Origin: Candidatus Caccovivens sp.
Lineage (GTDB): Bacteria; Bacillota; Clostridia; Christensenellales; UBA1242
Assembly (NCBI GenBank): GCA_045650745.1
Contig: JAZRRN010000049.1
Location: 64,091 to 128,090 of the forward strand
Length of the DNA stretch: 64,000 nucleotides
Reading direction: 5' to 3'
Shown here: positions 1 to 64,000 of the stretch, one piece after another
How positions within the stretch are numbered: the first letter of the stretch is position 1
Layout: each line of letters starts with the position of its first letter
Notes under the pieces: generated by a model
Databases searched by the model: none
Told to the model about the DNA's origin: nothing
What the model saw: only the letters and a program-made list of their open reading frames with translations
Position numbers and translations under genes: made by a program

Positions 1-166
1 CTTCATCTCTGTCAAAAGCATAAAGATGACCACTTTTCAATCTCTTGGCAATTTCAAAAGAATGTCCACCACCACCTACTGTGCAGTCGACATAAATGCC
101 ATCTTCTTTTATGTTGAGTCCATCTAAAACTTCGTTGAGCATAACCGGGATATGTTTGAAATCCAT
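1..166 (-). CDS. rsmH: 16S rRNA m4C1402 methyltransferase RsmH, N-terminal fragment (gene runs off the left edge)
   Basis: Absent from the ORF track because it is truncated. Reverse translation from the ATG at 166-164 gives [43 protein letters not shown], the RsmH/MraW N-terminus with the GGGGHS SAM-binding motif. Confidence 0.8.
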
Positions 167-264
167 AAAATCTTCCTCTATGTTGTTATTGTAGCACAAA
201 CATTTTTCTTAAACAAACAAATTGAAAAACAAAAAGAGAGTTGTTTTCAACCCTCTTTTCTTTT

Positions 265-3156
265 TTATTCAACATCAAAAAGTGAAATCAAGGCATTTTG
301 AAGTTCTTCTCTGCCATCAAATTCTGTGCTGATTGCTTCGTTGATTGCCACAGCATAATCTGTTTTGTCTTGGTCTTCCAACAAAGATTCGCCCTTGTTG
401 TCAAGAAGAGTTTTTGCAGAATCAATAATGTCTGCAAGTTGTTGGTCTGTGTTTGTCAATGTCATTTCTTCAATCACATCAGCCACAGCATCAATATATG
501 CTTGCACATCATCTGCCGAATCTAAACTTTTGCCACCAAGCGCTGTTGAAAGTTTGTCAGCAAAGTCAACTGCTTTTTCAATTTCTTCCAACTTCTCAAC
601 AAAGTTGATTGAATAATAATCATCAATTGCACTTACTGCAAGATATGCCTTAATGTCTGCACTGTTTTCATGTGGAGTTTTTCCAGAATAGTCAACACCA
701 TTCAAAACATCGCCTGTCATATACCAAATCATATTTGCAAAAATGTTGTTGAACACGCCATCTTTTGATCCATCATTGAATGCGTTTTCTTTAAGCAAAT
801 CCAAGATAGAACCGATTTCATTATAACCAACTTCTTCGGCATACAAAACAGTGTCCAGAAGTTGTGAAATAATATTTACAACTTCTTCTTTTGTTTCTTT
901 CAAGTTTGTCAAATCTGTTGCAGGTTTAACTCCTGTAAAATCTTCACTTCCAACAATGTTGTCAATTTCGTCAAAGATTGTTTGTGTAAGTTCTTCAAAA
1001 ATAATACCTTCAAAAATAACATTCAAGCTTTCTTCCAGCTTGTTGTCTTTCAACATTTCTTTAAGCAAAGCCTCAAAATCAGGATCTGCTGAAAGCAAAT
1101 ATTTTACATAAGTTTTTGGTCCGTTTGCAGTTTCAATTTCTCCTTCACTCATTATAGAAAGTGCTTGACCAAAAAGTTTGAATTGGCCGTCCCAAAGTTC
1201 TATTTTTTGCTTGTCAGTCAAACCTGTTTCATCAAGTTTTGCAAAGTTTACCAAATCTCCTGCTTGAGAATTGAGATAATCAACTGTTGTATCAAACACC
1301 AAACTTTTCAAATTTAATGTTTCGAGTTGATAGAACGGAATCATAATTTTTGAAATAATATCTTCTTCGACACTGATCCCAACAACAAGATTGTCAAGGA
1401 TTGTTTCCATCGTAACATCTTCGCTATTGATTTTGATAAATTCAAACTCTTCTGCAAGGTCAGCAGGTTCGGAAATAAATGTGAAGAATGATTCGTATGT
1501 TGAAAGTTTTGTTTTTTCTGTAGCCGAAGCTGTCAAATATACTTCTTCTCCAAGAAGATCCATATCATACAACTTCAAAATGTTGTCAAAAACATAAACA
1601 ACTTCTTCTCTCTCTCCTTCAACAACTGGAAGTGTAAAGATCTCGAGATTTTTAAGTTTGTCAAAAGTTTTTCCTGTTTGAATAAGTGTTTCATCAATAT
1701 CTTGAATTGAAGACAAGATGTTTTTTATATCTTTTCCATCAATCAAATCAGCCAATTTAATTTTTTGATTTATTGTCAAAAAGTCGTCAACGCCGTCCAT
1801 CAAATCATCAACAAGTTTGTCTGTGTCTTCGACATCAAGGTTGAGGCCAATTTCCAAATCTTTGTCGTTTTCAAAAATCTTTGTTATTTCTTTGTTTGCA
1901 TATTTGCCAAAAACAGAAATTCCGTCCTTGACAATGTTGAGGCTAAGTGCATTTTTTGCAACATTTTTGATTGCTGTGTTTTTGTCTTCCACAATTTCCA
2001 AAATGCCGATAAGACTCTTGTCTTCTGCTTTTTGAAAACTTGAAACAAGTCCTTTTGCAAAAAGTCCATCAATCACATCAACAAGTTTGAGAATGTCATG
2101 TTTAAGATATTGATACACATCTGTTGTTTCAAATTTTGTTTTGAGGTTTGAAACAATTTGTTTTACATCATCAGAAACTTTTTCAATATTCAAATCTTGC
2201 ATAATTTGATCAAAGTCATTTACGATGTCTTTGAGTGTTTCGACAACTACCTTTTTAAAAAGCCCATTTTCCATAAATACTTCAAGAGCTTGTTTAACCT
2301 TTGAAGTGTCGATGTTTGTATATGTTTTGTTTTGAATGTTGTTGTAAACAATGATTGATTGATCATAGACATTTGCTGTTGAGATAAGTTCTTTTCTGAG
2401 TTTGATTTTTTCTCCTTCAAGTTTGAAGTTTGCCATGCCATCAAACATCATATTGTCTATGCCACCTGCACCTGCCAATTTTGCTACAGGACCTTTGTTG
2501 AAAGCATCAAGAGCTTCTCTCAAAGATTTTGGCAACGCTTTTGAAAGTTCGTCACCAATTGTGTTGAGATTTTTTGCTTGATCATCAGACAATGCTTGAA
2601 CTTGTGCTGTTGTTGTGTTTGCAGAAATTTTTGCATATGTGTTTGTAAGTGATGTGATTGGTGCAAAAACAAAAACGAGCAAAATCAAACCTTGAACAAG
2701 TCCCACAAGTCCACCATAAGCACGAAATGGTTTATGTTTTTCAAAATCAACTTTTCTCTTTCCAAAACAAATTCTGTTGAAAATCATTGCAATAAGACTA
2801 AAAATGCCTGCACAAACAACACCGATCAACATAAAAATAACTGGCGAAACAATTGCTGCTGGCAATTTTGAAACAAAACCTTGTGCTGTTGGAAGGTTTG
2901 AAAGATTGAAACTTGACTGAATCACTTCCATAATATAACTGCTGATGGTATATTTTGTCCCATCAACTGTCAAACTTGCTCCCAAAATAGCATTTGTGAT
3001 TGGTTTTGTGACAAAGTATGCCAAAACCAAAGCTAAAACCATAAAAATAGCACTGAAAGCTGATCTTTTGAATCCTCTAAAAAGGCCTACTCCAAAACCA
3101 ACTCCCAAAAACAAAACCAAAGTGGATATACTTATCCAAGTGATTGCAGATGCCAT
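265..3156 (-). CDS. Large membrane protein: CvpA-like multi-TM N-terminus plus a roughly 780-aa acidic, helical extension
   Basis: 963-aa ORF. The first 180 aa or so contain 4-5 hydrophobic helices resembling the CvpA family. The remainder is D/E/K-rich with no motif I recognise. Confidence 0.45.
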   Translation of the reverse strand: MASAITWISISTLVLFLGVGFGVGLFRGFKRSAFSAIFMVLALVLAYFVTKPITNAILGASLTVDGTKYTISSYIMEVIQSSFNLSNLPTAQGFVSKLPAAIVSPVIFMLIGVVCAGIFSLIAMIFNRICFGKRKVDFEKHKPFRAYGGLVGLVQGLILLVFVFAPITSLTNTYAKISANTTTAQVQALSDDQAKNLNTIGDELSKALPKSLREALDAFNKGPVAKLAGAGGIDNMMFDGMANFKLEGEKIKLRKELISTANVYDQSIIVYNNIQNKTYTNIDTSKVKQALEVFMENGLFKKVVVETLKDIVNDFDQIMQDLNIEKVSDDVKQIVSNLKTKFETTDVYQYLKHDILKLVDVIDGLFAKGLVSSFQKAEDKSLIGILEIVEDKNTAIKNVAKNALSLNIVKDGISVFGKYANKEITKIFENDKDLEIGLNLDVEDTDKLVDDLMDGVDDFLTINQKIKLADLIDGKDIKNILSSIQDIDETLIQTGKTFDKLKNLEIFTLPVVEGEREEVVYVFDNILKLYDMDLLGEEVYLTASATEKTKLSTYESFFTFISEPADLAEEFEFIKINSEDVTMETILDNLVVGISVEEDIISKIMIPFYQLETLNLKSLVFDTTVDYLNSQAGDLVNFAKLDETGLTDKQKIELWDGQFKLFGQALSIMSEGEIETANGPKTYVKYLLSADPDFEALLKEMLKDNKLEESLNVIFEGIIFEELTQTIFDEIDNIVGSEDFTGVKPATDLTNLKETKEEVVNIISQLLDTVLYAEEVGYNEIGSILDLLKENAFNDGSKDGVFNNIFANMIWYMTGDVLNGVDYSGKTPHENSADIKAYLAVSAIDDYYSINFVEKLEEIEKAVDFADKLSTALGGKSLDSADDVQAYIDAVADVIEEMTLTNTDQQLADIIDSAKTLLDNKGESLLEDQDKTDYAVAINEAISTEFDGREELQNALISLFDVE

Positions 3157-3240
3157 AATTGTCTCCTTTTTTTAACTCATTTTCCTTTTATATTTTAGAT
3201 ATTCTATTTATATATATAATATATATCTATAATAATGCCG

Positions 3241-4326
3241 TTATTTTGCTATATTTCCATCTTTTATATAGTATAAAACGCCTTCAATTTTTCTTTCATC
3301 AGTGCAAGTGATAAATGTTTGTGTCCTATCAACAAATTTGAGCAATCTTTTTTGTCTGTCCAAATCAAGTTCGGAAAACACATCATCTAAAAGAAGGATT
3401 GGATATTCTCCATTGAGATTATACAAATTTTCAAGTTCTGCCAATTTGAGTGACAACGCAACTGTCCTTTGTTGTCCCTGCGAACCAAAGTTTTTAACTT
3501 CAACATCGTTGAGATAAATATCTATGTCATCTCTATGGATTCCAATTGATGTATAACCCAATTTAAAATCCTTTTCAAGGTTTTTTTGCAGATTTTTTGT
3601 CATATTTTCTTCAAAATGATCATCAAGTTTTGTGTTGCAACCACATTTATATTGAAGTGAAATATTTTCTTTTCCACCACTTATATAAGAATGTGCTTTT
3701 TGTGAATATGGCAAAATTTGCTCTAAAAACAATTTTCTTTCAAAAGAAATATATTTTGCTGCAGCAACCAAAGCTCTGTCCCAAATATCAACAGTTTCTT
3801 TGACAACTTCAATATTTTTCGAATTTTTGAGCAATTTGTTTCGATTTGCCAAAATTTTTTCGTATCTTCCAAGTTGGTAAAAGTATCTCTTGTTGCTTTG
3901 AGAAATTGCAATATCCATAAATTTTCGTCTTTCTTCTGGACTTTCTCTGACAAGTTTAAGTTCTTGTGGGGAAAAAAATACAATATTTACTTCACCTATC
4001 AATTCTCCCATCTTTCTGATAGGCAAACCATTTATTTGAATAACTTTTTTTTGTTTTGTGAAAAGTTTTATGTCAATGTCAACATCTCTATATTTTTTTT
4101 CTGCCTTAAGTTTGATAGATCCGTTTTCTTCTCCCCACTTGACAAGTTCTTTATCCTTGCAAGATTTAAAACTTTTTCCTATGCAACAATAATAAATACT
4201 TTCAAGCAAATTTGTCTTTCCTTGAGCATTTTTTCCTATAAAAACATTTATTTTGTCATCAAATGAAACAGAAAGTGATTTATAGTTTCTAAAATTGTTG
4301 ACAGTAAGGCCTTGAATTTTCATCAA
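3241..4326 (-). CDS. recF: DNA replication and repair protein RecF
   Basis: N-terminus MMKIQGLTVNNFRNYKSLSVSFDDKINVFIGKNAQGKTNLLESIYY carries the Walker A motif GKNAQGKT. The C-terminal part has the SMC-type signature SQGQQRT and Walker B LLLDDV. Confidence 0.9.
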   Translation of the reverse strand: MMKIQGLTVNNFRNYKSLSVSFDDKINVFIGKNAQGKTNLLESIYYCCIGKSFKSCKDKELVKWGEENGSIKLKAEKKYRDVDIDIKLFTKQKKVIQINGLPIRKMGELIGEVNIVFFSPQELKLVRESPEERRKFMDIAISQSNKRYFYQLGRYEKILANRNKLLKNSKNIEVVKETVDIWDRALVAAAKYISFERKLFLEQILPYSQKAHSYISGGKENISLQYKCGCNTKLDDHFEENMTKNLQKNLEKDFKLGYTSIGIHRDDIDIYLNDVEVKNFGSQGQQRTVALSLKLAELENLYNLNGEYPILLLDDVFSELDLDRQKRLLKFVDRTQTFITCTDERKIEGVLYYIKDGNIAK

Positions 4327-4391
4327 CTATAGTTTACCACAAAACTAAAAATTTTCCAAGTCCGTTGACGATTTAATATTTTCAAACTTAC

Positions 4392-4420
4392 TTGACAATT
4401 TCTTTTATACTACTTATAAT
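4392..4420 (+). promoter_or_regulatory. Putative sigma-70-type promoter of dnaA
   Basis: TTGACA (4392-4397), a 17-nt spacer, then TATAAT (4415-4420), about 75 nt upstream of the dnaA ATG. Confidence 0.5.
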
Positions 4421-4495
4421 AAGCATATATAAAAATATAACAGAATAACCTTTCTTGATTTTTTGAGGAAGGATTTTTGTTGAAAGGGGTTTTCT

Positions 4496-5848
4496 ATGCA
4501 AAATGTAAAAGTGCTTTGGCAACAAGTATTGGAAAAATTGGAACTTAGAGTTTCTTCAGTTTCTTACACACTTTGGATCAAACCAATCAAACCAATCGAA
4601 ATTGATGAAAAAGATAATTTTGTGATTGCAGTGCAATCTCTTTCTGCAAAAAATCAAATTTTGCGCAATTTTATAGACAAAATTATTGAATGTTGCAACG
4701 AAATTTCGAATAAAACGCTCAATTTGGTTGTTTTGGATCCAAATGAAGAAATCGAATATCTTAAAAATTTGAAAAATGCACAAGAAAAAGTTGCACACAA
4801 CAAAAATGACAAAAACCCATTTACACCAGAATTTACTTTTGACAACTTTGTCGTAGGAAAAAGCAACCAATTTGTTTACACTGCTGCACAAGCTGTTGCT
4901 CAAAACCCAGGTGGAGACAGTTTCAACCCATTGTTTATTTACGGAAACTCTGGTCTTGGAAAAACTCACTTGATGCACGCCGTTGGAAATTATGTCAGAC
5001 AATATTTGCCAGAACTTAAAATCAGATATTCAACTTGCGAACAATTTGCAAACACATATATCACAGCTCTTATGTCATCATCAAAAAACAAATCTATTAT
5101 GGATTTTAGAGATGTTTACAGAAATCTTGATGTTTTGATGGTTGATGATATTCAATTTTTGTCTAGAGGAAAAGAAATCCAAGAAGAATTTTTCAACACT
5201 ATAAACGAATTGATTTTGGCAAAAAAACAAATTGTTATTTGCTCGGATCGTCACCCAAATGAAATTGCAACTTTGGAAGAAAGAATCAAAACAAGACTTG
5301 TAAGTGGACTTATCCACGATGTTGGAAAACCTGATCTTGAAACAAGAATTGCAATTTTGCACAAAAAGAGCCAACTTGAAAACTATTATGTAGATGATGA
5401 AGCAATAGATATGATTGCTGAAAAAATCGACACAAATGTTAGAGAATTGACAGGAAAATTGAAAGAAGTTTATTTTCTTGCAAAAATCAACGGAAAAAAG
5501 ATTGCTTCTAAAGAAGAAGTATATGAAATTTTCAAAAATCAACAAGAAGAACTTAAAAACGAACTCACTGAAGACAAAATTATTGCAATTGTGTGCGATT
5601 ATTTCAATATTTCGCGCGATGACATTGTTGGAAAAAAGAAAAATAAAGAGATTGTAGAACCAAGAATGATTGCAATTTATCTTATAAGTGAGATATTAAA
5701 TCTTCCACTTAAAACAATTGGATCTGTTTTTGGTGGCAGAGATCACACAACAATCATGCATTCTAGGGATAAAATAACCCAAGACCTTAAATCAAACAAA
5801 AAGACACAAACAATTATCAATGAAATCAAAGGACTTCTTTCAGTCTAA
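4496..5848 (+). CDS. dnaA: Chromosomal replication initiator DnaA
   Basis: 450 aa. AAA+ Walker A motif GNSGLGKTHL, Walker B LMVDDIQF, and the C-terminal DNA-binding signature GGRDHTTIMHS. Confidence 0.95.
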   Translation: MQNVKVLWQQVLEKLELRVSSVSYTLWIKPIKPIEIDEKDNFVIAVQSLSAKNQILRNFIDKIIECCNEISNKTLNLVVLDPNEEIEYLKNLKNAQEKVAHNKNDKNPFTPEFTFDNFVVGKSNQFVYTAAQAVAQNPGGDSFNPLFIYGNSGLGKTHLMHAVGNYVRQYLPELKIRYSTCEQFANTYITALMSSSKNKSIMDFRDVYRNLDVLMVDDIQFLSRGKEIQEEFFNTINELILAKKQIVICSDRHPNEIATLEERIKTRLVSGLIHDVGKPDLETRIAILHKKSQLENYYVDDEAIDMIAEKIDTNVRELTGKLKEVYFLAKINGKKIASKEEVYEIFKNQQEELKNELTEDKIIAIVCDYFNISRDDIVGKKKNKEIVEPRMIAIYLISEILNLPLKTIGSVFGGRDHTTIMHSRDKITQDLKSNKKTQTIINEIKGLLSV

Positions 5849-6137
5849 AAAATAAGTTATGCACATCCAATTTTGTCAAAGTGCATAACTTTTTTTAATT
5901 GCACACACAGTTGTCCACATTTATCCACATACCCCAAACACTATATATAGACAACATTCGACAAATCTCGACACCACATATTGTTGTTTTTGAAATTTGC
6001 AAAAAAGTTATGCACATTTCAACACTCCCTAATAAGGGTTATTGTTACATAAATAAATTAAATAAATAACAAAAAAGGATTGCGTGTGGACAGGCAAGTG
6101 TGGTATAATATGGCTAGATGAAAAGGAGTAAAAAATT
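5849..6137. other. Candidate oriC (DnaA-box cluster in the dnaA-dnaN spacer)
   Basis: Perfect TTATCCACA at 5921-5929. One-mismatch boxes: TTGTCCACA at 5911-5919 and TTATGCACA at 5857-5865 and 6008-6016. Two-mismatch reverse box TGTGGACAG at 6085-6093. AT-rich tract at 6040-6078. Confidence 0.6.
5854..5896 (+). terminator. dnaA intrinsic terminator built from DnaA-box-like arms
   Basis: AAGTTATGCAC (5854-5864) pairs with GTGCATAACTT (5881-5891) and is followed by a T-run. The arms contain TTATGCACA-type boxes. Confidence 0.55.
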
Positions 6138-7238
6138 ATGTTAGTTAGTTGTCACGGAATAGAACTTTCAGATGCTTTCTTGAGTGTAAGCAAAGCAATA
6201 TCAAACAAAATCACAAATCCAATTTTGGAAGGAATCAAAATCGTAGCCGAAGATGATACACTTACTTTGAGTGCCACAGACACAGAACTTTCAATTGAAA
6301 AGAAAATCAAAGCAAACATCAAAACAGAAGGCGAAGCAGTAGTTCCAGGAAAATTTATCACAGAGTTTATTAAGAAGCTCACAAATGAAATGATCGAACT
6401 TGAACTTAATGACAGAAATCAAATGATTGTAAAATACAACGACAGTCAAAGTATCATTCAATGCTATAATGTTTTGGAATATCCATCATTCAAAACTCTT
6501 GAAACAATGGAATATTTTGGAATTGCAAAAAAAGATTTGAAAACAATTATCAACAAAACAATCTTCTCAGTTGCAGTTGATGATTCTAGACCAATCCTTA
6601 AAGGTGTGCTTTTTGATATTGAAAAAAATGTTATCAATGCAGTTGCCCTTGATGGATACAGACTTGCAAAAGTGAAAAAGAATATCGTTTCAGATCTCGA
6701 CATCAACATTGTTATCCCTGCAAAGAGTTTGTCAGAAATTTCAAGACTCTTGGACGACAGTGATGAAATGATCAATGTTTATGTTGACAAAAATGCTTTG
6801 ATGGTAGATTTTGGAGATACAAAACTTACAACAAGACTTCTTGAAGGCGAATTTGTAAAATACAAACAAATCATTGCAGCGAATTATGAAACTGTTTGTG
6901 TTGTAAACAAAGAACAATTTGAAGATGCACTCGAAAGAGCATCGTTGCTTTCAAAAGTTGGACAAGGAAATTGTGTAAAATTTGAAGTGAAAGAAAAGAA
7001 TTTGTGCATCACATCAAATTCAGAACTTGGAAATGTGAAAGAAAATGTGCCTGTAAACATGAAAGGCAAAGAACTTTTGATTGCGTTCAACGCAAGATAC
7101 TTTATCGAAAATTTGAAAGCAAACAATGACGAATTTGTAAAAATCTGCTTCAACGCACCAGCAAACCCATGTGTTATTGTGCCAATTGAAGGAGACGAAT
7201 TCTTGTATTTGATTTTGCCAGTAAGAATGATTGGATAA
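6138..7238 (+). CDS. dnaN: DNA polymerase III beta sliding clamp DnaN
   Basis: 366 aa, located directly after dnaA. Typical clamp sequence (ILEGIKI, LTLSATDTELSIE, RPILKGVLF, DGYRLA, C-terminal LILPVRM). RBS AAAGGAG lies upstream. Confidence 0.92.
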   Translation: MLVSCHGIELSDAFLSVSKAISNKITNPILEGIKIVAEDDTLTLSATDTELSIEKKIKANIKTEGEAVVPGKFITEFIKKLTNEMIELELNDRNQMIVKYNDSQSIIQCYNVLEYPSFKTLETMEYFGIAKKDLKTIINKTIFSVAVDDSRPILKGVLFDIEKNVINAVALDGYRLAKVKKNIVSDLDINIVIPAKSLSEISRLLDDSDEMINVYVDKNALMVDFGDTKLTTRLLEGEFVKYKQIIAANYETVCVVNKEQFEDALERASLLSKVGQGNCVKFEVKEKNLCITSNSELGNVKENVPVNMKGKELLIAFNARYFIENLKANNDEFVKICFNAPANPCVIVPIEGDEFLYLILPVRMIG

Positions 7239-7243
7239 CACTA

Positions 7244-7269
7244 AAAGACATCAAAAGATGTCTTTTTTT
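7244..7269 (+). terminator. dnaN intrinsic terminator
   Basis: AAAGACATC (7244-7252), AAAA loop, GATGTCTTT (7257-7265), then a T-run. Confidence 0.7.
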
Positions 7270-7548
7270 GTTGCAAAAAAGTGACATAAAATGTGGAAAA
7301 GTTGCGTTTTTTGTGTTATTTTTAATAAAATTTTTTATATAAAATTTATATATTTTTATTATATATATAAACAGGCTTTTTTGTTTTATACTATCGCAGG
7401 AAAAAATGGTTTAGATTTTGCGACAGAAAGCGCTAGAATAATTATAAAAAAGAGTCTGTTTGCAGTTGACAAAAATGTTTTTGTCCTGTATAATAAGTCG
7501 GTAAAAGAATTTACACACAAAAATTGCTAAAAGTTTAAGGAGAAGAAA

Positions 7549-7683
7549 ATGAAAAGAACATACCAACCAAAGAAAGGAAAAAGAAAAAAAGTTCATGGAT
7601 TCCGTGAAAGAATGAGAACAAACGGCGGAAGAAATGTTTTGAAGAGAAGAAGAGCTAGAGGCAGAAAACAAATCGCTGCTTAA
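7549..7683 (+). CDS. rpmH: 50S ribosomal protein L34
   Basis: Too short for the ORF track. Translates as [53 protein letters not shown] lies upstream. Confidence 0.95.
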
Positions 7684-7694
7684 AAGATTGAGAG

Positions 7695-8027
7695 ATGGAG
7701 CATAGATTAAGAAAGAATAATCAATTCAACTATATCTACAAAAAGGGCGAAAAAACTCATACAGACAATTTGACACTTTTTGCTGCCAAGAGCAAATATG
7801 AAAGTTACAAAATCGGATTTTCAATAAGCAAAAAGTTGGGCAAAGCACATGAGAGAAATCTTTTGAAAAGAAGGATGAGAGAAATTTCTAGAAAATTTGT
7901 GTCGATTCCTTCTTTTTGTAATTTTGTGGTTTTGGCAAAAGAAAATGCGCCAAAACTCAGTTTTGTTGAATTGAAAGAAGAAATGATTAAGCTGTTTGAG
8001 AAATATGAGAGCAAAAAACATTCTTAA
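7695..8027 (+). CDS. rnpA: RNase P protein component
   Basis: 110 aa, basic, located directly after rpmH. Contains the motif AHERNLLKRRMRE. Confidence 0.85.
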   Translation: MEHRLRKNNQFNYIYKKGEKTHTDNLTLFAAKSKYESYKIGFSISKKLGKAHERNLLKRRMREISRKFVSIPSFCNFVVLAKENAPKLSFVELKEEMIKLFEKYESKKHS

Positions 8028-8268
8028 AAAAATTTGTTTGTTTCCCGTGTATATCTACAAATATGCAATTTCTCCATTGTTGCCACACAGTTGTCTTTTT
8101 ACGCCAACTTGTTCCAACTATATGATCAAAGCTGTCCACGAATTTGGTGTTTTCAAAGGTGGATTGATCGGAATGAAGAGAATTTGCAGATGTGTTCCAT
8201 GGCAAAAGAAGAGAGGGTATGACCCTGTGCCGATAAATATTAAAGGAGATAATATATGGATTTTGTGA
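7996..8268 (+). CDS. yidD: Membrane protein insertion efficiency factor YidD
   Basis: YKYAISPLLPHSCLFTPTCSNYMIKAVHEFG is the conserved YidD core. The gene overlaps the end of rnpA and the start of yidC. Confidence 0.85.
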   Translation: MRNMRAKNILKKICLFPVYIYKYAISPLLPHSCLFTPTCSNYMIKAVHEFGVFKGGLIGMKRICRCVPWQKKRGYDPVPINIKGDNIWIL

Positions 8269-9659
8269 GCACAATCTTGACAACCCTCACACCTCCAAAA
8301 GGAATGTGGGAATCAATTTTGAGTGCTTTCAAGAACGGGACTGGATCTTATGTGTGGGCAGTTATTTTGATTGCCTTGATTGTAAGAGTTGTTTTTTCAC
8401 TTGTTGACATTGTAAACAAGAAAATAACAATGAAAAACTCTGCAATCCAAGAGAAGATGAAGCCAGAACTTGAAGCTATTCAAAAGAAATATGGTCATGA
8501 CAAAACTCTTATGCAACAAAAACAAAACGAGGTTTACAGAAAATATCAATTCAACATGATGGGAAGTTGTTTTCCAATGTTGATCATGATGGTTTTGCAA
8601 CTTGTTGTGTTTATGACTTTGTGGACAGGTCTTCAAAGTGTTGCAAACTACAATATTGCAGAAAAATACGACAATATGAAATCTCTTTACACAAGTGTAA
8701 TCACACTTAATGAAGATGACGATTTCAAAAATTTTGTTGTTGACTATTATCAAGATGGAGATTCTATTTCTGCTGCACTTTCGACAAATGAAGAAGGTGT
8801 TAAGATTTTGAAAGTAGAAATTTCAAATCCAGATGACAATGCACCAGATGTAAGAGAATTTTCTCTTGCAAAAACAGAATTGTCAAACAAAGAAATTTAC
8901 AATTTGCTTTTGAAATATGTCATTGTACCTGAGGTTGAAACAACAGATCCAGCTGATCCAGATGCACCTGCAGAAGGCGAAACAATTGTTGCCTTGGAAG
9001 AAGGATCTGGAGAAGGTGAAGATACAACTCCACCTGCAACAGAACCAACAATCACTTATGTTGACACAGGAATTAATGATGTTGTAAAAGCTTTGGCTGA
9101 AAGTGTTTCTGCACAATATTATGTTGAAAATCAAGAAGGATTTTTGTGGATTGACAACATTTACAAACCAGATGCCCCAAAGAGCTCACTCTTTACAGAA
9201 AGAGAAATCAAGAGATATATGTCAGGTTTCTATTCAGATGAAGAAAAAGCATTGGAAAAAGAACATGACTATGAAGGAAAAATCTTCAATTATGTTGTAA
9301 ACGAAGGCGTTGGAAAGCAAAAATTTGGAAACAATGGTTATTATATTTTGACAATCATCGCTGCGGCAGCATCATTCTTGTCAATGTGGTTGTCAAACAA
9401 GTTGATGAACAAAAACAAACCTGTTGATCCAATGCAAAAGAAATTTAAGATGACTTACTTCATTATGCCACTTATTTTTGCAATCTTTACAATGAGTTAC
9501 ACAAGTTTGTTTGCGATTTATATCATAACTGGACAACTTGTTATGATTGCATTGACTCCACTCACAACATGGCTCACCCAAAAATGGACTCAATCATCTG
9601 AAAAGAAGAAACAAGAAAAAGATGTAATCGTTGTGGATTACAGAAGAAAAGATAAATAA
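8256..9659 (+). CDS. yidC: YidC/Oxa1-family membrane insertase with a large extracytoplasmic insertion
   Basis: 467 aa. TM1 is followed by the coiled-coil loop (KPELEAIQKKYGHDKTLMQQKQNEVYRKY), TM2, an acidic/Pro-rich insert of about 215 aa, then TM3-TM5. Confidence 0.85.
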   Translation: MDFVSTILTTLTPPKGMWESILSAFKNGTGSYVWAVILIALIVRVVFSLVDIVNKKITMKNSAIQEKMKPELEAIQKKYGHDKTLMQQKQNEVYRKYQFNMMGSCFPMLIMMVLQLVVFMTLWTGLQSVANYNIAEKYDNMKSLYTSVITLNEDDDFKNFVVDYYQDGDSISAALSTNEEGVKILKVEISNPDDNAPDVREFSLAKTELSNKEIYNLLLKYVIVPEVETTDPADPDAPAEGETIVALEEGSGEGEDTTPPATEPTITYVDTGINDVVKALAESVSAQYYVENQEGFLWIDNIYKPDAPKSSLFTEREIKRYMSGFYSDEEKALEKEHDYEGKIFNYVVNEGVGKQKFGNNGYYILTIIAAAASFLSMWLSNKLMNKNKPVDPMQKKFKMTYFIMPLIFAIFTMSYTSLFAIYIITGQLVMIALTPLTTWLTQKWTQSSEKKKQEKDVIVVDYRRKDK

Positions 9660-9691
9660 AAAGAAGAGTAGAAAAATCTACTCTCTTTTTT

Positions 9692-10720
9692 TTATGTCTG
9701 GGCAAGTTTGCCCCATGTGTTGATGCCGACAATGCCATCGACAGTCAAAGAATTTTGCTGTTGAAACTGTTTTACGGCATTTTGTGTTTTTTGCCCAAAA
9801 ATTCCATCTATTTCTCCAACTTGTATAAAATTGCTTTCAAGCAGGTTTTGGAGAAAATAGACATAATTTCCGCGAGAATTTAACCTCAAAATTGGATAAG
9901 GTGGCAGTGTGAGTAAATATTGCCAAGTGTTTCGCCCAACAATGCCATCAACAGTCAAAGAATTTTGTTGTTGAAACTGTTTGACTGCGGCAGTTGTAAG
10001 ATTTCCAAAAATTCCGTCAACGGTCAAATTGTAACCAAGTTGATTTAATATAAATTGCAAAAGAAAAACAAAATTGTTTGAAGATCCTTGTCTTATTGTT
10101 GGGTAGTTTTGAAGATCGTCGCGTGGTATGAATGGGACATTTAGATAGTCGCAAACACCGGCACAACACTCTTCACCCACTTCGGTTTGAAAAAGAGGAT
10201 TTATCATCAAGCCAGCTTCTCTTCGATTTGTCATAAACCCTGCTTCAACAAGCGCCGAAGGACAATTTACACTTGACAACACCCCAACATCTAAAGTTTT
10301 TACGCCTCTGCCTGTTTGTGCAGTGCCCTGCAAAAGTTTTTCATACAGGTTTTCTGCCAAAAAACGGCTCTCTGTCGCCCGTCGATTGGTTGGGGAATAA
10401 AACACTTCAACCCCAGATGCATTGTTGAAATTTTCGGTAAAAGCGTTGTAAGCAAATGTGACAAGAAGGGTCAAAGATTGTCGACTGATTCTTCTCACCC
10501 TTTCGTTGATTGAAATGTCGTTTAGTTCAGGTTTGACATCATACACAGAAAAACTATTTCTAAGGCACGCTTCAATAAATTTGTTTTTTGATGCCCTGTT
10601 GAAAATGTTTTCGTATATTTGTCTGTTAAGTTCGATTATGTAAGGGGTTCGTTTGCCTGGAGTTGGTGGATTTTGTCCATGTTCGTCATTTGCCCCTATC
10701 AAAAAAATATCGTTTGCCAT
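9692..10720 (-). CDS. N-acetylmuramoyl-L-alanine amidase (Amidase_3-like) with two C-terminal PG_binding_1 repeats and no signal peptide
   Basis: 342 aa. The sequence VEAGFMTN is typical of Amidase_3. The two C-terminal repeats LTVDGIFG...AVKQFQQQNSLTVDGIVG..TW are also visible as a DNA repeat near 9741 and 9951. Confidence 0.7.
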   Translation of the reverse strand: MANDIFLIGANDEHGQNPPTPGKRTPYIIELNRQIYENIFNRASKNKFIEACLRNSFSVYDVKPELNDISINERVRRISRQSLTLLVTFAYNAFTENFNNASGVEVFYSPTNRRATESRFLAENLYEKLLQGTAQTGRGVKTLDVGVLSSVNCPSALVEAGFMTNRREAGLMINPLFQTEVGEECCAGVCDYLNVPFIPRDDLQNYPTIRQGSSNNFVFLLQFILNQLGYNLTVDGIFGNLTTAAVKQFQQQNSLTVDGIVGRNTWQYLLTLPPYPILRLNSRGNYVYFLQNLLESNFIQVGEIDGIFGQKTQNAVKQFQQQNSLTVDGIVGINTWGKLAQT

Positions 10721-11098
10721 TTTTTCTCCTTTAACTCAATAACTTTTTATGTTTTGAAAGACAAAAGTGTTAAAGACAAAAATAATCTACAAACAAACAA
10801 TTTGTGTTTTTATTCGACAAAAACACACAACAAACAGCATTTAATTTTTAGGGCAACAATGTTTTTGTGTGTTATAATATCAAAGTCGTTTCCTTCAAAA
10901 ACAGTCCCTTGTGACACTTTGAAAGAACAGAAAATTTAATATAGTTTTATGTTGGGCATCAAGGGCAATGTCAAGAGAGACATTGATTTAGTTTGGGAAA
11001 GATATGTTTATCTTAATACTTTTTTGTTTTGCTGTTTTTTTGCAGCAAGTTCCTTTTTTGTCCCAAAACTAAGACTGTATTTTAAAAGGAGAACAAAA

Positions 11099-11482
11099 AT
11101 GAGTGATTCAGATTTGTCTAATATGAGAAGTGTCATAAAACTTGCGCTTATAAAAATTGGGATAAGGTGTGACTTGATTGGATTCAACTATTTGTGTTAT
11201 GCTATCGAACTTGTTATTATCAACCCAAAACTTATACACAAGTTGTGCAAGGGACTTTATTTGGAAGTAGGAAAGAAGTTTGAAACAGACAAAGAAATCT
11301 GTATTGAGCGCAGCATAAGACATGCAATTGAAAACACATACATAAACAAAGGTTTTATCGAACTTAATAGTATGTTTCACGCTCAACTTTACACAATCAA
11401 CGACAAACCCACAGCTGGCGAACTTATCAGACTTGTTGCAGAATATTACAATCTGGGGTTGTATCAATTTAGAGAAAACTAG
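11099..11482 (+). CDS. Stand-alone Spo0A C-terminal (Spo0A_C) DNA-binding domain protein, no receiver domain
   Basis: 127 aa from the ATG after RBS AAAGGAG. ICIERSIRHAIENTY and DKPTAGELIRLVAEYY align with B. subtilis Spo0A ERAIRHAIEVAW and KPTNSEFIAMVAD. Confidence 0.75.
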   Translation: MSDSDLSNMRSVIKLALIKIGIRCDLIGFNYLCYAIELVIINPKLIHKLCKGLYLEVGKKFETDKEICIERSIRHAIENTYINKGFIELNSMFHAQLYTINDKPTAGELIRLVAEYYNLGLYQFREN

Positions 11483-11593
11483 TGGTGGTTTTTTAAGAAA
11501 CTTGCGAGTTTGTTTATTTGAAAACTGGTTATTGAAATTGAGTTTTGTTCGTGGTATAATCTTGTTGAACTGAAAATTTGGAGGGATAACAAA

Positions 11594-12034
11594 ATGAAAC
11601 CATCTGAAGTTGTGATGAATGACAACATTTCAAACAGAGACAAGTTTGGGTTTTATCTTAGGGCAAGAAGAAGCGAAATAGGGATAACTTTGAGAGAGTT
11701 TGCAGAAAAGTTGCATCTTTCTCCTGCATATATTTCTGACATCGAAAAAGGAAACAGATATGCACCAATAAATTATTTGGATCAAGTTGCAGAACTTTTG
11801 AGAGTTGAACAAGAAGAAAGAAATTATCTTTTTGATCTTGCTGGTTGTTCGCATTCAAATTGGCCAGACATAAACGAATATTTAGCAGAAAATCCAAATG
11901 CAAGAAAAGCAATAAGATTGGCAAGAGATAAAAATATGTCGGGCGAAGAATTTTTGGGACTTGTTGAATATTTGGCAAAGAGCTCAAAACAATCATCTGC
12001 TCAACCAACACAATCAAAAGAAAGAACAAAATAA
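11594..12034 (+). CDS. XRE-family helix-turn-helix transcriptional regulator
   Basis: GITLREFAEKLHLSPAYISDIEKGNR is an HTH_3-type motif. Confidence 0.7.
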   Translation: MKPSEVVMNDNISNRDKFGFYLRARRSEIGITLREFAEKLHLSPAYISDIEKGNRYAPINYLDQVAELLRVEQEERNYLFDLAGCSHSNWPDINEYLAENPNARKAIRLARDKNMSGEEFLGLVEYLAKSSKQSSAQPTQSKERTK

Positions 12035-12064
12035 AAAAAGAGGAAAAACCTCTTTTCTTTTTTT

Positions 12065-12901
12065 TTATAATGGATTTTCGCACACATTCATGATTGTGTC
12101 GAATGATTTTTTGTCGTGCAAGGTTGGGTCGGACATGCGTTCGTGTGATTTGATGTATTGTGTCCATTTGATATAGCCATAAGTTGTGTTTGTAAGATAT
12201 CCAAACTTAAGGACAAGCAAAATCCATTGTCCGGCCATAATGTTGAGAGCAATTTCGATAAATGTAACCAGATACCAAGCAATCCACTGTTCGCGATAGC
12301 GCATCAAAATAAACACACCATTTGCAATGCCAATTGCGCTTGCACACGCATCAAGATATGCACCTGCATCTTTGATTGCTTCGTTGTAAGAAAGAATGCC
12401 TTCTGCATCAATCATTGAGATAAGATAACCAACAACAACAGTCCAAACTGCAATTGATGCAACCAAAATCAAATCTTGCCACCAGTTGAGTTTTTTTACT
12501 TTTGTCAAAGTTTCTGTTTTTCTGTCTTTGTGTTTTTGCCAGAAGAAGAAACTTGCAATGTCAATAGGGATCCAGAAGAACAAAGTTACTGCACAAGTTG
12601 CCCAGCGATAAGCACAAACAATGCAAAGGGCAATTTCTGTAAATTCAACCAAAAGCGAAACCATAAAGTTCCATTTGCTTTGTTTTGAAATCAACAGTTC
12701 GCAAGCGACATTTGAGATGATGTCGATTATGTAAAGCATCATGACAAGTTTTGGATTGATTGCAAGTTCTTCCGAGTCTTCAGGGAAGAGAATTGTAAAC
12801 AAAATTGTCAAAATAAGAATGCTTGAAAACCAAATCTTTTCGTATAATGTGAAATAATTCCACAGTCTGACCAACCAATTTTTCTTTTTTGTATTTTCCA
12901 T
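12065..12901 (-). CDS. pnuC: PnuC-like nicotinamide riboside transporter
   Basis: About 278 aa from MENTKKKNW, after RBS AGGAG. Seven or so TM helices. The Trp-rich N-terminus and the length fit PnuC. This is a family-level call only. Confidence 0.55.
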   Translation of the reverse strand: MENTKKKNWLVRLWNYFTLYEKIWFSSILILTILFTILFPEDSEELAINPKLVMMLYIIDIISNVACELLISKQSKWNFMVSLLVEFTEIALCIVCAYRWATCAVTLFFWIPIDIASFFFWQKHKDRKTETLTKVKKLNWWQDLILVASIAVWTVVVGYLISMIDAEGILSYNEAIKDAGAYLDACASAIGIANGVFILMRYREQWIAWYLVTFIEIALNIMAGQWILLVLKFGYLTNTTYGYIKWTQYIKSHERMSDPTLHDKKSFDTIMNVCENPL

Positions 12902-13026
12902 AATAAAATTTCTCCTAAAAACAACATTATTATATATTTTGTACATGACTTTTGTCAAATTGATAACTTACTTTACAAATCAAAAAAAATAATGTAAAAT
13001 CTAAGGGTAACAAAAGGAAGAAAGCT

Positions 13027-14280
13027 ATGTATTTTGATATTGAAAAATCGTTGCTTGAAAAAGCAACAGAAGCAGAAAACGAATGTGCAGAAATGTTTAA
13101 GAAATACGACGAGTTGTGTTTGCTTAACTCGGCAAAAATTTTGAAAGCTTTTCAAGATAAACAACTTTCAAGCACAGATTTTATTGAAGTAAACGGCTAT
13201 GGTGCTTATGATGCAGGAAGAGACAAACTTGAGGCAATTTATGCTCAAATTTTTGGTGCTGAAGACGCTTTGGTGAGACCTCAAATTATGTCAGGAACTC
13301 ACGCTTTGGCATTGACATTTTTTGGTCTTTTGAAGCATGGCGATACCATGATTTCAATCACAGGAAAACCTTATGACTCGTTGCAAACAATCATCGGGAT
13401 TGAGGGAGACAGCAGAAATTCGCTTATCAAACATGGGATTAAATACGAACAAATTGATTTGGTTGACAATGCAGATTTTGACATTGAAAAAATTATTGCA
13501 AGACTCAAACAAAGCAAGGTCAGATTGATTGAAATTCAAAGATCAAGAGGTTATGCACACAGACAAAGCTTGTCAATTGAAAAAATTGAAAGAGTTTGCA
13601 AGGCAATCAGAGAAGTTGACAAAGATGTCATCATAATGGTTGACAACTGTTATGGAGATTTGGTTGAAGATAGAGAACCAACCCATGTTGGTGCAGATGT
13701 TGTGGTTGGATCTTTGATGAAAAACCTTGGTGGTGGAATTTGCAAGAGTGGTGGATATATGGTCGGCACAAAAGAGTGCATTAGCGACATTGCAGAAAGA
13801 TTTTCAGCACCAGGCACAGGAAAGGAATTGGGTGCAAACTTCAACGAAAACCTCAACTATTTCAAAGGTCTTTATTTTGCACCACATGCAGTGTGTTCGA
13901 GTTTGAAAACTATGACATTTGCAAGCAGACTTTTGCAAAAACTTGGTTTTGATGTCGATCCATTGTTTGACGAACACCGCACAGATATTATTCAAACAAT
14001 TAATCTTGGAAATGTTGAAAATATGATCAACTTTCATATAGGCATTCAAAAAGGATCGCCTGTTGACAGTTATGTGACACCTGTGCCAGGTCCAATGGCC
14101 GGATATCCTCATGATGAAATCATGGCATCAGGAACTTTCACTCAAGGATCAACAATCGAACTCTCTTGCGATGGCCCAATGGTAGAACCTTACACAGCAT
14201 ATATGCAAGGTGGTTTGACTTATGAATATGGCAAACTTGGCATTTTGATTGGTTTGAATGAAATTTTGAAAAATAAATAA
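13027..14280 (+). CDS. PLP-dependent methionine gamma-lyase-family protein (YnbB / aluminium-resistance type)
   Basis: 417 aa. NGYGAYDAGRDKLEAIYAQIFGAEDALVRPQIMSGTHAL matches the YnbB-type family. Confidence 0.7.
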   Translation: MYFDIEKSLLEKATEAENECAEMFKKYDELCLLNSAKILKAFQDKQLSSTDFIEVNGYGAYDAGRDKLEAIYAQIFGAEDALVRPQIMSGTHALALTFFGLLKHGDTMISITGKPYDSLQTIIGIEGDSRNSLIKHGIKYEQIDLVDNADFDIEKIIARLKQSKVRLIEIQRSRGYAHRQSLSIEKIERVCKAIREVDKDVIIMVDNCYGDLVEDREPTHVGADVVVGSLMKNLGGGICKSGGYMVGTKECISDIAERFSAPGTGKELGANFNENLNYFKGLYFAPHAVCSSLKTMTFASRLLQKLGFDVDPLFDEHRTDIIQTINLGNVENMINFHIGIQKGSPVDSYVTPVPGPMAGYPHDEIMASGTFTQGSTIELSCDGPMVEPYTAYMQGGLTYEYGKLGILIGLNEILKNK

Positions 14281-14364
14281 AAATAATTAAATAAATTGAA
14301 AATTATTTTAATTATTAAAAATTTAAATAAATAATAAAAAAATATTAAAAAATATTAAAAAATT

Positions 14365-14395
14365 AAAAAAAACACCGATTTTTTGGTGTTTTTTT
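14365..14395. terminator. Bidirectional terminator between convergent genes
   Basis: An A-run, then ACACC, GATTTTTT, GGTGT, then a T-run, inside a 145-bp spacer that is almost entirely A/T. Confidence 0.6.
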
Positions 14396-14425
14396 AATAA
14401 AAATTTAATTTTAATTTATTTATTT

Positions 14426-15736
14426 TTATATTTTTGCCAAATTAAAATTTGAATAATTCGAGTCGTTTGTAACCTCTTTCAAAACTTCAATTTGTGGTGG
14501 AAAATATATTTTTTGATCTTCTGCTTGAAGCTCGATTTCCATAATTGCTTGGTTGTCCCAGAAAGGATAGATGTCAATTTCGAAGTATTGGTTTTTATAA
14601 ACTAAACAATATCTAGTTTTTCTGATTTGTTTGCAAGAAGTGTCAGCACTCATAAGAAGATTGAGATATTCTTCTTGCGAAATCCTTTCTTCAAATTCGA
14701 TACGCTTGATGTTTGACAGTTGTTTTTTTGTTGTTTTTGTGTAAACAAAACTTCCGTTTTGACCTCTTTGGCGAACTCTCATTTCGACACCATCTTCTGA
14801 TTTGAGATAAGTTTGAATGATTTCTACCTTTGTGCAATTTGCATCGTTTTCGAGAGATTTGATAGAAGGATATTTGATAAGAAACTTTCTTTCAATTTCA
14901 TAAGGTTCTGGTTCGCCCAAAAACAAAGATATTTCTGAAAGAAGTCGTTGCATTTTTGTTTTGAAATCTGTCGAGTTGTCAATTATACGCAAATGTGGGT
15001 GGCCTGTCCAAGCAGAAATGATAGAGTTGTCTTTTTCGATTGCTTCTTCAATTGTTTCGGTGCGTGCTTTGTTGTTTGAAAGGGTGTAAAACTCTTCTGC
15101 ACCTTTTGCTGCTGTTGTAAGATGAAAAACTGCATCATAGTCATCACGCAAATTTTCTTCTTTCAAACCAAACTGTTTGAGCGTTTTGTAAAATTCGTTT
15201 TCAGAATCGAAATAACTCTTGCCGTCCATTGTGCCTCTGTCGCAAACAATCAACACTTTTTCTTTGTCTGCAATCATGTGTGCAGCATCTTCAAAAAGTT
15301 TTTCTTTGTGTTTTTGGTGTTTGAGCACGCAAATTTGAAATTTTGTTGTATTTTCCATTGTCCAAGGCGCGATGCCTGCCAAGATAAGTTCGGTTGCAGT
15401 TTCTGGAACAAACAACACAGCCCAACCTTTTTTCTCAAATTCGGTTTGAATCCAGGTCATTGCTGTTGATTTGCCTGCACATGGACCACCTGTGATGACA
15501 ATTTTGCAGATTTGTTTTTTCTTTTTTTCGGCTTGCATTGAAACAAGTTGTTGAAGATCTACTCCAAAAATGTCTGCAAGTTTGACGAGTTGAACAAGTG
15601 CTGGTTTTGCATCTCCGTTTTCCCATTTTGAAACTGCCTTATTTGTTATGCCAAGTTTTTTTGCAAGCGCCTCTTGTGAAAGCCCCACTTCTTTTCGCAA
15701 TGAATAAAGATAATTTCCATATTCAAAATCTTTCAT
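14426..15736 (-). CDS. Three-domain fusion: XRE HTH, AAA_28 (NadR-kinase-like P-loop ATPase) and CYTH triphosphate-tunnel domain
   Basis: Start MKDFEYG follows RBS AAGGGG. HTH: GLSQEALAKKLGITNKAVSKWENG. P-loop: VITGGPCAGKST followed by FVPETATELI. C-terminal CYTH signature: YEIERKFLI. Confidence 0.7.
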   Translation of the reverse strand: MKDFEYGNYLYSLRKEVGLSQEALAKKLGITNKAVSKWENGDAKPALVQLVKLADIFGVDLQQLVSMQAEKKKKQICKIVITGGPCAGKSTAMTWIQTEFEKKGWAVLFVPETATELILAGIAPWTMENTTKFQICVLKHQKHKEKLFEDAAHMIADKEKVLIVCDRGTMDGKSYFDSENEFYKTLKQFGLKEENLRDDYDAVFHLTTAAKGAEEFYTLSNNKARTETIEEAIEKDNSIISAWTGHPHLRIIDNSTDFKTKMQRLLSEISLFLGEPEPYEIERKFLIKYPSIKSLENDANCTKVEIIQTYLKSEDGVEMRVRQRGQNGSFVYTKTTKKQLSNIKRIEFEERISQEEYLNLLMSADTSCKQIRKTRYCLVYKNQYFEIDIYPFWDNQAIMEIELQAEDQKIYFPPQIEVLKEVTNDSNYSNFNLAKI

Positions 15737-15851
15737 AAACACCCCTTTTACGCAATTATTATAACAAACAAAACAACATTTTTCAATCATTCGATGTCGA
15801 ATGGTGGTAGATATCTACAAAAAAAAGAAAAAGGTGCAATCGCACCTTTCT

Positions 15852-16487
15852 TTATTCTTCGTCGTCAGTTTCTTCAAATTCGCCGAGTTTGTATTCTCTT
15901 TTGATTTTGATGTCATATTGTCTTACATGCACTTTGGCATTCATAAGTCGATAAGCTTTCAGTTGTTCTCGTTTTAAGTCAGAATGATCTTCAATGATGA
16001 TTTCAATTCCGTCCCACAAGAAAAGCCAACCGACAACATCGAGCAATGACCACAATGGGCTAAGATCAAGCAAGCAGAAAACTGCTTCGAGTGTCAAAAT
16101 GACAACTCCAAGAAAAACAAACAACAATCCTTGAATAAGGTTTTTTCTGAGTTGTCTGTCTGCAGCAACGGCTTGTTCGGCATAATGTCTTTTGATTGTT
16201 TGACGAATCCTTGTTTTTTCAACATTTGTTGTTGGGTTTTCTGTGTAAAAGTCAATGCACACATCATCTTCAAATGGGATTGATCCTTCACAAATGTCGA
16301 TATATTCACTTACTTCTGTGTTGAGAAGTTCGTATGTCTTGTAGGCAAATGGCGAATAGATGTCGTCTGCATTTTGAATGCCGACATTGATGATTGCTCT
16401 GCCTTCTTTGTCATAATATTGTTCCTCAGCGTCACGCCAAGCAACACTCTTTTTAAGTTTTTTGATTTGTCTGCGTCTTCTAAGCAT
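15852..16487 (-). CDS. Hypothetical two-TM membrane protein
   Basis: 211-aa ORF with two adjacent hydrophobic helices (LIQGLLFVFLGVVILTLEAVFCLL and LWSLLDVVGWLFLW). No motif recognised. Confidence 0.4.
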   Translation of the reverse strand: MLRRRRQIKKLKKSVAWRDAEEQYYDKEGRAIINVGIQNADDIYSPFAYKTYELLNTEVSEYIDICEGSIPFEDDVCIDFYTENPTTNVEKTRIRQTIKRHYAEQAVAADRQLRKNLIQGLLFVFLGVVILTLEAVFCLLDLSPLWSLLDVVGWLFLWDGIEIIIEDHSDLKREQLKAYRLMNAKVHVRQYDIKIKREYKLGEFEETDDEE

Positions 16488-16499
16488 TTTTGTCTCCTG

Positions 16500-17912
16500 T
16501 TAAATTGATATGCTTCCGATTTTGTTTGCTTTGAGGGTGTTGTCCCACAAATTGTTTGCAAACTGAATGTAATAAGCAAAATCTTGATTGTTGTAGCCGT
16601 TGTGAAGTGCAACATATACGGTGTATTTGCCATTTTTGTTTGGTTTTGTGGCTGCAACATTTATTTCGTTTTCGCCGGCATATTGGCCAACGGTTGTTTG
16701 GTGTGCGATTTTTCCATCTTCGCCCACAAACAAAATTGTGATATCTTTTGCACGATTGAGATTTCCAAAACCAACATTTTTTATGTTGAGTTTTATGTTG
16801 ATTTTTGAAGTGTCATTTTGTATGGTTGATTGTGTAAGCACAAATCTGTAACCCATGTGATTTTTGATGTAATCATAGGCAGTTTGTCCATAATACAACT
16901 TGTCATTTCCACAAGTTTGATTGTAAGTGGTTGTTTTCCACTTTTCCACAACTTGGGCATCATAACTGTTGTTGAGATATGACAAGTGAAGAGATTTCAT
17001 TTCTGCCAAGCACTTTTCTATGTTGTTTAAGTCACTTTCAACTTTCAAAACTTCGCCACCATAAGGCATGTGATTTGAAATTTGTTGAGAAATCCAAGCA
17101 ACTTCTTTTTCTCTGTTTGTGTAAGTGCCCATATCATTTTCGGTGGACAAGAATGCATCGTTGAAAAGTCCAAGTCTGTAATATGAGGCAAGTGGATTGA
17201 TTGTTGCGTTTTCCAAATCGTTTACGCTTATGTCGAAAAAGTCGTAAATCATTTTTGGGGTTCTTACCAAAATGTAAGTGTTGGTTGTGTTGTTGAGAAA
17301 TGTTTGAATGATTGTGTTTATGTTTTCGCTTGTTGCCAAAGCGCTTGTGTGCATTTCTCCCCAAGGCCCGATAAGTCCTGCTTCGATTGCAGTGATTGTT
17401 GTTTCAAATTTGTTTGCGATTTCGCATATTTGCACAATGTGTGTGGAAATCATTTGCATAGATGGTTCTTTGTCCACATCACTTCCAAAATCTGGTGCAT
17501 AACAAAATCTCAAAATTGCGTTTTTGTTTTTTGTTTTGAGTGTTTGCAAAACGCCTTCGATGCCATCAACTGCAGCTTGAGTTAGCGCCAAATCTTCAAC
17601 AGTGTTGTTTGCTTGCGAAAACTCGCTGATGTCAAGTCGAAGATGATAAATTTGAAATTCATCTGTGACATATTGATTGTCCCACTCAACGCCTGTCGCA
17701 GAAACTTTGATAGGTAAAGGTTTGTAAAATCCTTGATCTGGATTGTTTATTGTTGTGACAACTTCTGCATAGTTTAGATCTTGCACGCCGTTTGTTGGGT
17801 CTTTGTGATGTCTGTTGTTTGAAAGCACTGCCCCAACAACAATCGCAACCACAAAAGCTGCAAAACCTAGAAACTTGTATAAGAAGTTTGAAACAGATTC
17901 TCTTGAAGCCAT
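16500..17912 (-). CDS. Membrane-anchored DUF4874/DUF4832-like (glycoside-hydrolase-like) exported protein
   Basis: Start MASRES follows RBS AAGGAG. N-terminal TM anchor present. LRFCYAPDF and GLIGPWGEMH resemble the DUF4832-type GFIGxWGEWH core. Confidence 0.45.
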   Translation of the reverse strand: MASRESVSNFLYKFLGFAAFVVAIVVGAVLSNNRHHKDPTNGVQDLNYAEVVTTINNPDQGFYKPLPIKVSATGVEWDNQYVTDEFQIYHLRLDISEFSQANNTVEDLALTQAAVDGIEGVLQTLKTKNKNAILRFCYAPDFGSDVDKEPSMQMISTHIVQICEIANKFETTITAIEAGLIGPWGEMHTSALATSENINTIIQTFLNNTTNTYILVRTPKMIYDFFDISVNDLENATINPLASYYRLGLFNDAFLSTENDMGTYTNREKEVAWISQQISNHMPYGGEVLKVESDLNNIEKCLAEMKSLHLSYLNNSYDAQVVEKWKTTTYNQTCGNDKLYYGQTAYDYIKNHMGYRFVLTQSTIQNDTSKINIKLNIKNVGFGNLNRAKDITILFVGEDGKIAHQTTVGQYAGENEINVAATKPNKNGKYTVYVALHNGYNNQDFAYYIQFANNLWDNTLKANKIGSISI

Positions 17913-18040
17913 AAAATCTCCTTTTATTATTATAGCACAAACAAATATGTTTTTGCAAAACACTAAATTAAAAACAACAAGTTTTAACTTTTTTTGATTT
18001 TTGATGTTTTGTGTGATATAATCTTGCCAAAGGAAAAGTT

Positions 18041-18811
18041 ATGGACGCAATAGAAAAATATTACAACAAATTCAACGAAGACAAACGCTTGCTTTCTCGC
18101 CACGGCCAAGTGGAATTTGCTGTGACAATGAAATATATTGAAGAATGTGTTGCTGGCAGACAAGGTCTCAAAATTTTGGATATTGGTGCTGGCACAGGGA
18201 GATATTCGATTGCTCTGCATGAGCAAGGTCATCAAGTTTGCGCACTTGAATATGTCAAAAAAAATTTGAGTGTGCTTAAACAAAATGCCCCATACCTTGA
18301 TGCAAGACAAGGGACTGCGTTGGATTTGAAGAAATATAAAGACGAAAGTTTTGACATTGTTTTGTTGTTTGGGCCAATGTATCATCTTTTTAGCGAAGAA
18401 GACAAAGTCAGGGCGTTGACAGAAGCAAAAAGAGTTGTCAAAAAAGATGGACATATTTTGGTGGCTTATTTGATGAATGAATATGCCGTGATAACCTACG
18501 CATTTAAAGAAGGAAATTTGAAAAAGTGTTTGCAAGAAAAAATGCTTGACGAAAGTTTTCATTGTCAAACAAGCGAAAAAGATTTGTATAGTTATGTAAG
18601 GATTGAAGATATAAACATTTTCAATCAAAAAGCAGGTTTGCAAAGAAAAAAAATAATTGGGGTTGATGGTGCGACTGACTATATAAGACCAGTTTTAAAC
18701 AAACTGTCAGAAGAAGAATTTGAAGTGTTTGTCAAATATCAAATGTCAATTTGCGAAAGACAAGATTTGATTGGTGCATCTTCGCACACACTCGACATAT
18801 TGCAAAAATAA
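18041..18811 (+). CDS. Class I SAM-dependent methyltransferase
   Basis: Motif I ILDIGAGTGRYS is present. 256 aa. Confidence 0.75.
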   Translation: MDAIEKYYNKFNEDKRLLSRHGQVEFAVTMKYIEECVAGRQGLKILDIGAGTGRYSIALHEQGHQVCALEYVKKNLSVLKQNAPYLDARQGTALDLKKYKDESFDIVLLFGPMYHLFSEEDKVRALTEAKRVVKKDGHILVAYLMNEYAVITYAFKEGNLKKCLQEKMLDESFHCQTSEKDLYSYVRIEDINIFNQKAGLQRKKIIGVDGATDYIRPVLNKLSEEEFEVFVKYQMSICERQDLIGASSHTLDILQK

Positions 18812-18832
18812 AAAGATGGAGTTCTCCATCTT

Positions 18833-20407
18833 TTATTGTTTTGTTTGATGCATTGTTGATTTAACTCTTTCAACAAGTTTTTTGTCAACTCTGATTGATC
18901 GGAATGCAGAGCTTGCTGTGCTTCTAAAACTTTTTGTAGCGATGTATGCAGACCAATCAAGCATTTGATCGACCTTTTTGCTTGCAAGAGTGTCGTTGTG
19001 ATATTGATTTTTTGTTTGCAAATACATTGCATGCAAACCTTTTTTGAAAGTATCCAAAGAAATTGGTGTGCTGCGATCGGCATATCTTGCAATGATTTGT
19101 GGTGTTTTTCTTGAATATGTTGGCTCGCTGTCACCTTCGACATTTTTTCGATCGGCAATAAGTGTGTCAAAGCGAGATTGTTTGAATGTGTGATTGTAAA
19201 CAAGGTCTTCCATTTGTTGCAAATCTTTGACAGGATACAAACAATGAGCAAATCCTCTGCCTGTTTTTGTTTTTGCAGTTTTTGCGTCCCAAGTGGCATC
19301 TTCGACATAACTGCCATCAATGCCATATTTTGGATCTCTGATGTGGATAAGGTTGTGGCAGTGTCCACCCTCATAAGTTTTGACAAGTCCTCTCGAATAA
19401 AGATCACAACCTACGATGTCGCATTTGAGATCTGGATCATCAAGCTTGTCGATGATTGCTTTGATGAATGAAGCATAGCCAGAGCAAACAATTTTTTTGT
19501 TTTTTACAATGCCAGGAAGCACACGACATTCTTCCAACGAGCCATCGTTGTATTCGTAGTTGTGTGTGACATAAGCATGAATAAACAACATTTTTTCAAA
19601 AGGTGAATAGTTTGATTTTTGCAAAAACGAAACAATGCTGTCGATTTGATTGTTTGCATCAAGCACATCTTTGATTGACCAAGCGTCTCTAAAATCTGCA
19701 GCTGTTGCGCATTTTGTCAATTCGTTTACTCGGATATATTGTTCCATGCCCATCGAAATCAAACGATTGTTTAAGTCAACAAGCACTTTCATTTCTTCAC
19801 TTGTGTAAAGATAGTCAGCTTGCGAGTCATTTGAGTTTTCAACCATTGCATGATCAACTGTGATGAAAACTTGTTTGCCAGATCTTAAACTCTTTTTTGC
19901 ATATTCTTCAATCAAACCAAGCATAGGAGTGAGAATGTCGTTTTTGTCGATTGCAAGATAAACTTGATTTTCGTGTTCGTTGTGTATGCGATCGAGTTCT
20001 TTGCTGTGACCTGGATCTGGGTGCTCCGGAAATGTGTCAGCAAGTTTTCTTTGAAATTCGCTGGCAGACATAGCCCAATATTGATTGCGAAGCGATTGGC
20101 GATAGGTTTCAAATCCTGTCTTAAACTCTGGCGATGGATTTACGGCGTTTGCAAGCACGAGAAAAGAAGTGTCTGTTTTGACAAACCATTCGATAAGTTG
20201 CCCTTTTTCTTCCTGTGTCATTTGTGTAACAACTTTGACAATAAAAGGATATTTTTCTTGAAGAAGCTTGAGCGATTTTTCATATTCTTCCAATTCTTTT
20301 CTGTAAGCTTTTTCTTCTATTTCCAAATCAAGCTGATAAGATTGTTGCAAAAGCTCGGCAAGGTCGCTTTCAGAAAAGTTTTTCAAATCTTCTGCACGAA
20401 TAACCAT
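18833..20407 (-). CDS. Cytoplasmic transglutaminase-like (Cys-His-Asp) domain protein, paralog 1
   Basis: 524 aa with no signal peptide. Candidate catalytic triad context: KIVCSGYASF, GGHCHNLIHI, SYVEDATWD. Confidence 0.55.
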   Translation of the reverse strand: MVIRAEDLKNFSESDLAELLQQSYQLDLEIEEKAYRKELEEYEKSLKLLQEKYPFIVKVVTQMTQEEKGQLIEWFVKTDTSFLVLANAVNPSPEFKTGFETYRQSLRNQYWAMSASEFQRKLADTFPEHPDPGHSKELDRIHNEHENQVYLAIDKNDILTPMLGLIEEYAKKSLRSGKQVFITVDHAMVENSNDSQADYLYTSEEMKVLVDLNNRLISMGMEQYIRVNELTKCATAADFRDAWSIKDVLDANNQIDSIVSFLQKSNYSPFEKMLFIHAYVTHNYEYNDGSLEECRVLPGIVKNKKIVCSGYASFIKAIIDKLDDPDLKCDIVGCDLYSRGLVKTYEGGHCHNLIHIRDPKYGIDGSYVEDATWDAKTAKTKTGRGFAHCLYPVKDLQQMEDLVYNHTFKQSRFDTLIADRKNVEGDSEPTYSRKTPQIIARYADRSTPISLDTFKKGLHAMYLQTKNQYHNDTLASKKVDQMLDWSAYIATKSFRSTASSAFRSIRVDKKLVERVKSTMHQTKQ

Positions 20408-20495
20408 AAACCCTCCCTATAAAATCATTGTAACACAATCAAAACAAAACTTCAATAACAAAAAAGAAAAACACTCCCAAATGAGAGTGTTTTGT

Positions 20496-22157
20496 TTATT
20501 GCTTTCCACCTTTGTCTGCTTGATTTTGTGTGGCTGCAACTTGTTTTGCGTCTTCGATATATTCTTCTTCGCTTGCAATGTCTTCAAAATCTTCTGGGAA
20601 GTATTCTTCTGCCATTTGTCTTGTCACGCGATAATGTCTGAATGCAGAGTCTGCTTTTGAAGAGAAAACTTCTGCCGATCTCAATGCTGAAATCATGATC
20701 ATTTGTTGTGCTTTAAGCTCAGAGAGTTGAATTGGCAAAGATTCGAGTTCGTTTGTTTTTGAATACATTTCCACAAGTCCGGCACGATAAGTGTCAAGTG
20801 GGATTGATGGGCTTTGTGAAGAGTATTTCAAAACAAGTTCGGAAGGTTTAAATCGGTCAATATAAGATGGTCTTTGATAATCTTGTTTAAGCTTGGCACT
20901 GTCCATGATGGTTATGTCGAAACGAGATTTGTGAAATTTTTGAACATACGCCAACTTTTTCATTCTGTCCAAATCTGCAACAGGAAGCAAACAGTGGGTA
21001 AAGCCACGACTTGCGCTGTCGCCTTCAAGGATTGAGTCTGGTGTTGCGTCTTCGACATAACTGCCTTTGATTGCATATTTTGGGTCATCAATGTGGATAA
21101 GGTTGTGGCAGTGACCACCATCAAAAATCCTTACTAGGCCTTTCTTGTAATATTCGCAACCAATCAAATCGCATTTAAGTCCCGGATAATCCAATCTGTC
21201 GATGACTGCTTTCATGAATGAGGCATAACCAGAGCAGACAATCTTTCCACTTTTGAAGATGCCTGGCAACACGCGACATTCTTCCAACTTGCCATCTTTG
21301 TATTGAAATTTGTGAGTGATGTAGTTGTGGATAAACAACATTGCTTCAAATGGAGAATATTGTTTGTGTTTGATAAATGCAACAACTTCATCAATCTTTT
21401 GATTTGCTGTGACAACATCGTGGATTGACCAACCATCACCAAACTCATCTTTTGAAACAAAACGATTCATTTCGTTGATGTGAACTGGGGTTTTCATTCC
21501 ACGGTCAGCAAGATAGTTGTTTAAGTCAACAAGTCGTTGCAAATCTGTTGTCGAAAACATATAGTCAACAGGTGCATCGTTGTTTTTTTCATACATAGAG
21601 TTGTCAACGGTGATAAAAACTTGTTTGCCTTGTGCGAGAAGTTGCTCGCAAGTCCTTTTCAAATCATCATAGCGTATGCTGTGCAAATCTGCCATGTCAA
21701 GTGAGAAATAATAGTTTGTTTTGAAGTCAGCTTCAATTTCTGCAAGTCGTCTTTGATATTCGATTGCAGGATCAGGTGGAAATGTTGATTTGATTCTTTT
21801 TTGAAGTTCGTCATTTGGGAGAAGATAAAGTTCGTCTTCCAAGTCTTTGCAAAATTGTTGATAGTCAAAATCAGATTGTCTTACTTTTGAAAATTCGCTG
21901 GCAAAACGCATTGGTGCCATTTCGGTGTTGATAACCCAACCAACCAATGCTTGAAGTTGTTTGTCAGACAAAAGTTCGACATCAGTTTCGATAAACGGAA
22001 ACTTTTGTTTGATCATAGCAACTTTTTGTTGGTATCTTCTTGACTCGCCGGCATACCAATTTTTTGCAAGATCCAAATCAAAGTTGTAAGTGTTGAGTCT
22101 CAACTCTTCAATGTCCTCAACAGACAAGTGTTCGAGCTCTTCAGAACGAATAACCAT
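20496..22157 (-). CDS. Cytoplasmic transglutaminase-like domain protein, paralog 2
   Basis: Start MVIRSEELEH. Collinear with paralog 1 along the whole length, by eye roughly half the residues identical. Same KIVCSGYASF, GGHCHNLIHI and SYVEDATPD core. Adds an acidic C-terminal tail. Confidence 0.55.
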   Translation of the reverse strand: MVIRSEELEHLSVEDIEELRLNTYNFDLDLAKNWYAGESRRYQQKVAMIKQKFPFIETDVELLSDKQLQALVGWVINTEMAPMRFASEFSKVRQSDFDYQQFCKDLEDELYLLPNDELQKRIKSTFPPDPAIEYQRRLAEIEADFKTNYYFSLDMADLHSIRYDDLKRTCEQLLAQGKQVFITVDNSMYEKNNDAPVDYMFSTTDLQRLVDLNNYLADRGMKTPVHINEMNRFVSKDEFGDGWSIHDVVTANQKIDEVVAFIKHKQYSPFEAMLFIHNYITHKFQYKDGKLEECRVLPGIFKSGKIVCSGYASFMKAVIDRLDYPGLKCDLIGCEYYKKGLVRIFDGGHCHNLIHIDDPKYAIKGSYVEDATPDSILEGDSASRGFTHCLLPVADLDRMKKLAYVQKFHKSRFDITIMDSAKLKQDYQRPSYIDRFKPSELVLKYSSQSPSIPLDTYRAGLVEMYSKTNELESLPIQLSELKAQQMIMISALRSAEVFSSKADSAFRHYRVTRQMAEEYFPEDFEDIASEEEYIEDAKQVAATQNQADKGGKQ

Positions 22158-22254
22158 AGCAATCCCCTTTATGAAAAGATAATAACACAAAAGAAATCAA
22201 ACTTCAATAGGCAAAAAAAGAAAACTGTCCTAAAAATAGAACAGTTTTTTTGTT

Positions 22255-23619
22255 TTACATCAAAAATGCAAGTGCGAGTTGGCAATAAACAAGCAATGAC
22301 AAAGTGTCAAGGATTGTTGTGATGAATGGACTTGCCATAACTGCTGGGTCAAGTTTGCATTTTTTTGCAATAAGTGGAAGTGTGCAACCTACGATTTTTG
22401 CCATAACAATTGCCAAAAACATTGCAGCAGAAATCACAAGAGCAGAAATCCAATCAACACCAGGTGTGTTGAAGAGAAGTCCATCAATAAGCATAATCTT
22501 TCCAAAACAAACCACTGCAAGAGATGCTCCGAGAAGAAGGCTGAGTCTAAACTCTTTCCACATAACCTTAAACAAATCTCTGAAACTGATTTCGTTTAGC
22601 ACGATGCTTCTGATGATTGTTGCCGACGCTTGACCTCCGGCATTTCCACCAGTGCCCATGATCATAGGCATGCAGGCAGTAAGCAAAATTCCATAGATGC
22701 CTGTGCTGAGAAGAGTTTCGTTTTTGCTGATAATAAGTCCGGTAAATGTTGATGAGACAAGCAACAAAACGAGCCAAGGCACACGGTTGATCCACAACTT
22801 GAATGTGCTTGTTTTGAGATATGGTTTTTCGTTTGGTGTTGTCGCAGCCATTTTTGAGATATCTTCGGTTGTTTCTTCTTCAATAACCCCAATAACGTCA
22901 TCGATAGTTACGATGCCAACAAGTCGTTTTTCGCTGTCAACAATTGGCAAAGCCAAAAAGTCATATTGCTTAAACAAGTTTGAAATTTCTTCTTGGTCAG
23001 TTGATGTTTCTGCAAACACAACATTGTCGTGCATAATCTCGCCGACAGTGGTGTGATCATCTGCAAGCAAAAGTTGTCTGATTGACAAAACCCCTTTCAA
23101 AACCCTTGCGCCATCTGTGACATAAAGAACATTGATGGTTTCTACATCTTCGCCAAGTTTTTTGATGCGTTTGAGACAAGTTTCTTTTGTCATTTGCTCT
23201 TTCAAGTCAATAAATTCGGGTGTCATGATCGAACCTGCTGTGTCTGGTCCATAACCCAAATATTTGTTGATGAGTTGACGAGTTTCTTTTGTTGACGCCT
23301 TCAAAGTTCTTTCAACAATGTTGGCAGGCATTTCAGCCACAAAGTCAACGGCATCGTCAATATACATTTCTTCAACCAAGAAAGACAAATCTTTGTCTGA
23401 CAAGGCATCAACAAGTTTTTTCTGAATGTCACTTTCAATATAACTGAAAACTTCAGCGCCCATATCTTTTGGCAAAAGTTTGAAAACCTTTACCAAATTT
23501 TTCGGGGGATCAACTTGCTCCAGCAAATCGGCGATATCTTGAACATGCATTTCGACAAGCGCTGATTTGACTTCTTTAAATTGATTTGTTTCGATTTGTT
23601 CTAACAATTCTTTATACAT
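22255..23619 (-). CDS. mgtE: Magnesium transporter MgtE
   Basis: Start MYKELLEQ follows RBS AAGGGGGG. Has an MgtE N-domain, tandem CBS region and a C-terminal TM domain containing GTGGNAGGQ. Confidence 0.88.
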   Translation of the reverse strand: MYKELLEQIETNQFKEVKSALVEMHVQDIADLLEQVDPPKNLVKVFKLLPKDMGAEVFSYIESDIQKKLVDALSDKDLSFLVEEMYIDDAVDFVAEMPANIVERTLKASTKETRQLINKYLGYGPDTAGSIMTPEFIDLKEQMTKETCLKRIKKLGEDVETINVLYVTDGARVLKGVLSIRQLLLADDHTTVGEIMHDNVVFAETSTDQEEISNLFKQYDFLALPIVDSEKRLVGIVTIDDVIGVIEEETTEDISKMAATTPNEKPYLKTSTFKLWINRVPWLVLLLVSSTFTGLIISKNETLLSTGIYGILLTACMPMIMGTGGNAGGQASATIIRSIVLNEISFRDLFKVMWKEFRLSLLLGASLAVVCFGKIMLIDGLLFNTPGVDWISALVISAAMFLAIVMAKIVGCTLPLIAKKCKLDPAVMASPFITTILDTLSLLVYCQLALAFLM

Positions 23620-23816
23620 CTTTTCGTCCCCCCTTTTGTTTAAAATTGATAAAAAAAACAAGAAAATGTCCGTGGTTTGGCTTTTCTAGTTTTTTCTATA
23701 ATAACAACCCAATGTCTATATGTCAATCACTTCAAGAAAATTTTTTCAAAAAAAACACCCTTGAAAGATAATTCTTTTTGTGTTAGAATATGTCGGGCAA
23801 TTTGAAAGGATAAAAT

Positions 23817-24806
23817 ATGGAACATAAATATGTAGATATGTTTTTGCAAAGCATAGAAAAATATGATAGAGCAACGACAACCAAAAATGGAAATCAAGCG
23901 ACAATAACTTTTGATGAAAGTTGGCAAAATGTTATGCCACAAATTGTTGTGTCAGACCTTGACAAACTTGAAGTTGCGTTGAGACAATTTTTGCTTGTGA
24001 CAAAAAGTGTGGATATAAAATCAGTCAAATATGATGACAAACACGATGAGAGTTATTTTTTGCATTCGCTTATCAAAAACATTGGAAATGATGATTTTGA
24101 AAATGTGGTTGAAATGGTGAGAAGAAACACAAGATTTTTGTTGGATCAAAGTTTCTGTTGGCTCGACAAAAAACAAGATCTTGGTGTTGTTGATGAAGAC
24201 ATGCATTTGCTTGTTGAAAGAGTGCAAGAATATTATGGTTTTGAAACACCTTTTATGTTGAAATTTTCTGTTGCAAACAGGCACATGACATACGAACTTC
24301 CTCTTATAAGATATGGAGTGGAAGAGAAAAATGGCAAAAAAATTGCTTATGTTTATGCAGTGCAACGCAAGAAAGTTTACAAAAACGGATTTGATCAAAT
24401 CGAGAGATTTGAAAAACAAATCAGAAAGATCAATTCTGGTGTAAAAACAAACAGAGACCTCACACCAAGCATGGTGTTTGTGATGACTGCTTTTTGTGGC
24501 CTTGCAAAAAGAGAAGGGATTGATGAAATCAAAATGCTTGATTTTATGAATAGAAGATACTTCCACTTCAAAAATGTGACAACCGAAGATGAGCAAATGA
24601 CAGTGCAAACTATGACAACCGACAAGTTTTTAAAACTTGGACTTCGAGTTGATGATCAATTTGAAGGGGTTGACATTTGGTCATATCCAAATGATGTGGA
24701 TTGTTATCTCACTTTGAGAATAGGCAAAAACTGCTCTTCAAAAAACAAAATGGCAGAATCTGTTTTTGGCACATGTGCAGGAAAGGAAAAAGTTTTAGAA
24801 AAATAA
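23817..24806 (+). CDS. Hypothetical protein
   Basis: 329-aa ORF followed by a terminator hairpin at 24805-24831. No recognisable motif. Confidence 0.4.
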   Translation: MEHKYVDMFLQSIEKYDRATTTKNGNQATITFDESWQNVMPQIVVSDLDKLEVALRQFLLVTKSVDIKSVKYDDKHDESYFLHSLIKNIGNDDFENVVEMVRRNTRFLLDQSFCWLDKKQDLGVVDEDMHLLVERVQEYYGFETPFMLKFSVANRHMTYELPLIRYGVEEKNGKKIAYVYAVQRKKVYKNGFDQIERFEKQIRKINSGVKTNRDLTPSMVFVMTAFCGLAKREGIDEIKMLDFMNRRYFHFKNVTTEDEQMTVQTMTTDKFLKLGLRVDDQFEGVDIWSYPNDVDCYLTLRIGKNCSSKNKMAESVFGTCAGKEKVLEK

Positions 24807-24829
24807 AAGACCAAAGGTTTGGTCTTTTT

Positions 24830-25381
24830 TTATTTCAATGTTGCTGCAAAATATTTTGCAAGAAGTGCACTGCCTGTGCACATTGTGTGAGTTGACAAAA
24901 ACTCGTCAAGTTGAGAAAGTGGAACTTTGACAATCTCAATAAGTTCGGTTTCGTCCAAATGTTGCGAGCCAGACAAAGAGACTTCTGCGACATACATTTC
25001 GATTGTTTCGTCACTCATGCCAGCGCTTGTGAAACTGCAATCAAGCACTTTTTGGATTGACAAAACTTCGGCACCGGTTTCTTCGGAGAGTTCTCTTTTT
25101 GCTGCTTGCAATCTGTCTTCGTTTGGTTCTACCAAGCCGGCAGGGAGTTCGTAAACAAAACAGTTTGTCACATATCTAAAATTTTTGATAAAAACAATTT
25201 CGTTTGTTTCTTTTATATATGGCAAAACACGGACAGCGTCGCAAACATCTGCTTTTTGCAATGTGTCAGCATTTCGGCGAGAAGCAAAATGATAATCCAA
25301 ATTTTTTTGGCCAACATATTTTGCTGTGTAGAAATTAAGAAATTTTGTGTCTGTTTGTTTTTCAATTTTTTCAAGTTTCAT
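24830..25381 (-). CDS. NUDIX hydrolase (ADP-ribose pyrophosphatase-like)
   Basis: Nudix box: ELPAGLVEPNEDRLQAAKRELSEETGAE. Confidence 0.8.
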   Translation of the reverse strand: MKLEKIEKQTDTKFLNFYTAKYVGQKNLDYHFASRRNADTLQKADVCDAVRVLPYIKETNEIVFIKNFRYVTNCFVYELPAGLVEPNEDRLQAAKRELSEETGAEVLSIQKVLDCSFTSAGMSDETIEMYVAEVSLSGSQHLDETELIEIVKVPLSQLDEFLSTHTMCTGSALLAKYFAATLK

Positions 25382-25455
25382 AAAGCACCTTCCGTAAGAT
25401 AATTATAGCACAATCTCAAATTTTGCGAAAGAAAAACCTTGCAAAAGAGCAAGGT

Positions 25456-26079
25456 TTATTTTCCATCTTTTCCTTTTGTTGAAGATGATGTGAGTCTGAG
25501 TGGAATTTTGTGGTGAAGTTCGCCAAGTTCCTTAACCCAAGACACTGAAGAGTCGTGCACAAAAAACTCTTTGTCTAAATAAGTGCCAACCACTTGCATC
25601 GAACGAGAGTTGTCCAAAAACAGTGCGTTGTCAACATATTTGAGTGCATCAACAATGTGCTTGAATTGATTTTTGAATCTTCCACGAACAATTTCTTCTG
25701 GAATATCGTGTCCACCTTTTGCCACCCTTTGTTTGATGCGTTCGAGCGAAAGGTTGACATCTTGCACCCCGATAAAATTGAGTTGAATTAGAAAACCTGC
25801 TTCCTTTGCGGCTTGAAGAAATTTCAATGTTGTGCCGGTGATGATTGTGGTTTCCCAGTTGAAAGAAACTTTGTTTTCGATGCAATATTTGATTTTGTTG
25901 ATTGCAATTCTGCCAGAGCTTATGACTGAGGTAGGGCTCCATTTTTTGCCGTGTTGGGCAAGGATTTCGTCTGGATTTACTCTTTCGCCAAGGTCAACGC
26001 CAACAAACTTTTTCTCGTATTTATATAAAGTTGTTTTTCCAGCTCCGTTGATGCCGGCAAAGATTGTGAGAATTGGCAT
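25456..26079 (-). CDS. Zeta-toxin-domain / COG4185-type P-loop kinase (putative toxin)
   Basis: Walker A FAGINGAGKTT. Also VNPDEIL, SFNWETT and RVAKGGHDIPEEIVRGRF, which are typical of the family. Confidence 0.65.
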   Translation of the reverse strand: MPILTIFAGINGAGKTTLYKYEKKFVGVDLGERVNPDEILAQHGKKWSPTSVISSGRIAINKIKYCIENKVSFNWETTIITGTTLKFLQAAKEAGFLIQLNFIGVQDVNLSLERIKQRVAKGGHDIPEEIVRGRFKNQFKHIVDALKYVDNALFLDNSRSMQVVGTYLDKEFFVHDSSVSWVKELGELHHKIPLRLTSSSTKGKDGK

Positions 26080-26082
26080 ATT

Positions 26083-26265
26083 TTACAAATCTCCGTTTTT
26101 AATTTTTTTGGCAAAATCGTTTCCGTTTTTGTAGTTTACCAAAAGCATAAACAATTTGTGATCCTTTTTTGGCAACGCTTTCAAACATTCGGCAATCGAT
26201 GCCATCGAAATTGGTCCAGATTGATTGAAGTCCTTAACAAAATTTAACAATTCTTCCCTAGTCAT
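26083..26265 (-). CDS. Small protein immediately upstream of the zeta-like kinase (putative antitoxin)
   Basis: 60-aa ORF whose stop lies 3 nt before the kinase ATG. Assignment rests on position only. Confidence 0.35.
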   Translation of the reverse strand: MTREELLNFVKDFNQSGPISMASIAECLKALPKKDHKLFMLLVNYKNGNDFAKKIKNGDL

Positions 26266-26394
26266 ATTGTTCCCCTTATATAAGGATTATAACACCAAAG
26301 TTTTAGATTTTCAATAGGGTTTGTTTTAGTTTTTTTAAAAGGTTGTAGTTTTTATTGTTTGGCAAAAAAGATTGTTGTGTGATATGATATAAAT

Positions 26395-27045
26395 ATGAAA
26401 AGCAGACCGGCAGAAAAAGAAAATTTGTTTCCAAAAAAATACTTTGAGTGTTTTGCTAAAAATGTGCTTAGCAAAGTTTTGCCATACAAAGTTGTTTTGA
26501 GAGAAGTCAAGTGTGGATCAGACTATCCAGACCTTGTTTCAAATGACGAAACTGTCGGCATCGAAGTTACCCGTGGCATTGATGAAGACATTGGAAAAAG
26601 GCAGAAGCTTGTCCAGCTCAGATATGACAAAGAGCATTTTAGAGAAGAGATCATTGAAGAGGCAGAAAGGTTGGGTATCGAAGATGACTTGGTGCACACA
26701 AAAGATTTTGTATACCTTGGCACAAACACAATGCCAGCAGAAGAAATCACAATCTTGGCAGAGTCAATCTATAAAAAGCTTGAAAGATTGAACGCCCCAC
26801 ATTTCAACCTGTATGAAGAAAACGCTTTGTTTGTTTTTTGCAGTATGCCACAAAAGGATATTGAAAGAGCATTTCATATGATTGATTGGAATTTTTATGG
26901 CATCTCTTTTGACAGAGTGTTTTTGCTTAGCGACAACATTTTTTATGTTTATGATTTTGACAAGATGATGCGCACCGAACTTTCGGCAGAAGTGATCAAA
27001 AAATTGTCAAAGAAAACAAGAAAAGAAATCAAAAACTTGAAATAA
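26395..27045 (+). CDS. Hypothetical protein
   Basis: 216-aa ORF followed by a terminator. No motif securely recognised. Confidence 0.4.
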   Translation: MKSRPAEKENLFPKKYFECFAKNVLSKVLPYKVVLREVKCGSDYPDLVSNDETVGIEVTRGIDEDIGKRQKLVQLRYDKEHFREEIIEEAERLGIEDDLVHTKDFVYLGTNTMPAEEITILAESIYKKLERLNAPHFNLYEENALFVFCSMPQKDIERAFHMIDWNFYGISFDRVFLLSDNIFYVYDFDKMMRTELSAEVIKKLSKKTRKEIKNLK

Positions 27046-27076
27046 AAAGACCGCTCAGTTGAGTGGTCTTTGTTTT

Positions 27077-28300
27077 TTATATACTTACAATGCAATCTCC
27101 TGTCTTGTAGAAAACATTTTCGATTGCAGAGTTTTTGTAGAAGTTGTCAACAAGTGAATATTTTGTTGCACCAACTAATTCGCTAAATTGGATGATTGCA
27201 CCACTTTCAGTGCAGAAGTTTGCAATATGGTTTGAAGTAATGTTGATTTCAGCATCAACACCTTTGATAAATTCGATTGCAAGGCTAGATCCGTTTTTGA
27301 TTGTGTTGCTTCTTATCACAACAACGCCAGAGAAACCTTCTTCTGTGTCACCGTCACCATAAATGCCAACAGCATTGTGAGCAAGGTCGCCGAAATAATT
27401 GTTGTCAACAAGTGCGTTTTCAAAACCTGTAATGCTGATGCCTTGATAGTGTCCATAAACTGAGTTGCCAACAAAGTTGACATCTTGCATATTGGATTTT
27501 TGCTTGCAAGAAAGGTTGACTGCTGCTTTATGTTGATGAGGTGTCAGTGTTAAGAATGTGCAGTTTTCGATTGTCAGGCCGACTACCTTTGAATCTTCAT
27601 AACGATTGTCAACATGGATCAAACCATTTGCCCCAGCAAATTTGAGGTTTTTGAAAGTGATGTTTGAAAGTGAAATGTGAGAAGCGTGTTTGCCTCTTTG
27701 GTCGGCTTGCATATAATCCATGCCTCTGACAGCATCATACACAATGCCACCATTGCAAGATGTTGCATCGAAAGCAAAAGTTTCGCCACTGTTTACAAAA
27801 AATTGGTTGTTGATTGAAGTGCCTTCAACCCCAACAAAAGACACATTTTCGATGTTGCGAGTATAGTGATATCTAAAGTTTGAATCTTTGACAAGTTCGT
27901 TGAGTGCAAGTGCATAATCTTTGTCATAAGTTGTGTCGCTTGTCCAAGCATAGATTCTGGTTGTAGAATCTGATTTTGCTGGTCTCAACTCCAAAATGTT
28001 GTCAAAGTTGTAAGCTCCAAAAACGATTGTCATTCCATTTATATTTGTGTCCAAAACAGATTGAACATTGTCTGGTGTGACAACAATAGAATTTTCTAAA
28101 ACTTTTTTAGGGCCATACTTGTCGCATTGTTGACATTTGTGACTGTAATAAGCAGTGTCCTCTTTTACTGAATATTGAATAGTTTCTGTGTAGTTGTGAA
28201 GGTGTCCTGGTCTGCCCAAGAGTGGAAAAATCAAAGCAGCAAAACCGACGAGCACGCCGAGAAGGACGACAGCAATAATAAGTTTTTTGCTTGTTGTCAT
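27077..28300 (-). CDS. Membrane-anchored right-handed beta-helix repeat protein
   Basis: N-terminal TM anchor (LIIAVVLLGVLVGFAALIF). Repeated N-x-hydrophobic rungs such as NITFKNLKF, IENCTF, NFVGNSVYG, VDNNYF and IRSNTI. Confidence 0.45.
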   Translation of the reverse strand: MTTSKKLIIAVVLLGVLVGFAALIFPLLGRPGHLHNYTETIQYSVKEDTAYYSHKCQQCDKYGPKKVLENSIVVTPDNVQSVLDTNINGMTIVFGAYNFDNILELRPAKSDSTTRIYAWTSDTTYDKDYALALNELVKDSNFRYHYTRNIENVSFVGVEGTSINNQFFVNSGETFAFDATSCNGGIVYDAVRGMDYMQADQRGKHASHISLSNITFKNLKFAGANGLIHVDNRYEDSKVVGLTIENCTFLTLTPHQHKAAVNLSCKQKSNMQDVNFVGNSVYGHYQGISITGFENALVDNNYFGDLAHNAVGIYGDGDTEEGFSGVVVIRSNTIKNGSSLAIEFIKGVDAEINITSNHIANFCTESGAIIQFSELVGATKYSLVDNFYKNSAIENVFYKTGDCIVSI

Positions 28301-28406
28301 ATTTCAATCTCCTTTTATTTATAATAGCAAAAATGAAACTGCAAAGTAAAACATTTTTGCAAACAAGAAAAAATAAAACACATTGTTTTTAAATGTGTTT
28401 TTCATG

Positions 28407-28841
28407 TTACAATTTTTTGACATAACAAACAATACGATTTGTCTCGACAAAACCCAACGATTTATGAAAGGCTTGGCTTGCTGTATTTGAAAGTTGGCAA
28501 TCGCTGGCAAACTCGCAGCACTCTTTTTCTTTTGCCCAAGCTTGACAGCTTGCAAGAAGTTGTTTTGCAATCCCTTGACCTCGAAAATCTTGTTCGACAA
28601 AAATGCCTTCAAGATAACCTACTGGGCTTGTTTGTGTGCCTTCGACATAATCATATCGAAGTTGACATTGTGCGAAGCCAACAGCTCTGTCTTCTGTGAA
28701 AGCAAGAAAAATGCAAACATCATCTTTGTAGAGAAGTTGTTGAAATTCTTGTGTAAGCTCGTCAGGACTATGGCTTGGCCACAATTTAAGTGCTAAAGAT
28801 GCAATTGTTTCAGCGTCTTTGCTTGTTGCTCTAAAAATCAT
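28407..28841 (-). CDS. GNAT acetyltransferase of the AAC(6')-Iy/Ii-like aminoglycoside 6'-N-acetyltransferase family
   Basis: LWPSH, VGFAQCQLRYDYVEGTQTSPVGYLEGIFV, RGQGIAKQL, EFASDCQLSN and HKSLGFVETNR follow the pattern of Salmonella AAC(6')-Iy as I remember it. Confidence 0.6.
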   Translation of the reverse strand: MIFRATSKDAETIASLALKLWPSHSPDELTQEFQQLLYKDDVCIFLAFTEDRAVGFAQCQLRYDYVEGTQTSPVGYLEGIFVEQDFRGQGIAKQLLASCQAWAKEKECCEFASDCQLSNTASQAFHKSLGFVETNRIVCYVKKL

Positions 28842-28856
28842 AAAACCTCCAAACAA

Positions 28857-29555
28857 TCATTGGTTGATTTTGTTTTTTGCATAGGGATATCCTGCTTTGT
28901 CCATAAGTTCTATCTCATGCAAAATGTCAAATTCAACAAACTTTTCTTCGAGGGTTATGTTTTCGTTTTCACAAGTTATCCACAAATATGGACCAGGGTT
29001 TTTAAGACCACTCGAACCAAGGCAGTAATAGTGTTTTTCTCTGTTTGAAAAGTAAGTTGTTTTATGTTCGTGTCCAAAGATATAATAATCGGCATCAACA
29101 TTTTCAAATTGTTGTTTACGAATCTCAAAAGATGGATTTTCTGGACTGTCTACAACATTAATGTCATTGTTGAATTCTTCCCAAGCATAGTGAGAAAAGT
29201 AAAGTTGTTTTCCAGCTGCATTTAAGCGAAAGTCAATAGGCCAAGTTTTGATATAAGATTTGTTTTCTTTGGAAACATTTTGGCAAATCCATTCGAGTTG
29301 TTTAAGTTTGCCTGTGGAAAACTCTGCTTTATCCACATCAGGTATGTGATCGCAAACATAAAAATCGTTGTTGCCCAAAATCCTGATGCAATCCCATTGT
29401 TTCAAAAGAGTTATACACTCATCTGGTCTGCTGCAACCAAAGACAATGTCGCCAAGAAAAATTCGCAAGTCAGCATTTCGAAAATCTTCGGTGTTTGACA
29501 AGGCTTGCAAACAACTCAAACTTCCATGCACATCAGTAAAAACAAAAATTTTCAT
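28857..29555 (-). CDS. Calcineurin-like metallophosphoesterase
   Basis: Motifs MKIFVFTDVHGS, GDIV, GNND and FGHEH. Confidence 0.75.
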   Translation of the reverse strand: MKIFVFTDVHGSLSCLQALSNTEDFRNADLRIFLGDIVFGCSRPDECITLLKQWDCIRILGNNDFYVCDHIPDVDKAEFSTGKLKQLEWICQNVSKENKSYIKTWPIDFRLNAAGKQLYFSHYAWEEFNNDINVVDSPENPSFEIRKQQFENVDADYYIFGHEHKTTYFSNREKHYYCLGSSGLKNPGPYLWITCENENITLEEKFVEFDILHEIELMDKAGYPYAKNKINQ

Positions 29556-29652
29556 TTTGACCTCTCTTGAAATTTATTATAAATCACGAATAAGAAGCAA
29601 GTCAAATTGAAAACAAAAAATCACCTCTGTCACGAAGACAAAGGTGATTGCT

Positions 29653-29740
29653 TGGCGCAGAGTTAGGGATTCGAACCCCAGGTAGCTTTCACTACAACGG
29701 TTTTCAAGACCGCCGCTTTCGACCGCTCAGCCAACTCTGC
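29653..29740 (-). tRNA. tRNA-Ser (anticodon UGA), CCA encoded
   Basis: The reverse complement GCAGAGTTGGCTGAGCGGTCGAAAGCGGCGGTCTTGAAAACCGTTGTAGTGAAAGCTACCTGGGGTTCGAATCCCTAACTCTGCGCCA folds as a class II tRNA. It has the anticodon loop CTTGAAA and a long variable arm. Confidence 0.9.
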
Positions 29741-29915
29741 ATAAGGTCGCTAATTCAATAGCAAAGTAAGTATAATATATTTTGACCGATTTTGCAAGTG
29801 TTTTTCAAAAATTTTTAAAAATTTGCCAAGTTGTTGGACTTGGCTGTCCCCTTTTATGCTTGTTGAAAGTGGCAAGTTGTCCACTTATCAACAAAAAAAA
29901 GACCAGAAAAATTTT

Positions 29916-30476
29916 CTAGTCTTTGTTGTTTTTGCAGAACTCTTGATATTTTGCCCACACTTCATCTGCAAGGTCTTGTGGAGTGCGATTTTCGCTGTCA
30001 ATAACCAAGTCATAATGCGAAAGGTCATACAAATCAATGTTGTAGATTTGTTTGTATCTGTCCACTTCCAAAACTTGTCGATTTGCCAAAGTTGCTTCGG
30101 CTGCTTCTCTTGTTGAATATTTTTCTTTGCCTGTGCGATCAGAGTTGATCAATCTTTCAATGCTTACTTCTCTGTCAAGATCAACAAACACTTTGAATGA
30201 TTTTGGGACAAAGTGCCAAGCAAGTCGGCTGTCGAAAATATATTTTTGTCCTTCGTATTGTTTGCCAAGCTCGACTGTTTGTTGGTCGATAACATAGTCA
30301 AACGATGGATCGCTCATGCAAAATTTGTTGAATTCTTCTGTTGTCATGCCTCTTTTGTGCGCTTCTGCTTTGAAGATGTCGCCTACTCCAATGCGAGTGA
30401 AGTCGTGTTGATCGACAAGAAGTTTTGCGATTGTAGATTTTCCACTGCAAGGTTTGCCTGTGATTGTGATGATCAT
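29916..30476 (-). CDS. Cytidylate-kinase-like family P-loop kinase
   Basis: MIITITGKPCSGKSTIAKLL. 186 aa. Layout resembles Cytidylate_kin2. Confidence 0.6.
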   Translation of the reverse strand: MIITITGKPCSGKSTIAKLLVDQHDFTRIGVGDIFKAEAHKRGMTTEEFNKFCMSDPSFDYVIDQQTVELGKQYEGQKYIFDSRLAWHFVPKSFKVFVDLDREVSIERLINSDRTGKEKYSTREAAEATLANRQVLEVDRYKQIYNIDLYDLSHYDLVIDSENRTPQDLADEVWAKYQEFCKNNKD

Positions 30477-30609
30477 TGTTTTCCTCCTATGATTTATTGT
30501 ATGTTAGCACAATAAACCTCATTTTCAAAACAAATGTTTCAAAAAGTTTGAAGTTTTTTGACAAATGTGATATTCTATATTCGGATAGAAAAAAAGGAGA
30601 AATTATATT

Positions 30610-31434
30610 ATGCATACATGTGAAGCTACAGGAAAAACAATAGAACAAGCAATTCAAAACGCATTGTTGGAGCTCAAAGCAGCAAGAGAAGATGTAGACA
30701 TCAAAATTTTGAGTGAAGGTGGATTTCTTAAAAAAGCAAAAGTAGTTGTTTCTATTTCAGAAGATGCAATCGAAAAGTATGAAAAGAAAGAACAATTCAA
30801 AAAATCATTGGCAGCAGAAGAAAAAGAAACTGCAGATGAAGATTTTGCTGAAAAGTTTATGGAAAAGAAAATCAAAATTATCGCTGATGAAGAATATGTA
30901 AAACCTGAACCAAAGAAAGTTGAAAAAACAGAAGCTCCTGCAAAGAGTGAAGAAGCAGTTGCAGAAAAGAAAGAAAGAATCGAAAGAAAACTTACTGCAG
31001 AAGAATTTGTTGGAGGAGTGCTTCAATCGCTCAACCTCAAAGGCGAAATTGAAAAAACAGAAGACGAAAAGTTTGTTCGATACAATGTTACTGGAGAAGA
31101 TCTCAACGACCTTATTGGTCACCATGGCGATTGCATGATGGCGCTCTCTTATTTGATGACTTTGACTTGCAAATCAGAAGACAGAAAGAAAATTGTTTTG
31201 GATGTTGAAGGTTACAGAAAGAAGAGAGAAGAATCTTTGATCGCTTTGGCAAAAAGAATTGCAAGCAAAGTTGCAAAATCTGGACAATACTACAAGCTCG
31301 AACCTATGGATGCCAGTGAAAGAAAAATTATCCACACTGCATTGCAAGCTGATGACAGAGTTACAACTTTGAGCAAGGGAGAAGAACCTCGCAGATATTT
31401 GATGGTTTTCCCAAGAGAATACAAAGAAGGCTAA
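30610..31434 (+). CDS. khpB: Jag/KhpB RNA-binding protein (Jag_N, KH, R3H)
   Basis: Jag_N-type start (GKTIEQAIQNALLEL). C-terminal R3H region LEPMDASERKIIHTAL. Confidence 0.8.
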   Translation: MHTCEATGKTIEQAIQNALLELKAAREDVDIKILSEGGFLKKAKVVVSISEDAIEKYEKKEQFKKSLAAEEKETADEDFAEKFMEKKIKIIADEEYVKPEPKKVEKTEAPAKSEEAVAEKKERIERKLTAEEFVGGVLQSLNLKGEIEKTEDEKFVRYNVTGEDLNDLIGHHGDCMMALSYLMTLTCKSEDRKKIVLDVEGYRKKREESLIALAKRIASKVAKSGQYYKLEPMDASERKIIHTALQADDRVTTLSKGEEPRRYLMVFPREYKEG

Positions 31435-31506
31435 TTTCAAAGCAAAATTACAAAAGTTGAAAGTTGGGGCTTGCAAAATTTTGCAGGTCCTTTTTTATAA
31501 GGCAAT

Positions 31507-32754
31507 ATGGAACATACAAAATTTAATCTCAATTTTAGAAAAAGAATAAACACAAGAAGGCAGTTGTTTCTTATCTTTATGTTTATCGCCTTTTATGGCG
31601 TGGCATTGGGTATTTGGGAAAATTATAAGTGTGACTGGCTTGGCGAACATGGATTTTCAATCTCAAACCTCTCGTTGATAACAAGTGCTGGTCTTTTGGT
31701 GGCTGCGGCGTTGTCTATGGCGATCGCTTTGGTTTTCAAAACTCTGTCCACAAAAAAGATTATTGCAGTGTGCAGCAGTATAAAGCTGTTGTCGATGATT
31801 GCTCTTGCTTGTTTTTTTGAAAGAAGCATTTCAAACACTTTGGTTTTTGTTGTGTTTATGATTGACACGATTTGTGGACAACTTGTTGTTTTTTCGATTT
31901 ATCCACTTATGGCAGCATCTGTGCAAAACAACAAACTTTATGGAAAGCGCAAACTTTTGGATTGGTTTATGAATGATGTTGGTCTTGTGATCGCAATGTG
32001 CATTTTTACAATCATGACAAAAGGAAGTTTCAGATACAACCTGCTTTTGATCATCTCAATTTTCTTTGTTGCAGTTTCGGTCGTGCTTGCTTATATGTTT
32101 GAAGAGCCGCCGGTTGAAAAAGCAAAAGTAAATCTCAAACGCATTTTCTGTGACAAAATCACGACATTGTTTGTTTGGGGATATTCGTTTATTGGCACAA
32201 TTTCTTACAACATTGTTTTGGGCATGCAAGCAATCATGCTTCAAACTTTGGCAGGGCTTTCAATCGCACAAGTCAGCATCTTCTTGCTTGTTGCAAGTTT
32301 GGCTGGTGATGTGGTTGGTTATATCTCGTTGTTGAAGTTTACGGCAAGACATGGCAAAGCGGCAATCATTTTGAAATATTGTGTAAGATGTTTTGGATAT
32401 TTGCTTGTTGTTGTGACCGGCAATTGGGTTGTGCTTTTGATTGCAACCTTTGTTTCGCTTTTGGTGTCAAGATCATTTTCTCATGTCACCGATGGACCAT
32501 ATCTCAACCGTGTTGGCAGAAGCGAACAATTTATCATGACAAACTACAAACTCGCTGCTGAGTATGCTGGAAAAGCAATTGGTATCGTGCTTGCAGCCGA
32601 ATTGTTTAAGTCGGGCATGAGAGCAGTGTTTGGTTTGTCGGCCGGTTTGATGCTTATCCAAATTGCAGTTTCGTTCTGGATCAACCATTTGAGACAAAAA
32701 GAAAGAGTTTGCAGAAGAAATGTTTATTTTGCAGATAAGATTGAAAGAAGTTGA
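31507..32754 (+). CDS. Multi-pass membrane transporter (MFS-like)
   Basis: 415 aa with about 11-12 hydrophobic helices. No specific signature recognised. Confidence 0.45.
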   Translation: MEHTKFNLNFRKRINTRRQLFLIFMFIAFYGVALGIWENYKCDWLGEHGFSISNLSLITSAGLLVAAALSMAIALVFKTLSTKKIIAVCSSIKLLSMIALACFFERSISNTLVFVVFMIDTICGQLVVFSIYPLMAASVQNNKLYGKRKLLDWFMNDVGLVIAMCIFTIMTKGSFRYNLLLIISIFFVAVSVVLAYMFEEPPVEKAKVNLKRIFCDKITTLFVWGYSFIGTISYNIVLGMQAIMLQTLAGLSIAQVSIFLLVASLAGDVVGYISLLKFTARHGKAAIILKYCVRCFGYLLVVVTGNWVVLLIATFVSLLVSRSFSHVTDGPYLNRVGRSEQFIMTNYKLAAEYAGKAIGIVLAAELFKSGMRAVFGLSAGLMLIQIAVSFWINHLRQKERVCRRNVYFADKIERS

Positions 32755-32818
32755 AATAAGAAAAATCAAACAAAATCTATGTTTGATTTTTTTTGTGCTG
32801 TTTGCTATAATATAAGAT

Positions 32819-34156
32819 ATGAAAGATTGTATAGTTTCGATATCAACGCCTTTGGGTAAAGGGGCAGTTTCAATTGTGAGAATGAGTGGGGCAAAATCGC
32901 TTGATGTTGCGCTCACACTTTTTCATTGTCAAAAACTTGAAAGAGAAAATATTATCCCAAGATATATGTATTTTGGAAAGATTAAACTTGAAGAAAATGT
33001 GTTTGAAGAATGTTTGATGGTTTATTTTAAGGCACCATTTTCTTATACTGGCGAAGATATTGTCGAGTTTCAAATCCATGGTGGAGTTTTGCTTGCTCAA
33101 AAAATTGTTGAAGCGTGCTTGCATGCAGGCTCTCGCCTTGCCGAACCTGGCGAATATTCGAAGCGTGCGTTTTTGAATGGCAAGATAACTTTGGACAAAG
33201 CAGAAGCAATAATTGGCGAAATCAATGCTGAAACAGAAGGCGAACTTAAAAGCAGTTTGCAAGTCACAAATGGTCGCCTTGCAAGTGCTGTGTTGGAGCA
33301 ACAAGAGCAGTTGAAATATCTTTTGGCCGAACTTGAAGTCGGCATGGATTATCCAGACGAAACAGAAGAGTTGGGATTGAAGCTGAATGTGATTGAAAGA
33401 TTGCAAAAAATTGAAGATGCAAACGATTTGATTTTGCAACAATCACAAAGTGCAACCTATCTTAAAAACGGAATCAATGTCGCACTTGTTGGAAAGACAA
33501 ATGTCGGCAAGAGTAGTGTGATGAATGCTTTGCTTGGAGAAGACAGGGCAATTGTGACAGACATCAAAGGCACAACAAGAGACAGTATTACAGAAAGTTT
33601 TATTTACAACGGCATCAAAATCAATCTTATTGACACTGCCGGCATTAGAGAAACAGAAGATGTTGTCGAAAGCATTGGCATTGAAAAGAGTAAACAAAAC
33701 TTAAACTCTGCCGACCTTGTTTTGTTTGTAGTTGATGGAAGTGAAAGTTTGAGTGAAGAAGATGAAGAAATTTGCAAACTCTTGCAAGGCAAAAAACTTA
33801 TCACAGTTGTAAACAAAACTGACAAACAAAGGGTTTTGGTCGCACAAGAAAACGAAATTGAAGTTTCTGCAATGACAAACAAAAACATTCAACAACTCAA
33901 ACAAAAGATTGTTGATATGGTTATCGAAGAAGAAATTGATTTCAACAGTTTGGTGTTGACAAACGAAAGACAAATGCAGATTTTAAAAGAAGCAAAAATG
34001 TTGATTGAAGAAGTTAAACAAAAACAAAACGAATCTCTCGACATTTTGACAATGCTTGTAAAACGCATTTGGCAAACATTTGGAAAAATCACAGGAAACA
34101 CAGAAAACGAAGATATCATTGATTTGATATTTTCAAAATTTTGCTTAGGAAAATAA
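32819..34156 (+). CDS. mnmE: tRNA modification GTPase MnmE
   Basis: G1 motif GKTNVGKSS, DTAGIRE, NKTD, and the C-terminal FCLGK. Confidence 0.92.
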   Translation: MKDCIVSISTPLGKGAVSIVRMSGAKSLDVALTLFHCQKLERENIIPRYMYFGKIKLEENVFEECLMVYFKAPFSYTGEDIVEFQIHGGVLLAQKIVEACLHAGSRLAEPGEYSKRAFLNGKITLDKAEAIIGEINAETEGELKSSLQVTNGRLASAVLEQQEQLKYLLAELEVGMDYPDETEELGLKLNVIERLQKIEDANDLILQQSQSATYLKNGINVALVGKTNVGKSSVMNALLGEDRAIVTDIKGTTRDSITESFIYNGIKINLIDTAGIRETEDVVESIGIEKSKQNLNSADLVLFVVDGSESLSEEDEEICKLLQGKKLITVVNKTDKQRVLVAQENEIEVSAMTNKNIQQLKQKIVDMVIEEEIDFNSLVLTNERQMQILKEAKMLIEEVKQKQNESLDILTMLVKRIWQTFGKITGNTENEDIIDLIFSKFCLGK

Positions 34157-34160
34157 AACA

Positions 34161-36029
34161 ATGGAAAGAAAAACAGAAATTTTTGATTCGATTGTTATTG
34201 GTGCTGGACATGCTGGCTGCGAAGCTGCGCTCGCCTTGGCAAGAACGGGAAATAAAACCCTCTTGCTCACAATCAGTCTTGATGCAATCGCCTTTTTGGC
34301 GTGCAACCCATCAATTGGTGGCACTGCAAAAGGTCAACTTGTAGGAGAGATTGATGCTCTTGGTGGCGAAATGGGTATCAATGCTGACAAAACGGCAATT
34401 CAAATAAGAATGTTGAATCGTGGAAAAGGTCCTGCTGTGCAAAGTTTGAGAGCGCAAGCAGACAAAAATGCTTATCATATCGAAATGAAAAAAACTCTTG
34501 AAAAAGAGAAAAACTTGTTGGTAAGACAAGGTGAAGCTGTAAGCGTTGAAATTGATGGAGAAAACAAAATTGTCACAACTCAACTTGGCATGAAGTATCA
34601 AGCGAGAAGTGTTGTTTTTGCAACAGGTGTTTATCTCAAAAGTGAGATTATCATTGGCAGTTGCAGAGAAAAAGTTGGACCAAACGGTTTCAAAAACAGT
34701 TCAAAACTCTCTGACAGTTTGAAAAAATTGGGTATCAAACTTGAAAGATTTAAGACAGGCACTCCTGTCCGTGTGCATGCAAGAAGTGTAGATTATTCGC
34801 AAATGGAAATCCAAAATGGTGATGATGACATAATGCCATTTTCTTATATGACAAAAGAAAAACCAAAAAACAAGGCCGTTTGTTATCTTACCTACACAAC
34901 CCCACTTACGCATGAGATAATCAGAAACAATTTTGACAAAGCGCCTGCAATCTCTGGAGAAATCAAAGGCGTTGGTCCAAGATATTGTCCTTCAATTGAA
35001 ACAAAAGTTTTGCGTTTTGCAGACAAAGAAAGGCATCAACTTTTCTTGGAACCAGAAGCGCTTGACACTCAAGAGATGTATTTGCAAGGTTTTAGCACAT
35101 CTATGCCTGCAGACATTCAACAAGAAATGGTTGAGTCTGTGATCGGCATGAAGGATGCTGAAATTATGAGAGATGCTTATGCAATCGAATATGATTGCAT
35201 TGATCCTACACAACTTAAACCTACATTGGAATTGAAGACAATCGAAGGTCTTTTCTTTGCAGGACAAATCAATGGGACAAGTGGTTATGAAGAAGCTGGT
35301 GCGCAAGGATTGATTGCGGGCATCAATGCAAGTCTTTACAACCAAGGCAAAGAGCAAATTGTTTTGAAGAGAAATGATGCGTATATTGGTGTGCTTATTG
35401 ATGACATTGTCACAAAAGGCACAAACGAACCTTATCGTATGATGACAAGTCGTGCAGAATATCGTTTGTTGCTCAGACAAGATAATGCCGACATGAGATT
35501 GACAGAAATCGGCAGAAAAGTTGGTCTTGTTTCTGATGAAAGGTACCAAACTTATCTCGACAAGATTGCAAAGATGAAAGAGATTGAAGCAAAGCTCGAA
35601 GAAAAGGTAAAGGTTGATGAAAAACTTATCAAACTTTGCCAGGATAATGAAGAAAACATTCCAAGAGAAAGTATGAAACTTCGTGATTTGATGAGAAGAA
35701 ACAATATTGATATCTACAAACTTGATGCAACCTACAATTTGTTTGATGAAAGCGAAAAGGGTTTGCTCGATTTTGTAAACATCAACATCAAATACGAGGG
35801 ATATCTTAAACAACAACAAGAAGATGTTGAAAGAATGTTGGCAAACGAAAATGTGTCAATCCCTGAAGATTTTGATTATCAATCTGTAAAAGGATTGAGA
35901 CAAGAGGCTATCGAAAAACTTTCGCAAATTCGCCCACTCAACTTGGGACAAGCGTCAAGAATTTCTGGTGTGTCTCCGGCTGATGTTTCGGTGCTTTCGA
36001 TTTTGGTGAAAAAGACAAACAAAAACTAG
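34161..36029 (+). CDS. mnmG: tRNA uridine 5-carboxymethylaminomethyl modification enzyme MnmG
   Basis: FAD-binding motif VIGAGHAGCEAA, GPRYCPSIE and GQINGTSGYEEA. Confidence 0.95.
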   Translation: MERKTEIFDSIVIGAGHAGCEAALALARTGNKTLLLTISLDAIAFLACNPSIGGTAKGQLVGEIDALGGEMGINADKTAIQIRMLNRGKGPAVQSLRAQADKNAYHIEMKKTLEKEKNLLVRQGEAVSVEIDGENKIVTTQLGMKYQARSVVFATGVYLKSEIIIGSCREKVGPNGFKNSSKLSDSLKKLGIKLERFKTGTPVRVHARSVDYSQMEIQNGDDDIMPFSYMTKEKPKNKAVCYLTYTTPLTHEIIRNNFDKAPAISGEIKGVGPRYCPSIETKVLRFADKERHQLFLEPEALDTQEMYLQGFSTSMPADIQQEMVESVIGMKDAEIMRDAYAIEYDCIDPTQLKPTLELKTIEGLFFAGQINGTSGYEEAGAQGLIAGINASLYNQGKEQIVLKRNDAYIGVLIDDIVTKGTNEPYRMMTSRAEYRLLLRQDNADMRLTEIGRKVGLVSDERYQTYLDKIAKMKEIEAKLEEKVKVDEKLIKLCQDNEENIPRESMKLRDLMRRNNIDIYKLDATYNLFDESEKGLLDFVNINIKYEGYLKQQQEDVERMLANENVSIPEDFDYQSVKGLRQEAIEKLSQIRPLNLGQASRISGVSPADVSVLSILVKKTNKN

Positions 36030-36044
36030 TTTTGGATAGGAAAA

Positions 36045-36743
36045 ATGAAAGATTTAAAAGAGATTTTTGAAAAATACGATATCGAAGTTTCGCAAAATCA
36101 AGCAGATATGTTTGACAAATATTTTTCTATGCTTGTCGAAACAAACAAGCATCTCAACCTGACTGCGATAACCGAAGAGAGAGAAGTTTTGATAAAGCAC
36201 TTTTTGGACAGTGTTTTGCCTGCAAAACTCATTCCTCAAAACGCAACGCTTGTTGATGTTGGCACTGGCGCAGGATTTCCTGCATTGCCTCTGAAAATTG
36301 TTAGGCCTGACCTTAAGGTTTGTTTGGTTGACAGTCTCAACAAAAGGGTAAACTTTTTGAAAGATGTTTGCGGCGAGTTGAAACTTGAAAATATTTCTGC
36401 CCTGCATAGCCGTGCCGAAGATTTTGCAAAAAACCACAGAGAAAAATTTGATGTTGCTGTTGCTCGTGCAGTTGCGCAACTCAACACTTTGGCAGAATAT
36501 TTGTTGCCACTTGTAAAAGTTGGTGGCGTTGCAGTCATCTACAAATCATCAAAACTTGAAGAAGAATTGAAAGATGCAAAAAAAGCTATTGAAATTCTTG
36601 GCGCAAAGGTTGAAAAAATCGAAAAGATTGTTGTTGATGAGGAAAATCTCGAAAGAAATATTTTGGTGCTTAAAAAGGTTAAAAATACACCAAACAAATA
36701 TCCTAGAGACAAAAACAAACCTAAATTAGATCCTATTAAATAG
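36045..36743 (+). CDS. rsmG: 16S rRNA m7G527 methyltransferase RsmG
   Basis: LVDVGTGAGFPALPLKI and RAVA motifs. Position directly after mnmG. Confidence 0.9.
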   Translation: MKDLKEIFEKYDIEVSQNQADMFDKYFSMLVETNKHLNLTAITEEREVLIKHFLDSVLPAKLIPQNATLVDVGTGAGFPALPLKIVRPDLKVCLVDSLNKRVNFLKDVCGELKLENISALHSRAEDFAKNHREKFDVAVARAVAQLNTLAEYLLPLVKVGGVAVIYKSSKLEEELKDAKKAIEILGAKVEKIEKIVVDEENLERNILVLKKVKNTPNKYPRDKNKPKLDPIK

Positions 36744-36854
36744 AAAAATAATAAAAAATTATTCTTAAATTAAAAAATAGGCAAAAATAACGATTTTTTG
36801 CTTATTTTTCTTTATTTTTTTGATGTGTTTATTGTATAATTTGAAAAAGGAAAA

Positions 36855-37685
36855 ATGACTATGGGAAAAATTATTGCATTTGCAAACCAAAAAGGTGGAG
36901 TTGGAAAAACTACAACCTGTATAAATGTTGCAACATATATGGCCCTTATGGGAAAAAGGGTTTTGATTTTGGATTTGGATCCTCAAGGCAATGCCACAAG
37001 TGCTGTTGGTATAACAAAAACCAAAGATCTTAAAACTGTTTACGATCTTATCGGTGGCGAAAGCAACTATGACGATGTTATCAAATCTACGATTGTGAAA
37101 GATTTGTTTATCATTCCTTCAACCGTTGATTTGGCTGGAGCAGAAGTTGAATTGATTCAAATTCCACAAAGAGAAAAGGTAATAAAGAGAATTTTGGACG
37201 AAATTTCAGACAGTTACGACTTTATTTTGATTGATTGTCCACCATCTCTTGGATTGATCACTGTAAATGCTCTTACAGCATCAAACAGTATCATCATACC
37301 AATTCAATGCGAATTTTTTGCTTTGGAAGGTCTTACTCAACTTATGAACACTGTCAGATTGATCAAATATCACCTCAATCCAGATTTGGATGTTGAAGGT
37401 GTTGTAATGACAATGAAAGAAAAGCGTTACAATTTGACAAATCAAGTAAGCAATGAAATTATCAAATTCTTCAACAAAAAAGTGTATTTGACAACAATTC
37501 CAAGAAATGTGAGATTGGCAGAAGCGCCAAGTCACGGTTTGCCGGTGGCATTGTATGACTCAAACTCAAAAGGTGCAGAAGCATATTTGAGTCTTGCTGA
37601 AGAAATTATGAGAAGAAATGGAACTGCGTTTACAAGGATTTCAAAAGTAAAAAAAATAAAGTTTAAAGGGGATAATGATGAGTAG
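36855..37685 (+). CDS. parA: Chromosome partitioning ATPase ParA/Soj
   Basis: Deviant Walker A motif NQKGGVGKTT. Confidence 0.92.
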   Translation: MTMGKIIAFANQKGGVGKTTTCINVATYMALMGKRVLILDLDPQGNATSAVGITKTKDLKTVYDLIGGESNYDDVIKSTIVKDLFIIPSTVDLAGAEVELIQIPQREKVIKRILDEISDSYDFILIDCPPSLGLITVNALTASNSIIIPIQCEFFALEGLTQLMNTVRLIKYHLNPDLDVEGVVMTMKEKRYNLTNQVSNEIIKFFNKKVYLTTIPRNVRLAEAPSHGLPVALYDSNSKGAEAYLSLAEEIMRRNGTAFTRISKVKKIKFKGDNDE

Positions 37686-38619
37686 TAATAAAGGTCTTGG
37701 AAGAGGTCTCGAAGCCCTTTTCGGCGTATTTGATGATAACAATAGTTATGAAAATATAACAAATAAAAGTGCTAAAACAAACAATGGTGTTTTGGAAGTT
37801 GATATAACAAAAGTAAAACCAAATCCAAATCAACCTCGTAAAAATTTTGATCCAGATGCTTTGAACGAACTTGCTTCTTCAATCAAGATTCATGGTATTG
37901 TTCAACCTATCGTAGTTAATCAAGAAAGCAATGGCGAGTATATGATTATTGCCGGAGAAAGAAGATGGAGAGCTGCAAATATTTGTGGTTTAAAAACTGT
38001 TCCTGCAGTAGTTAAAAACTATACAGAAAAACAAGTAAAAGAAATTAGTATTATTGAAAACTTGCAAAGAGAAGATCTCAATCCTATTGAAGCTGCAAGA
38101 GCAATCAAACAGCTTATGGACGAATATGGTCTTACTCAAGAAGTTGTTTCTGAAAGAATTGGAAAGAGTCGTTCAAACATTGCAAACACTCTCAGATTGT
38201 TGACTTTGTATCCAGATGTAATTGACATGGTTGAAGTTGGAAAGCTTTCGGCTGGTCATGCTAGATGTTTGGTTGTTATTGAAGATCAAACCGAACAAAT
38301 TAAGTTGGCTCAAATTGCTGTTTCTAAAAATTTGAGCGTGCGCGACCTCGAAAAGTTGGTTAAAAACTATACGCACCCTACAAATAAAGTGGTGGTAAAG
38401 CAAGAACAGTCGTTGGAATTGAAAGAGTTGATCAATCAAATGCAAAAAACATTTGCAACAAAGGTTTCTGCTATTGGAAATGATAATAAGGGAAGAATCT
38501 ATATTGATTATTATACAAGAGATGATCTTGACAGAATTGCAGAATTGCTCGAATTGCTCAATAAAAAGGAAATGACATTGCAAGATTTGCAAAACTACAA
38601 CAAAAGAACTTCTAAATAA
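37675..38619 (+). CDS. parB: Chromosome partitioning protein ParB/Spo0J
   Basis: GLGRGLEAL, the ParB box IIAGERRWRAA, and an HTH region. Confidence 0.92.
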   Translation: MMSSNKGLGRGLEALFGVFDDNNSYENITNKSAKTNNGVLEVDITKVKPNPNQPRKNFDPDALNELASSIKIHGIVQPIVVNQESNGEYMIIAGERRWRAANICGLKTVPAVVKNYTEKQVKEISIIENLQREDLNPIEAARAIKQLMDEYGLTQEVVSERIGKSRSNIANTLRLLTLYPDVIDMVEVGKLSAGHARCLVVIEDQTEQIKLAQIAVSKNLSVRDLEKLVKNYTHPTNKVVVKQEQSLELKELINQMQKTFATKVSAIGNDNKGRIYIDYYTRDDLDRIAELLELLNKKEMTLQDLQNYNKRTSK

Positions 38620-38640
38620 GAAATAATGTTATTTTGAGAA

Positions 38641-38656
38641 TGTTTCACGTGAAACA
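38641..38656. promoter_or_regulatory. parS site 1 (perfect TGTTTCACGTGAAACA)
   Basis: Exact 16-bp consensus palindrome, embedded in the 26-bp palindrome GAGAATGTTTCACGTGAAACATTCTC (38636-38661) followed by TTTTTT. Confidence 0.9.
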
Positions 38657-38758
38657 TTCTCTTTTTTATATCTCAAAACTTTCAAATGTTCTTATATGAG
38701 CAATTGTTAGAATTTGTTGAGATAAAAGCCGGCCGTTGAGATATTCTTGGTTAAAAAA

Positions 38759-38774
38759 TGTTTCACGTGAAACA
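38759..38774. promoter_or_regulatory. parS site 2 (perfect TGTTTCACGTGAAACA)
   Basis: Exact consensus, within the 24-bp palindrome at 38755-38778. Confidence 0.9.
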
Positions 38775-38965
38775 TTTTAAGAAGAAATTGGCTCAAAATT
38801 TTCAAAAAAGAGGTTCGAAGCCGTAGTTATGCACAAAAATACCTAAGCGCTAGGCAATTTTGTTGTAAAAATTATGTTTTGGGAAATGTCTGGAAAAGAA
38901 CAAAATTGTTGATTTGTTGATTGGACAGTGTTGATAAAAAATGAAAAACAAATTTTTTCTACAGG

Positions 38966-38994
38966 TTGACCAGCTTGCAAAAAATAGATATAAT
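38966..38994 (+). promoter_or_regulatory. Putative rubrerythrin promoter
   Basis: TTGACC (38966-38971), a 17-nt spacer, then TATAAT (38989-38994). Confidence 0.5.
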
Positions 38995-39023
38995 ATTATT
39001 GTACTTAATATAGGAGGTATACA

Positions 39024-39566
39024 ATGAAAGAATTAAAAGGTACAAAAACAGAAAAAAATCTTATGGAAGCATTTGCTGGAGAAAGTCAAGCAAGAAATAA
39101 ATATACATATTATGCTTCAAAAGCTAAGAAAGAAGGATACGAACAAATCGCAGCTGTATTTACAGAAACAGCAGACAACGAAAAAGAACATGCAAAGCTC
39201 TGGTTTAAGGAATTGCATGGTGGAGAAGTTCCAACAACTTATGCAAATTTGCTTGATGCTGCAGCTGGCGAAAGTGAAGAATGGACAGTAATGTATAAGA
39301 GAATGGCAGAAGAAGCCAGAGAAGAAGGTTTCGAAACTCTTGCTAGAAAATTTGAAGGGGTTGCTGCTATTGAAAAGAGACATGAAGAGAGATATCGCAA
39401 ACTTGCTGCTCTTGTGACAGAAGGGAAAGTGTTCAAAAAATCTGAAAAGAAAATGTGGATTTGTAGAAATTGTGGACATGTTCATGTTGGAGATTTTGCC
39501 CCAGAACTTTGCCCAGTATGTGCCCATGCAAAAGCATACTTCCAAATTTTGAATGAAGAATTTTAA
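39024..39566 (+). CDS. rbr: Rubrerythrin
   Basis: Ferritin-like di-iron helices (paired ExxH motifs, e.g. EKEHAKLW and EKRHEERY). C-terminal rubredoxin-type CRNCG...CPVC. Confidence 0.88.
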   Translation: MKELKGTKTEKNLMEAFAGESQARNKYTYYASKAKKEGYEQIAAVFTETADNEKEHAKLWFKELHGGEVPTTYANLLDAAAGESEEWTVMYKRMAEEAREEGFETLARKFEGVAAIEKRHEERYRKLAALVTEGKVFKKSEKKMWICRNCGHVHVGDFAPELCPVCAHAKAYFQILNEEF

Positions 39567-39739
39567 TAGATTGGTATAATATAATTGCTTAAAGTATAGT
39601 TATGTAAATATAACATTATATAGCATATTTAATATGTTTTGTAAAAATATTTCAAAATAATCAAATATAATAAAACAAAATGTTGACAAGATAACTCTAA
39701 TTGTGTTAATATACTAGCACAAGGGTTTCTTGTCTGTAT

Positions 39740-39830
39740 GCAGAGATACTCAAGAGGTCGAAGAGGCTCCCCTGCTAAGGGAGTAGGGTTGTAAAAGGCC
39801 GCGAGGGTTCGAATCCCTCTCTCTGCGCCA
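39740..39830 (+). tRNA. tRNA-Ser (anticodon GCU), CCA encoded
   Basis: GCAGAGATACTCAAGAGGTCGAAGAGGCTCCCCTGCTAAGGGAG...GGGTTCGAATCCCTCTCTCTGCGCCA. Anticodon loop CTGCTAA and a long variable arm. Followed by a terminator at about 39846-39877. Confidence 0.9.
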
Positions 39831-39937
39831 AAAATTATTTTTTGAGAAAGGTTGAGACAAACAACCTTTCTTTTTTTGTCAATCAAATTGTTTTGATAAT
39901 ATATTGAAAAATTTAATTTTTGTGCTATAATGACAAC

Positions 39938-40480
39938 ATGAAGATATATGTAATGAGACATGGGACAACCATTTGGAATGAGAAGGGAATTGTTCAGGGG
40001 AGATCTAACAATAGATTGAGCAATAATGGTGTTGTTGAAGTTGAAAATGCATCAAAAGAGCATAAAAAATCACAATTTGATATCATTTTTTGTTCGCCTT
40101 TGATGAGAACTAAACAAACTGCCAGAATCATGAATCAATATCACAATGTTGAGATTGTTTATGATGAAAGGTTGACGGAAATTGACAAAGGGATCTTTAC
40201 GGGAAGGAGAAAAAAAGATTTTGTTCCTGAAGAAGAATATCAAAGAAGCGTGCTTGATCCTAAATGTAAAATGGAAACATCAGAAAAGGTTATGGACAGA
40301 TGTAGAAATTTTTATCTTGATTTAGTCAAAAATTGCGACAAACAAACTGTTTTGATTGTTACACATGCTGGTGTTGCAACAAGATTGGAAAGTTTGATTT
40401 TGAAAAAAGAATTTGTTTACCTTGATAAAAAAGATAAGAAAAACTATAAAAATGCAGAAATAAGGCAATTTTCTATTTAA
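39938..40480 (+). CDS. Histidine phosphatase (phosphoglycerate-mutase-like) family protein
   Basis: MKIYVMRHGTTIWN carries the RHG catalytic motif. Confidence 0.75.
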   Translation: MKIYVMRHGTTIWNEKGIVQGRSNNRLSNNGVVEVENASKEHKKSQFDIIFCSPLMRTKQTARIMNQYHNVEIVYDERLTEIDKGIFTGRRKKDFVPEEEYQRSVLDPKCKMETSEKVMDRCRNFYLDLVKNCDKQTVLIVTHAGVATRLESLILKKEFVYLDKKDKKNYKNAEIRQFSI

Positions 40481-40504
40481 AAGTAATGCTTAAAGGAGGA
40501 TAAA

Positions 40505-41092
40505 GTGAAAACAGAAGTAGAAGCAAGATTGTTGGAATGTGATGTAGAAGAAGTGATCAAAAAGTTGAATAAAGCAGGAGCAGAGTTTGTTGGAGATTGG
40601 TTGCAAATAAGAAATTGTTATGACTTTTCGCCAGTGAGAGAAAACAGTTGGATTCGCCTTCGCACAAATGGAGAAGAAACAACTTTGACAATCAAAGAAA
40701 TTGCAACATCAAAAATTGACGGAACTAAAGAAAGTGAGATTGTTGTTTCTGATTTTGCAGCAACAGATGAAATTCTTAATAAATTGGGTTATGTCGCAAG
40801 AAGCAAGCAAGAAAACAGAAGAATTAGATATATGCTTGATGGCGTTGAAGTGGATATTGATTTCTGGCCACAAATCCCTGCTTATGTAGAGTTTGAAGGT
40901 CAAAGCGAAGTGGCGATCAGAGAGGCTTGTCAAAAGCTTGGTATTGATTTTGAAAAACTTACGACAATGGATGTTTCTTCGGTGTATTTGCATTATGGAA
41001 TTGATATTGAAAAACAATCAATTTTGGTTTTGGAAGAAGATAGAAAAAATGCAAAAATAAAAAATAATAAAGAATTGACAAAAAATCGATAA
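40505..41092 (+). CDS. Stand-alone CYTH domain protein (class IV adenylate cyclase / triphosphatase family)
   Basis: GTG start after RBS AAGGAGG. The N-terminal EVEAR is an ExExK-type motif. Size and layout match CyaB-type CYTH proteins. Confidence 0.6.
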   Translation: MKTEVEARLLECDVEEVIKKLNKAGAEFVGDWLQIRNCYDFSPVRENSWIRLRTNGEETTLTIKEIATSKIDGTKESEIVVSDFAATDEILNKLGYVARSKQENRRIRYMLDGVEVDIDFWPQIPAYVEFEGQSEVAIREACQKLGIDFEKLTTMDVSSVYLHYGIDIEKQSILVLEEDRKNAKIKNNKELTKNR

Positions 41093-41291
41093 AAATGAAT
41101 AAAAAAAGCATTTTCCAAATATTTTAATATTCGAAAAATGCTGACAAAAAACAAATTTTTGATAATTAAAAAAAAAGAGACCAACAATCTCTTTTTTTTG
41201 TTGTTTTTTTGATAATAAAATTATATTTAAAATTAATTTTTTTTGAATTTATGTATATTTAATTTTTTATTTTAACAGAGTGATTTTAGGC

Positions 41292-41717
41292 AATAAAAAA
41301 AGAAGTCCGAAAACTTCTTTAGTAGGGACACGCGGAACGCCATATTGTTTTTATATTCCCCATTAATCCACAAATCAACAAAAGATATGTAAGTAAGTTT
41401 GTTGATCCATCAAAGCGATTTTTTTGATGAATTCAAAATATAACGAGTATATCTTGAATATGCAATAACCATGCTCTTACAAGCAAACTTTGACAATTAC
41501 TTGAACTTGTCAGGTTTAGACTGAAAATTGTTGGGTAATCAACTTTTCAGCTTTGAGATAAATCTCAGGTCAGATTATTGTTCTACTATTACCGTGAATC
41601 GTCTTTGGCCATGGCAAACTGTATATTTGAACATCTCAGAACAAACAGTGACACATGTAATACAACATGATATGTTTTTCGGTCAGACTTAACATCAACC
41701 ATTCAAGTGATTAATGT
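41292..41717 (-). ncRNA. Candidate structured ncRNA of about 425 nt, unknown class
   Basis: Minus-strand TTGACA (41752-41747), 17-nt spacer, TATAAT (41729-41724). Terminator AAAGAAGT-TTTCGG-ACTTCTTT plus a T-run at 41320-41292. No SD-preceded ORF. Several 7-12-bp hairpins. Confidence 0.45.
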
Positions 41718-41723
41718 TCAATC

Positions 41724-41752
41724 ATTATACTATATATAAAAAATAATGTCAA
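41724..41752 (-). promoter_or_regulatory. Consensus sigma-70 promoter driving the candidate ncRNA
   Basis: Perfect -35 and -10 hexamers with an exact 17-nt spacer, read on the minus strand. Confidence 0.6.
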
Positions 41753-42185
41753 ACAAATTTTACAACTTTTTTCAAAATTTTTTATTTTTTTTAAAAGGCT
41801 TTAAAAAGTGTTGCATCTGCCAAATGTTAAAAATTTTTCAATATTTTAAAATTGGGTCATTTTTGTCGTTTTGCTTGCAAGGTGGACAAGTCTTTGTTTT
41901 TTGCAAAAAATCGGCATTTTGGGGCATTTTTGGCTATTTTTTAGTATAATTTAAAAATTGTTTTTAATGCAATTTTTGTTTTTTTTAAATTTTGTTAAAA
42001 ATGGTTTTTTGTCTTTGTTTTACGCAAGCAAAAATGTGTGAGCGATAAAATGTTATTATATTTTTTTAATAATATATTTTTTTAATATAACTCTTTTATT
42101 TTGAAAGCAAGTATGCTATAATCTTTTTGTATATTAAACAACACTTAACCTCGTGAGAGATTGAGAAAAACGGAGGAGTTTTGAA

Positions 42186-45100
42186 ATGAAAAAATTTTGG
42201 GTTGTTTTGCCAGTGTTGGCGTTGATGGCTTTGGGAATTTGTTTGCCAAAGGCTGATAAAGTGAACGAATATATCAACAATGCAGAAGCTGGTCCGGTTT
42301 TGGAAGTGTCGGTCGATTCTTTTGATGGATTGAAAGAAGCATTGCGTGCAGAAGAAAATTCTTGCATCACGATTGAAGAAGATATTTTGATTTCAAACAC
42401 TCTTTACACAGGAAATGCAAATTACACAATTTTGGCAAGCAAAGATGTAACTTTGACAAGGGCAGAGGGTTTTGTTGATGATTTGGTTTATATTGACAAA
42501 AACAGCACATTGTCTGTTGGGGAAATTGGATCATCAAACAAAATTGTTTTTGATGGAAATGGTTTGGTGGCAACAGATGTGCCTGCCAGAATTTTTGAAA
42601 ACCACGGAACTTTGAATTTGACAAACGGTGTGTCTGTGACAAATGTTTCTGGAAATATTTCAGGTTGTGCAATTTACAACGCAGGAAATTGCAATTTGGA
42701 CAAAGTTTCAATTCATGACAATGTGATGAATAACGCCAGCGTGTATGCAATGATTTACTCAACAACAGGAGCAAATCTTGTGATCAACAACAGCGAAATC
42801 TTCAACAACAGAGTTGACAACGCAAGTGGTGCTGCAATTTTTGTTAATGTTGGCGGCTCAGCTTGGATTTCTGGAAGTAAATTTTACAACAACACAACAA
42901 ACATGAGAGGTGGCGCAATTGTTGCCAAAGGTTGTGAAATGACAGTAAGAAACTGTCTGTTTTATGAAAACCATGCAGATTATGGTGCAGCCATTCATGC
43001 TTATGAAGGTGGAAATGTAAGTATCAACGGAAGTGAATTTTATGGAAATGTTGCAACACACTATGGGGCAATTTCGTCGATAAGCACAAATCTTTCGTTG
43101 GTGAATGTCAATGTGCATGACAACACTGCAATCAACAAAGGCGGTGCATTGTATATTGAAAGCACAGAAAGTTTGCCTGCAACACTCACTGTCAATGGAG
43201 GAAACTTTTTAAACAATGTTTGTTGGAATGCAGCGCAAAGCAGTGGTTATGGTGGTGCTGTCCACATCAAGAGTCCTTCTACAACAGCAAGCATTTTTGG
43301 TGCAACATTCAAAAACAACAAAGCAGTTTATGGCGGTGCGATTTCAGTTGAAAATTCAAACTTGATGATGGCTGGTGGTCTTGTTGAAGGCAACACTGCA
43401 ACAAATGGCACTGCATCAACAGGATATGGTGGTGGTTTGTATCTCAACACAAATGCACAAGTGGAACTTCACGATGTTGTTATTTCTAAAAACAATGCAA
43501 TCCAAAAGGGTGGTGCTGTCAACTTGTTTGGCGAATCTGACCTTGTGATGTATGGCGCAAAGATTTACAGCAACACTTCTAAATATGGTGCTGGTGTTGG
43601 TGTAGAAAACGGAACTTTCACACAAGAAAGTGGAGAAATTATGTATAATGTTTCTTCTGCTTCTGGTTGTGGGGTTTTTGTAGACAAAGGTTTTTATAAA
43701 CTCAACGATGGAAAATTGTCTTTCAACAAAACGACAGGCTCAAACGGTGGAGCAATCAACAACAAAGACAAAGTTTACATCAATGGTGGAATTATTGAAG
43801 GCAACTCTGCTCAATGGGCTGGTGGTGCGATCCATTCTTACATCAGTGACACATCTGATGATGTCAGAGTTGTTGTGACAGGTGGCACATTTAAAGACAA
43901 CGGAAAAGTTTTGACAATTGATGGCGAAAGTGCAACAGTTGGCGAAGCGTATTCATATTATGGTGGAGCAATCAACATCAACAGTGGACTTTTGCAAATC
44001 ACTGGTGGAACTTTTGTTTCAAACGCAACAACAAAAGATGGCAGCAACAAGTATGGCTATGGTGGTGCTGTTTGCGTGCAAGGTGGCACAGCAGAAATCT
44101 CTGGTGCAACATTCAGTCAAAATGATGCTATCACTGGTGGTGCTGTTTATGTGACTGCCGGAACACTTAAGATTGAAAACTCGATTTTTGAAAAGAACAC
44201 ATCAAAAAAAGAGGGTGGTGCTGTTTATTTGAAAGATGTTGCAGGCACTGTTTCAATCAATGACTGTTTGTTTGATCAAAACACTGCGACCACATATGCT
44301 GGTGCGATTTATACAACAGGTTCGGTTGCAACTTCAAGCAGATCAACATACACAAAAAACATTGCTGTTTCTGGAGCTGGTGCAGTTGCTGTTTATGATT
44401 CGGGTGAATTTGTTGTAAACAGTGGCACATTTTCAGGAAACAATGCGACAGCAGAAGCTGAAGGTGTAAGAGGAAAAGATCTTTACATTTATGGCGCAGC
44501 AAAAGCAACAAGCACAGCAAAAGCGACTGTCAATGGTGGAACATTTGAAAACATTGGCGTGCACTACGGAAAAATCAGTGTTGGTGGAAATGTTTCAGTT
44601 TCAGAAAAGATTATGACTTGGGCTGGTGTTGCAGAAAACAATGTAAACATGATTGTTCATGACGAATTGAAAAATCCAATTGTTTTCTTCTGTCGTTATA
44701 ATGTTTATTCAGACTCACTTACACAAAACTATATGATTCAAATCAACAACAAGACAACAAAAGATCCATTCAAGTTGATTTACAACATTGTTGTTGATGA
44801 TGCGAAAGCATACAACTATTATGTTGATTACAACAGAGAAACAGGCAAAGCAACAATCAAACAATGCGCTTACACAATTTCAAGTCCAACAGATGTTGCG
44901 ATTGCAGTAAGAAAAGGTGCAAACGCAGACGAAGTTGTGACATTTGCTCCTATTGCTGGTTACAGCATTTCAAATGTAAAATACAACGGCATAGAAATTG
45001 TTGCAGATGCAACAGGCGAGTATTCGTTTGTTATGCCAGGATCAAATGTTGAAATCACTTATGATTGCGAGCTTGCTCCGGTTGACATTTTGATTGATGA

Positions 45101-47699
45101 TGATGCAAAAGGATTGTTGAATGTTGTCGAGAAAGCTACACTTGATGCAAGAGTTGAAGTTACTCTTGCAGAAAGCACAACTTGGTTTGTTGACAATGTA
45201 TATTACAACCACAACGGACAAAAAGTTTATTTGACAAACAGACAAGGAAAGTATTATTTTACAATGTTTGATGGCGTGAAACTTTTTGTTGAAAAGACTC
45301 CACTCTATCAAATTGTGTTTTCAGAAAACAATATTCTTGCCGAAGATTCTTCTGCAAGTGTTGATGGCAAAAAGGTTGTCAGCGCTTTGGCTGGAAAAGA
45401 AGTAGAACTTGAAATTTTTGCAAACGACTATAAATATTTGTTGGATATCGAAAATTCTTATTATATGATTGAGGGCGACTCAACAAAACATTCAATCAAG
45501 ACATTAAATTTTGTTATGCCAGAAGCAAATGTTGTGATTTACACAGTTTTTGCAAATGTTTATTCTGACCTTAAAAATGTTGTTGAGGTTTACACTTTTG
45601 AAGAATTGAAACAAGTGTTGACAACTGCGACTGATGCAGACATTATTTTGAAGGCAGACATTGAAATTGGCGAAACAATTACACTTGCATCAAACACAAA
45701 CTATACACTCGTTGCTTTTGGAAACAGAACAATCAAAAGAGCAAGTGGTTTTACAAAAACTATGTTTGTGTTGCCAGAATTTACAAACTTGACTTTGGGT
45801 ATGGAAAACATTCTTGAAGGGGTTGAGTGCAACCTTGTGTTTGATGGAAACTCGACAGTTGTGAAAAACACAGTGGGATCATTGTTTGCAGTGATCAACA
45901 GCTCGCAACTTGTGATGAATGAGTTTGTTACACTTACAAACAACAAAGTTGGCAAAAACGAATATGGATCATTGATTGAGAGAGTTTCTGGAAATGCCGG
46001 TGGTGGCGCATTGATGATCTTTAGTGGCAAGTTTGTTATGAATGGTGGCGAAATCTCATACAACTCAGCAAGTGGCTATGGTGGTGCGATTTACAGTCAC
46101 GGTTATGTAGAACTCAACGCAGGAAAGATTTCTTACAACACTTCAACACTTCATGGTGGTGCGATTTACACCAACAGAGTTTTGCGTATCAATGGTGGCG
46201 AAATTTCTTACAACTCTTTGACAACAAGTGATGCAAATGGTGCTGGCGTGTATTGTGCAAACAACTTCCTTTCAATCATGACAATGACTGGTGGCAAGTT
46301 TGAAGGCAACTCAAGCAAAGCAAGTGCCGGTGCACTTTATATTGGCACAAGAGCAACATTGACAATCTATGATGGCGAATTTGTTGACAATAGATCAAGT
46401 GCTAACAATGCCGGTGCGATTTACTTGTATGGAAAAGCAACTATATACAAAGCAACTTTCAGAGCAAACTATGCAAAAGGCAATGGTGGTGCAATTTATG
46501 TCAACAGTGGCGACACCGTAAACATTAATGGCGAACTTTTTGTCGAAGGTGCAACATTTGACGGAAACAATGCCGGTTATGGTGGTGGTGCGATTGCAGT
46601 TCATCGTTTGGCAACTGCTTACATCAAACATGATGACATCGAATTTAAAAACAACAGCGCAGTTGAAAGAGGTGGTGCGATTTATGTAATGTCAGATTCT
46701 GACCTCGCTCCATCAAAAGCAATTGTGTTGAATGGGCGTTTCCAAGCAAACACAGCAAAAGAAGGAAATGATATTGCAGTGCAATACGGTGTGCTGGAAA
46801 TTGGTGGAAAAGTTTCCAACCTCGATGTTAGGACAGTGGCAAACCCAAGAGCAAACTGTGGATATATCAAAGTGGTTGAAGAGCTTGAAAATTTTGTAAC
46901 AATCAAACCTATTTCTTACACAGTAGACACAATCACAGGTGACAGGTTCTTTAGAGCAGAAGCAGGCGTTGATGTTGCAAACATTTTTGAAAAAGTGATT
47001 ATTCCACAACCATCAAACACAACTTATTGTTTGGTTTACAAAGATGGCGAATTTACTTTGAGAAACAGGGTGTTTATGATCTCTGTTGCAGGAAATTCAA
47101 AAGCAATCAGCGTTGTCCCAAATGCAGACAATGGCGAAGAGGTTGTGATTCAAGTTCAAAATGGCTACAAAGTTTCAAATCTCAAATACAATGGCACAGA
47201 CATTGTTGGAAACAAATTTGTTATGCCAAGAGCAGATGTTGAAATCACATTTGATGCAACATTGATTGAATATCAAATCACAGTTGCAGAAGGTTTGACG
47301 GGTGGACAAATTGCACTTAGTCAAAACAAAGCAACTGTTGAAGATGTTGTGACAATCACTTTGACACCAGATCAAGGTTGGTTTGTGACACAACTTTACA
47401 TCAACAAAACTCTTGTTGAAGTTGAAGGAAACAGCATTGAAATTTTGGTGGAAGCAGATACAACCATTTCAGCAAAATTTGAAAAAATCAAATATATGAT
47501 TTGCTACAATTTCAACTATGACAACAAAACAGAAATGAAGAGTGTTTATGCTGGCGAACTTATCAAAGAAAAAACTCCAACTAGAAAAGGTTTTGAGTTT
47601 GGTGGTTGGTATGTTGACAAAGCATTGACACAGCAATATGACTTTACTGCTCCGGTTTATGGAGTTGTGCAGTTGTATGCAAAATGGACAGAGAAATAA
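42186..47699 (+). CDS. Giant secreted two-module Pmp-repeat (GGAI / FxxN) beta-helix protein with one C-terminal Listeria-Bacteroides repeat
   Basis: 1837 aa. Signal peptide MKKFWVVLPVLALMALGICLPKA. Dozens of GGA[ILV] and FxxN motifs. Internal duplication, with module 2 starting near nt 45590. The C-terminal GFEFGGWYVDKALTQQYDF...LYAKWT is an InlB B-type repeat. Confidence 0.8.
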   Translation: MKKFWVVLPVLALMALGICLPKADKVNEYINNAEAGPVLEVSVDSFDGLKEALRAEENSCITIEEDILISNTLYTGNANYTILASKDVTLTRAEGFVDDLVYIDKNSTLSVGEIGSSNKIVFDGNGLVATDVPARIFENHGTLNLTNGVSVTNVSGNISGCAIYNAGNCNLDKVSIHDNVMNNASVYAMIYSTTGANLVINNSEIFNNRVDNASGAAIFVNVGGSAWISGSKFYNNTTNMRGGAIVAKGCEMTVRNCLFYENHADYGAAIHAYEGGNVSINGSEFYGNVATHYGAISSISTNLSLVNVNVHDNTAINKGGALYIESTESLPATLTVNGGNFLNNVCWNAAQSSGYGGAVHIKSPSTTASIFGATFKNNKAVYGGAISVENSNLMMAGGLVEGNTATNGTASTGYGGGLYLNTNAQVELHDVVISKNNAIQKGGAVNLFGESDLVMYGAKIYSNTSKYGAGVGVENGTFTQESGEIMYNVSSASGCGVFVDKGFYKLNDGKLSFNKTTGSNGGAINNKDKVYINGGIIEGNSAQWAGGAIHSYISDTSDDVRVVVTGGTFKDNGKVLTIDGESATVGEAYSYYGGAININSGLLQITGGTFVSNATTKDGSNKYGYGGAVCVQGGTAEISGATFSQNDAITGGAVYVTAGTLKIENSIFEKNTSKKEGGAVYLKDVAGTVSINDCLFDQNTATTYAGAIYTTGSVATSSRSTYTKNIAVSGAGAVAVYDSGEFVVNSGTFSGNNATAEAEGVRGKDLYIYGAAKATSTAKATVNGGTFENIGVHYGKISVGGNVSVSEKIMTWAGVAENNVNMIVHDELKNPIVFFCRYNVYSDSLTQNYMIQINNKTTKDPFKLIYNIVVDDAKAYNYYVDYNRETGKATIKQCAYTISSPTDVAIAVRKGANADEVVTFAPIAGYSISNVKYNGIEIVADATGEYSFVMPGSNVEITYDCELAPVDILIDDDAKGLLNVVEKATLDARVEVTLAESTTWFVDNVYYNHNGQKVYLTNRQGKYYFTMFDGVKLFVEKTPLYQIVFSENNILAEDSSASVDGKKVVSALAGKEVELEIFANDYKYLLDIENSYYMIEGDSTKHSIKTLNFVMPEANVVIYTVFANVYSDLKNVVEVYTFEELKQVLTTATDADIILKADIEIGETITLASNTNYTLVAFGNRTIKRASGFTKTMFVLPEFTNLTLGMENILEGVECNLVFDGNSTVVKNTVGSLFAVINSSQLVMNEFVTLTNNKVGKNEYGSLIERVSGNAGGGALMIFSGKFVMNGGEISYNSASGYGGAIYSHGYVELNAGKISYNTSTLHGGAIYTNRVLRINGGEISYNSLTTSDANGAGVYCANNFLSIMTMTGGKFEGNSSKASAGALYIGTRATLTIYDGEFVDNRSSANNAGAIYLYGKATIYKATFRANYAKGNGGAIYVNSGDTVNINGELFVEGATFDGNNAGYGGGAIAVHRLATAYIKHDDIEFKNNSAVERGGAIYVMSDSDLAPSKAIVLNGRFQANTAKEGNDIAVQYGVLEIGGKVSNLDVRTVANPRANCGYIKVVEELENFVTIKPISYTVDTITGDRFFRAEAGVDVANIFEKVIIPQPSNTTYCLVYKDGEFTLRNRVFMISVAGNSKAISVVPNADNGEEVVIQVQNGYKVSNLKYNGTDIVGNKFVMPRADVEITFDATLIEYQITVAEGLTGGQIALSQNKATVEDVVTITLTPDQGWFVTQLYINKTLVEVEGNSIEILVEADTTISAKFEKIKYMICYNFNYDNKTEMKSVYAGELIKEKTPTRKGFEFGGWYVDKALTQQYDFTAPVYGVVQLYAKWTEK

Positions 47700-47713
47700 G
47701 AAGGAGGTGGAAA

Positions 47714-49135
47714 ATGAAGAAAAAAAGAATGAAAAGCGTTTTGTTTAAAAAGATTTTCTTTTGTGCTGCCTGTCTTCTTATGGCTGTTTCAGGGGTGGTG
47801 ACATCTTATGCAGTGACATTTGACAAAAACAGCATTGCAAAAATGACAACATCATACACACTTGGTGACGAAAATGTCAAAATCGAAATCTACCAAAGAG
47901 AGGTTGGAGAACCAGATGATTCGCCAACTTTTGCAGTAGGTGACACAATCATGAAGGCGATTGCCTACAAAAAAGCAAATTTGACAGAAGATGTTTCTAT
48001 TGATTTTGCTATTTACAGAGTGTATTACAACACAGCATTTTATTATGTGCCAAACACTCCTGACTATGGAAAGATGACAAATCTTTCTTCTGACGAAACA
48101 AAAGATTGCATCAGATTTACATATGCGATGGTCAAGGCTGCACAATGGGGGATCAAGACAAACTTTATCTACCATGCAGACAGTGGAAAAACAATGCCTT
48201 ATATGACAAAGTTTTTGAATGAAACTTGTTTCCATGATTCGTCTAAAAAGGTTAAGGACTATTTGACAGTAAGACATTGCGAATGGCCACTCGATGTGTC
48301 AACAATGTCTTATCAAATGCACTCAAAGCAATTTATTGTTTCGGATTATCTTGACCATGATGGACAAGAATATCACAATGCAGTTTGGGCATCAAGTGCA
48401 AACATTGATCAATATGCAGCATTCAGCAAAATGCCAATTGACTACAAAGATTGGGCTCACTCTGGATTTATGATCAGCAACAATTCCGAACTTTACAGAC
48501 AAAACAAAATGTTTTTCGATATCACATTTGACAACTACAACAACAGAGAAAGATTTGGCGAACAAGTTCAAGAGCAAAAAGCGCTTGGCAATCTCAAGTA
48601 TGTTGATGACAAAATTGAAATGTATTTTACGCCAATGACAAGAGATTATACTGATGCGTGGAATGTTGATGACAACCCAGTCGCAAAATATATGGAAAGA
48701 CTTGCAAATTGCAAGGGAGAATTTGCTCTTTATATAAATATGTATAGTTTCAGCAATCATGCTTACAGCGAAAGAATGATTGAATGCATCGAAAGAGCTT
48801 TTGCAAACAATCCTGACACAAACAATATTTTCAGCATGACCATCAACGATGGCTTGGGTGGAAGAGATGATCTTGCTCTGATTCTCGGTCAATATGGCGA
48901 ACTTAGATTTGATATCAAAACCCATGCAAAGGATTATATTTTCTACTTTGGCGACACAAACGAATATGTTGTTATCACAGGCACAGCAAACCTCTGCGAA
49001 GGCGAATCTTTGTGGAAGTCAAACCAAGTTGCAGTGTTTAAGGAAAGTGGCGATGTTCACCCAATCTTTGACACATTTGTAGAATATTACAACAGATGCA
49101 CAGTTTCAGAAAATGCATTAAACAAGTTGGGGTGA
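47714..49135 (+). CDS. Exported phospholipase-D-superfamily-like protein (two degenerate HKD motifs)
   Basis: Start MKKKRMKS follows RBS AAGGAGG, with an N-terminal hydrophobic anchor. The two motifs are HSKQFIVSD...SSAN and HAKDYIFYFGD...TGTAN. Confidence 0.45.
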   Translation: MKKKRMKSVLFKKIFFCAACLLMAVSGVVTSYAVTFDKNSIAKMTTSYTLGDENVKIEIYQREVGEPDDSPTFAVGDTIMKAIAYKKANLTEDVSIDFAIYRVYYNTAFYYVPNTPDYGKMTNLSSDETKDCIRFTYAMVKAAQWGIKTNFIYHADSGKTMPYMTKFLNETCFHDSSKKVKDYLTVRHCEWPLDVSTMSYQMHSKQFIVSDYLDHDGQEYHNAVWASSANIDQYAAFSKMPIDYKDWAHSGFMISNNSELYRQNKMFFDITFDNYNNRERFGEQVQEQKALGNLKYVDDKIEMYFTPMTRDYTDAWNVDDNPVAKYMERLANCKGEFALYINMYSFSNHAYSERMIECIERAFANNPDTNNIFSMTINDGLGGRDDLALILGQYGELRFDIKTHAKDYIFYFGDTNEYVVITGTANLCEGESLWKSNQVAVFKESGDVHPIFDTFVEYYNRCTVSENALNKLG

Positions 49136-49139
49136 TGAT

Positions 49140-50081
49140 ATGGGAAAGAGAATTGTAAACGAATTGAAACAATGGTCAAAACAAGAAATCATTTTTTACT
49201 CAATTGTGATTGGTCTTTTCACTGTTATTATGACTGTTGCTGGCATTATTTTGGATTTTAATGTCCTTTACATTTTGTTTGGTGTTTTTGCAATGCTTTC
49301 GTTTGCACTTGCAATCAAAAAGACTTTTGTTGGTTATGTTTTGATTGTGGTGACGATGGGTATGTATGCCGTTTTTGCTTACACAAACAAATTTTATAGC
49401 GAACTTTTTGCAGTGGGTTTGTTTGTTTTGCCTTATGTGATTGTTGAAATTATCAGATGGGTGAAACAAAAGAAAAACAAGCCAACCTTGCCTCAAGGAA
49501 AAAGGTTGATTGTCGAAACTGTTGTGGCTGTGGCGTGTGCCGGATTATTGTTTTTTGGAGCTTACAAAATGTTGTATGTTTTGCAAAACAACTGGCTTGT
49601 TGGAGCAACCTTTGCAGTGGTTGCAGCAGCAGGATTTTTGTGTATGACAACTTACGCAAGCAAACTTTTGTCTTCGATGTTTTTGTCAATCTATGTTGCA
49701 CTTGCTTGTGCTTGTTGGGTGTTTTGTGCAGTGTTCAGCGACATCAGTTTTGCTGCGATTGGACTTGCAATGCTTGCAATCACAATCATGGCATTGAGAG
49801 TGTTTGTAAACTACGCAATCGCTTATGCAAAACAAAAGAAGTGCAAGTGTGGACAAGTGGAAAACTTGCACGCTGTGATTGTTGAAGAAGAACCAAAGGC
49901 AGCAGAAGAAGAAATCGAAACTCAACCAGTTGCAGAAATGACAGAAGAAGTTTCGACTGAAGAACAATCTTTTGAGGTTGCTGAGGTGGAAGCTGAAGTT
50001 GTGGAAGAAGAAGTTGTCAAAGAAAAAACACCACAACCAACAGAACACAAGGTTAAAAGAAGAAGAGGAAAAAGAAAGTAA
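49140..50081 (+). CDS. Multi-pass membrane protein with an acidic C-terminal tail
   Basis: 313 aa. About 7 TM helices, followed by an EEEPKAAEEEIE...EVEAEVVEEEVV tail ending in KRRRGKRK. Confidence 0.45.
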   Translation: MGKRIVNELKQWSKQEIIFYSIVIGLFTVIMTVAGIILDFNVLYILFGVFAMLSFALAIKKTFVGYVLIVVTMGMYAVFAYTNKFYSELFAVGLFVLPYVIVEIIRWVKQKKNKPTLPQGKRLIVETVVAVACAGLLFFGAYKMLYVLQNNWLVGATFAVVAAAGFLCMTTYASKLLSSMFLSIYVALACACWVFCAVFSDISFAAIGLAMLAITIMALRVFVNYAIAYAKQKKCKCGQVENLHAVIVEEEPKAAEEEIETQPVAEMTEEVSTEEQSFEVAEVEAEVVEEEVVKEKTPQPTEHKVKRRRGKRK

Positions 50082-50146
50082 GAGATAAATAAGTTTCCTT
50101 AAATTTGTTTTTGGGAAACTTATTTGTTTATAAACGGGAGGCCGTT

Positions 50147-51355
50147 ATGGCAAAGAAAAAACCTGAAGAAAAAGAGATTGTTTCTCAAAGCGAAACTGAG
50201 AAGATTAAGGGCGTTGAGGTTGAAAAAGATCAACAAATCGCACAAAGTGAAAATGAAAAATCACAATCTCAAGAGTTGGTTTCAGAAAGAAAAACTTATC
50301 TTGACTACATAAGGATTATGGCTGCATTTTTTGTGATTGCAATTCATGTTGTGTCATTTTTCTTAAATCAAAGAAAAGCAACTTTTGGATCTGCTGCATG
50401 GAACATTGAAATGATTATGGACAACTTTATCCGTGTTGCAGTGCCATTGTTTGTGATGATAAGTGGTGCGTTGTTTTTGGACGAAAGGAAAAAAGTTTCC
50501 ACCAAAAAACTTCTAAAAAACAATGTGCTTAGAATGTTTGTTATTTTTGTTTTCTGGGCGATTGTTTACAAATTTGGATCGATGTTTTCGAGTGGCAAAC
50601 CAATAACATGGAAAGGTGTTGGCAATGCATTTTTGGAAATCTGCAAAGGTGATTTTCACTATCATTTGTGGTATTTGCCAATGCTTATTGGTTTATATTT
50701 GATCACACCACTTTTGAGAAAAGTTTGCAAAAAAGAAAACAAACAGCTTGTCGAATATTTTTTGATTGTTTTCTTTATTGGCACAACATTTATTCGTTTT
50801 ATGGCAAGCAAAAACCTTGGTGCGCCAACAAATGCAATTTTTGACTTTGCAAATCAACTCACACCAGATGCGTTTGTAAATTATGTTGGCGTTTATATTT
50901 TGGGTTGGTATCTTGCGACCTTTGATCACTCAAAAAAGTTTAGGATAATCATCTATTCTGTTGGATTTGGGTTGTATTTCTTGGGCGCTGGTGCAGATCT
51001 TCTTTATTCTTATGTAAGAGGTGGCACATCATTTTTTAGCAGTGACAATCTTGGATTTCTCAAACTTTTGCCTGCATCTGCAATCTTTTTGGCTTTCAGA
51101 TACAGCAAGTTTGCAAACAAAGAGCACAAGTTTGTCAAATATCTTTCAGGGTGCACCTTTGGCATATATCTCACACACGCCTTTGTGCGAAACATTTTGT
51201 TCAACTTGTTTGGCGAAGGTATGATGGTGTTGTGTGAAACTGGTTGGGCTGTGCTTTTGATTCCGGTTTACACAATTGTCATTTTTGTTGTAAGTTTTGG
51301 CGTGACGGCTCTGATTTCGTTGTTGCCGAAAAAGATACGGAAATGGTTTTTGTAA
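50147..51355 (+). CDS. Acyltransferase family 3 (O-acyltransferase) membrane protein
   Basis: Start MAKKKPEE follows RBS GGGAGG. YLDYIRIMAAFFVIAIHV and a 10-TM layout are typical of Acyl_transf_3. Confidence 0.7.
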   Translation: MAKKKPEEKEIVSQSETEKIKGVEVEKDQQIAQSENEKSQSQELVSERKTYLDYIRIMAAFFVIAIHVVSFFLNQRKATFGSAAWNIEMIMDNFIRVAVPLFVMISGALFLDERKKVSTKKLLKNNVLRMFVIFVFWAIVYKFGSMFSSGKPITWKGVGNAFLEICKGDFHYHLWYLPMLIGLYLITPLLRKVCKKENKQLVEYFLIVFFIGTTFIRFMASKNLGAPTNAIFDFANQLTPDAFVNYVGVYILGWYLATFDHSKKFRIIIYSVGFGLYFLGAGADLLYSYVRGGTSFFSSDNLGFLKLLPASAIFLAFRYSKFANKEHKFVKYLSGCTFGIYLTHAFVRNILFNLFGEGMMVLCETGWAVLLIPVYTIVIFVVSFGVTALISLLPKKIRKWFL

Positions 51356-51495
51356 AAAAAGGCAAAAATTTTTGCATGAGACAGGAAAAATATCCTGTCT
51401 TTTTTTGTGTTGAAAAGTTTTTTTTGTTTCAATAAATAGGTAAAACAAAAAAGATGTGATATAATACAAACAACAAAGGGCAAAAGGAGTCGTCG

Positions 51496-53376
51496 ATGAA
51501 GAAGAAATTCTTTGGTGTAATTATATCATTGTGCTTGTGTCTTTTTGGGGGAGTTATGTTGACTGCCTGTGGCGAAAACACAGATACATATGCTGTCAAT
51601 GTGAGTTTTCCAAACAAAATGATTTACACAAAAACAGAATTGGCAGACAAGGTTACGCATGGAAATAGCATCAGTTTTGATGTTTATGGGCCGGCATACT
51701 ATGACTATTCTGAGTTTAACGCTTATCTAAACGGAAAACTTTTGAAAACGGAATTTAAAAAAGAAGAATTGCCAACAGACGCCATCGACACTGCAGTCGA
51801 CTATGTCTTGATTGGTGTGGTAACTCTTAAAAATGTTCAACAAGATTGCTTGATAAGATTTCAAGGTGCGAAAGAATATCAAATCAGCTACAATTTTTAT
51901 TCACCAGACAAAAACATTATCAAAGCATCAGACAGAGCAAATTTGTCTGAAAAACAATTGGCTGTGGCAAGCAACTTTTCGCTCAGATTGTCTTCTGCAG
52001 ATTCGATGAATTTTGATAAAGACGAAATGACTTTGGCAGAAGTTATGACTGCTACTTACGAAGATTTGGACGAAGGGGATTTGATTCTTCCAGACAAATA
52101 TGTGTTTACATATTCTGCATCAGAATTGTATGAAATCGAAACAGTGCCAGGCGAAACTCTTCCAACGATTACTTACAAAGGGTTGCCTATTTTGGCAAAC
52201 AAATCATATGGCTATTATGCAGATGATGGCGACATGCAAAACATTCAGTTGTTTAAGGGACTTCAAGAGGCTTCTTATGGACAACTTGAGACAACAGATG
52301 TGATGGAAGCAAGATTTGCTTTGCCAGAACAAATCACAAGAGAAACAAAGCGCACTTTCATTTTGGATCAATCAACCGAAGACAGTGAGGGTGTGATTTC
52401 AACAAGATTGAATCTTGAAAACAATCTTATGGTTTTTCCAAGTGAAAAAATTGACACAACAAAAATCACAATGATCAACAACAATAATGTCAAGTTGTGG
52501 AATTTTGTTGGTGGACTTACAAGTCTTGCAGATTTGTATGATGTGACAACAGACAATCAGACAACTTTTGATGTTTATCTTGACATTGCAGAAGGTGTAA
52601 ATGTTGACAACTTGAAGGTGTTGATCAATGGCAAACTTTTGGCTGGCGACTTGGGAAGATATTCGTTGGTTGAAGAAGATGACAAACTCTCGGTATCTTT
52701 GGCAATGGGGCTTACACCAATAGACTTCTTTTCAGATGCATCACTTGCAAGTGAATATGCCGCTTTGCTTGAAGAAAACATTGAGTCCTTTGGATTTTAT
52801 TTGACAATTGAAGGAGCTGTGCTTTCAGATGTTTCAAACTTTACAAAAATCAAAACTTCAAATCTTGAAGTTGGTGGACAAAAGTTGGCTTCTTGGACAA
52901 CAACAGGCGAATTTAATACAGCTCAAACAGGCATTGTGCCTGCAGATAAATATAAAAATGTTTATTATGTTGATGGCGAATATTCTTATTATAGAAATGC
53001 TGATATAGCAACAGGAAACAAATTGGTTTCAACTTTCTATAAACCTTTCTATGGTGACAAACTTGAAGAAAAAACTGAACATCTTGCATGCAAAATTGGC
53101 CAAGCAGAAACAAAATATTTTGACATTTTGTCAGAAACCTCAGAAGGGACAATTGTTTATCAGTCAAGTGACAAAGCAATTGTAAAGTTTGTGATCGATG
53201 AAAACTTGACAGGTTATGCACAATTTGTTTTAGGAGAAGGTGCAGCAGAGTTGGCATTCTCAACAAACGAAATTGAATATTTGTTTATAGAATTTGTTGC
53301 AAAACCAGCATTGGCAGAAGTTGAATTTTCAATCGAAATGAGAAAACAAGATATTTCTGTGGTAGATCCAGAATAA
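51496..53376 (+). CDS. Large lipoprotein, function unknown
   Basis: Signal peptide with lipobox MLTAC|GENT. 626 aa. Confidence 0.6.
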   Translation: MKKKFFGVIISLCLCLFGGVMLTACGENTDTYAVNVSFPNKMIYTKTELADKVTHGNSISFDVYGPAYYDYSEFNAYLNGKLLKTEFKKEELPTDAIDTAVDYVLIGVVTLKNVQQDCLIRFQGAKEYQISYNFYSPDKNIIKASDRANLSEKQLAVASNFSLRLSSADSMNFDKDEMTLAEVMTATYEDLDEGDLILPDKYVFTYSASELYEIETVPGETLPTITYKGLPILANKSYGYYADDGDMQNIQLFKGLQEASYGQLETTDVMEARFALPEQITRETKRTFILDQSTEDSEGVISTRLNLENNLMVFPSEKIDTTKITMINNNNVKLWNFVGGLTSLADLYDVTTDNQTTFDVYLDIAEGVNVDNLKVLINGKLLAGDLGRYSLVEEDDKLSVSLAMGLTPIDFFSDASLASEYAALLEENIESFGFYLTIEGAVLSDVSNFTKIKTSNLEVGGQKLASWTTTGEFNTAQTGIVPADKYKNVYYVDGEYSYYRNADIATGNKLVSTFYKPFYGDKLEEKTEHLACKIGQAETKYFDILSETSEGTIVYQSSDKAIVKFVIDENLTGYAQFVLGEGAAELAFSTNEIEYLFIEFVAKPALAEVEFSIEMRKQDISVVDPE

Positions 53377-53405
53377 CAAAAAAACACACTTTCGAGTGTG
53401 TTTTT

Positions 53406-53789
53406 TTATAATGCTAAATCTTCATACATTTGCAGGTTGTAATATTGGGCGCAGAGTTTTATAAATTCGCCAGATGTTGGTTTGTCGTGTTTTGAATATA
53501 AATTTGTTTTGAAAATCTTGTTGAGCAAAGCAAATCCATTTGTGTTTGCCAAATGGTCAATCGCATGTCTTATGCTGCGCTCGATGCAGTTTGAGTTTTC
53601 GATTTCAAAATGTTTGGCTGTTTGCACATAAACATTGTTGCAAAGGTCGTATATCAAATTTGGTTGTTTTGTGACAAGGTCTGCTGCAAAGCAAAGATAT
53701 GCAAATCCGTTTAGGCTGCACTTCATGCCAATTTTGATGAGGAACAACTTGATGATGTTGTGTGCCTCTGTTTGTTGATAGATTGTCAT
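53406..53789 (-). CDS. Second stand-alone Spo0A_C domain protein (paralog of 11099-11482)
   Basis: 127 aa from MTIYQQTE, after RBS AAAGGAG. NCIERSIRHAIDH and DKPTSGEFIKLCAQYY. Collinear with the first copy and the same length. Confidence 0.75.
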   Translation of the reverse strand: MTIYQQTEAHNIIKLFLIKIGMKCSLNGFAYLCFAADLVTKQPNLIYDLCNNVYVQTAKHFEIENSNCIERSIRHAIDHLANTNGFALLNKIFKTNLYSKHDKPTSGEFIKLCAQYYNLQMYEDLAL

Positions 53790-54044
53790 AAGTTTCTCCT
53801 TTGTATACAAGATTATAGCACTTTTATATTACTTTTTCAAAATTTTACAAAAAGATTTTCAATATAATTTTGAAATATTTTTTACAAAAACAAACAATTT
53901 GCGTTTTACGCATAGATTTGTTTTTGAATGAGGGTGCACATAAGTTATAAAGTTATAACAAGAGTGTTGGCATATCTTGCTTAAAAGGTTGTCAAGTTTT
54001 TTTGATAAAAATAAAAAAAATATTTTTTTAACAAAATTGCAAAA

Positions 54045-54092
54045 ACACAATATCTAGTGAATTAAAGTTGACTAATCCACAATATCTATTGT
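54045..54092 (+). promoter_or_regulatory. Tandem NrdR boxes overlapping the nrdD promoter
   Basis: ACACAATATCTAGTGA (54045-54060) and CCACAATATCTATTGT (54077-54092), spaced 32 bp start to start. TTGACT at 54068-54073 and TATAAT at 54092-54097. Confidence 0.7.
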
Positions 54093-54131
54093 ATAATGGG
54101 TCTGTAATACTTATTATTGGGGAGGCATAAA

Positions 54132-56255
54132 ATGCAAGTAATCAAAAGAAATGGTTCGATTGTAGAATACGATCCAGCAAAAATCAAAATTGCCATCGAA
54201 AAGGCAAACAAAGAGGTTTTGGAAAAGGATAAAGCGACCAAAGAAGAAATCAAAGGTATCCTTGAACATATTGAAAGCCTTAAAAAGAAAAGATTGCTGG
54301 TTGAAGATATTCAAGACATCATTGAAGAAAAATTGATGGAATACGGCCACTATGATCTTGCAAAAAAATACATAATCTATAGATACAACCGTGCACTTAT
54401 CAGAAAGTCAAACACAACAGACGAAACGATTTTGACTCTCGTTAAAAATGCAAACAAAGATGTTATGGAAGAAAACTCAAACAAAAACGCTCTTGCTGCA
54501 AGCACACAAAGAGACTTGATTGCAGGGGAAGTTTCTAGAGATTTGACAAGAAGATTGTTGCTTCCAGAAGAAGTTTCGAAGGCGCACGACGAAGGTATTT
54601 TGCATTTCCATGATGCAGACTATTTTGTTCAACCGATTTTCAACTGCTGTTTGATTGACATTGGAAACATGCTTGACAATGGAACTGTTATGAACGGAAA
54701 ATTGGTAGAATCTCCAAAGAGTTTTCAAGTTGCCTGCACAGTAACAACTCAAATTATTGCAGCTGTTGCGAGCTCACAATATGGTGGACAATCTGTTGAC
54801 ATTAGACACTTGGGCAAATATTTGAGAAGAAGCAAAGAAAAGTTTGAAAAGAAACTCCGTGCTGTAGATCCAGATATGGACGAAGCATCGTTCAAAAAAT
54901 ATATTGATATGAGAGTGCAAGATGAATTGGCATCAGGCATTCAAACAATTCAATATCAAATCAACACTCTTATGACAACAAACGGACAATCTCCATTTGT
55001 TACACTCTTCTTGTATTTGGATAAAAACGATCCATATTTGGAAGAAAATGCAATGATCATCGAAGAAATCTTCCGTCAAAGAATTCAAGGTATCAAAAAC
55101 GAAAAGGGTGTTTATGTTACCCCAGCATTCCCAAAACTTGTTTATGTTTTGGACGATATTAACTGTCTTGAAGGTGGAAAGTATGACTATGTGACAAAGC
55201 TTGCATGTCAATGTTCAGCAAAGAGATTGTATCCAGACTATATTTCAGCAAAGAAAATGCGTGAAAATTATGAAGGAAATGTGTTTAGTCCAATGGGTTG
55301 CAGAAGTTTCTTGTCTCCTTGGAAAGATGAAAACGGAAATTATAAATTTGAAGGTCGTTTCAACCAAGGTGTTGTAAGTATCAACCTTCCACAAATTGGA
55401 ATTATTGCTGATGGCGACGAAGACAAGTTCTGGAAGTTGCTTGATGAAAGACTTGGCATTTGCTTTAGAGCGTTGATGGTTAGACATGAGGCGCTTAAAG
55501 GAACAAAATCTGATGTTTCTCCAATTCACTGGCAATATGGTGCGATTGCAAGATTTGAAAAAGGTCAAACAATTGACGATTTGCTTTATGGTGGCTATTC
55601 TTCAATTTCTTTGGGATATATTGGTTTGTATGAAGTTACAAAAGCAATGAAGGGTGTGTCACACACAGATTCTGTTGGCGAAGAATTTGCTATGCGAGTT
55701 ATGAAGCATTTGAGAGCAACAACTGATAGATGGAAAAAAGAAACAAACATTGGTTTTGCTTTGTATGGAACACCTGCAGAATCATTGTGTTATAGATTTG
55801 CTCGCATTGACAAAGCTCGTTTTGGAACAATTGAAGATATTACAGACAAGGGTTACTACACAAATTCATACCATGTTGATGTAAGAGAAAACATTGATGC
55901 GTTTGAAAAGTTTAAATTTGAAGCTCAATTCCAACCAATTTCATCAGGTGGCTGCATTTCTTATGTAGAAATCCCAAATCTTACAAACAATGTTCAAGCA
56001 ATTGAAGAAGTTGTTAAGTTTATCTACAACAACATTCAATATGCCGAATTTAACACAAAGAGCGACTATTGCCATTGTTGTGGATATGATGGAGAAATCA
56101 TCATCAACGAAAACAACGAATGGGAATGTCCACAATGTCACAACAAAGATCAAAAGAAAATGAATGTTACAAGAAGAACTTGTGGATACCTTGGCGAAAA
56201 CTTCTGGAATGTTGGAAAAACTAAGGAAATTAAAGCAAGAGTATTGCACTTGTAA
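54132..56255 (+). CDS. nrdD: Anaerobic ribonucleoside-triphosphate reductase NrdD
   Basis: N-terminal ATP-cone (MQVIKRNGSIVEYD). C-terminal zinc-ribbon cysteines CHCCG...CPQC and glycyl-radical motif RRTCGYLG. Confidence 0.92.
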   Translation: MQVIKRNGSIVEYDPAKIKIAIEKANKEVLEKDKATKEEIKGILEHIESLKKKRLLVEDIQDIIEEKLMEYGHYDLAKKYIIYRYNRALIRKSNTTDETILTLVKNANKDVMEENSNKNALAASTQRDLIAGEVSRDLTRRLLLPEEVSKAHDEGILHFHDADYFVQPIFNCCLIDIGNMLDNGTVMNGKLVESPKSFQVACTVTTQIIAAVASSQYGGQSVDIRHLGKYLRRSKEKFEKKLRAVDPDMDEASFKKYIDMRVQDELASGIQTIQYQINTLMTTNGQSPFVTLFLYLDKNDPYLEENAMIIEEIFRQRIQGIKNEKGVYVTPAFPKLVYVLDDINCLEGGKYDYVTKLACQCSAKRLYPDYISAKKMRENYEGNVFSPMGCRSFLSPWKDENGNYKFEGRFNQGVVSINLPQIGIIADGDEDKFWKLLDERLGICFRALMVRHEALKGTKSDVSPIHWQYGAIARFEKGQTIDDLLYGGYSSISLGYIGLYEVTKAMKGVSHTDSVGEEFAMRVMKHLRATTDRWKKETNIGFALYGTPAESLCYRFARIDKARFGTIEDITDKGYYTNSYHVDVRENIDAFEKFKFEAQFQPISSGGCISYVEIPNLTNNVQAIEEVVKFIYNNIQYAEFNTKSDYCHCCGYDGEIIINENNEWECPQCHNKDQKKMNVTRRTCGYLGENFWNVGKTKEIKARVLHL

Positions 56256-56334
56256 TAAATCGCAAAAAACGCAAGAATGTGTCTAAAATCGCCGATTTTG
56301 ACGCATTTTTTGCACAAAATAAAGGAAAATGCTT

Positions 56335-56865
56335 ATGAATTATGCAAACATTAAATTGCATGACACTGCAAACGGACAAGGCGTGAGAGTCAGTTTGTTT
56401 GTAAGTGGCTGCACTCACCATTGTAAAGGTTGTTTCAATCCTGAAACTTGGGATTTTTGCTATGGTTGCAAATATACTCAAGAAATCGAAGATAAATTGA
56501 TTGAAGCTTGCAACAAAGATTATATAAAAGGGCTCAGTCTTTTGGGTGGAGAACCTTTTGAAAAGGCAAATCAGCCAGATTTGGCAAAATTGTTGAAAAG
56601 ATTTAAGAAAGAATATCCAAACAAAGATGTTTGGTGTTATTCTGGATATACATTTGATGTAGATATGGTGCCAGGAGGCAAGGTTTGGACCGAACATACA
56701 AGAGATATGTTGGACAGAATTGACTTTTTGGTTGATGGCGAATTTGTAGAGGATCTCAAAAACCTCAGATTGAAGTTTAGAGGGTCAGAAAATCAAAGAA
56801 TAATTGATGTTCAAAGGTCTCTTAAAGATGGAAAAGTGTATGCTTTCCATGATGATGAAGTGTAA
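56335..56865 (+). CDS. nrdG: Anaerobic RNR activating radical-SAM protein NrdG
   Basis: DTANGQGVRVSLFVSGCTHHCKGCFN carries the CxxxCxxC cluster. The alternative ATG at 56329 is too close to the RBS. Confidence 0.88.
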   Translation: MNYANIKLHDTANGQGVRVSLFVSGCTHHCKGCFNPETWDFCYGCKYTQEIEDKLIEACNKDYIKGLSLLGGEPFEKANQPDLAKLLKRFKKEYPNKDVWCYSGYTFDVDMVPGGKVWTEHTRDMLDRIDFLVDGEFVEDLKNLRLKFRGSENQRIIDVQRSLKDGKVYAFHDDEV

Positions 56866-56878
56866 AATGGAGGATAAA

Positions 56879-57325
56879 ATGCAAAAAACAAGATTGAGAG
56901 TAAAAAAATTGGATGAAAGAGCAATTATTCCAACTTATGGCAGTGCAAATGCAGCAGGAGCAGATCTTTATGCTGTTTTAGATGAAAATGTAACACTTTT
57001 GCCTGGCGAAACAAAGTTGATTAAGACTGGTTTGGCGTATGAAATCCCAGAAGGATATGTTGGGCTTTTGTTTGCAAGAAGTGGATTGTCGACAAAACAA
57101 GGCTTGGCGCCAGCAACAAAGGTTTCTGTTATTGACTCTGACTATAGAGGAGAATTGATGGTGCCATTGCACAATCATTCGCAAGTTGAAAGAACAATCG
57201 CAAGTGGAGACAGAATTGCGCAAATGGTATTTACTCCTTATATAATGGCAGATTTCGAGGTGGTTGATCAGCTTGAAGATTCTGTAAGAGGAGAAGGTGG
57301 ATTTGGTTCTACTGGCAAAAAATAA
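56879..57325 (+). CDS. dut: dUTP diphosphatase
   Basis: Start MQKTRLRV follows RBS GGAGG. Motifs AAGADLYA, ARSGL, IDSDYRGE and RGEGGFGSTG. Confidence 0.9.
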   Translation: MQKTRLRVKKLDERAIIPTYGSANAAGADLYAVLDENVTLLPGETKLIKTGLAYEIPEGYVGLLFARSGLSTKQGLAPATKVSVIDSDYRGELMVPLHNHSQVERTIASGDRIAQMVFTPYIMADFEVVDQLEDSVRGEGGFGSTGKK

Positions 57326-57618
57326 AAAAATAACAAAAAATCGAATAAAATAGCGTATTTATTAATTAAATATGCTATTTTTTATTATTTTTAATTAAAA
57401 AACCTATTATTTATTAATAAAAAAGATAAAAAACGCCACAAGTGCCTATTTTAGGGCTATATAAATTGTATAAATAATATTAAAAAAAATGTTAAAAATG
57501 CAAAAAATGTCGATTTTTTGCTATTTTTTTAATTAATAAAATTAATTTTTATATTTTTTCAATAAAAAAATAATTAAATAATAAATAAAAATTAAATTTA
57601 AATAATTAAAAATATATT

Positions 57619-58368
57619 TTACAAACATAAATCCAGGCACATCATTATCACAAATCCTAGCAAAAAGCAGCAAGTGTTTAGTATTGGCAGTTTTGGTTGT
57701 ATTGAATCTGGCAAAAGTTCTTCAAAAATCACAAAAAGCATTGTTCCTGCAGAAAATGAAAGCAACCATGGCAGCAACGAAGTGATGTGTGATGCAAGAA
57801 AAAATCCCAAAACTGCAAAAACTGGTTCGCAAATGCCACTTAAAGTGCCCAGCGCAAACGCTTTTGCCTTGTTTTTGGTGCAGCTGTATATTGGCAGAGC
57901 TGTGGCAAGTCCTTCGGGAATGTTTTGAAGTGCAATCCCAATTGCAATTGCGGCAGAAGAGAATGTGATTGAGTTTGTTGAAACTGCATTTCCAACAGCA
58001 AAGCCGACAATAAGTCCTTCGGGAATGTTGTGAAGAGTGATGGCTGAAAACAAAGAGATGAGTTTGTTGTTTTTGGAATGCATTTTTGATGTTATGAGAT
58101 TTGTGGCAATCATAATCAACACTCCAACGCACAGGCCGACAATAATAGGGATAAGAAAGTGAATGGAAAAGCTTTCTTTTGACTGTTCTATTGCCGGAAG
58201 CAATAGAGAGAAAATACTTGCCGAAAGCATGATGCCCGAAGAGAGATTGAGTGTGATGGTGTTTAATGTTGGAGAGAATGATTTGAGCAGGTATATGAAG
58301 GTGCAGCCAAGTGTGGTTGCGAGAAATGGTATTGCAAATGCGATTGTCATCAGTATAGTTTGATTCAT
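57619..58368 (-). CDS. ZIP-family metal (zinc) transporter
   Basis: Two HNIPEGL / QNIPEGL motifs. 8-TM layout. Confidence 0.8.
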   Translation of the reverse strand: MNQTILMTIAFAIPFLATTLGCTFIYLLKSFSPTLNTITLNLSSGIMLSASIFSLLLPAIEQSKESFSIHFLIPIIVGLCVGVLIMIATNLITSKMHSKNNKLISLFSAITLHNIPEGLIVGFAVGNAVSTNSITFSSAAIAIGIALQNIPEGLATALPIYSCTKNKAKAFALGTLSGICEPVFAVLGFFLASHITSLLPWLLSFSAGTMLFVIFEELLPDSIQPKLPILNTCCFLLGFVIMMCLDLCL

Positions 58369-58721
58369 GAAAAAAAACTTCCTAATGGCAGTATATGGTG
58401 AAAAAGTTTTTTATGTCACGGCAATATTTTGACGGAAAAAGGTTGTGTGTAAAAATGATAAAAAATTGACAAAAAATCGGCAAAAATGCAAAAATAATGC
58501 AATTTTATTATTAAAAAATAGCATTTTTATTATATTTTTTAACAAAAATTAAAAATGGTTAAAAATAGAGCGAAAAATGCAAAAAATCGACATTTTTCAA
58601 TGTTTTTAATGTGCCTAAATTACTGACAAAAGTCCACTTTTGAAAACTTGAAATAAATTGTTGGTTTTAAGTGTTATAAATTGACTTTTTTTGATAATTA
58701 TAATATAATATACGCGTAAGA

Positions 58722-58832
58722 TAAAACACGAAATTATTTTACAAAACGATTTACATGAAAATTGCAGATGGCCGTTTCTCAAAAAGGAAGATTTGAGAAA
58801 CCTTTTTGCGTATTGTAAATCTTTCGTGTTTT
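58722..58832 (+). promoter_or_regulatory. Structured, attenuator-like 5' leader of the giant repeat-protein gene
   Basis: Outer helix: AAAACACGAAA (58722-58732) with TTTCGTGTTTT (58822-58832), plus TTTACAA (58737-58743) with TTGTAAA (58813-58819). It encloses the hairpin GTTTCTCAAA (58773-58782) / TTTGAGAAAC (58791-58800), which is followed by CCTTTTT. Confidence 0.45.
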
Positions 58833-58862
58833 GAAAAATCCAATAAGCATAGGAGAGATGTT

Positions 58863-61800
58863 ATGGATAGAATGAAGCGCAGATTTATGTTGGGAATTAT
58901 GGTGAGCTTATGCTTGCTTGTTTCTGTGTTTGGCTTGGGAATAGGATTGGCAAATGTGCCGGTCGGTGTTTCTTCGTCAATTTCACAGGAAGTTGAAAAT
59001 GAAGACAATGCGATTGAAACGGGATCGGAGGAGATTGTTGAAGATTTGCCAATAGGGGCTAATGCTACAAAAGCTACATATAATTCTGCTGTGGGTAGCG
59101 TTTCTGGATCCGTCACATATGATATGTGCAAATTTACATGTTCATCTGGCCCAATTGTTACATTGACTTCTGGGGTTGTCGTTTTTAAGAACTGTGAATT
59201 CTGGCTTGGGGGAAATATAACAATTGTTTCGCCGTCTTCCGGAACAAAGGTTTACTTCTATAACTGTATTTTCTATAGCACTTCGTCAACAGCAGATCGC
59301 TCAATAGCTTTGTCTACATCAACTTCTACTGCTATTGTTCAAGACTGCTTGGGTGTTGGTGTAAGTTTTTCGGGTGTAAATGCTGCTCAAAGTAAATGCT
59401 ATTATTCAAACAGCTGGAATGATGGTATGGCTATCGTTAAAGAAGCTTCCAAATTTTTGACTTCTGGGGACGGACTTTGGACTGGAGCTTGGGATCTTGA
59501 CGCAGCTTGGGCATATCGTGGATACAAGACAATGTCTAGTGGTACCGACACAGGTGTGGTTGTTGCTGAATTGGTTTTGATTCATTCAATCAACTCAACA
59601 GCGACAAAGTTGTTGAACCTTTATTCAAAAAACCCATACAATGGTCAGGTATATCACATTATTTATGACGCATCTAGTGCTGGCTCAATTTCAAAAACAT
59701 CTATTGGATTTTCGTGGCCAGGTTACACCTTGTCAGGTTGGGCATATGACTACAACGGAACTGGTTATGGCGAAAGTATTGCTGTTTCTGGGCCTGGAGA
59801 CTTCTATGCCGTATGGAAGGCAAATGACATCACTGTCACCCTTTCTCGAACTCCTGCCACAAATGGAACTGCAAACATTTATTATACTTTTGGAACTACA
59901 AAATACTATAGCAACTCTACACACACATCGGCAATTACAAAAGTTACTTGTCCAACTAGAACAGGCTACACTTTTAATGGTTATTACACTGCAAGTGGTG
60001 GATCTGGAACAAAGTATATTGGAAGTGATGGAACAATCGACAGCGGACTTTCGGGAAACAGTGTGTTGGCTAGAGCGCAAACTGCAAATTTAACATTGCA
60101 CGCATATTGGACTGCAAATCAATATACAATCACTGCAAACGCAAACACTGGAACAATTTCTGCGACCACAGGTTGGACCGGCACTGGAAATACTGCAACA
60201 AAGAAGGTTGCGTTTGATGCGACATACAGCACATTGCCAACTGCTGCGAAAACAGGTTACACCTTGACAGGTTGGTATACTGCTGCAAGTGGTGGAAGCA
60301 AAATTGAGACTTCTACAAAAATGACAACAGCTTCAGACCACATAATCTATGCACAATGGTCAATCAACAATTACACATTGACAGCAATGAGCGAGTTGGG
60401 TGGATCTAAATTGACGCCAAAAGCAGGTTGGACTGCAAATGGCGATCAACAATGTTCTAAGGCTGTTGCATATGGCACACAATATTTCAACGATTTGCCT
60501 ACAGCGACAAGGGCAGGATATACATTCAGAGAATGGACTTCTGACTCTGCTGGAAAAAATGCTGTTGTCACTACTGTAAAGATGGGTGCTGCAAACGCAA
60601 CAGTTTATGCTCAATACACAGCTCACACATACAAAATCAATCTTGTTCAAAACAACTCTTCAAGTGACACTACATCAGTTTCGAATTTTAATGTAACTTA
60701 TGCTTCTGCTGTTTCTGTGCCTTCGGGAACAAAAACAACTACAACAAGAACAGGTTACAACTTCCAAGGTTTCTTCTCGGCAAGAAGTGGTGGGGTTTTG
60801 GTAATTGGAACAGATGGAAAAGTTAAGGCATCGGCATCTGGATATACAGACGCAAACACTAAATGGATCAATGCTCAATCTACAAACGAGGCAACAATAA
60901 ATCTTTATGCACAATGGACAGCAAAGACATACAAGATCACTTACAATGGAAACGGATCCACAAGTGGCACGATGGCACAACAAACTGTCACATTTGATCA
61001 AGCTGTAACTTTGACAGCAAATGCATTTGTCAAAACAGGTTATAGTTTTGTGAAGTGGACAACAAACAGTGACGGAACAGGGTCGTCTTACTCAAACCAA
61101 CAAAAAGTCAATCCAAACTTGAGTGCGACTGCATCCAATGTAAACCTTTATGCACAATGGACAGCAAATCAATATACTGTTACAGCAAATGCAAACGGTG
61201 GTAGCATCGCTTCGACATCTGGCTGGACTGGCACTGGAAATACTGCAACAAAGAAGGTTTATTACAATTCGGCATACAGCACTCTTCCAAGCGTTTCAAG
61301 GACTGGTTACACATTGTCTGGTTGGTATACTGCGACAAGTGGTGGAACCAAGTTGGAAACTACAACAAAGATGACTACTGCCAACGACCATACAATTTAT
61401 GCGTTGTGGACACCAAACAAAACAACTGTTACGCTTTACAAAAACGAAACTGCTTCTGACACCAATACTGTTACAACTCTTACATTTACCTACGATTCGA
61501 CTACAAGAACACCTTCGTCATTTACAAAACCTGCAAAAACAGGTCACACATTGACGGGTTATTATACAGCAAGATCTGGGGGCACAAGAGTGCTTGATGC
61601 AGAAGGCGTTTTGCTTGCAAGCATAACAAGCTATTCAAACGCATCAAAGGCATGGCAAAATACAAGTTCGGCCGTTTCTCTTTATGCACAATGGACACCA
61701 AATCCATATTCTGTAAACTTTAATGCAAACGGTGGTTCTGGTGGCTCGACTGTTGCTTATGTAAAATATGGTGTTGGCTGGTATAAAGAACAAGCCTGCA

Positions 61801-64000
61801 CAAATGCATTTACTCTTACAAAACCATCAAGGACAGGATATTCCTTTGCTGGATTTAGACAGAGTCAATCAGCATCTTCTAGTCTTGTTTTCAATGCAGA
61901 TGGCAGTGCGGCTTCTGGTTCAACAACAATGTTTACTTCAAATGGTGCCACAATTTATGCACACTGGACAGCAAACCCATATGAAGTTACAGCAAATGCA
62001 AATGGTGGAAGCATTGCATCAACAACAGGCTGGACCGGATCTGGAAATACTGCAAAAAAGACAGTTTATTATGATTCGACATACAGCACTCTTCCAAGTG
62101 TTTCAAGAACTGGTTATTCATTGACAGGTTGGTATACTGCAACTTCAGGTGGAAACAAAGTTGAAACTACAACAACTGTAAAAACTGCTGCAGCTCATAC
62201 AATTTATGCACAATGGTCTCCAATGTCATATACATTGACTGCAGAAGCTAATGGAGGAACAATCCCTTCTACATCTGGTTGGACTGTTGCAACAGGTGGT
62301 GCGACAGCGACAAAGACGGTGGTTTATGATGCAAAATATGGCACATTGCCAGCGCCTACAAAAACCGGATATAATTTTAGTGGTTGGTATACAGCATTAA
62401 CTGGTGGAACTGCAATAACTGCTGATTCAGTAGTTAAAACTGCCGAACATCACAGAATTTATGCACACTGGGCGGCAAAAGAATATACAATCACACTCAA
62501 ATATGATGAAGATGCAAACTCGGGCACAACAGGCGATGTAAAAACTCACAGTTCTTTCAAAGTGAAGTTTGGCTCTGCAGTTGCAAATGCTGGATTTACA
62601 CCAAGAACTGGATATACATTCAACGGTTATCAAATTTCACTCAACAGTGGGGCTTATTTGTTTAACAGTGCAGGTGCGGCTCAAGTCGTTTCTGGCTACA
62701 CAACAACTGGCGCTGTTTGGAATAGAGATGGAGATGTAACTGTTTGGGGTAATTATACCGAACATACATATACAATTGCGTTTAATGCAAATGGTGGTTC
62801 TGGAACAACTGCTTCGATAACAGGTGTTAAATATACAGCAACAAAAACTCTTCCAACTTGTGGATTTACAAAAACGGGTTATGACTTTGTGGGTTGGAAC
62901 ACAAGTGCTGCTGGAACAGGGACAAAATATAATGCCGGAGATCAAGTTTCTAAATTGACTTCTACAAACAATGGAACTTTCACTCTTTATGCTACATGGG
63001 CAGAACATTCTTATGTTGTTAAATTCCATAATGGTCTTGGCACACAATTGGTGAGCGCTTATTTGGTTTACAACAAGACATGGAGCAAGAGTGCTGGTGG
63101 TGTTGGTCCGGTTTCTACATTTAGCGAAATTCAAGCACTTCCTACAAGAACGGGATACACTTTTGCAGAATTTTACACTGGCACCGGTGGCACAGGCACA
63201 AGAATCACTGAAAGTGCCGGAAGATTTACTTCTTCGTCTTTGACATTTACATCGGCAGATACAAATGTTTATGCGCATTGGACTGCAAACACTTACAATA
63301 TTGTGTTCAATTCAAATGGTGGTTCTGGCACAATGTCAAAACAAACAATGACCTATGACACATCTGCAAACTTGACAGCAAATGCGTTTACAAGGACTGG
63401 ATATACATTCCAAGGTTGGTCAAAGTCAGCAAGTGGTGCAAAAGAATATGCTGACAAAGCTTCAGTTAAAAATTTGGCTACAAGCGGTGAAATCACACTC
63501 TATGCCGTTTGGAAAGCAAACACATACACAGTTTCATTTGAAGAAGGCGGCACCGAACATGGCGAAACAATCACTCAACCTTCTATTACAGTGACTTATG
63601 GAACTGCGTTGAAAGGTATCACAATCAGCGTTGGTGCTGGAAAAACAGAATACAAACTTGGACACAACTTTGCTGGATACTTTACACAAGCTGGCTCAAG
63701 TGGATCAATGATCTACAATGCAAGTGGTCAAGCAGTAAAAAGTGTTTCTGGTTACACAGATGCAAGTGGAAACTGGGTTAAGGCTGCAAACACAATTTTG
63801 TATGCTCATTGGACAACTGCATTCTATACTGTGACTTTGAATGCAAACAACGGAACTTTCTCAACTGCAAACACAAACGGTTGGACAATTGGTTCTGGAA
63901 ATGGCAGTGCAACAAAGAGCATTGAGTTTGGCACACAATACGGAAACTTCCCAACAATCTCAAGAGCTGGTTATGATTTCCAAGGTTGGTGGACAGCAAC
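58863..64000 (+). CDS. Giant secreted protein made of tandem Listeria-Bacteroides (InlB B-type, Flg_new) repeats, open at the right edge
   Basis: Absent from the ORF track because there is no stop in the window. RBS AGGAGAG, then MDRMKRRFMLGIMVSLCLLVSVFGLGIGLA (signal peptide). A Cys-containing N-domain of about 280 aa. Then at least 16 units ending in Y-A-x-W-T and containing TGY-x-F/L-x-GW. Confidence 0.85.
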   Translation, partial: MDRMKRRFMLGIMVSLCLLVSVFGLGIGLANVPVGVSSSISQEVENEDNAIETGSEEIVEDLPIGANATKATYNSAVGSVSGSVTYDMCKFTCSSGPIVTLTSGVVVFKNCEFWLGGNITIVSPSSGTKVYFYNCIFYSTSSTADRSIALSTSTSTAIVQDCLGVGVSFSGVNAAQSKCYYSNSWNDGMAIVKEASKFLTSGDGLWTGAWDLDAAWAYRGYKTMSSGTDTGVVVAELVLIHSINSTATKLLNLYSKNPYNGQVYHIIYDASSAGSISKTSIGFSWPGYTLSGWAYDYNGTGYGESIAVSGPGDFYAVWKANDITVTLSRTPATNGTANIYYTFGTTKYYSNSTHTSAITKVTCPTRTGYTFNGYYTASGGSGTKYIGSDGTIDSGLSGNSVLARAQTANLTLHAYWTANQYTITANANTGTISATTGWTGTGNTATKKVAFDATYSTLPTAAKTGYTLTGWYTAASGGSKIETSTKMTTASDHIIYAQWSINNYTLTAMSELGGSKLTPKAGWTANGDQQCSKAVAYGTQYFNDLPTATRAGYTFREWTSDSAGKNAVVTTVKMGAANATVYAQYTAHTYKINLVQNNSSSDTTSVSNFNVTYASAVSVPSGTKTTTTRTGYNFQGFFSARSGGVLVIGTDGKVKASASGYTDANTKWINAQSTNEATINLYAQWTAKTYKITYNGNGSTSGTMAQQTVTFDQAVTLTANAFVKTGYSFVKWTTNSDGTGSSYSNQQKVNPNLSATASNVNLYAQWTANQYTVTANANGGSIASTSGWTGTGNTATKKVYYNSAYSTLPSVSRTGYTLSGWYTATSGGTKLETTTKMTTANDHTIYALWTPNKTTVTLYKNETASDTNTVTTLTFTYDSTTRTPSSFTKPAKTGHTLTGYYTARSGGTRVLDAEGVLLASITSYSNASKAWQNTSSAVSLYAQWTPNPYSVNFNANGGSGGSTVAYVKYGVGWYKEQACTNAFTLTKPSRTGYSFAGFRQSQSASSSLVFNADGSAASGSTTMFTSNGATIYAHWTANPYEVTANANGGSIASTTGWTGSGNTAKKTVYYDSTYSTLPSVSRTGYSLTGWYTATSGGNKVETTTTVKTAAAHTIYAQWSPMSYTLTAEANGGTIPSTSGWTVATGGATATKTVVYDAKYGTLPAPTKTGYNFSGWYTALTGGTAITADSVVKTAEHHRIYAHWAAKEYTITLKYDEDANSGTTGDVKTHSSFKVKFGSAVANAGFTPRTGYTFNGYQISLNSGAYLFNSAGAAQVVSGYTTTGAVWNRDGDVTVWGNYTEHTYTIAFNANGGSGTTASITGVKYTATKTLPTCGFTKTGYDFVGWNTSAAGTGTKYNAGDQVSKLTSTNNGTFTLYATWAEHSYVVKFHNGLGTQLVSAYLVYNKTWSKSAGGVGPVSTFSEIQALPTRTGYTFAEFYTGTGGTGTRITESAGRFTSSSLTFTSADTNVYAHWTANTYNIVFNSNGGSGTMSKQTMTYDTSANLTANAFTRTGYTFQGWSKSASGAKEYADKASVKNLATSGEITLYAVWKANTYTVSFEEGGTEHGETITQPSITVTYGTALKGITISVGAGKTEYKLGHNFAGYFTQAGSSGSMIYNASGQAVKSVSGYTDASGNWVKAANTILYAHWTTAFYTVTLNANNGTFSTANTNGWTIGSGNGSATKSIEFGTQYGNFPTISRAGYDFQGWWTA
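59700..64000 (+). repeat. Tandem coding repeat array (units of about 210-260 bp)
   Basis: Repeat ends read FYAVWKAN, LHAYWTAN, IYAQWSIN, VYAQYTAH, LYAQWTAK, LYAQWTAN, IYALWTPN, LYAQWTPN, IYAHWTAN, IYAQWSPM, IYAHWAAK, VWGNYTEH, LYATWAEH, VYAHWTAN, LYAVWKAN, LYAHWTTA. An identical 30-mer occurs at 60180-60209 and 61230-61259. Confidence 0.85.

Follow-up and report, generated by a model that had tools for sequence, protein, structure and literature searches.

Large regulatory RNAs folded into many hairpins are known from other Gram-positive bacteria, such as RNAIII of Staphylococcus aureus, which has 514 nt, and VR-RNA of Clostridium perfringens, which has approximately 386 nt. A second group of large structured noncoding RNAs (ncRNAs), which includes OLE, raiA, ROOL, and GOLLD, is found as GC-rich islands in the AT-rich intergenic regions of bacterial genomes. 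The functions of these RNAs are unknown or only partly known, they span orders to phyla, and their architectures are intricate and heavily covarying (PMC6429828, PMC8632094, PMC10861870).

The locus analyzed here is a 1.1-kb gap, with no open reading frame (ORF) of more than 67 codons, between a gene for a CYTH-domain protein and a giant gene encoding an 1837-residue Chlam_PMP/Flg_new repeat protein (Table 1). The window, i.e., the whole 64-kb stretch of DNA that was analyzed, is an oriC-proximal region carrying dnaA, dnaN, rpmH, rnpA, and yidC and, further along, mnmE, mnmG, rsmG, parA, and parB, and the element lies approximately 37 kb from oriC. An ncRNA gene, with a predicted transcript on the minus strand, very probably exists in this gap, and it is probable that the gene is transcribed independently, yields a structured RNA of approximately 424 nt, and represents a new family restricted to one clade.

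In common with RNAIII and VR-RNA, the element is a stand-alone unit of 0.4-0.5 kb with its own promoter and intrinsic terminator, is predicted to form a chain of many hairpins, is restricted to a genus, and leads into no adjacent gene. It differs from both in showing no sequence or structure match (RNAIII is represented in Rfam and was not hit), in having neither an embedded peptide gene nor C-rich UCCC loops aimed at Shine-Dalgarno sequences, and in a promoter that is a constitutive-looking consensus rather than one under quorum-sensing or two-component control. With OLE, raiA, ROOL, and GOLLD it shares the rise in GC content within a long intergenic region of a low-GC Bacillota genome, the noncoding and structured character, a conservation exceeding that of its neighbors, and invariant loops that include a GNRA tetraloop. 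On the other hand, it is found in four close lineages only and consists mostly of simple hairpins in series, and none of the Rfam models of these RNAs matches it.

Boundaries and conservation of the unit

The preliminary description had pointed to a minus-strand promoter with a 17-nt spacer, and this promoter is a perfect match to the consensus that is kept in the homologues, where the -35 hexamer never varies and the -10 hexamer reads TATAAT, TAAAAT, or TAGAAT. It is preceded by an A/T-rich stretch. Perfect TTGACA-N16-18-TATAAT sites are rare; chance alone would give 0.03 of them in the window, which has four, and the other three lie before dnaA, before rpmH, and at 12929-12958 on the minus strand, at the 5' end of another ORF. 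The intrinsic terminator that had been placed approximately 425 nt downstream is also confirmed by the sequence, and is better read as a 9-bp stem, closed by a U.G pair, around a UUCG tetraloop (AAAGAAGUU-UUCG-GACUUCUUU) and followed by the U-tract. It was missed by the terminator scanner because this program demands at least three G-C pairs. Two changes are found in this stem among the homologues, U.G to U-A in L030 and U-A to U.G in L031, and both preserve the pairing. Between these two signals (41300-41700) the GC content reaches 0.27-0.37, whereas the flanks have 0.12-0.19, which bears out the earlier remark that the bracketed segment is the less AT-rich one.

Table 1. Coordinates of the features of the gap and its borders, numbered on the window
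Feature	Position	Strand	Description
CYTH-domain gene	40505..41092	+	
Second hairpin	41170..41199	.	Flanked by an A-run and a T-run; GAGA/UCUC stem shared by the window, L001, and L028, with differing loops
Intrinsic terminator	41292..41320	-	AAAGAAGU-UUUCGG-ACUUCUUU + U-run
Predicted transcript	41295..41718	-	Approximately 424 nt; start inferred 6-7 nt after the -10 hexamer, end in the U-tract
H13/H14 stem before the terminator	41323..41362	-	UGGGGA...UCCCUA with inner helix
Three successive hairpins	41373..41459	-	H10 (12 bp), H11 (7 bp), H12 (10 bp, 15-nt loop CUUACUUACAUAUCU)
Central multi-branch domain	41463..41580	-	Closed by H5; H6, H7 (AUUACC loop), H8 (GUUCAAGUAA loop), H9 (GUAA tetraloop)
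Rest of the 5' domain	41589..41690	-	Conserved 17-nt linker AAGUCUGACCGAAAAAC, then hairpins H2, H3, H4
P1 hairpin, predicted 5' end	41691..41718	-	11 bp, invariant CUUGAA loop; columns 5-32 of alignment A4
Sigma-70 consensus promoter	41724..41752	-	-35 TTGACA at 41752-41747, 17-nt spacer, -10 TATAAT at 41729-41724; score 12/12
Giant repeat-protein gene	42186..47699	+	

A scan with the CYTH protein over one genome per GTDB species returned 17 related "Clostridia bacterium" gut metagenome-assembled genomes (MAGs), among which only the closest, L001 from a roe-deer caecum, carries the element. Further copies were obtained from ENA and Logan contigs, by way of CYTH relatives of 83-91% identity and the members of their clusters. 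The contigs used derive from the roe-deer caecum MAG RGIG3948, from SRR24653676, SRR27608104, and SRR5371511, and from the ERZ272/ERZ286 series. The homologues thus comprise eight other complete contigs (L001, L028, L030, L031, L033-L036) and a partial copy (L032), making nine distinct sequences from four lineages of related gut MAGs; the contigs for P0002, P0003, and P0135 end before the RNA. Homologous intergenic segments, which the preliminary description had proposed to look for in relatives, are therefore present, and none of them holds an intact gene.

Compared with L028 and L030, the conserved block runs from the -35 hexamer to a few bases past the U-tract, and identity falls away on both sides of it (Table 2). 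The 45-nt promoter block is 84-96% identical, against 44-49% for the next 200 nt upstream, and the RNA itself is more conserved than the adjacent enzyme genes (85-96% against 74-82%). In 50-nt windows the RNA is 94-100% identical to that of L001, a level comparable to that of the nearby tRNA-Ser gene, and the most divergent pair of RNAs, L028 and L030, still has 84.7% identity. This pattern of conservation by segment therefore reveals purifying selection on exactly the unit bracketed by the promoter and the terminator, and the orphan promoter-to-terminator unit first noticed in the window coincides with the conserved block.

Table 2. Nucleotide identity of each segment to the window
Segment	L001	L028	L030
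200 nt upstream of promoter	49%	44%	44%
Promoter (45 nt)	93%	84%	96%
RNA	96%	85%	90%
Spacer to CYTH	71%	47%	68%
CYTH coding sequence	80%	76%	81%
His_Phos coding sequence	82%	74%	74%

The element is single-copy in the window and keeps the same chromosomal position, adjoining CYTH, throughout. Its left flank is constant across the lineages (rubrerythrin, tRNA-Ser, His_Phos, and CYTH, the last convergent with the RNA), and the right, promoter-side flank is variable and forms a synteny breakpoint. In the window, L028, and L030, this flank is occupied by the giant PMP-repeat protein (61% identity for the L028 protein), and in the L001 group by an acyltransferase, followed by a different giant protein, and in every lineage the RNA stands back-to-back with a variable cell-surface gene cluster. 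An exact look-up of the CYTH protein found no identical record, and a protein search with the N-terminus of the giant protein returned nothing, probably swamped by the repeats.

Coding potential and predicted fold

The element is not protein-coding. The longest ATG ORF on the sense strand has 37 codons and no Shine-Dalgarno sequence, as had been described, is cut to 23 codons in L030, and has mostly non-synonymous substitutions; in an antisense ORF of 54 codons, L030 has a break and L028 a frameshift. The four lineages have no ORF of at least 25 codons in common, and the indels of the RNA alignment measure 1, 2, 2, 2, and 3 nt. These two ORFs, together with a single phmmer hit (E 7.8e-07) obtained with the 54-residue translation against 1.84 billion representative proteins, are what might suggest that the element encodes a small protein, or several, or is what is left of a decayed protein gene. 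Such an origin is extremely unlikely, given that both ORFs are disrupted in other lineages, that a decayed gene would not exceed its intact neighbors in conservation, and that the phmmer hit is an artefact, in which a match of 21-29 residues with 9-10 identities was scored eight times over across the repeats of an RTX/Big_13 protein. A plus-strand ORF of 67 codons in the same gap (41746-41949) was also rejected as a gene, as it is a Phe-rich translation of A/T-rich DNA and is not conserved in comparison with L001.

The structure model, built with RNAalifold and manual curation, has 15 helices and 127 pairs, and in the seven-sequence alignment on which covariation was scored (A4), 98.4% of its cells are paired. 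In this model the RNA is a string of hairpins together with a multi-branch domain, and the only changes tolerated in them are those that preserve pairing. Compensatory double changes are found at five pairs in five helices: A-U to G-C in H6 and H10, C-G to U-A in H8 and H12, and, in H14, the pair at columns 379/394, which is C-G, U-A, or U-G by lineage. Two of the hairpins that had been listed from the window sequence are supported by changes of this type, the 12-bp ATTCAAGATATA hairpin, in which homologues show A-U to G-C, and the 9-10-bp ATCAACAAA hairpin, in which they show C-G to U-A. The five double changes compare with 1.3±0.9 in shuffled alignments, none of the 500 reaching five, and with zero in six slid controls, in a comparison of four lineages, where the shuffle control can be exceeded among related sequences without any structure. 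Compensatory changes in the helices, for which the preliminary description had proposed covariation testing, are seen above both controls, and the evidence from covariation is thin, most helix pairs never varying among the four lineages. An enumeration of all compatible stacks with covariation produced too many chance candidates at this number of lineages.

The individual parts of the fold vary to different degrees. P1 has four one-sided, pair-preserving changes, with 98.7% of its cells paired, and in the linker that follows only two of 17 positions are variable. The central domain holds invariant blocks of 29 nt and 26 nt, and the loops CUUGAA, AUUACC, GUUCAAGUAA, GUAA, and UUUA are invariant. 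H3, H10, and H12 are remodelled in L030 or L028 and still fold; for example, the top of H3 becomes UUUGAUU/AAUCAAA in L030, with the folding retained. H6, on the other hand, is shortened to 3 bp in L028 and L030, where its fold is no better than that of shuffled sequence (z -0.13).

Not every pairing seen at the outset survived the comparison with homologues. The CATCAAA/TTTGATG and CTGAAAA..GTTG hairpins are invariant, hence uninformative. The helix TTGAACAT/ATGTTCAA, thought to close the 5' domain, had to be given up, since its 5' arm overlaps the predicted start at approximately 41718 and L030 breaks two of its pairs, and the palindrome GCCATGGC is lost in L028, which has GCCACGGT.

The minimum free energy of the minus strand is -104.4 kcal/mol, with a modest z of -2.7, against -92.5 kcal/mol and z -2.0 for the plus strand, i.e., the minus-strand fold is better by 12 kcal/mol. 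Approximately 14 G.U pairs exist on the minus strand only, and would be A.C mismatches on the other. This asymmetry, the compensatory changes that preserve the hairpins, and the promoter and terminator that bound the conservation all tell against a conserved DNA element, such as a region where a protein would bind to regulate the surface-protein locus, or a site of replication, partition, or recombination. A site of this type might be expected from the position of the element, which is oriC-proximal, near parAB, and at the border of a synteny breakpoint, and from one DnaA-box-like word at 41364. This sole box has a mismatch, however, the true parS sites lie elsewhere (38641 and 38759), and the 64-kb window holds no repeats or further copies of the element, which leaves a DNA site very improbable.

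Known RNA families and distribution

In a search of the whole window with Rfam 15 (4227 models) at gathering thresholds, only two tRNA-Ser genes passed, and ARAGORN reported two tRNA-Ser genes and no tmRNA in the window. At E<=10, the region and its two most divergent homologues yielded scores of 10-24 bits against thresholds of 35-229 bits, which is sub-threshold noise, mostly from models of eukaryotic C/D snoRNAs (15-24 bits against thresholds of 43-50). The earlier impression that no known RNA family is present was therefore correct. By these comparisons, the predicted RNA family is new in the sense that it matches no Rfam 15 family, and it is of a familiar kind, that of the stand-alone ncRNA gene.

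A highly divergent housekeeping RNA (RNase P RNA, tmRNA, 6S, or SRP RNA) would have much in common with the element, given that its approximately 424 nt fit the size of an RNase P RNA or a tmRNA, that its consensus promoter is very strong and its gene near oriC, and that it is conserved over the full length. The organism also encodes RnpA, and rnpB must therefore exist somewhere, while the L001-group copy contains the word ACAUGGCUU, which we take to resemble the 3' side of P4 in RNase P RNA of type B. This word nevertheless varies, being AUAUGGCGUU in the window and GUGGCAUCU in L028, and the defining motifs are lacking, with no GGAAAGUCC, tRNA-like end, tag ORF, or P4 and CR-I/CR-V motifs. 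In addition, three divergent copies gave no Rfam match at E<=10 for RNase P (RF00010 and RF00011), tmRNA, 6S, or SRP RNA, and the element is missing at the syntenic site in sister genera. A housekeeping RNA should not be lost from relatives with CYTH identity <=75%, though it could lie elsewhere in those genomes. A housekeeping identity is accordingly highly unlikely.

The relatives with CYTH identity <=75% have other neighbors at the syntenic site and no large gap. Searches of the locus by nhmmer, blastn, and covariance model gave no hit in L029, in L057-L061, or in 16 species at a greater distance (L002-L017), and the covariance model of the central domain (R1) has matches in the four lineages only. 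Exact-word scans of the JGI metagenomes gave no hits with a 20-mer and 15 hits with an 18-mer, all of them due to chance, and those of IMG/VR gave 0, 0, and 3 hits, the three again attributable to chance. As the syntenic relatives are without the element and the word scans without a true homologue, the RNA family looks confined to a genus-level clade of uncultured low-GC Bacillota from herbivore guts, its absence beyond this clade being judged by synteny and exact-word scans only.

A distribution this narrow and patchy, next to a variable locus, might also be produced if the element were the RNA part of a defence system or of mobile DNA, for example a retron RNA, a toxin-antitoxin RNA, or an orphan guide or omega RNA. 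In that case, a transposase, reverse transcriptase, nuclease, or toxin gene might be sought nearby, and none is linked to the RNA in any lineage; PADLOC had no hit on five nearby proteins, including CYTH and His_Phos, and a blastn search of the element against 72,556 plasmids and 50,697 phages gave no match. Together with the negative or chance results from IMG/VR and the single copy at a constant chromosomal position adjoining CYTH, these results make such an origin very doubtful.

The probable ncRNA gene is a well-delimited gene unrecognized by current annotation and by Rfam, in an uncultured lineage of herbivore-gut Bacillota, and its occurrence in one genus-level clade limits the breadth of its significance. 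It is a candidate for metatranscriptome mapping and for the building of covariance models, and metagenome contigs alone suffice to confirm its signature, which is a GC island bracketed by a perfect promoter and a terminator.

Possible modes of action

A perfect promoter located approximately 37 kb from oriC suggests that the RNA may be abundant. Its promoter also equals those of dnaA and rpmH in quality, and all 424 nt change at a slower rate than the enzymes encoded alongside, so the cell probably produces the RNA in quantity and relies on its precise shape.

Downstream of the RNA, the minus strand carries no gene, and what follows is the convergent CYTH gene, reached at its 3' end. Across the lineages compared, no protein gene is a constant companion of the RNA either, which makes it most likely that the RNA would act in trans. 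A trans-acting regulator is put forward tentatively as its mechanism, which would resemble that of the large multi-hairpin regulators of other Gram-positive bacteria. The RNA might exert its effect by base-pairing through the invariant loops and linker (CUUGAA, AUUACC, GUUCAAGUAA, CUUACUUACAUA, and AAGUCUGACCGAAAAAC) or, alternatively, by the binding of a protein. No anti-Shine-Dalgarno or repeated GGA motifs were found in the RNA, and duplexes predicted between the entire RNA and 47 gene starts gave no useful signal. Windowed predictions recovered no conserved pairing to the 5' UTR of the giant gene, different segments of the RNA being used in each lineage. The uniform conservation over the full length is less typical of the small RNAs that base-pair through a seed.

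It is unlikely, though conceivable, that the RNA instead founds a new class of large RNAs with tertiary structure, for example an RNA-protein scaffold or a catalytic RNA, and if so, more distant homologues would exist that are invisible to exact-word searches. Several hints, none significant alone, lean in this direction: the uniform conservation above that of neighboring proteins, the invariant loops, the GNRA tetraloop, a possible kissing interaction, and a possible long-range helix. The kissing interaction would join the P1 loop CUUGAA with the H8 loop UUCAAG over 6 bp, a length reached in 8.7% of loop shuffles, and the long-range helix would pair GCCAUG with YAUGGC.

Were the element to act in cis or conditionally and not in trans, it could for instance be an orphan riboswitch-like sensor, in which the 5' linker would control the terminator and allow read-through to the hairpin at approximately 41170, or a transcript that acts by interference with the divergent surface-protein locus. 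Such a role is suggested by the RNAalifold prediction on seven sequences, in which the linker AAGUCUGA...AAAC pairs with the 3' arm of the terminator, by the 90 nt past the terminator, which are 88-94% identical between the window and L001, and by the back-to-back arrangement with the variable cell-surface cluster in every lineage. The linker-terminator duplex, however, has -9.2 kcal/mol, no better than other 17-nt windows of the RNA, and 3.9% of shuffles do as well or better. One of its pairs is lost in L030 and one in L028, whereas both of the changes in the terminator preserve the terminator hairpin, and the segment past the terminator is not conserved in L028 or L030. As the preliminary description had recognized, the RNA is not a leader, since it has no downstream gene on its strand to regulate and the 3' end of the convergent CYTH gene comes next, and Rfam gave no match to a riboswitch, T-box, or leader family. 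Control in cis is, in sum, quite improbable.

The hairpin at 41170-41199 is probably a bidirectional terminator that serves the convergent CYTH gene and forms a backstop for read-through from the RNA.

Candidate tertiary contacts and model matches within the RNA

Two long-range contacts can be proposed from the seven-sequence alignment of the RNA and its homologues (A4). The first joins the loops of the P1 and H8 helices of the 15-helix model, given that the invariant CUUGAA of the P1 loop (window 41702-41707; A4 columns 16-21) is the exact complement of the UUCAAG in the invariant H8 loop (window 41500-41505; A4 columns 218-223), and the two could thus form a kissing interaction, an idea tempered by the finding that 8.7% of loop shuffles yield 6 bp by chance. 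The second is a possible long-range helix between GCCAUG and YAUGGC, in which the related gut-MAG contig L028 presents a double change from U-A to C-G, and the contigs of the L001 group have G-C in the place of a G.U pair. Helices H4 and H14 of the model compete with this pairing.

Eukaryotic C/D-box snoRNA models match one central segment of the RNA, the same in all three lineages, but only weakly and below threshold (15-24 bits vs. thresholds of 43-50); these matches are almost certainly compositional, reflecting CUGA and UGA words.

Features of the window and of related contigs
Feature	Position (window unless stated)	Remarks
GCCAUG / YAUGGC candidate helix	41610-41615 and 41339-41344	A4 columns 108-113 and 379-384
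Segment matching C/D-box snoRNA models	41512-41593; L030 1708-1801; L028 2357-2448	All minus strand
Extended -10 element (TGCTATAAT)	42113-42121	~65 nt 5' of the giant gene's ATG
dnaA, dnaN, rpmH, rnpA, yidD-like ORF, yidC, then mnmE, mnmG, rsmG, parA, parB	4392-9659 and 32819-38619	
parB	37675-38619	
Two perfect parS sites (TGTTTCACGTGAAACA)	38641-38656 and 38759-38774	Immediately 3' of parB

DNA on either side of the RNA

The sequence flanking the RNA at its promoter end (window 41753-42185; L001 7295-8750; L033-L036) is a synteny breakpoint, with the homology between the window and L001 ending at 41784. In the L001 group, an Acyl_transf_3 gene is inserted ahead of a different giant protein with PMP repeats, of only 28% identity, and the region looks like a fast-evolving cell-surface locus. 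The extended -10 element found here, which is likely the promoter of the surface-protein gene, lies ~360 nt from the promoter of the RNA, in the opposite orientation.

Past the terminator, 90 A/T-rich nt (window 41201-41291) share 88-94% identity with L001, above the 34-70% of the remaining intergenic DNA in this comparison, and this conservation does not extend to L028 or L030. The segment could be read-through sequence, or could simply reflect the recent shared ancestry of the window and L001.

In the more distant relative L002, a 560-nt gap (8871-9432) lies 5' of another giant ORF and includes, on its minus strand, a hairpin that resembles a terminator (~9033-9062). No similarity was found between this gap and the RNA, and it may encode an unrelated small RNA.

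The replication-origin region

The window is the replication-origin region, in which dnaA (4392) and rpmH (7466) are each preceded by a perfect consensus promoter. The two parS sites account for the short repeated matches noted in the sequence comparison.
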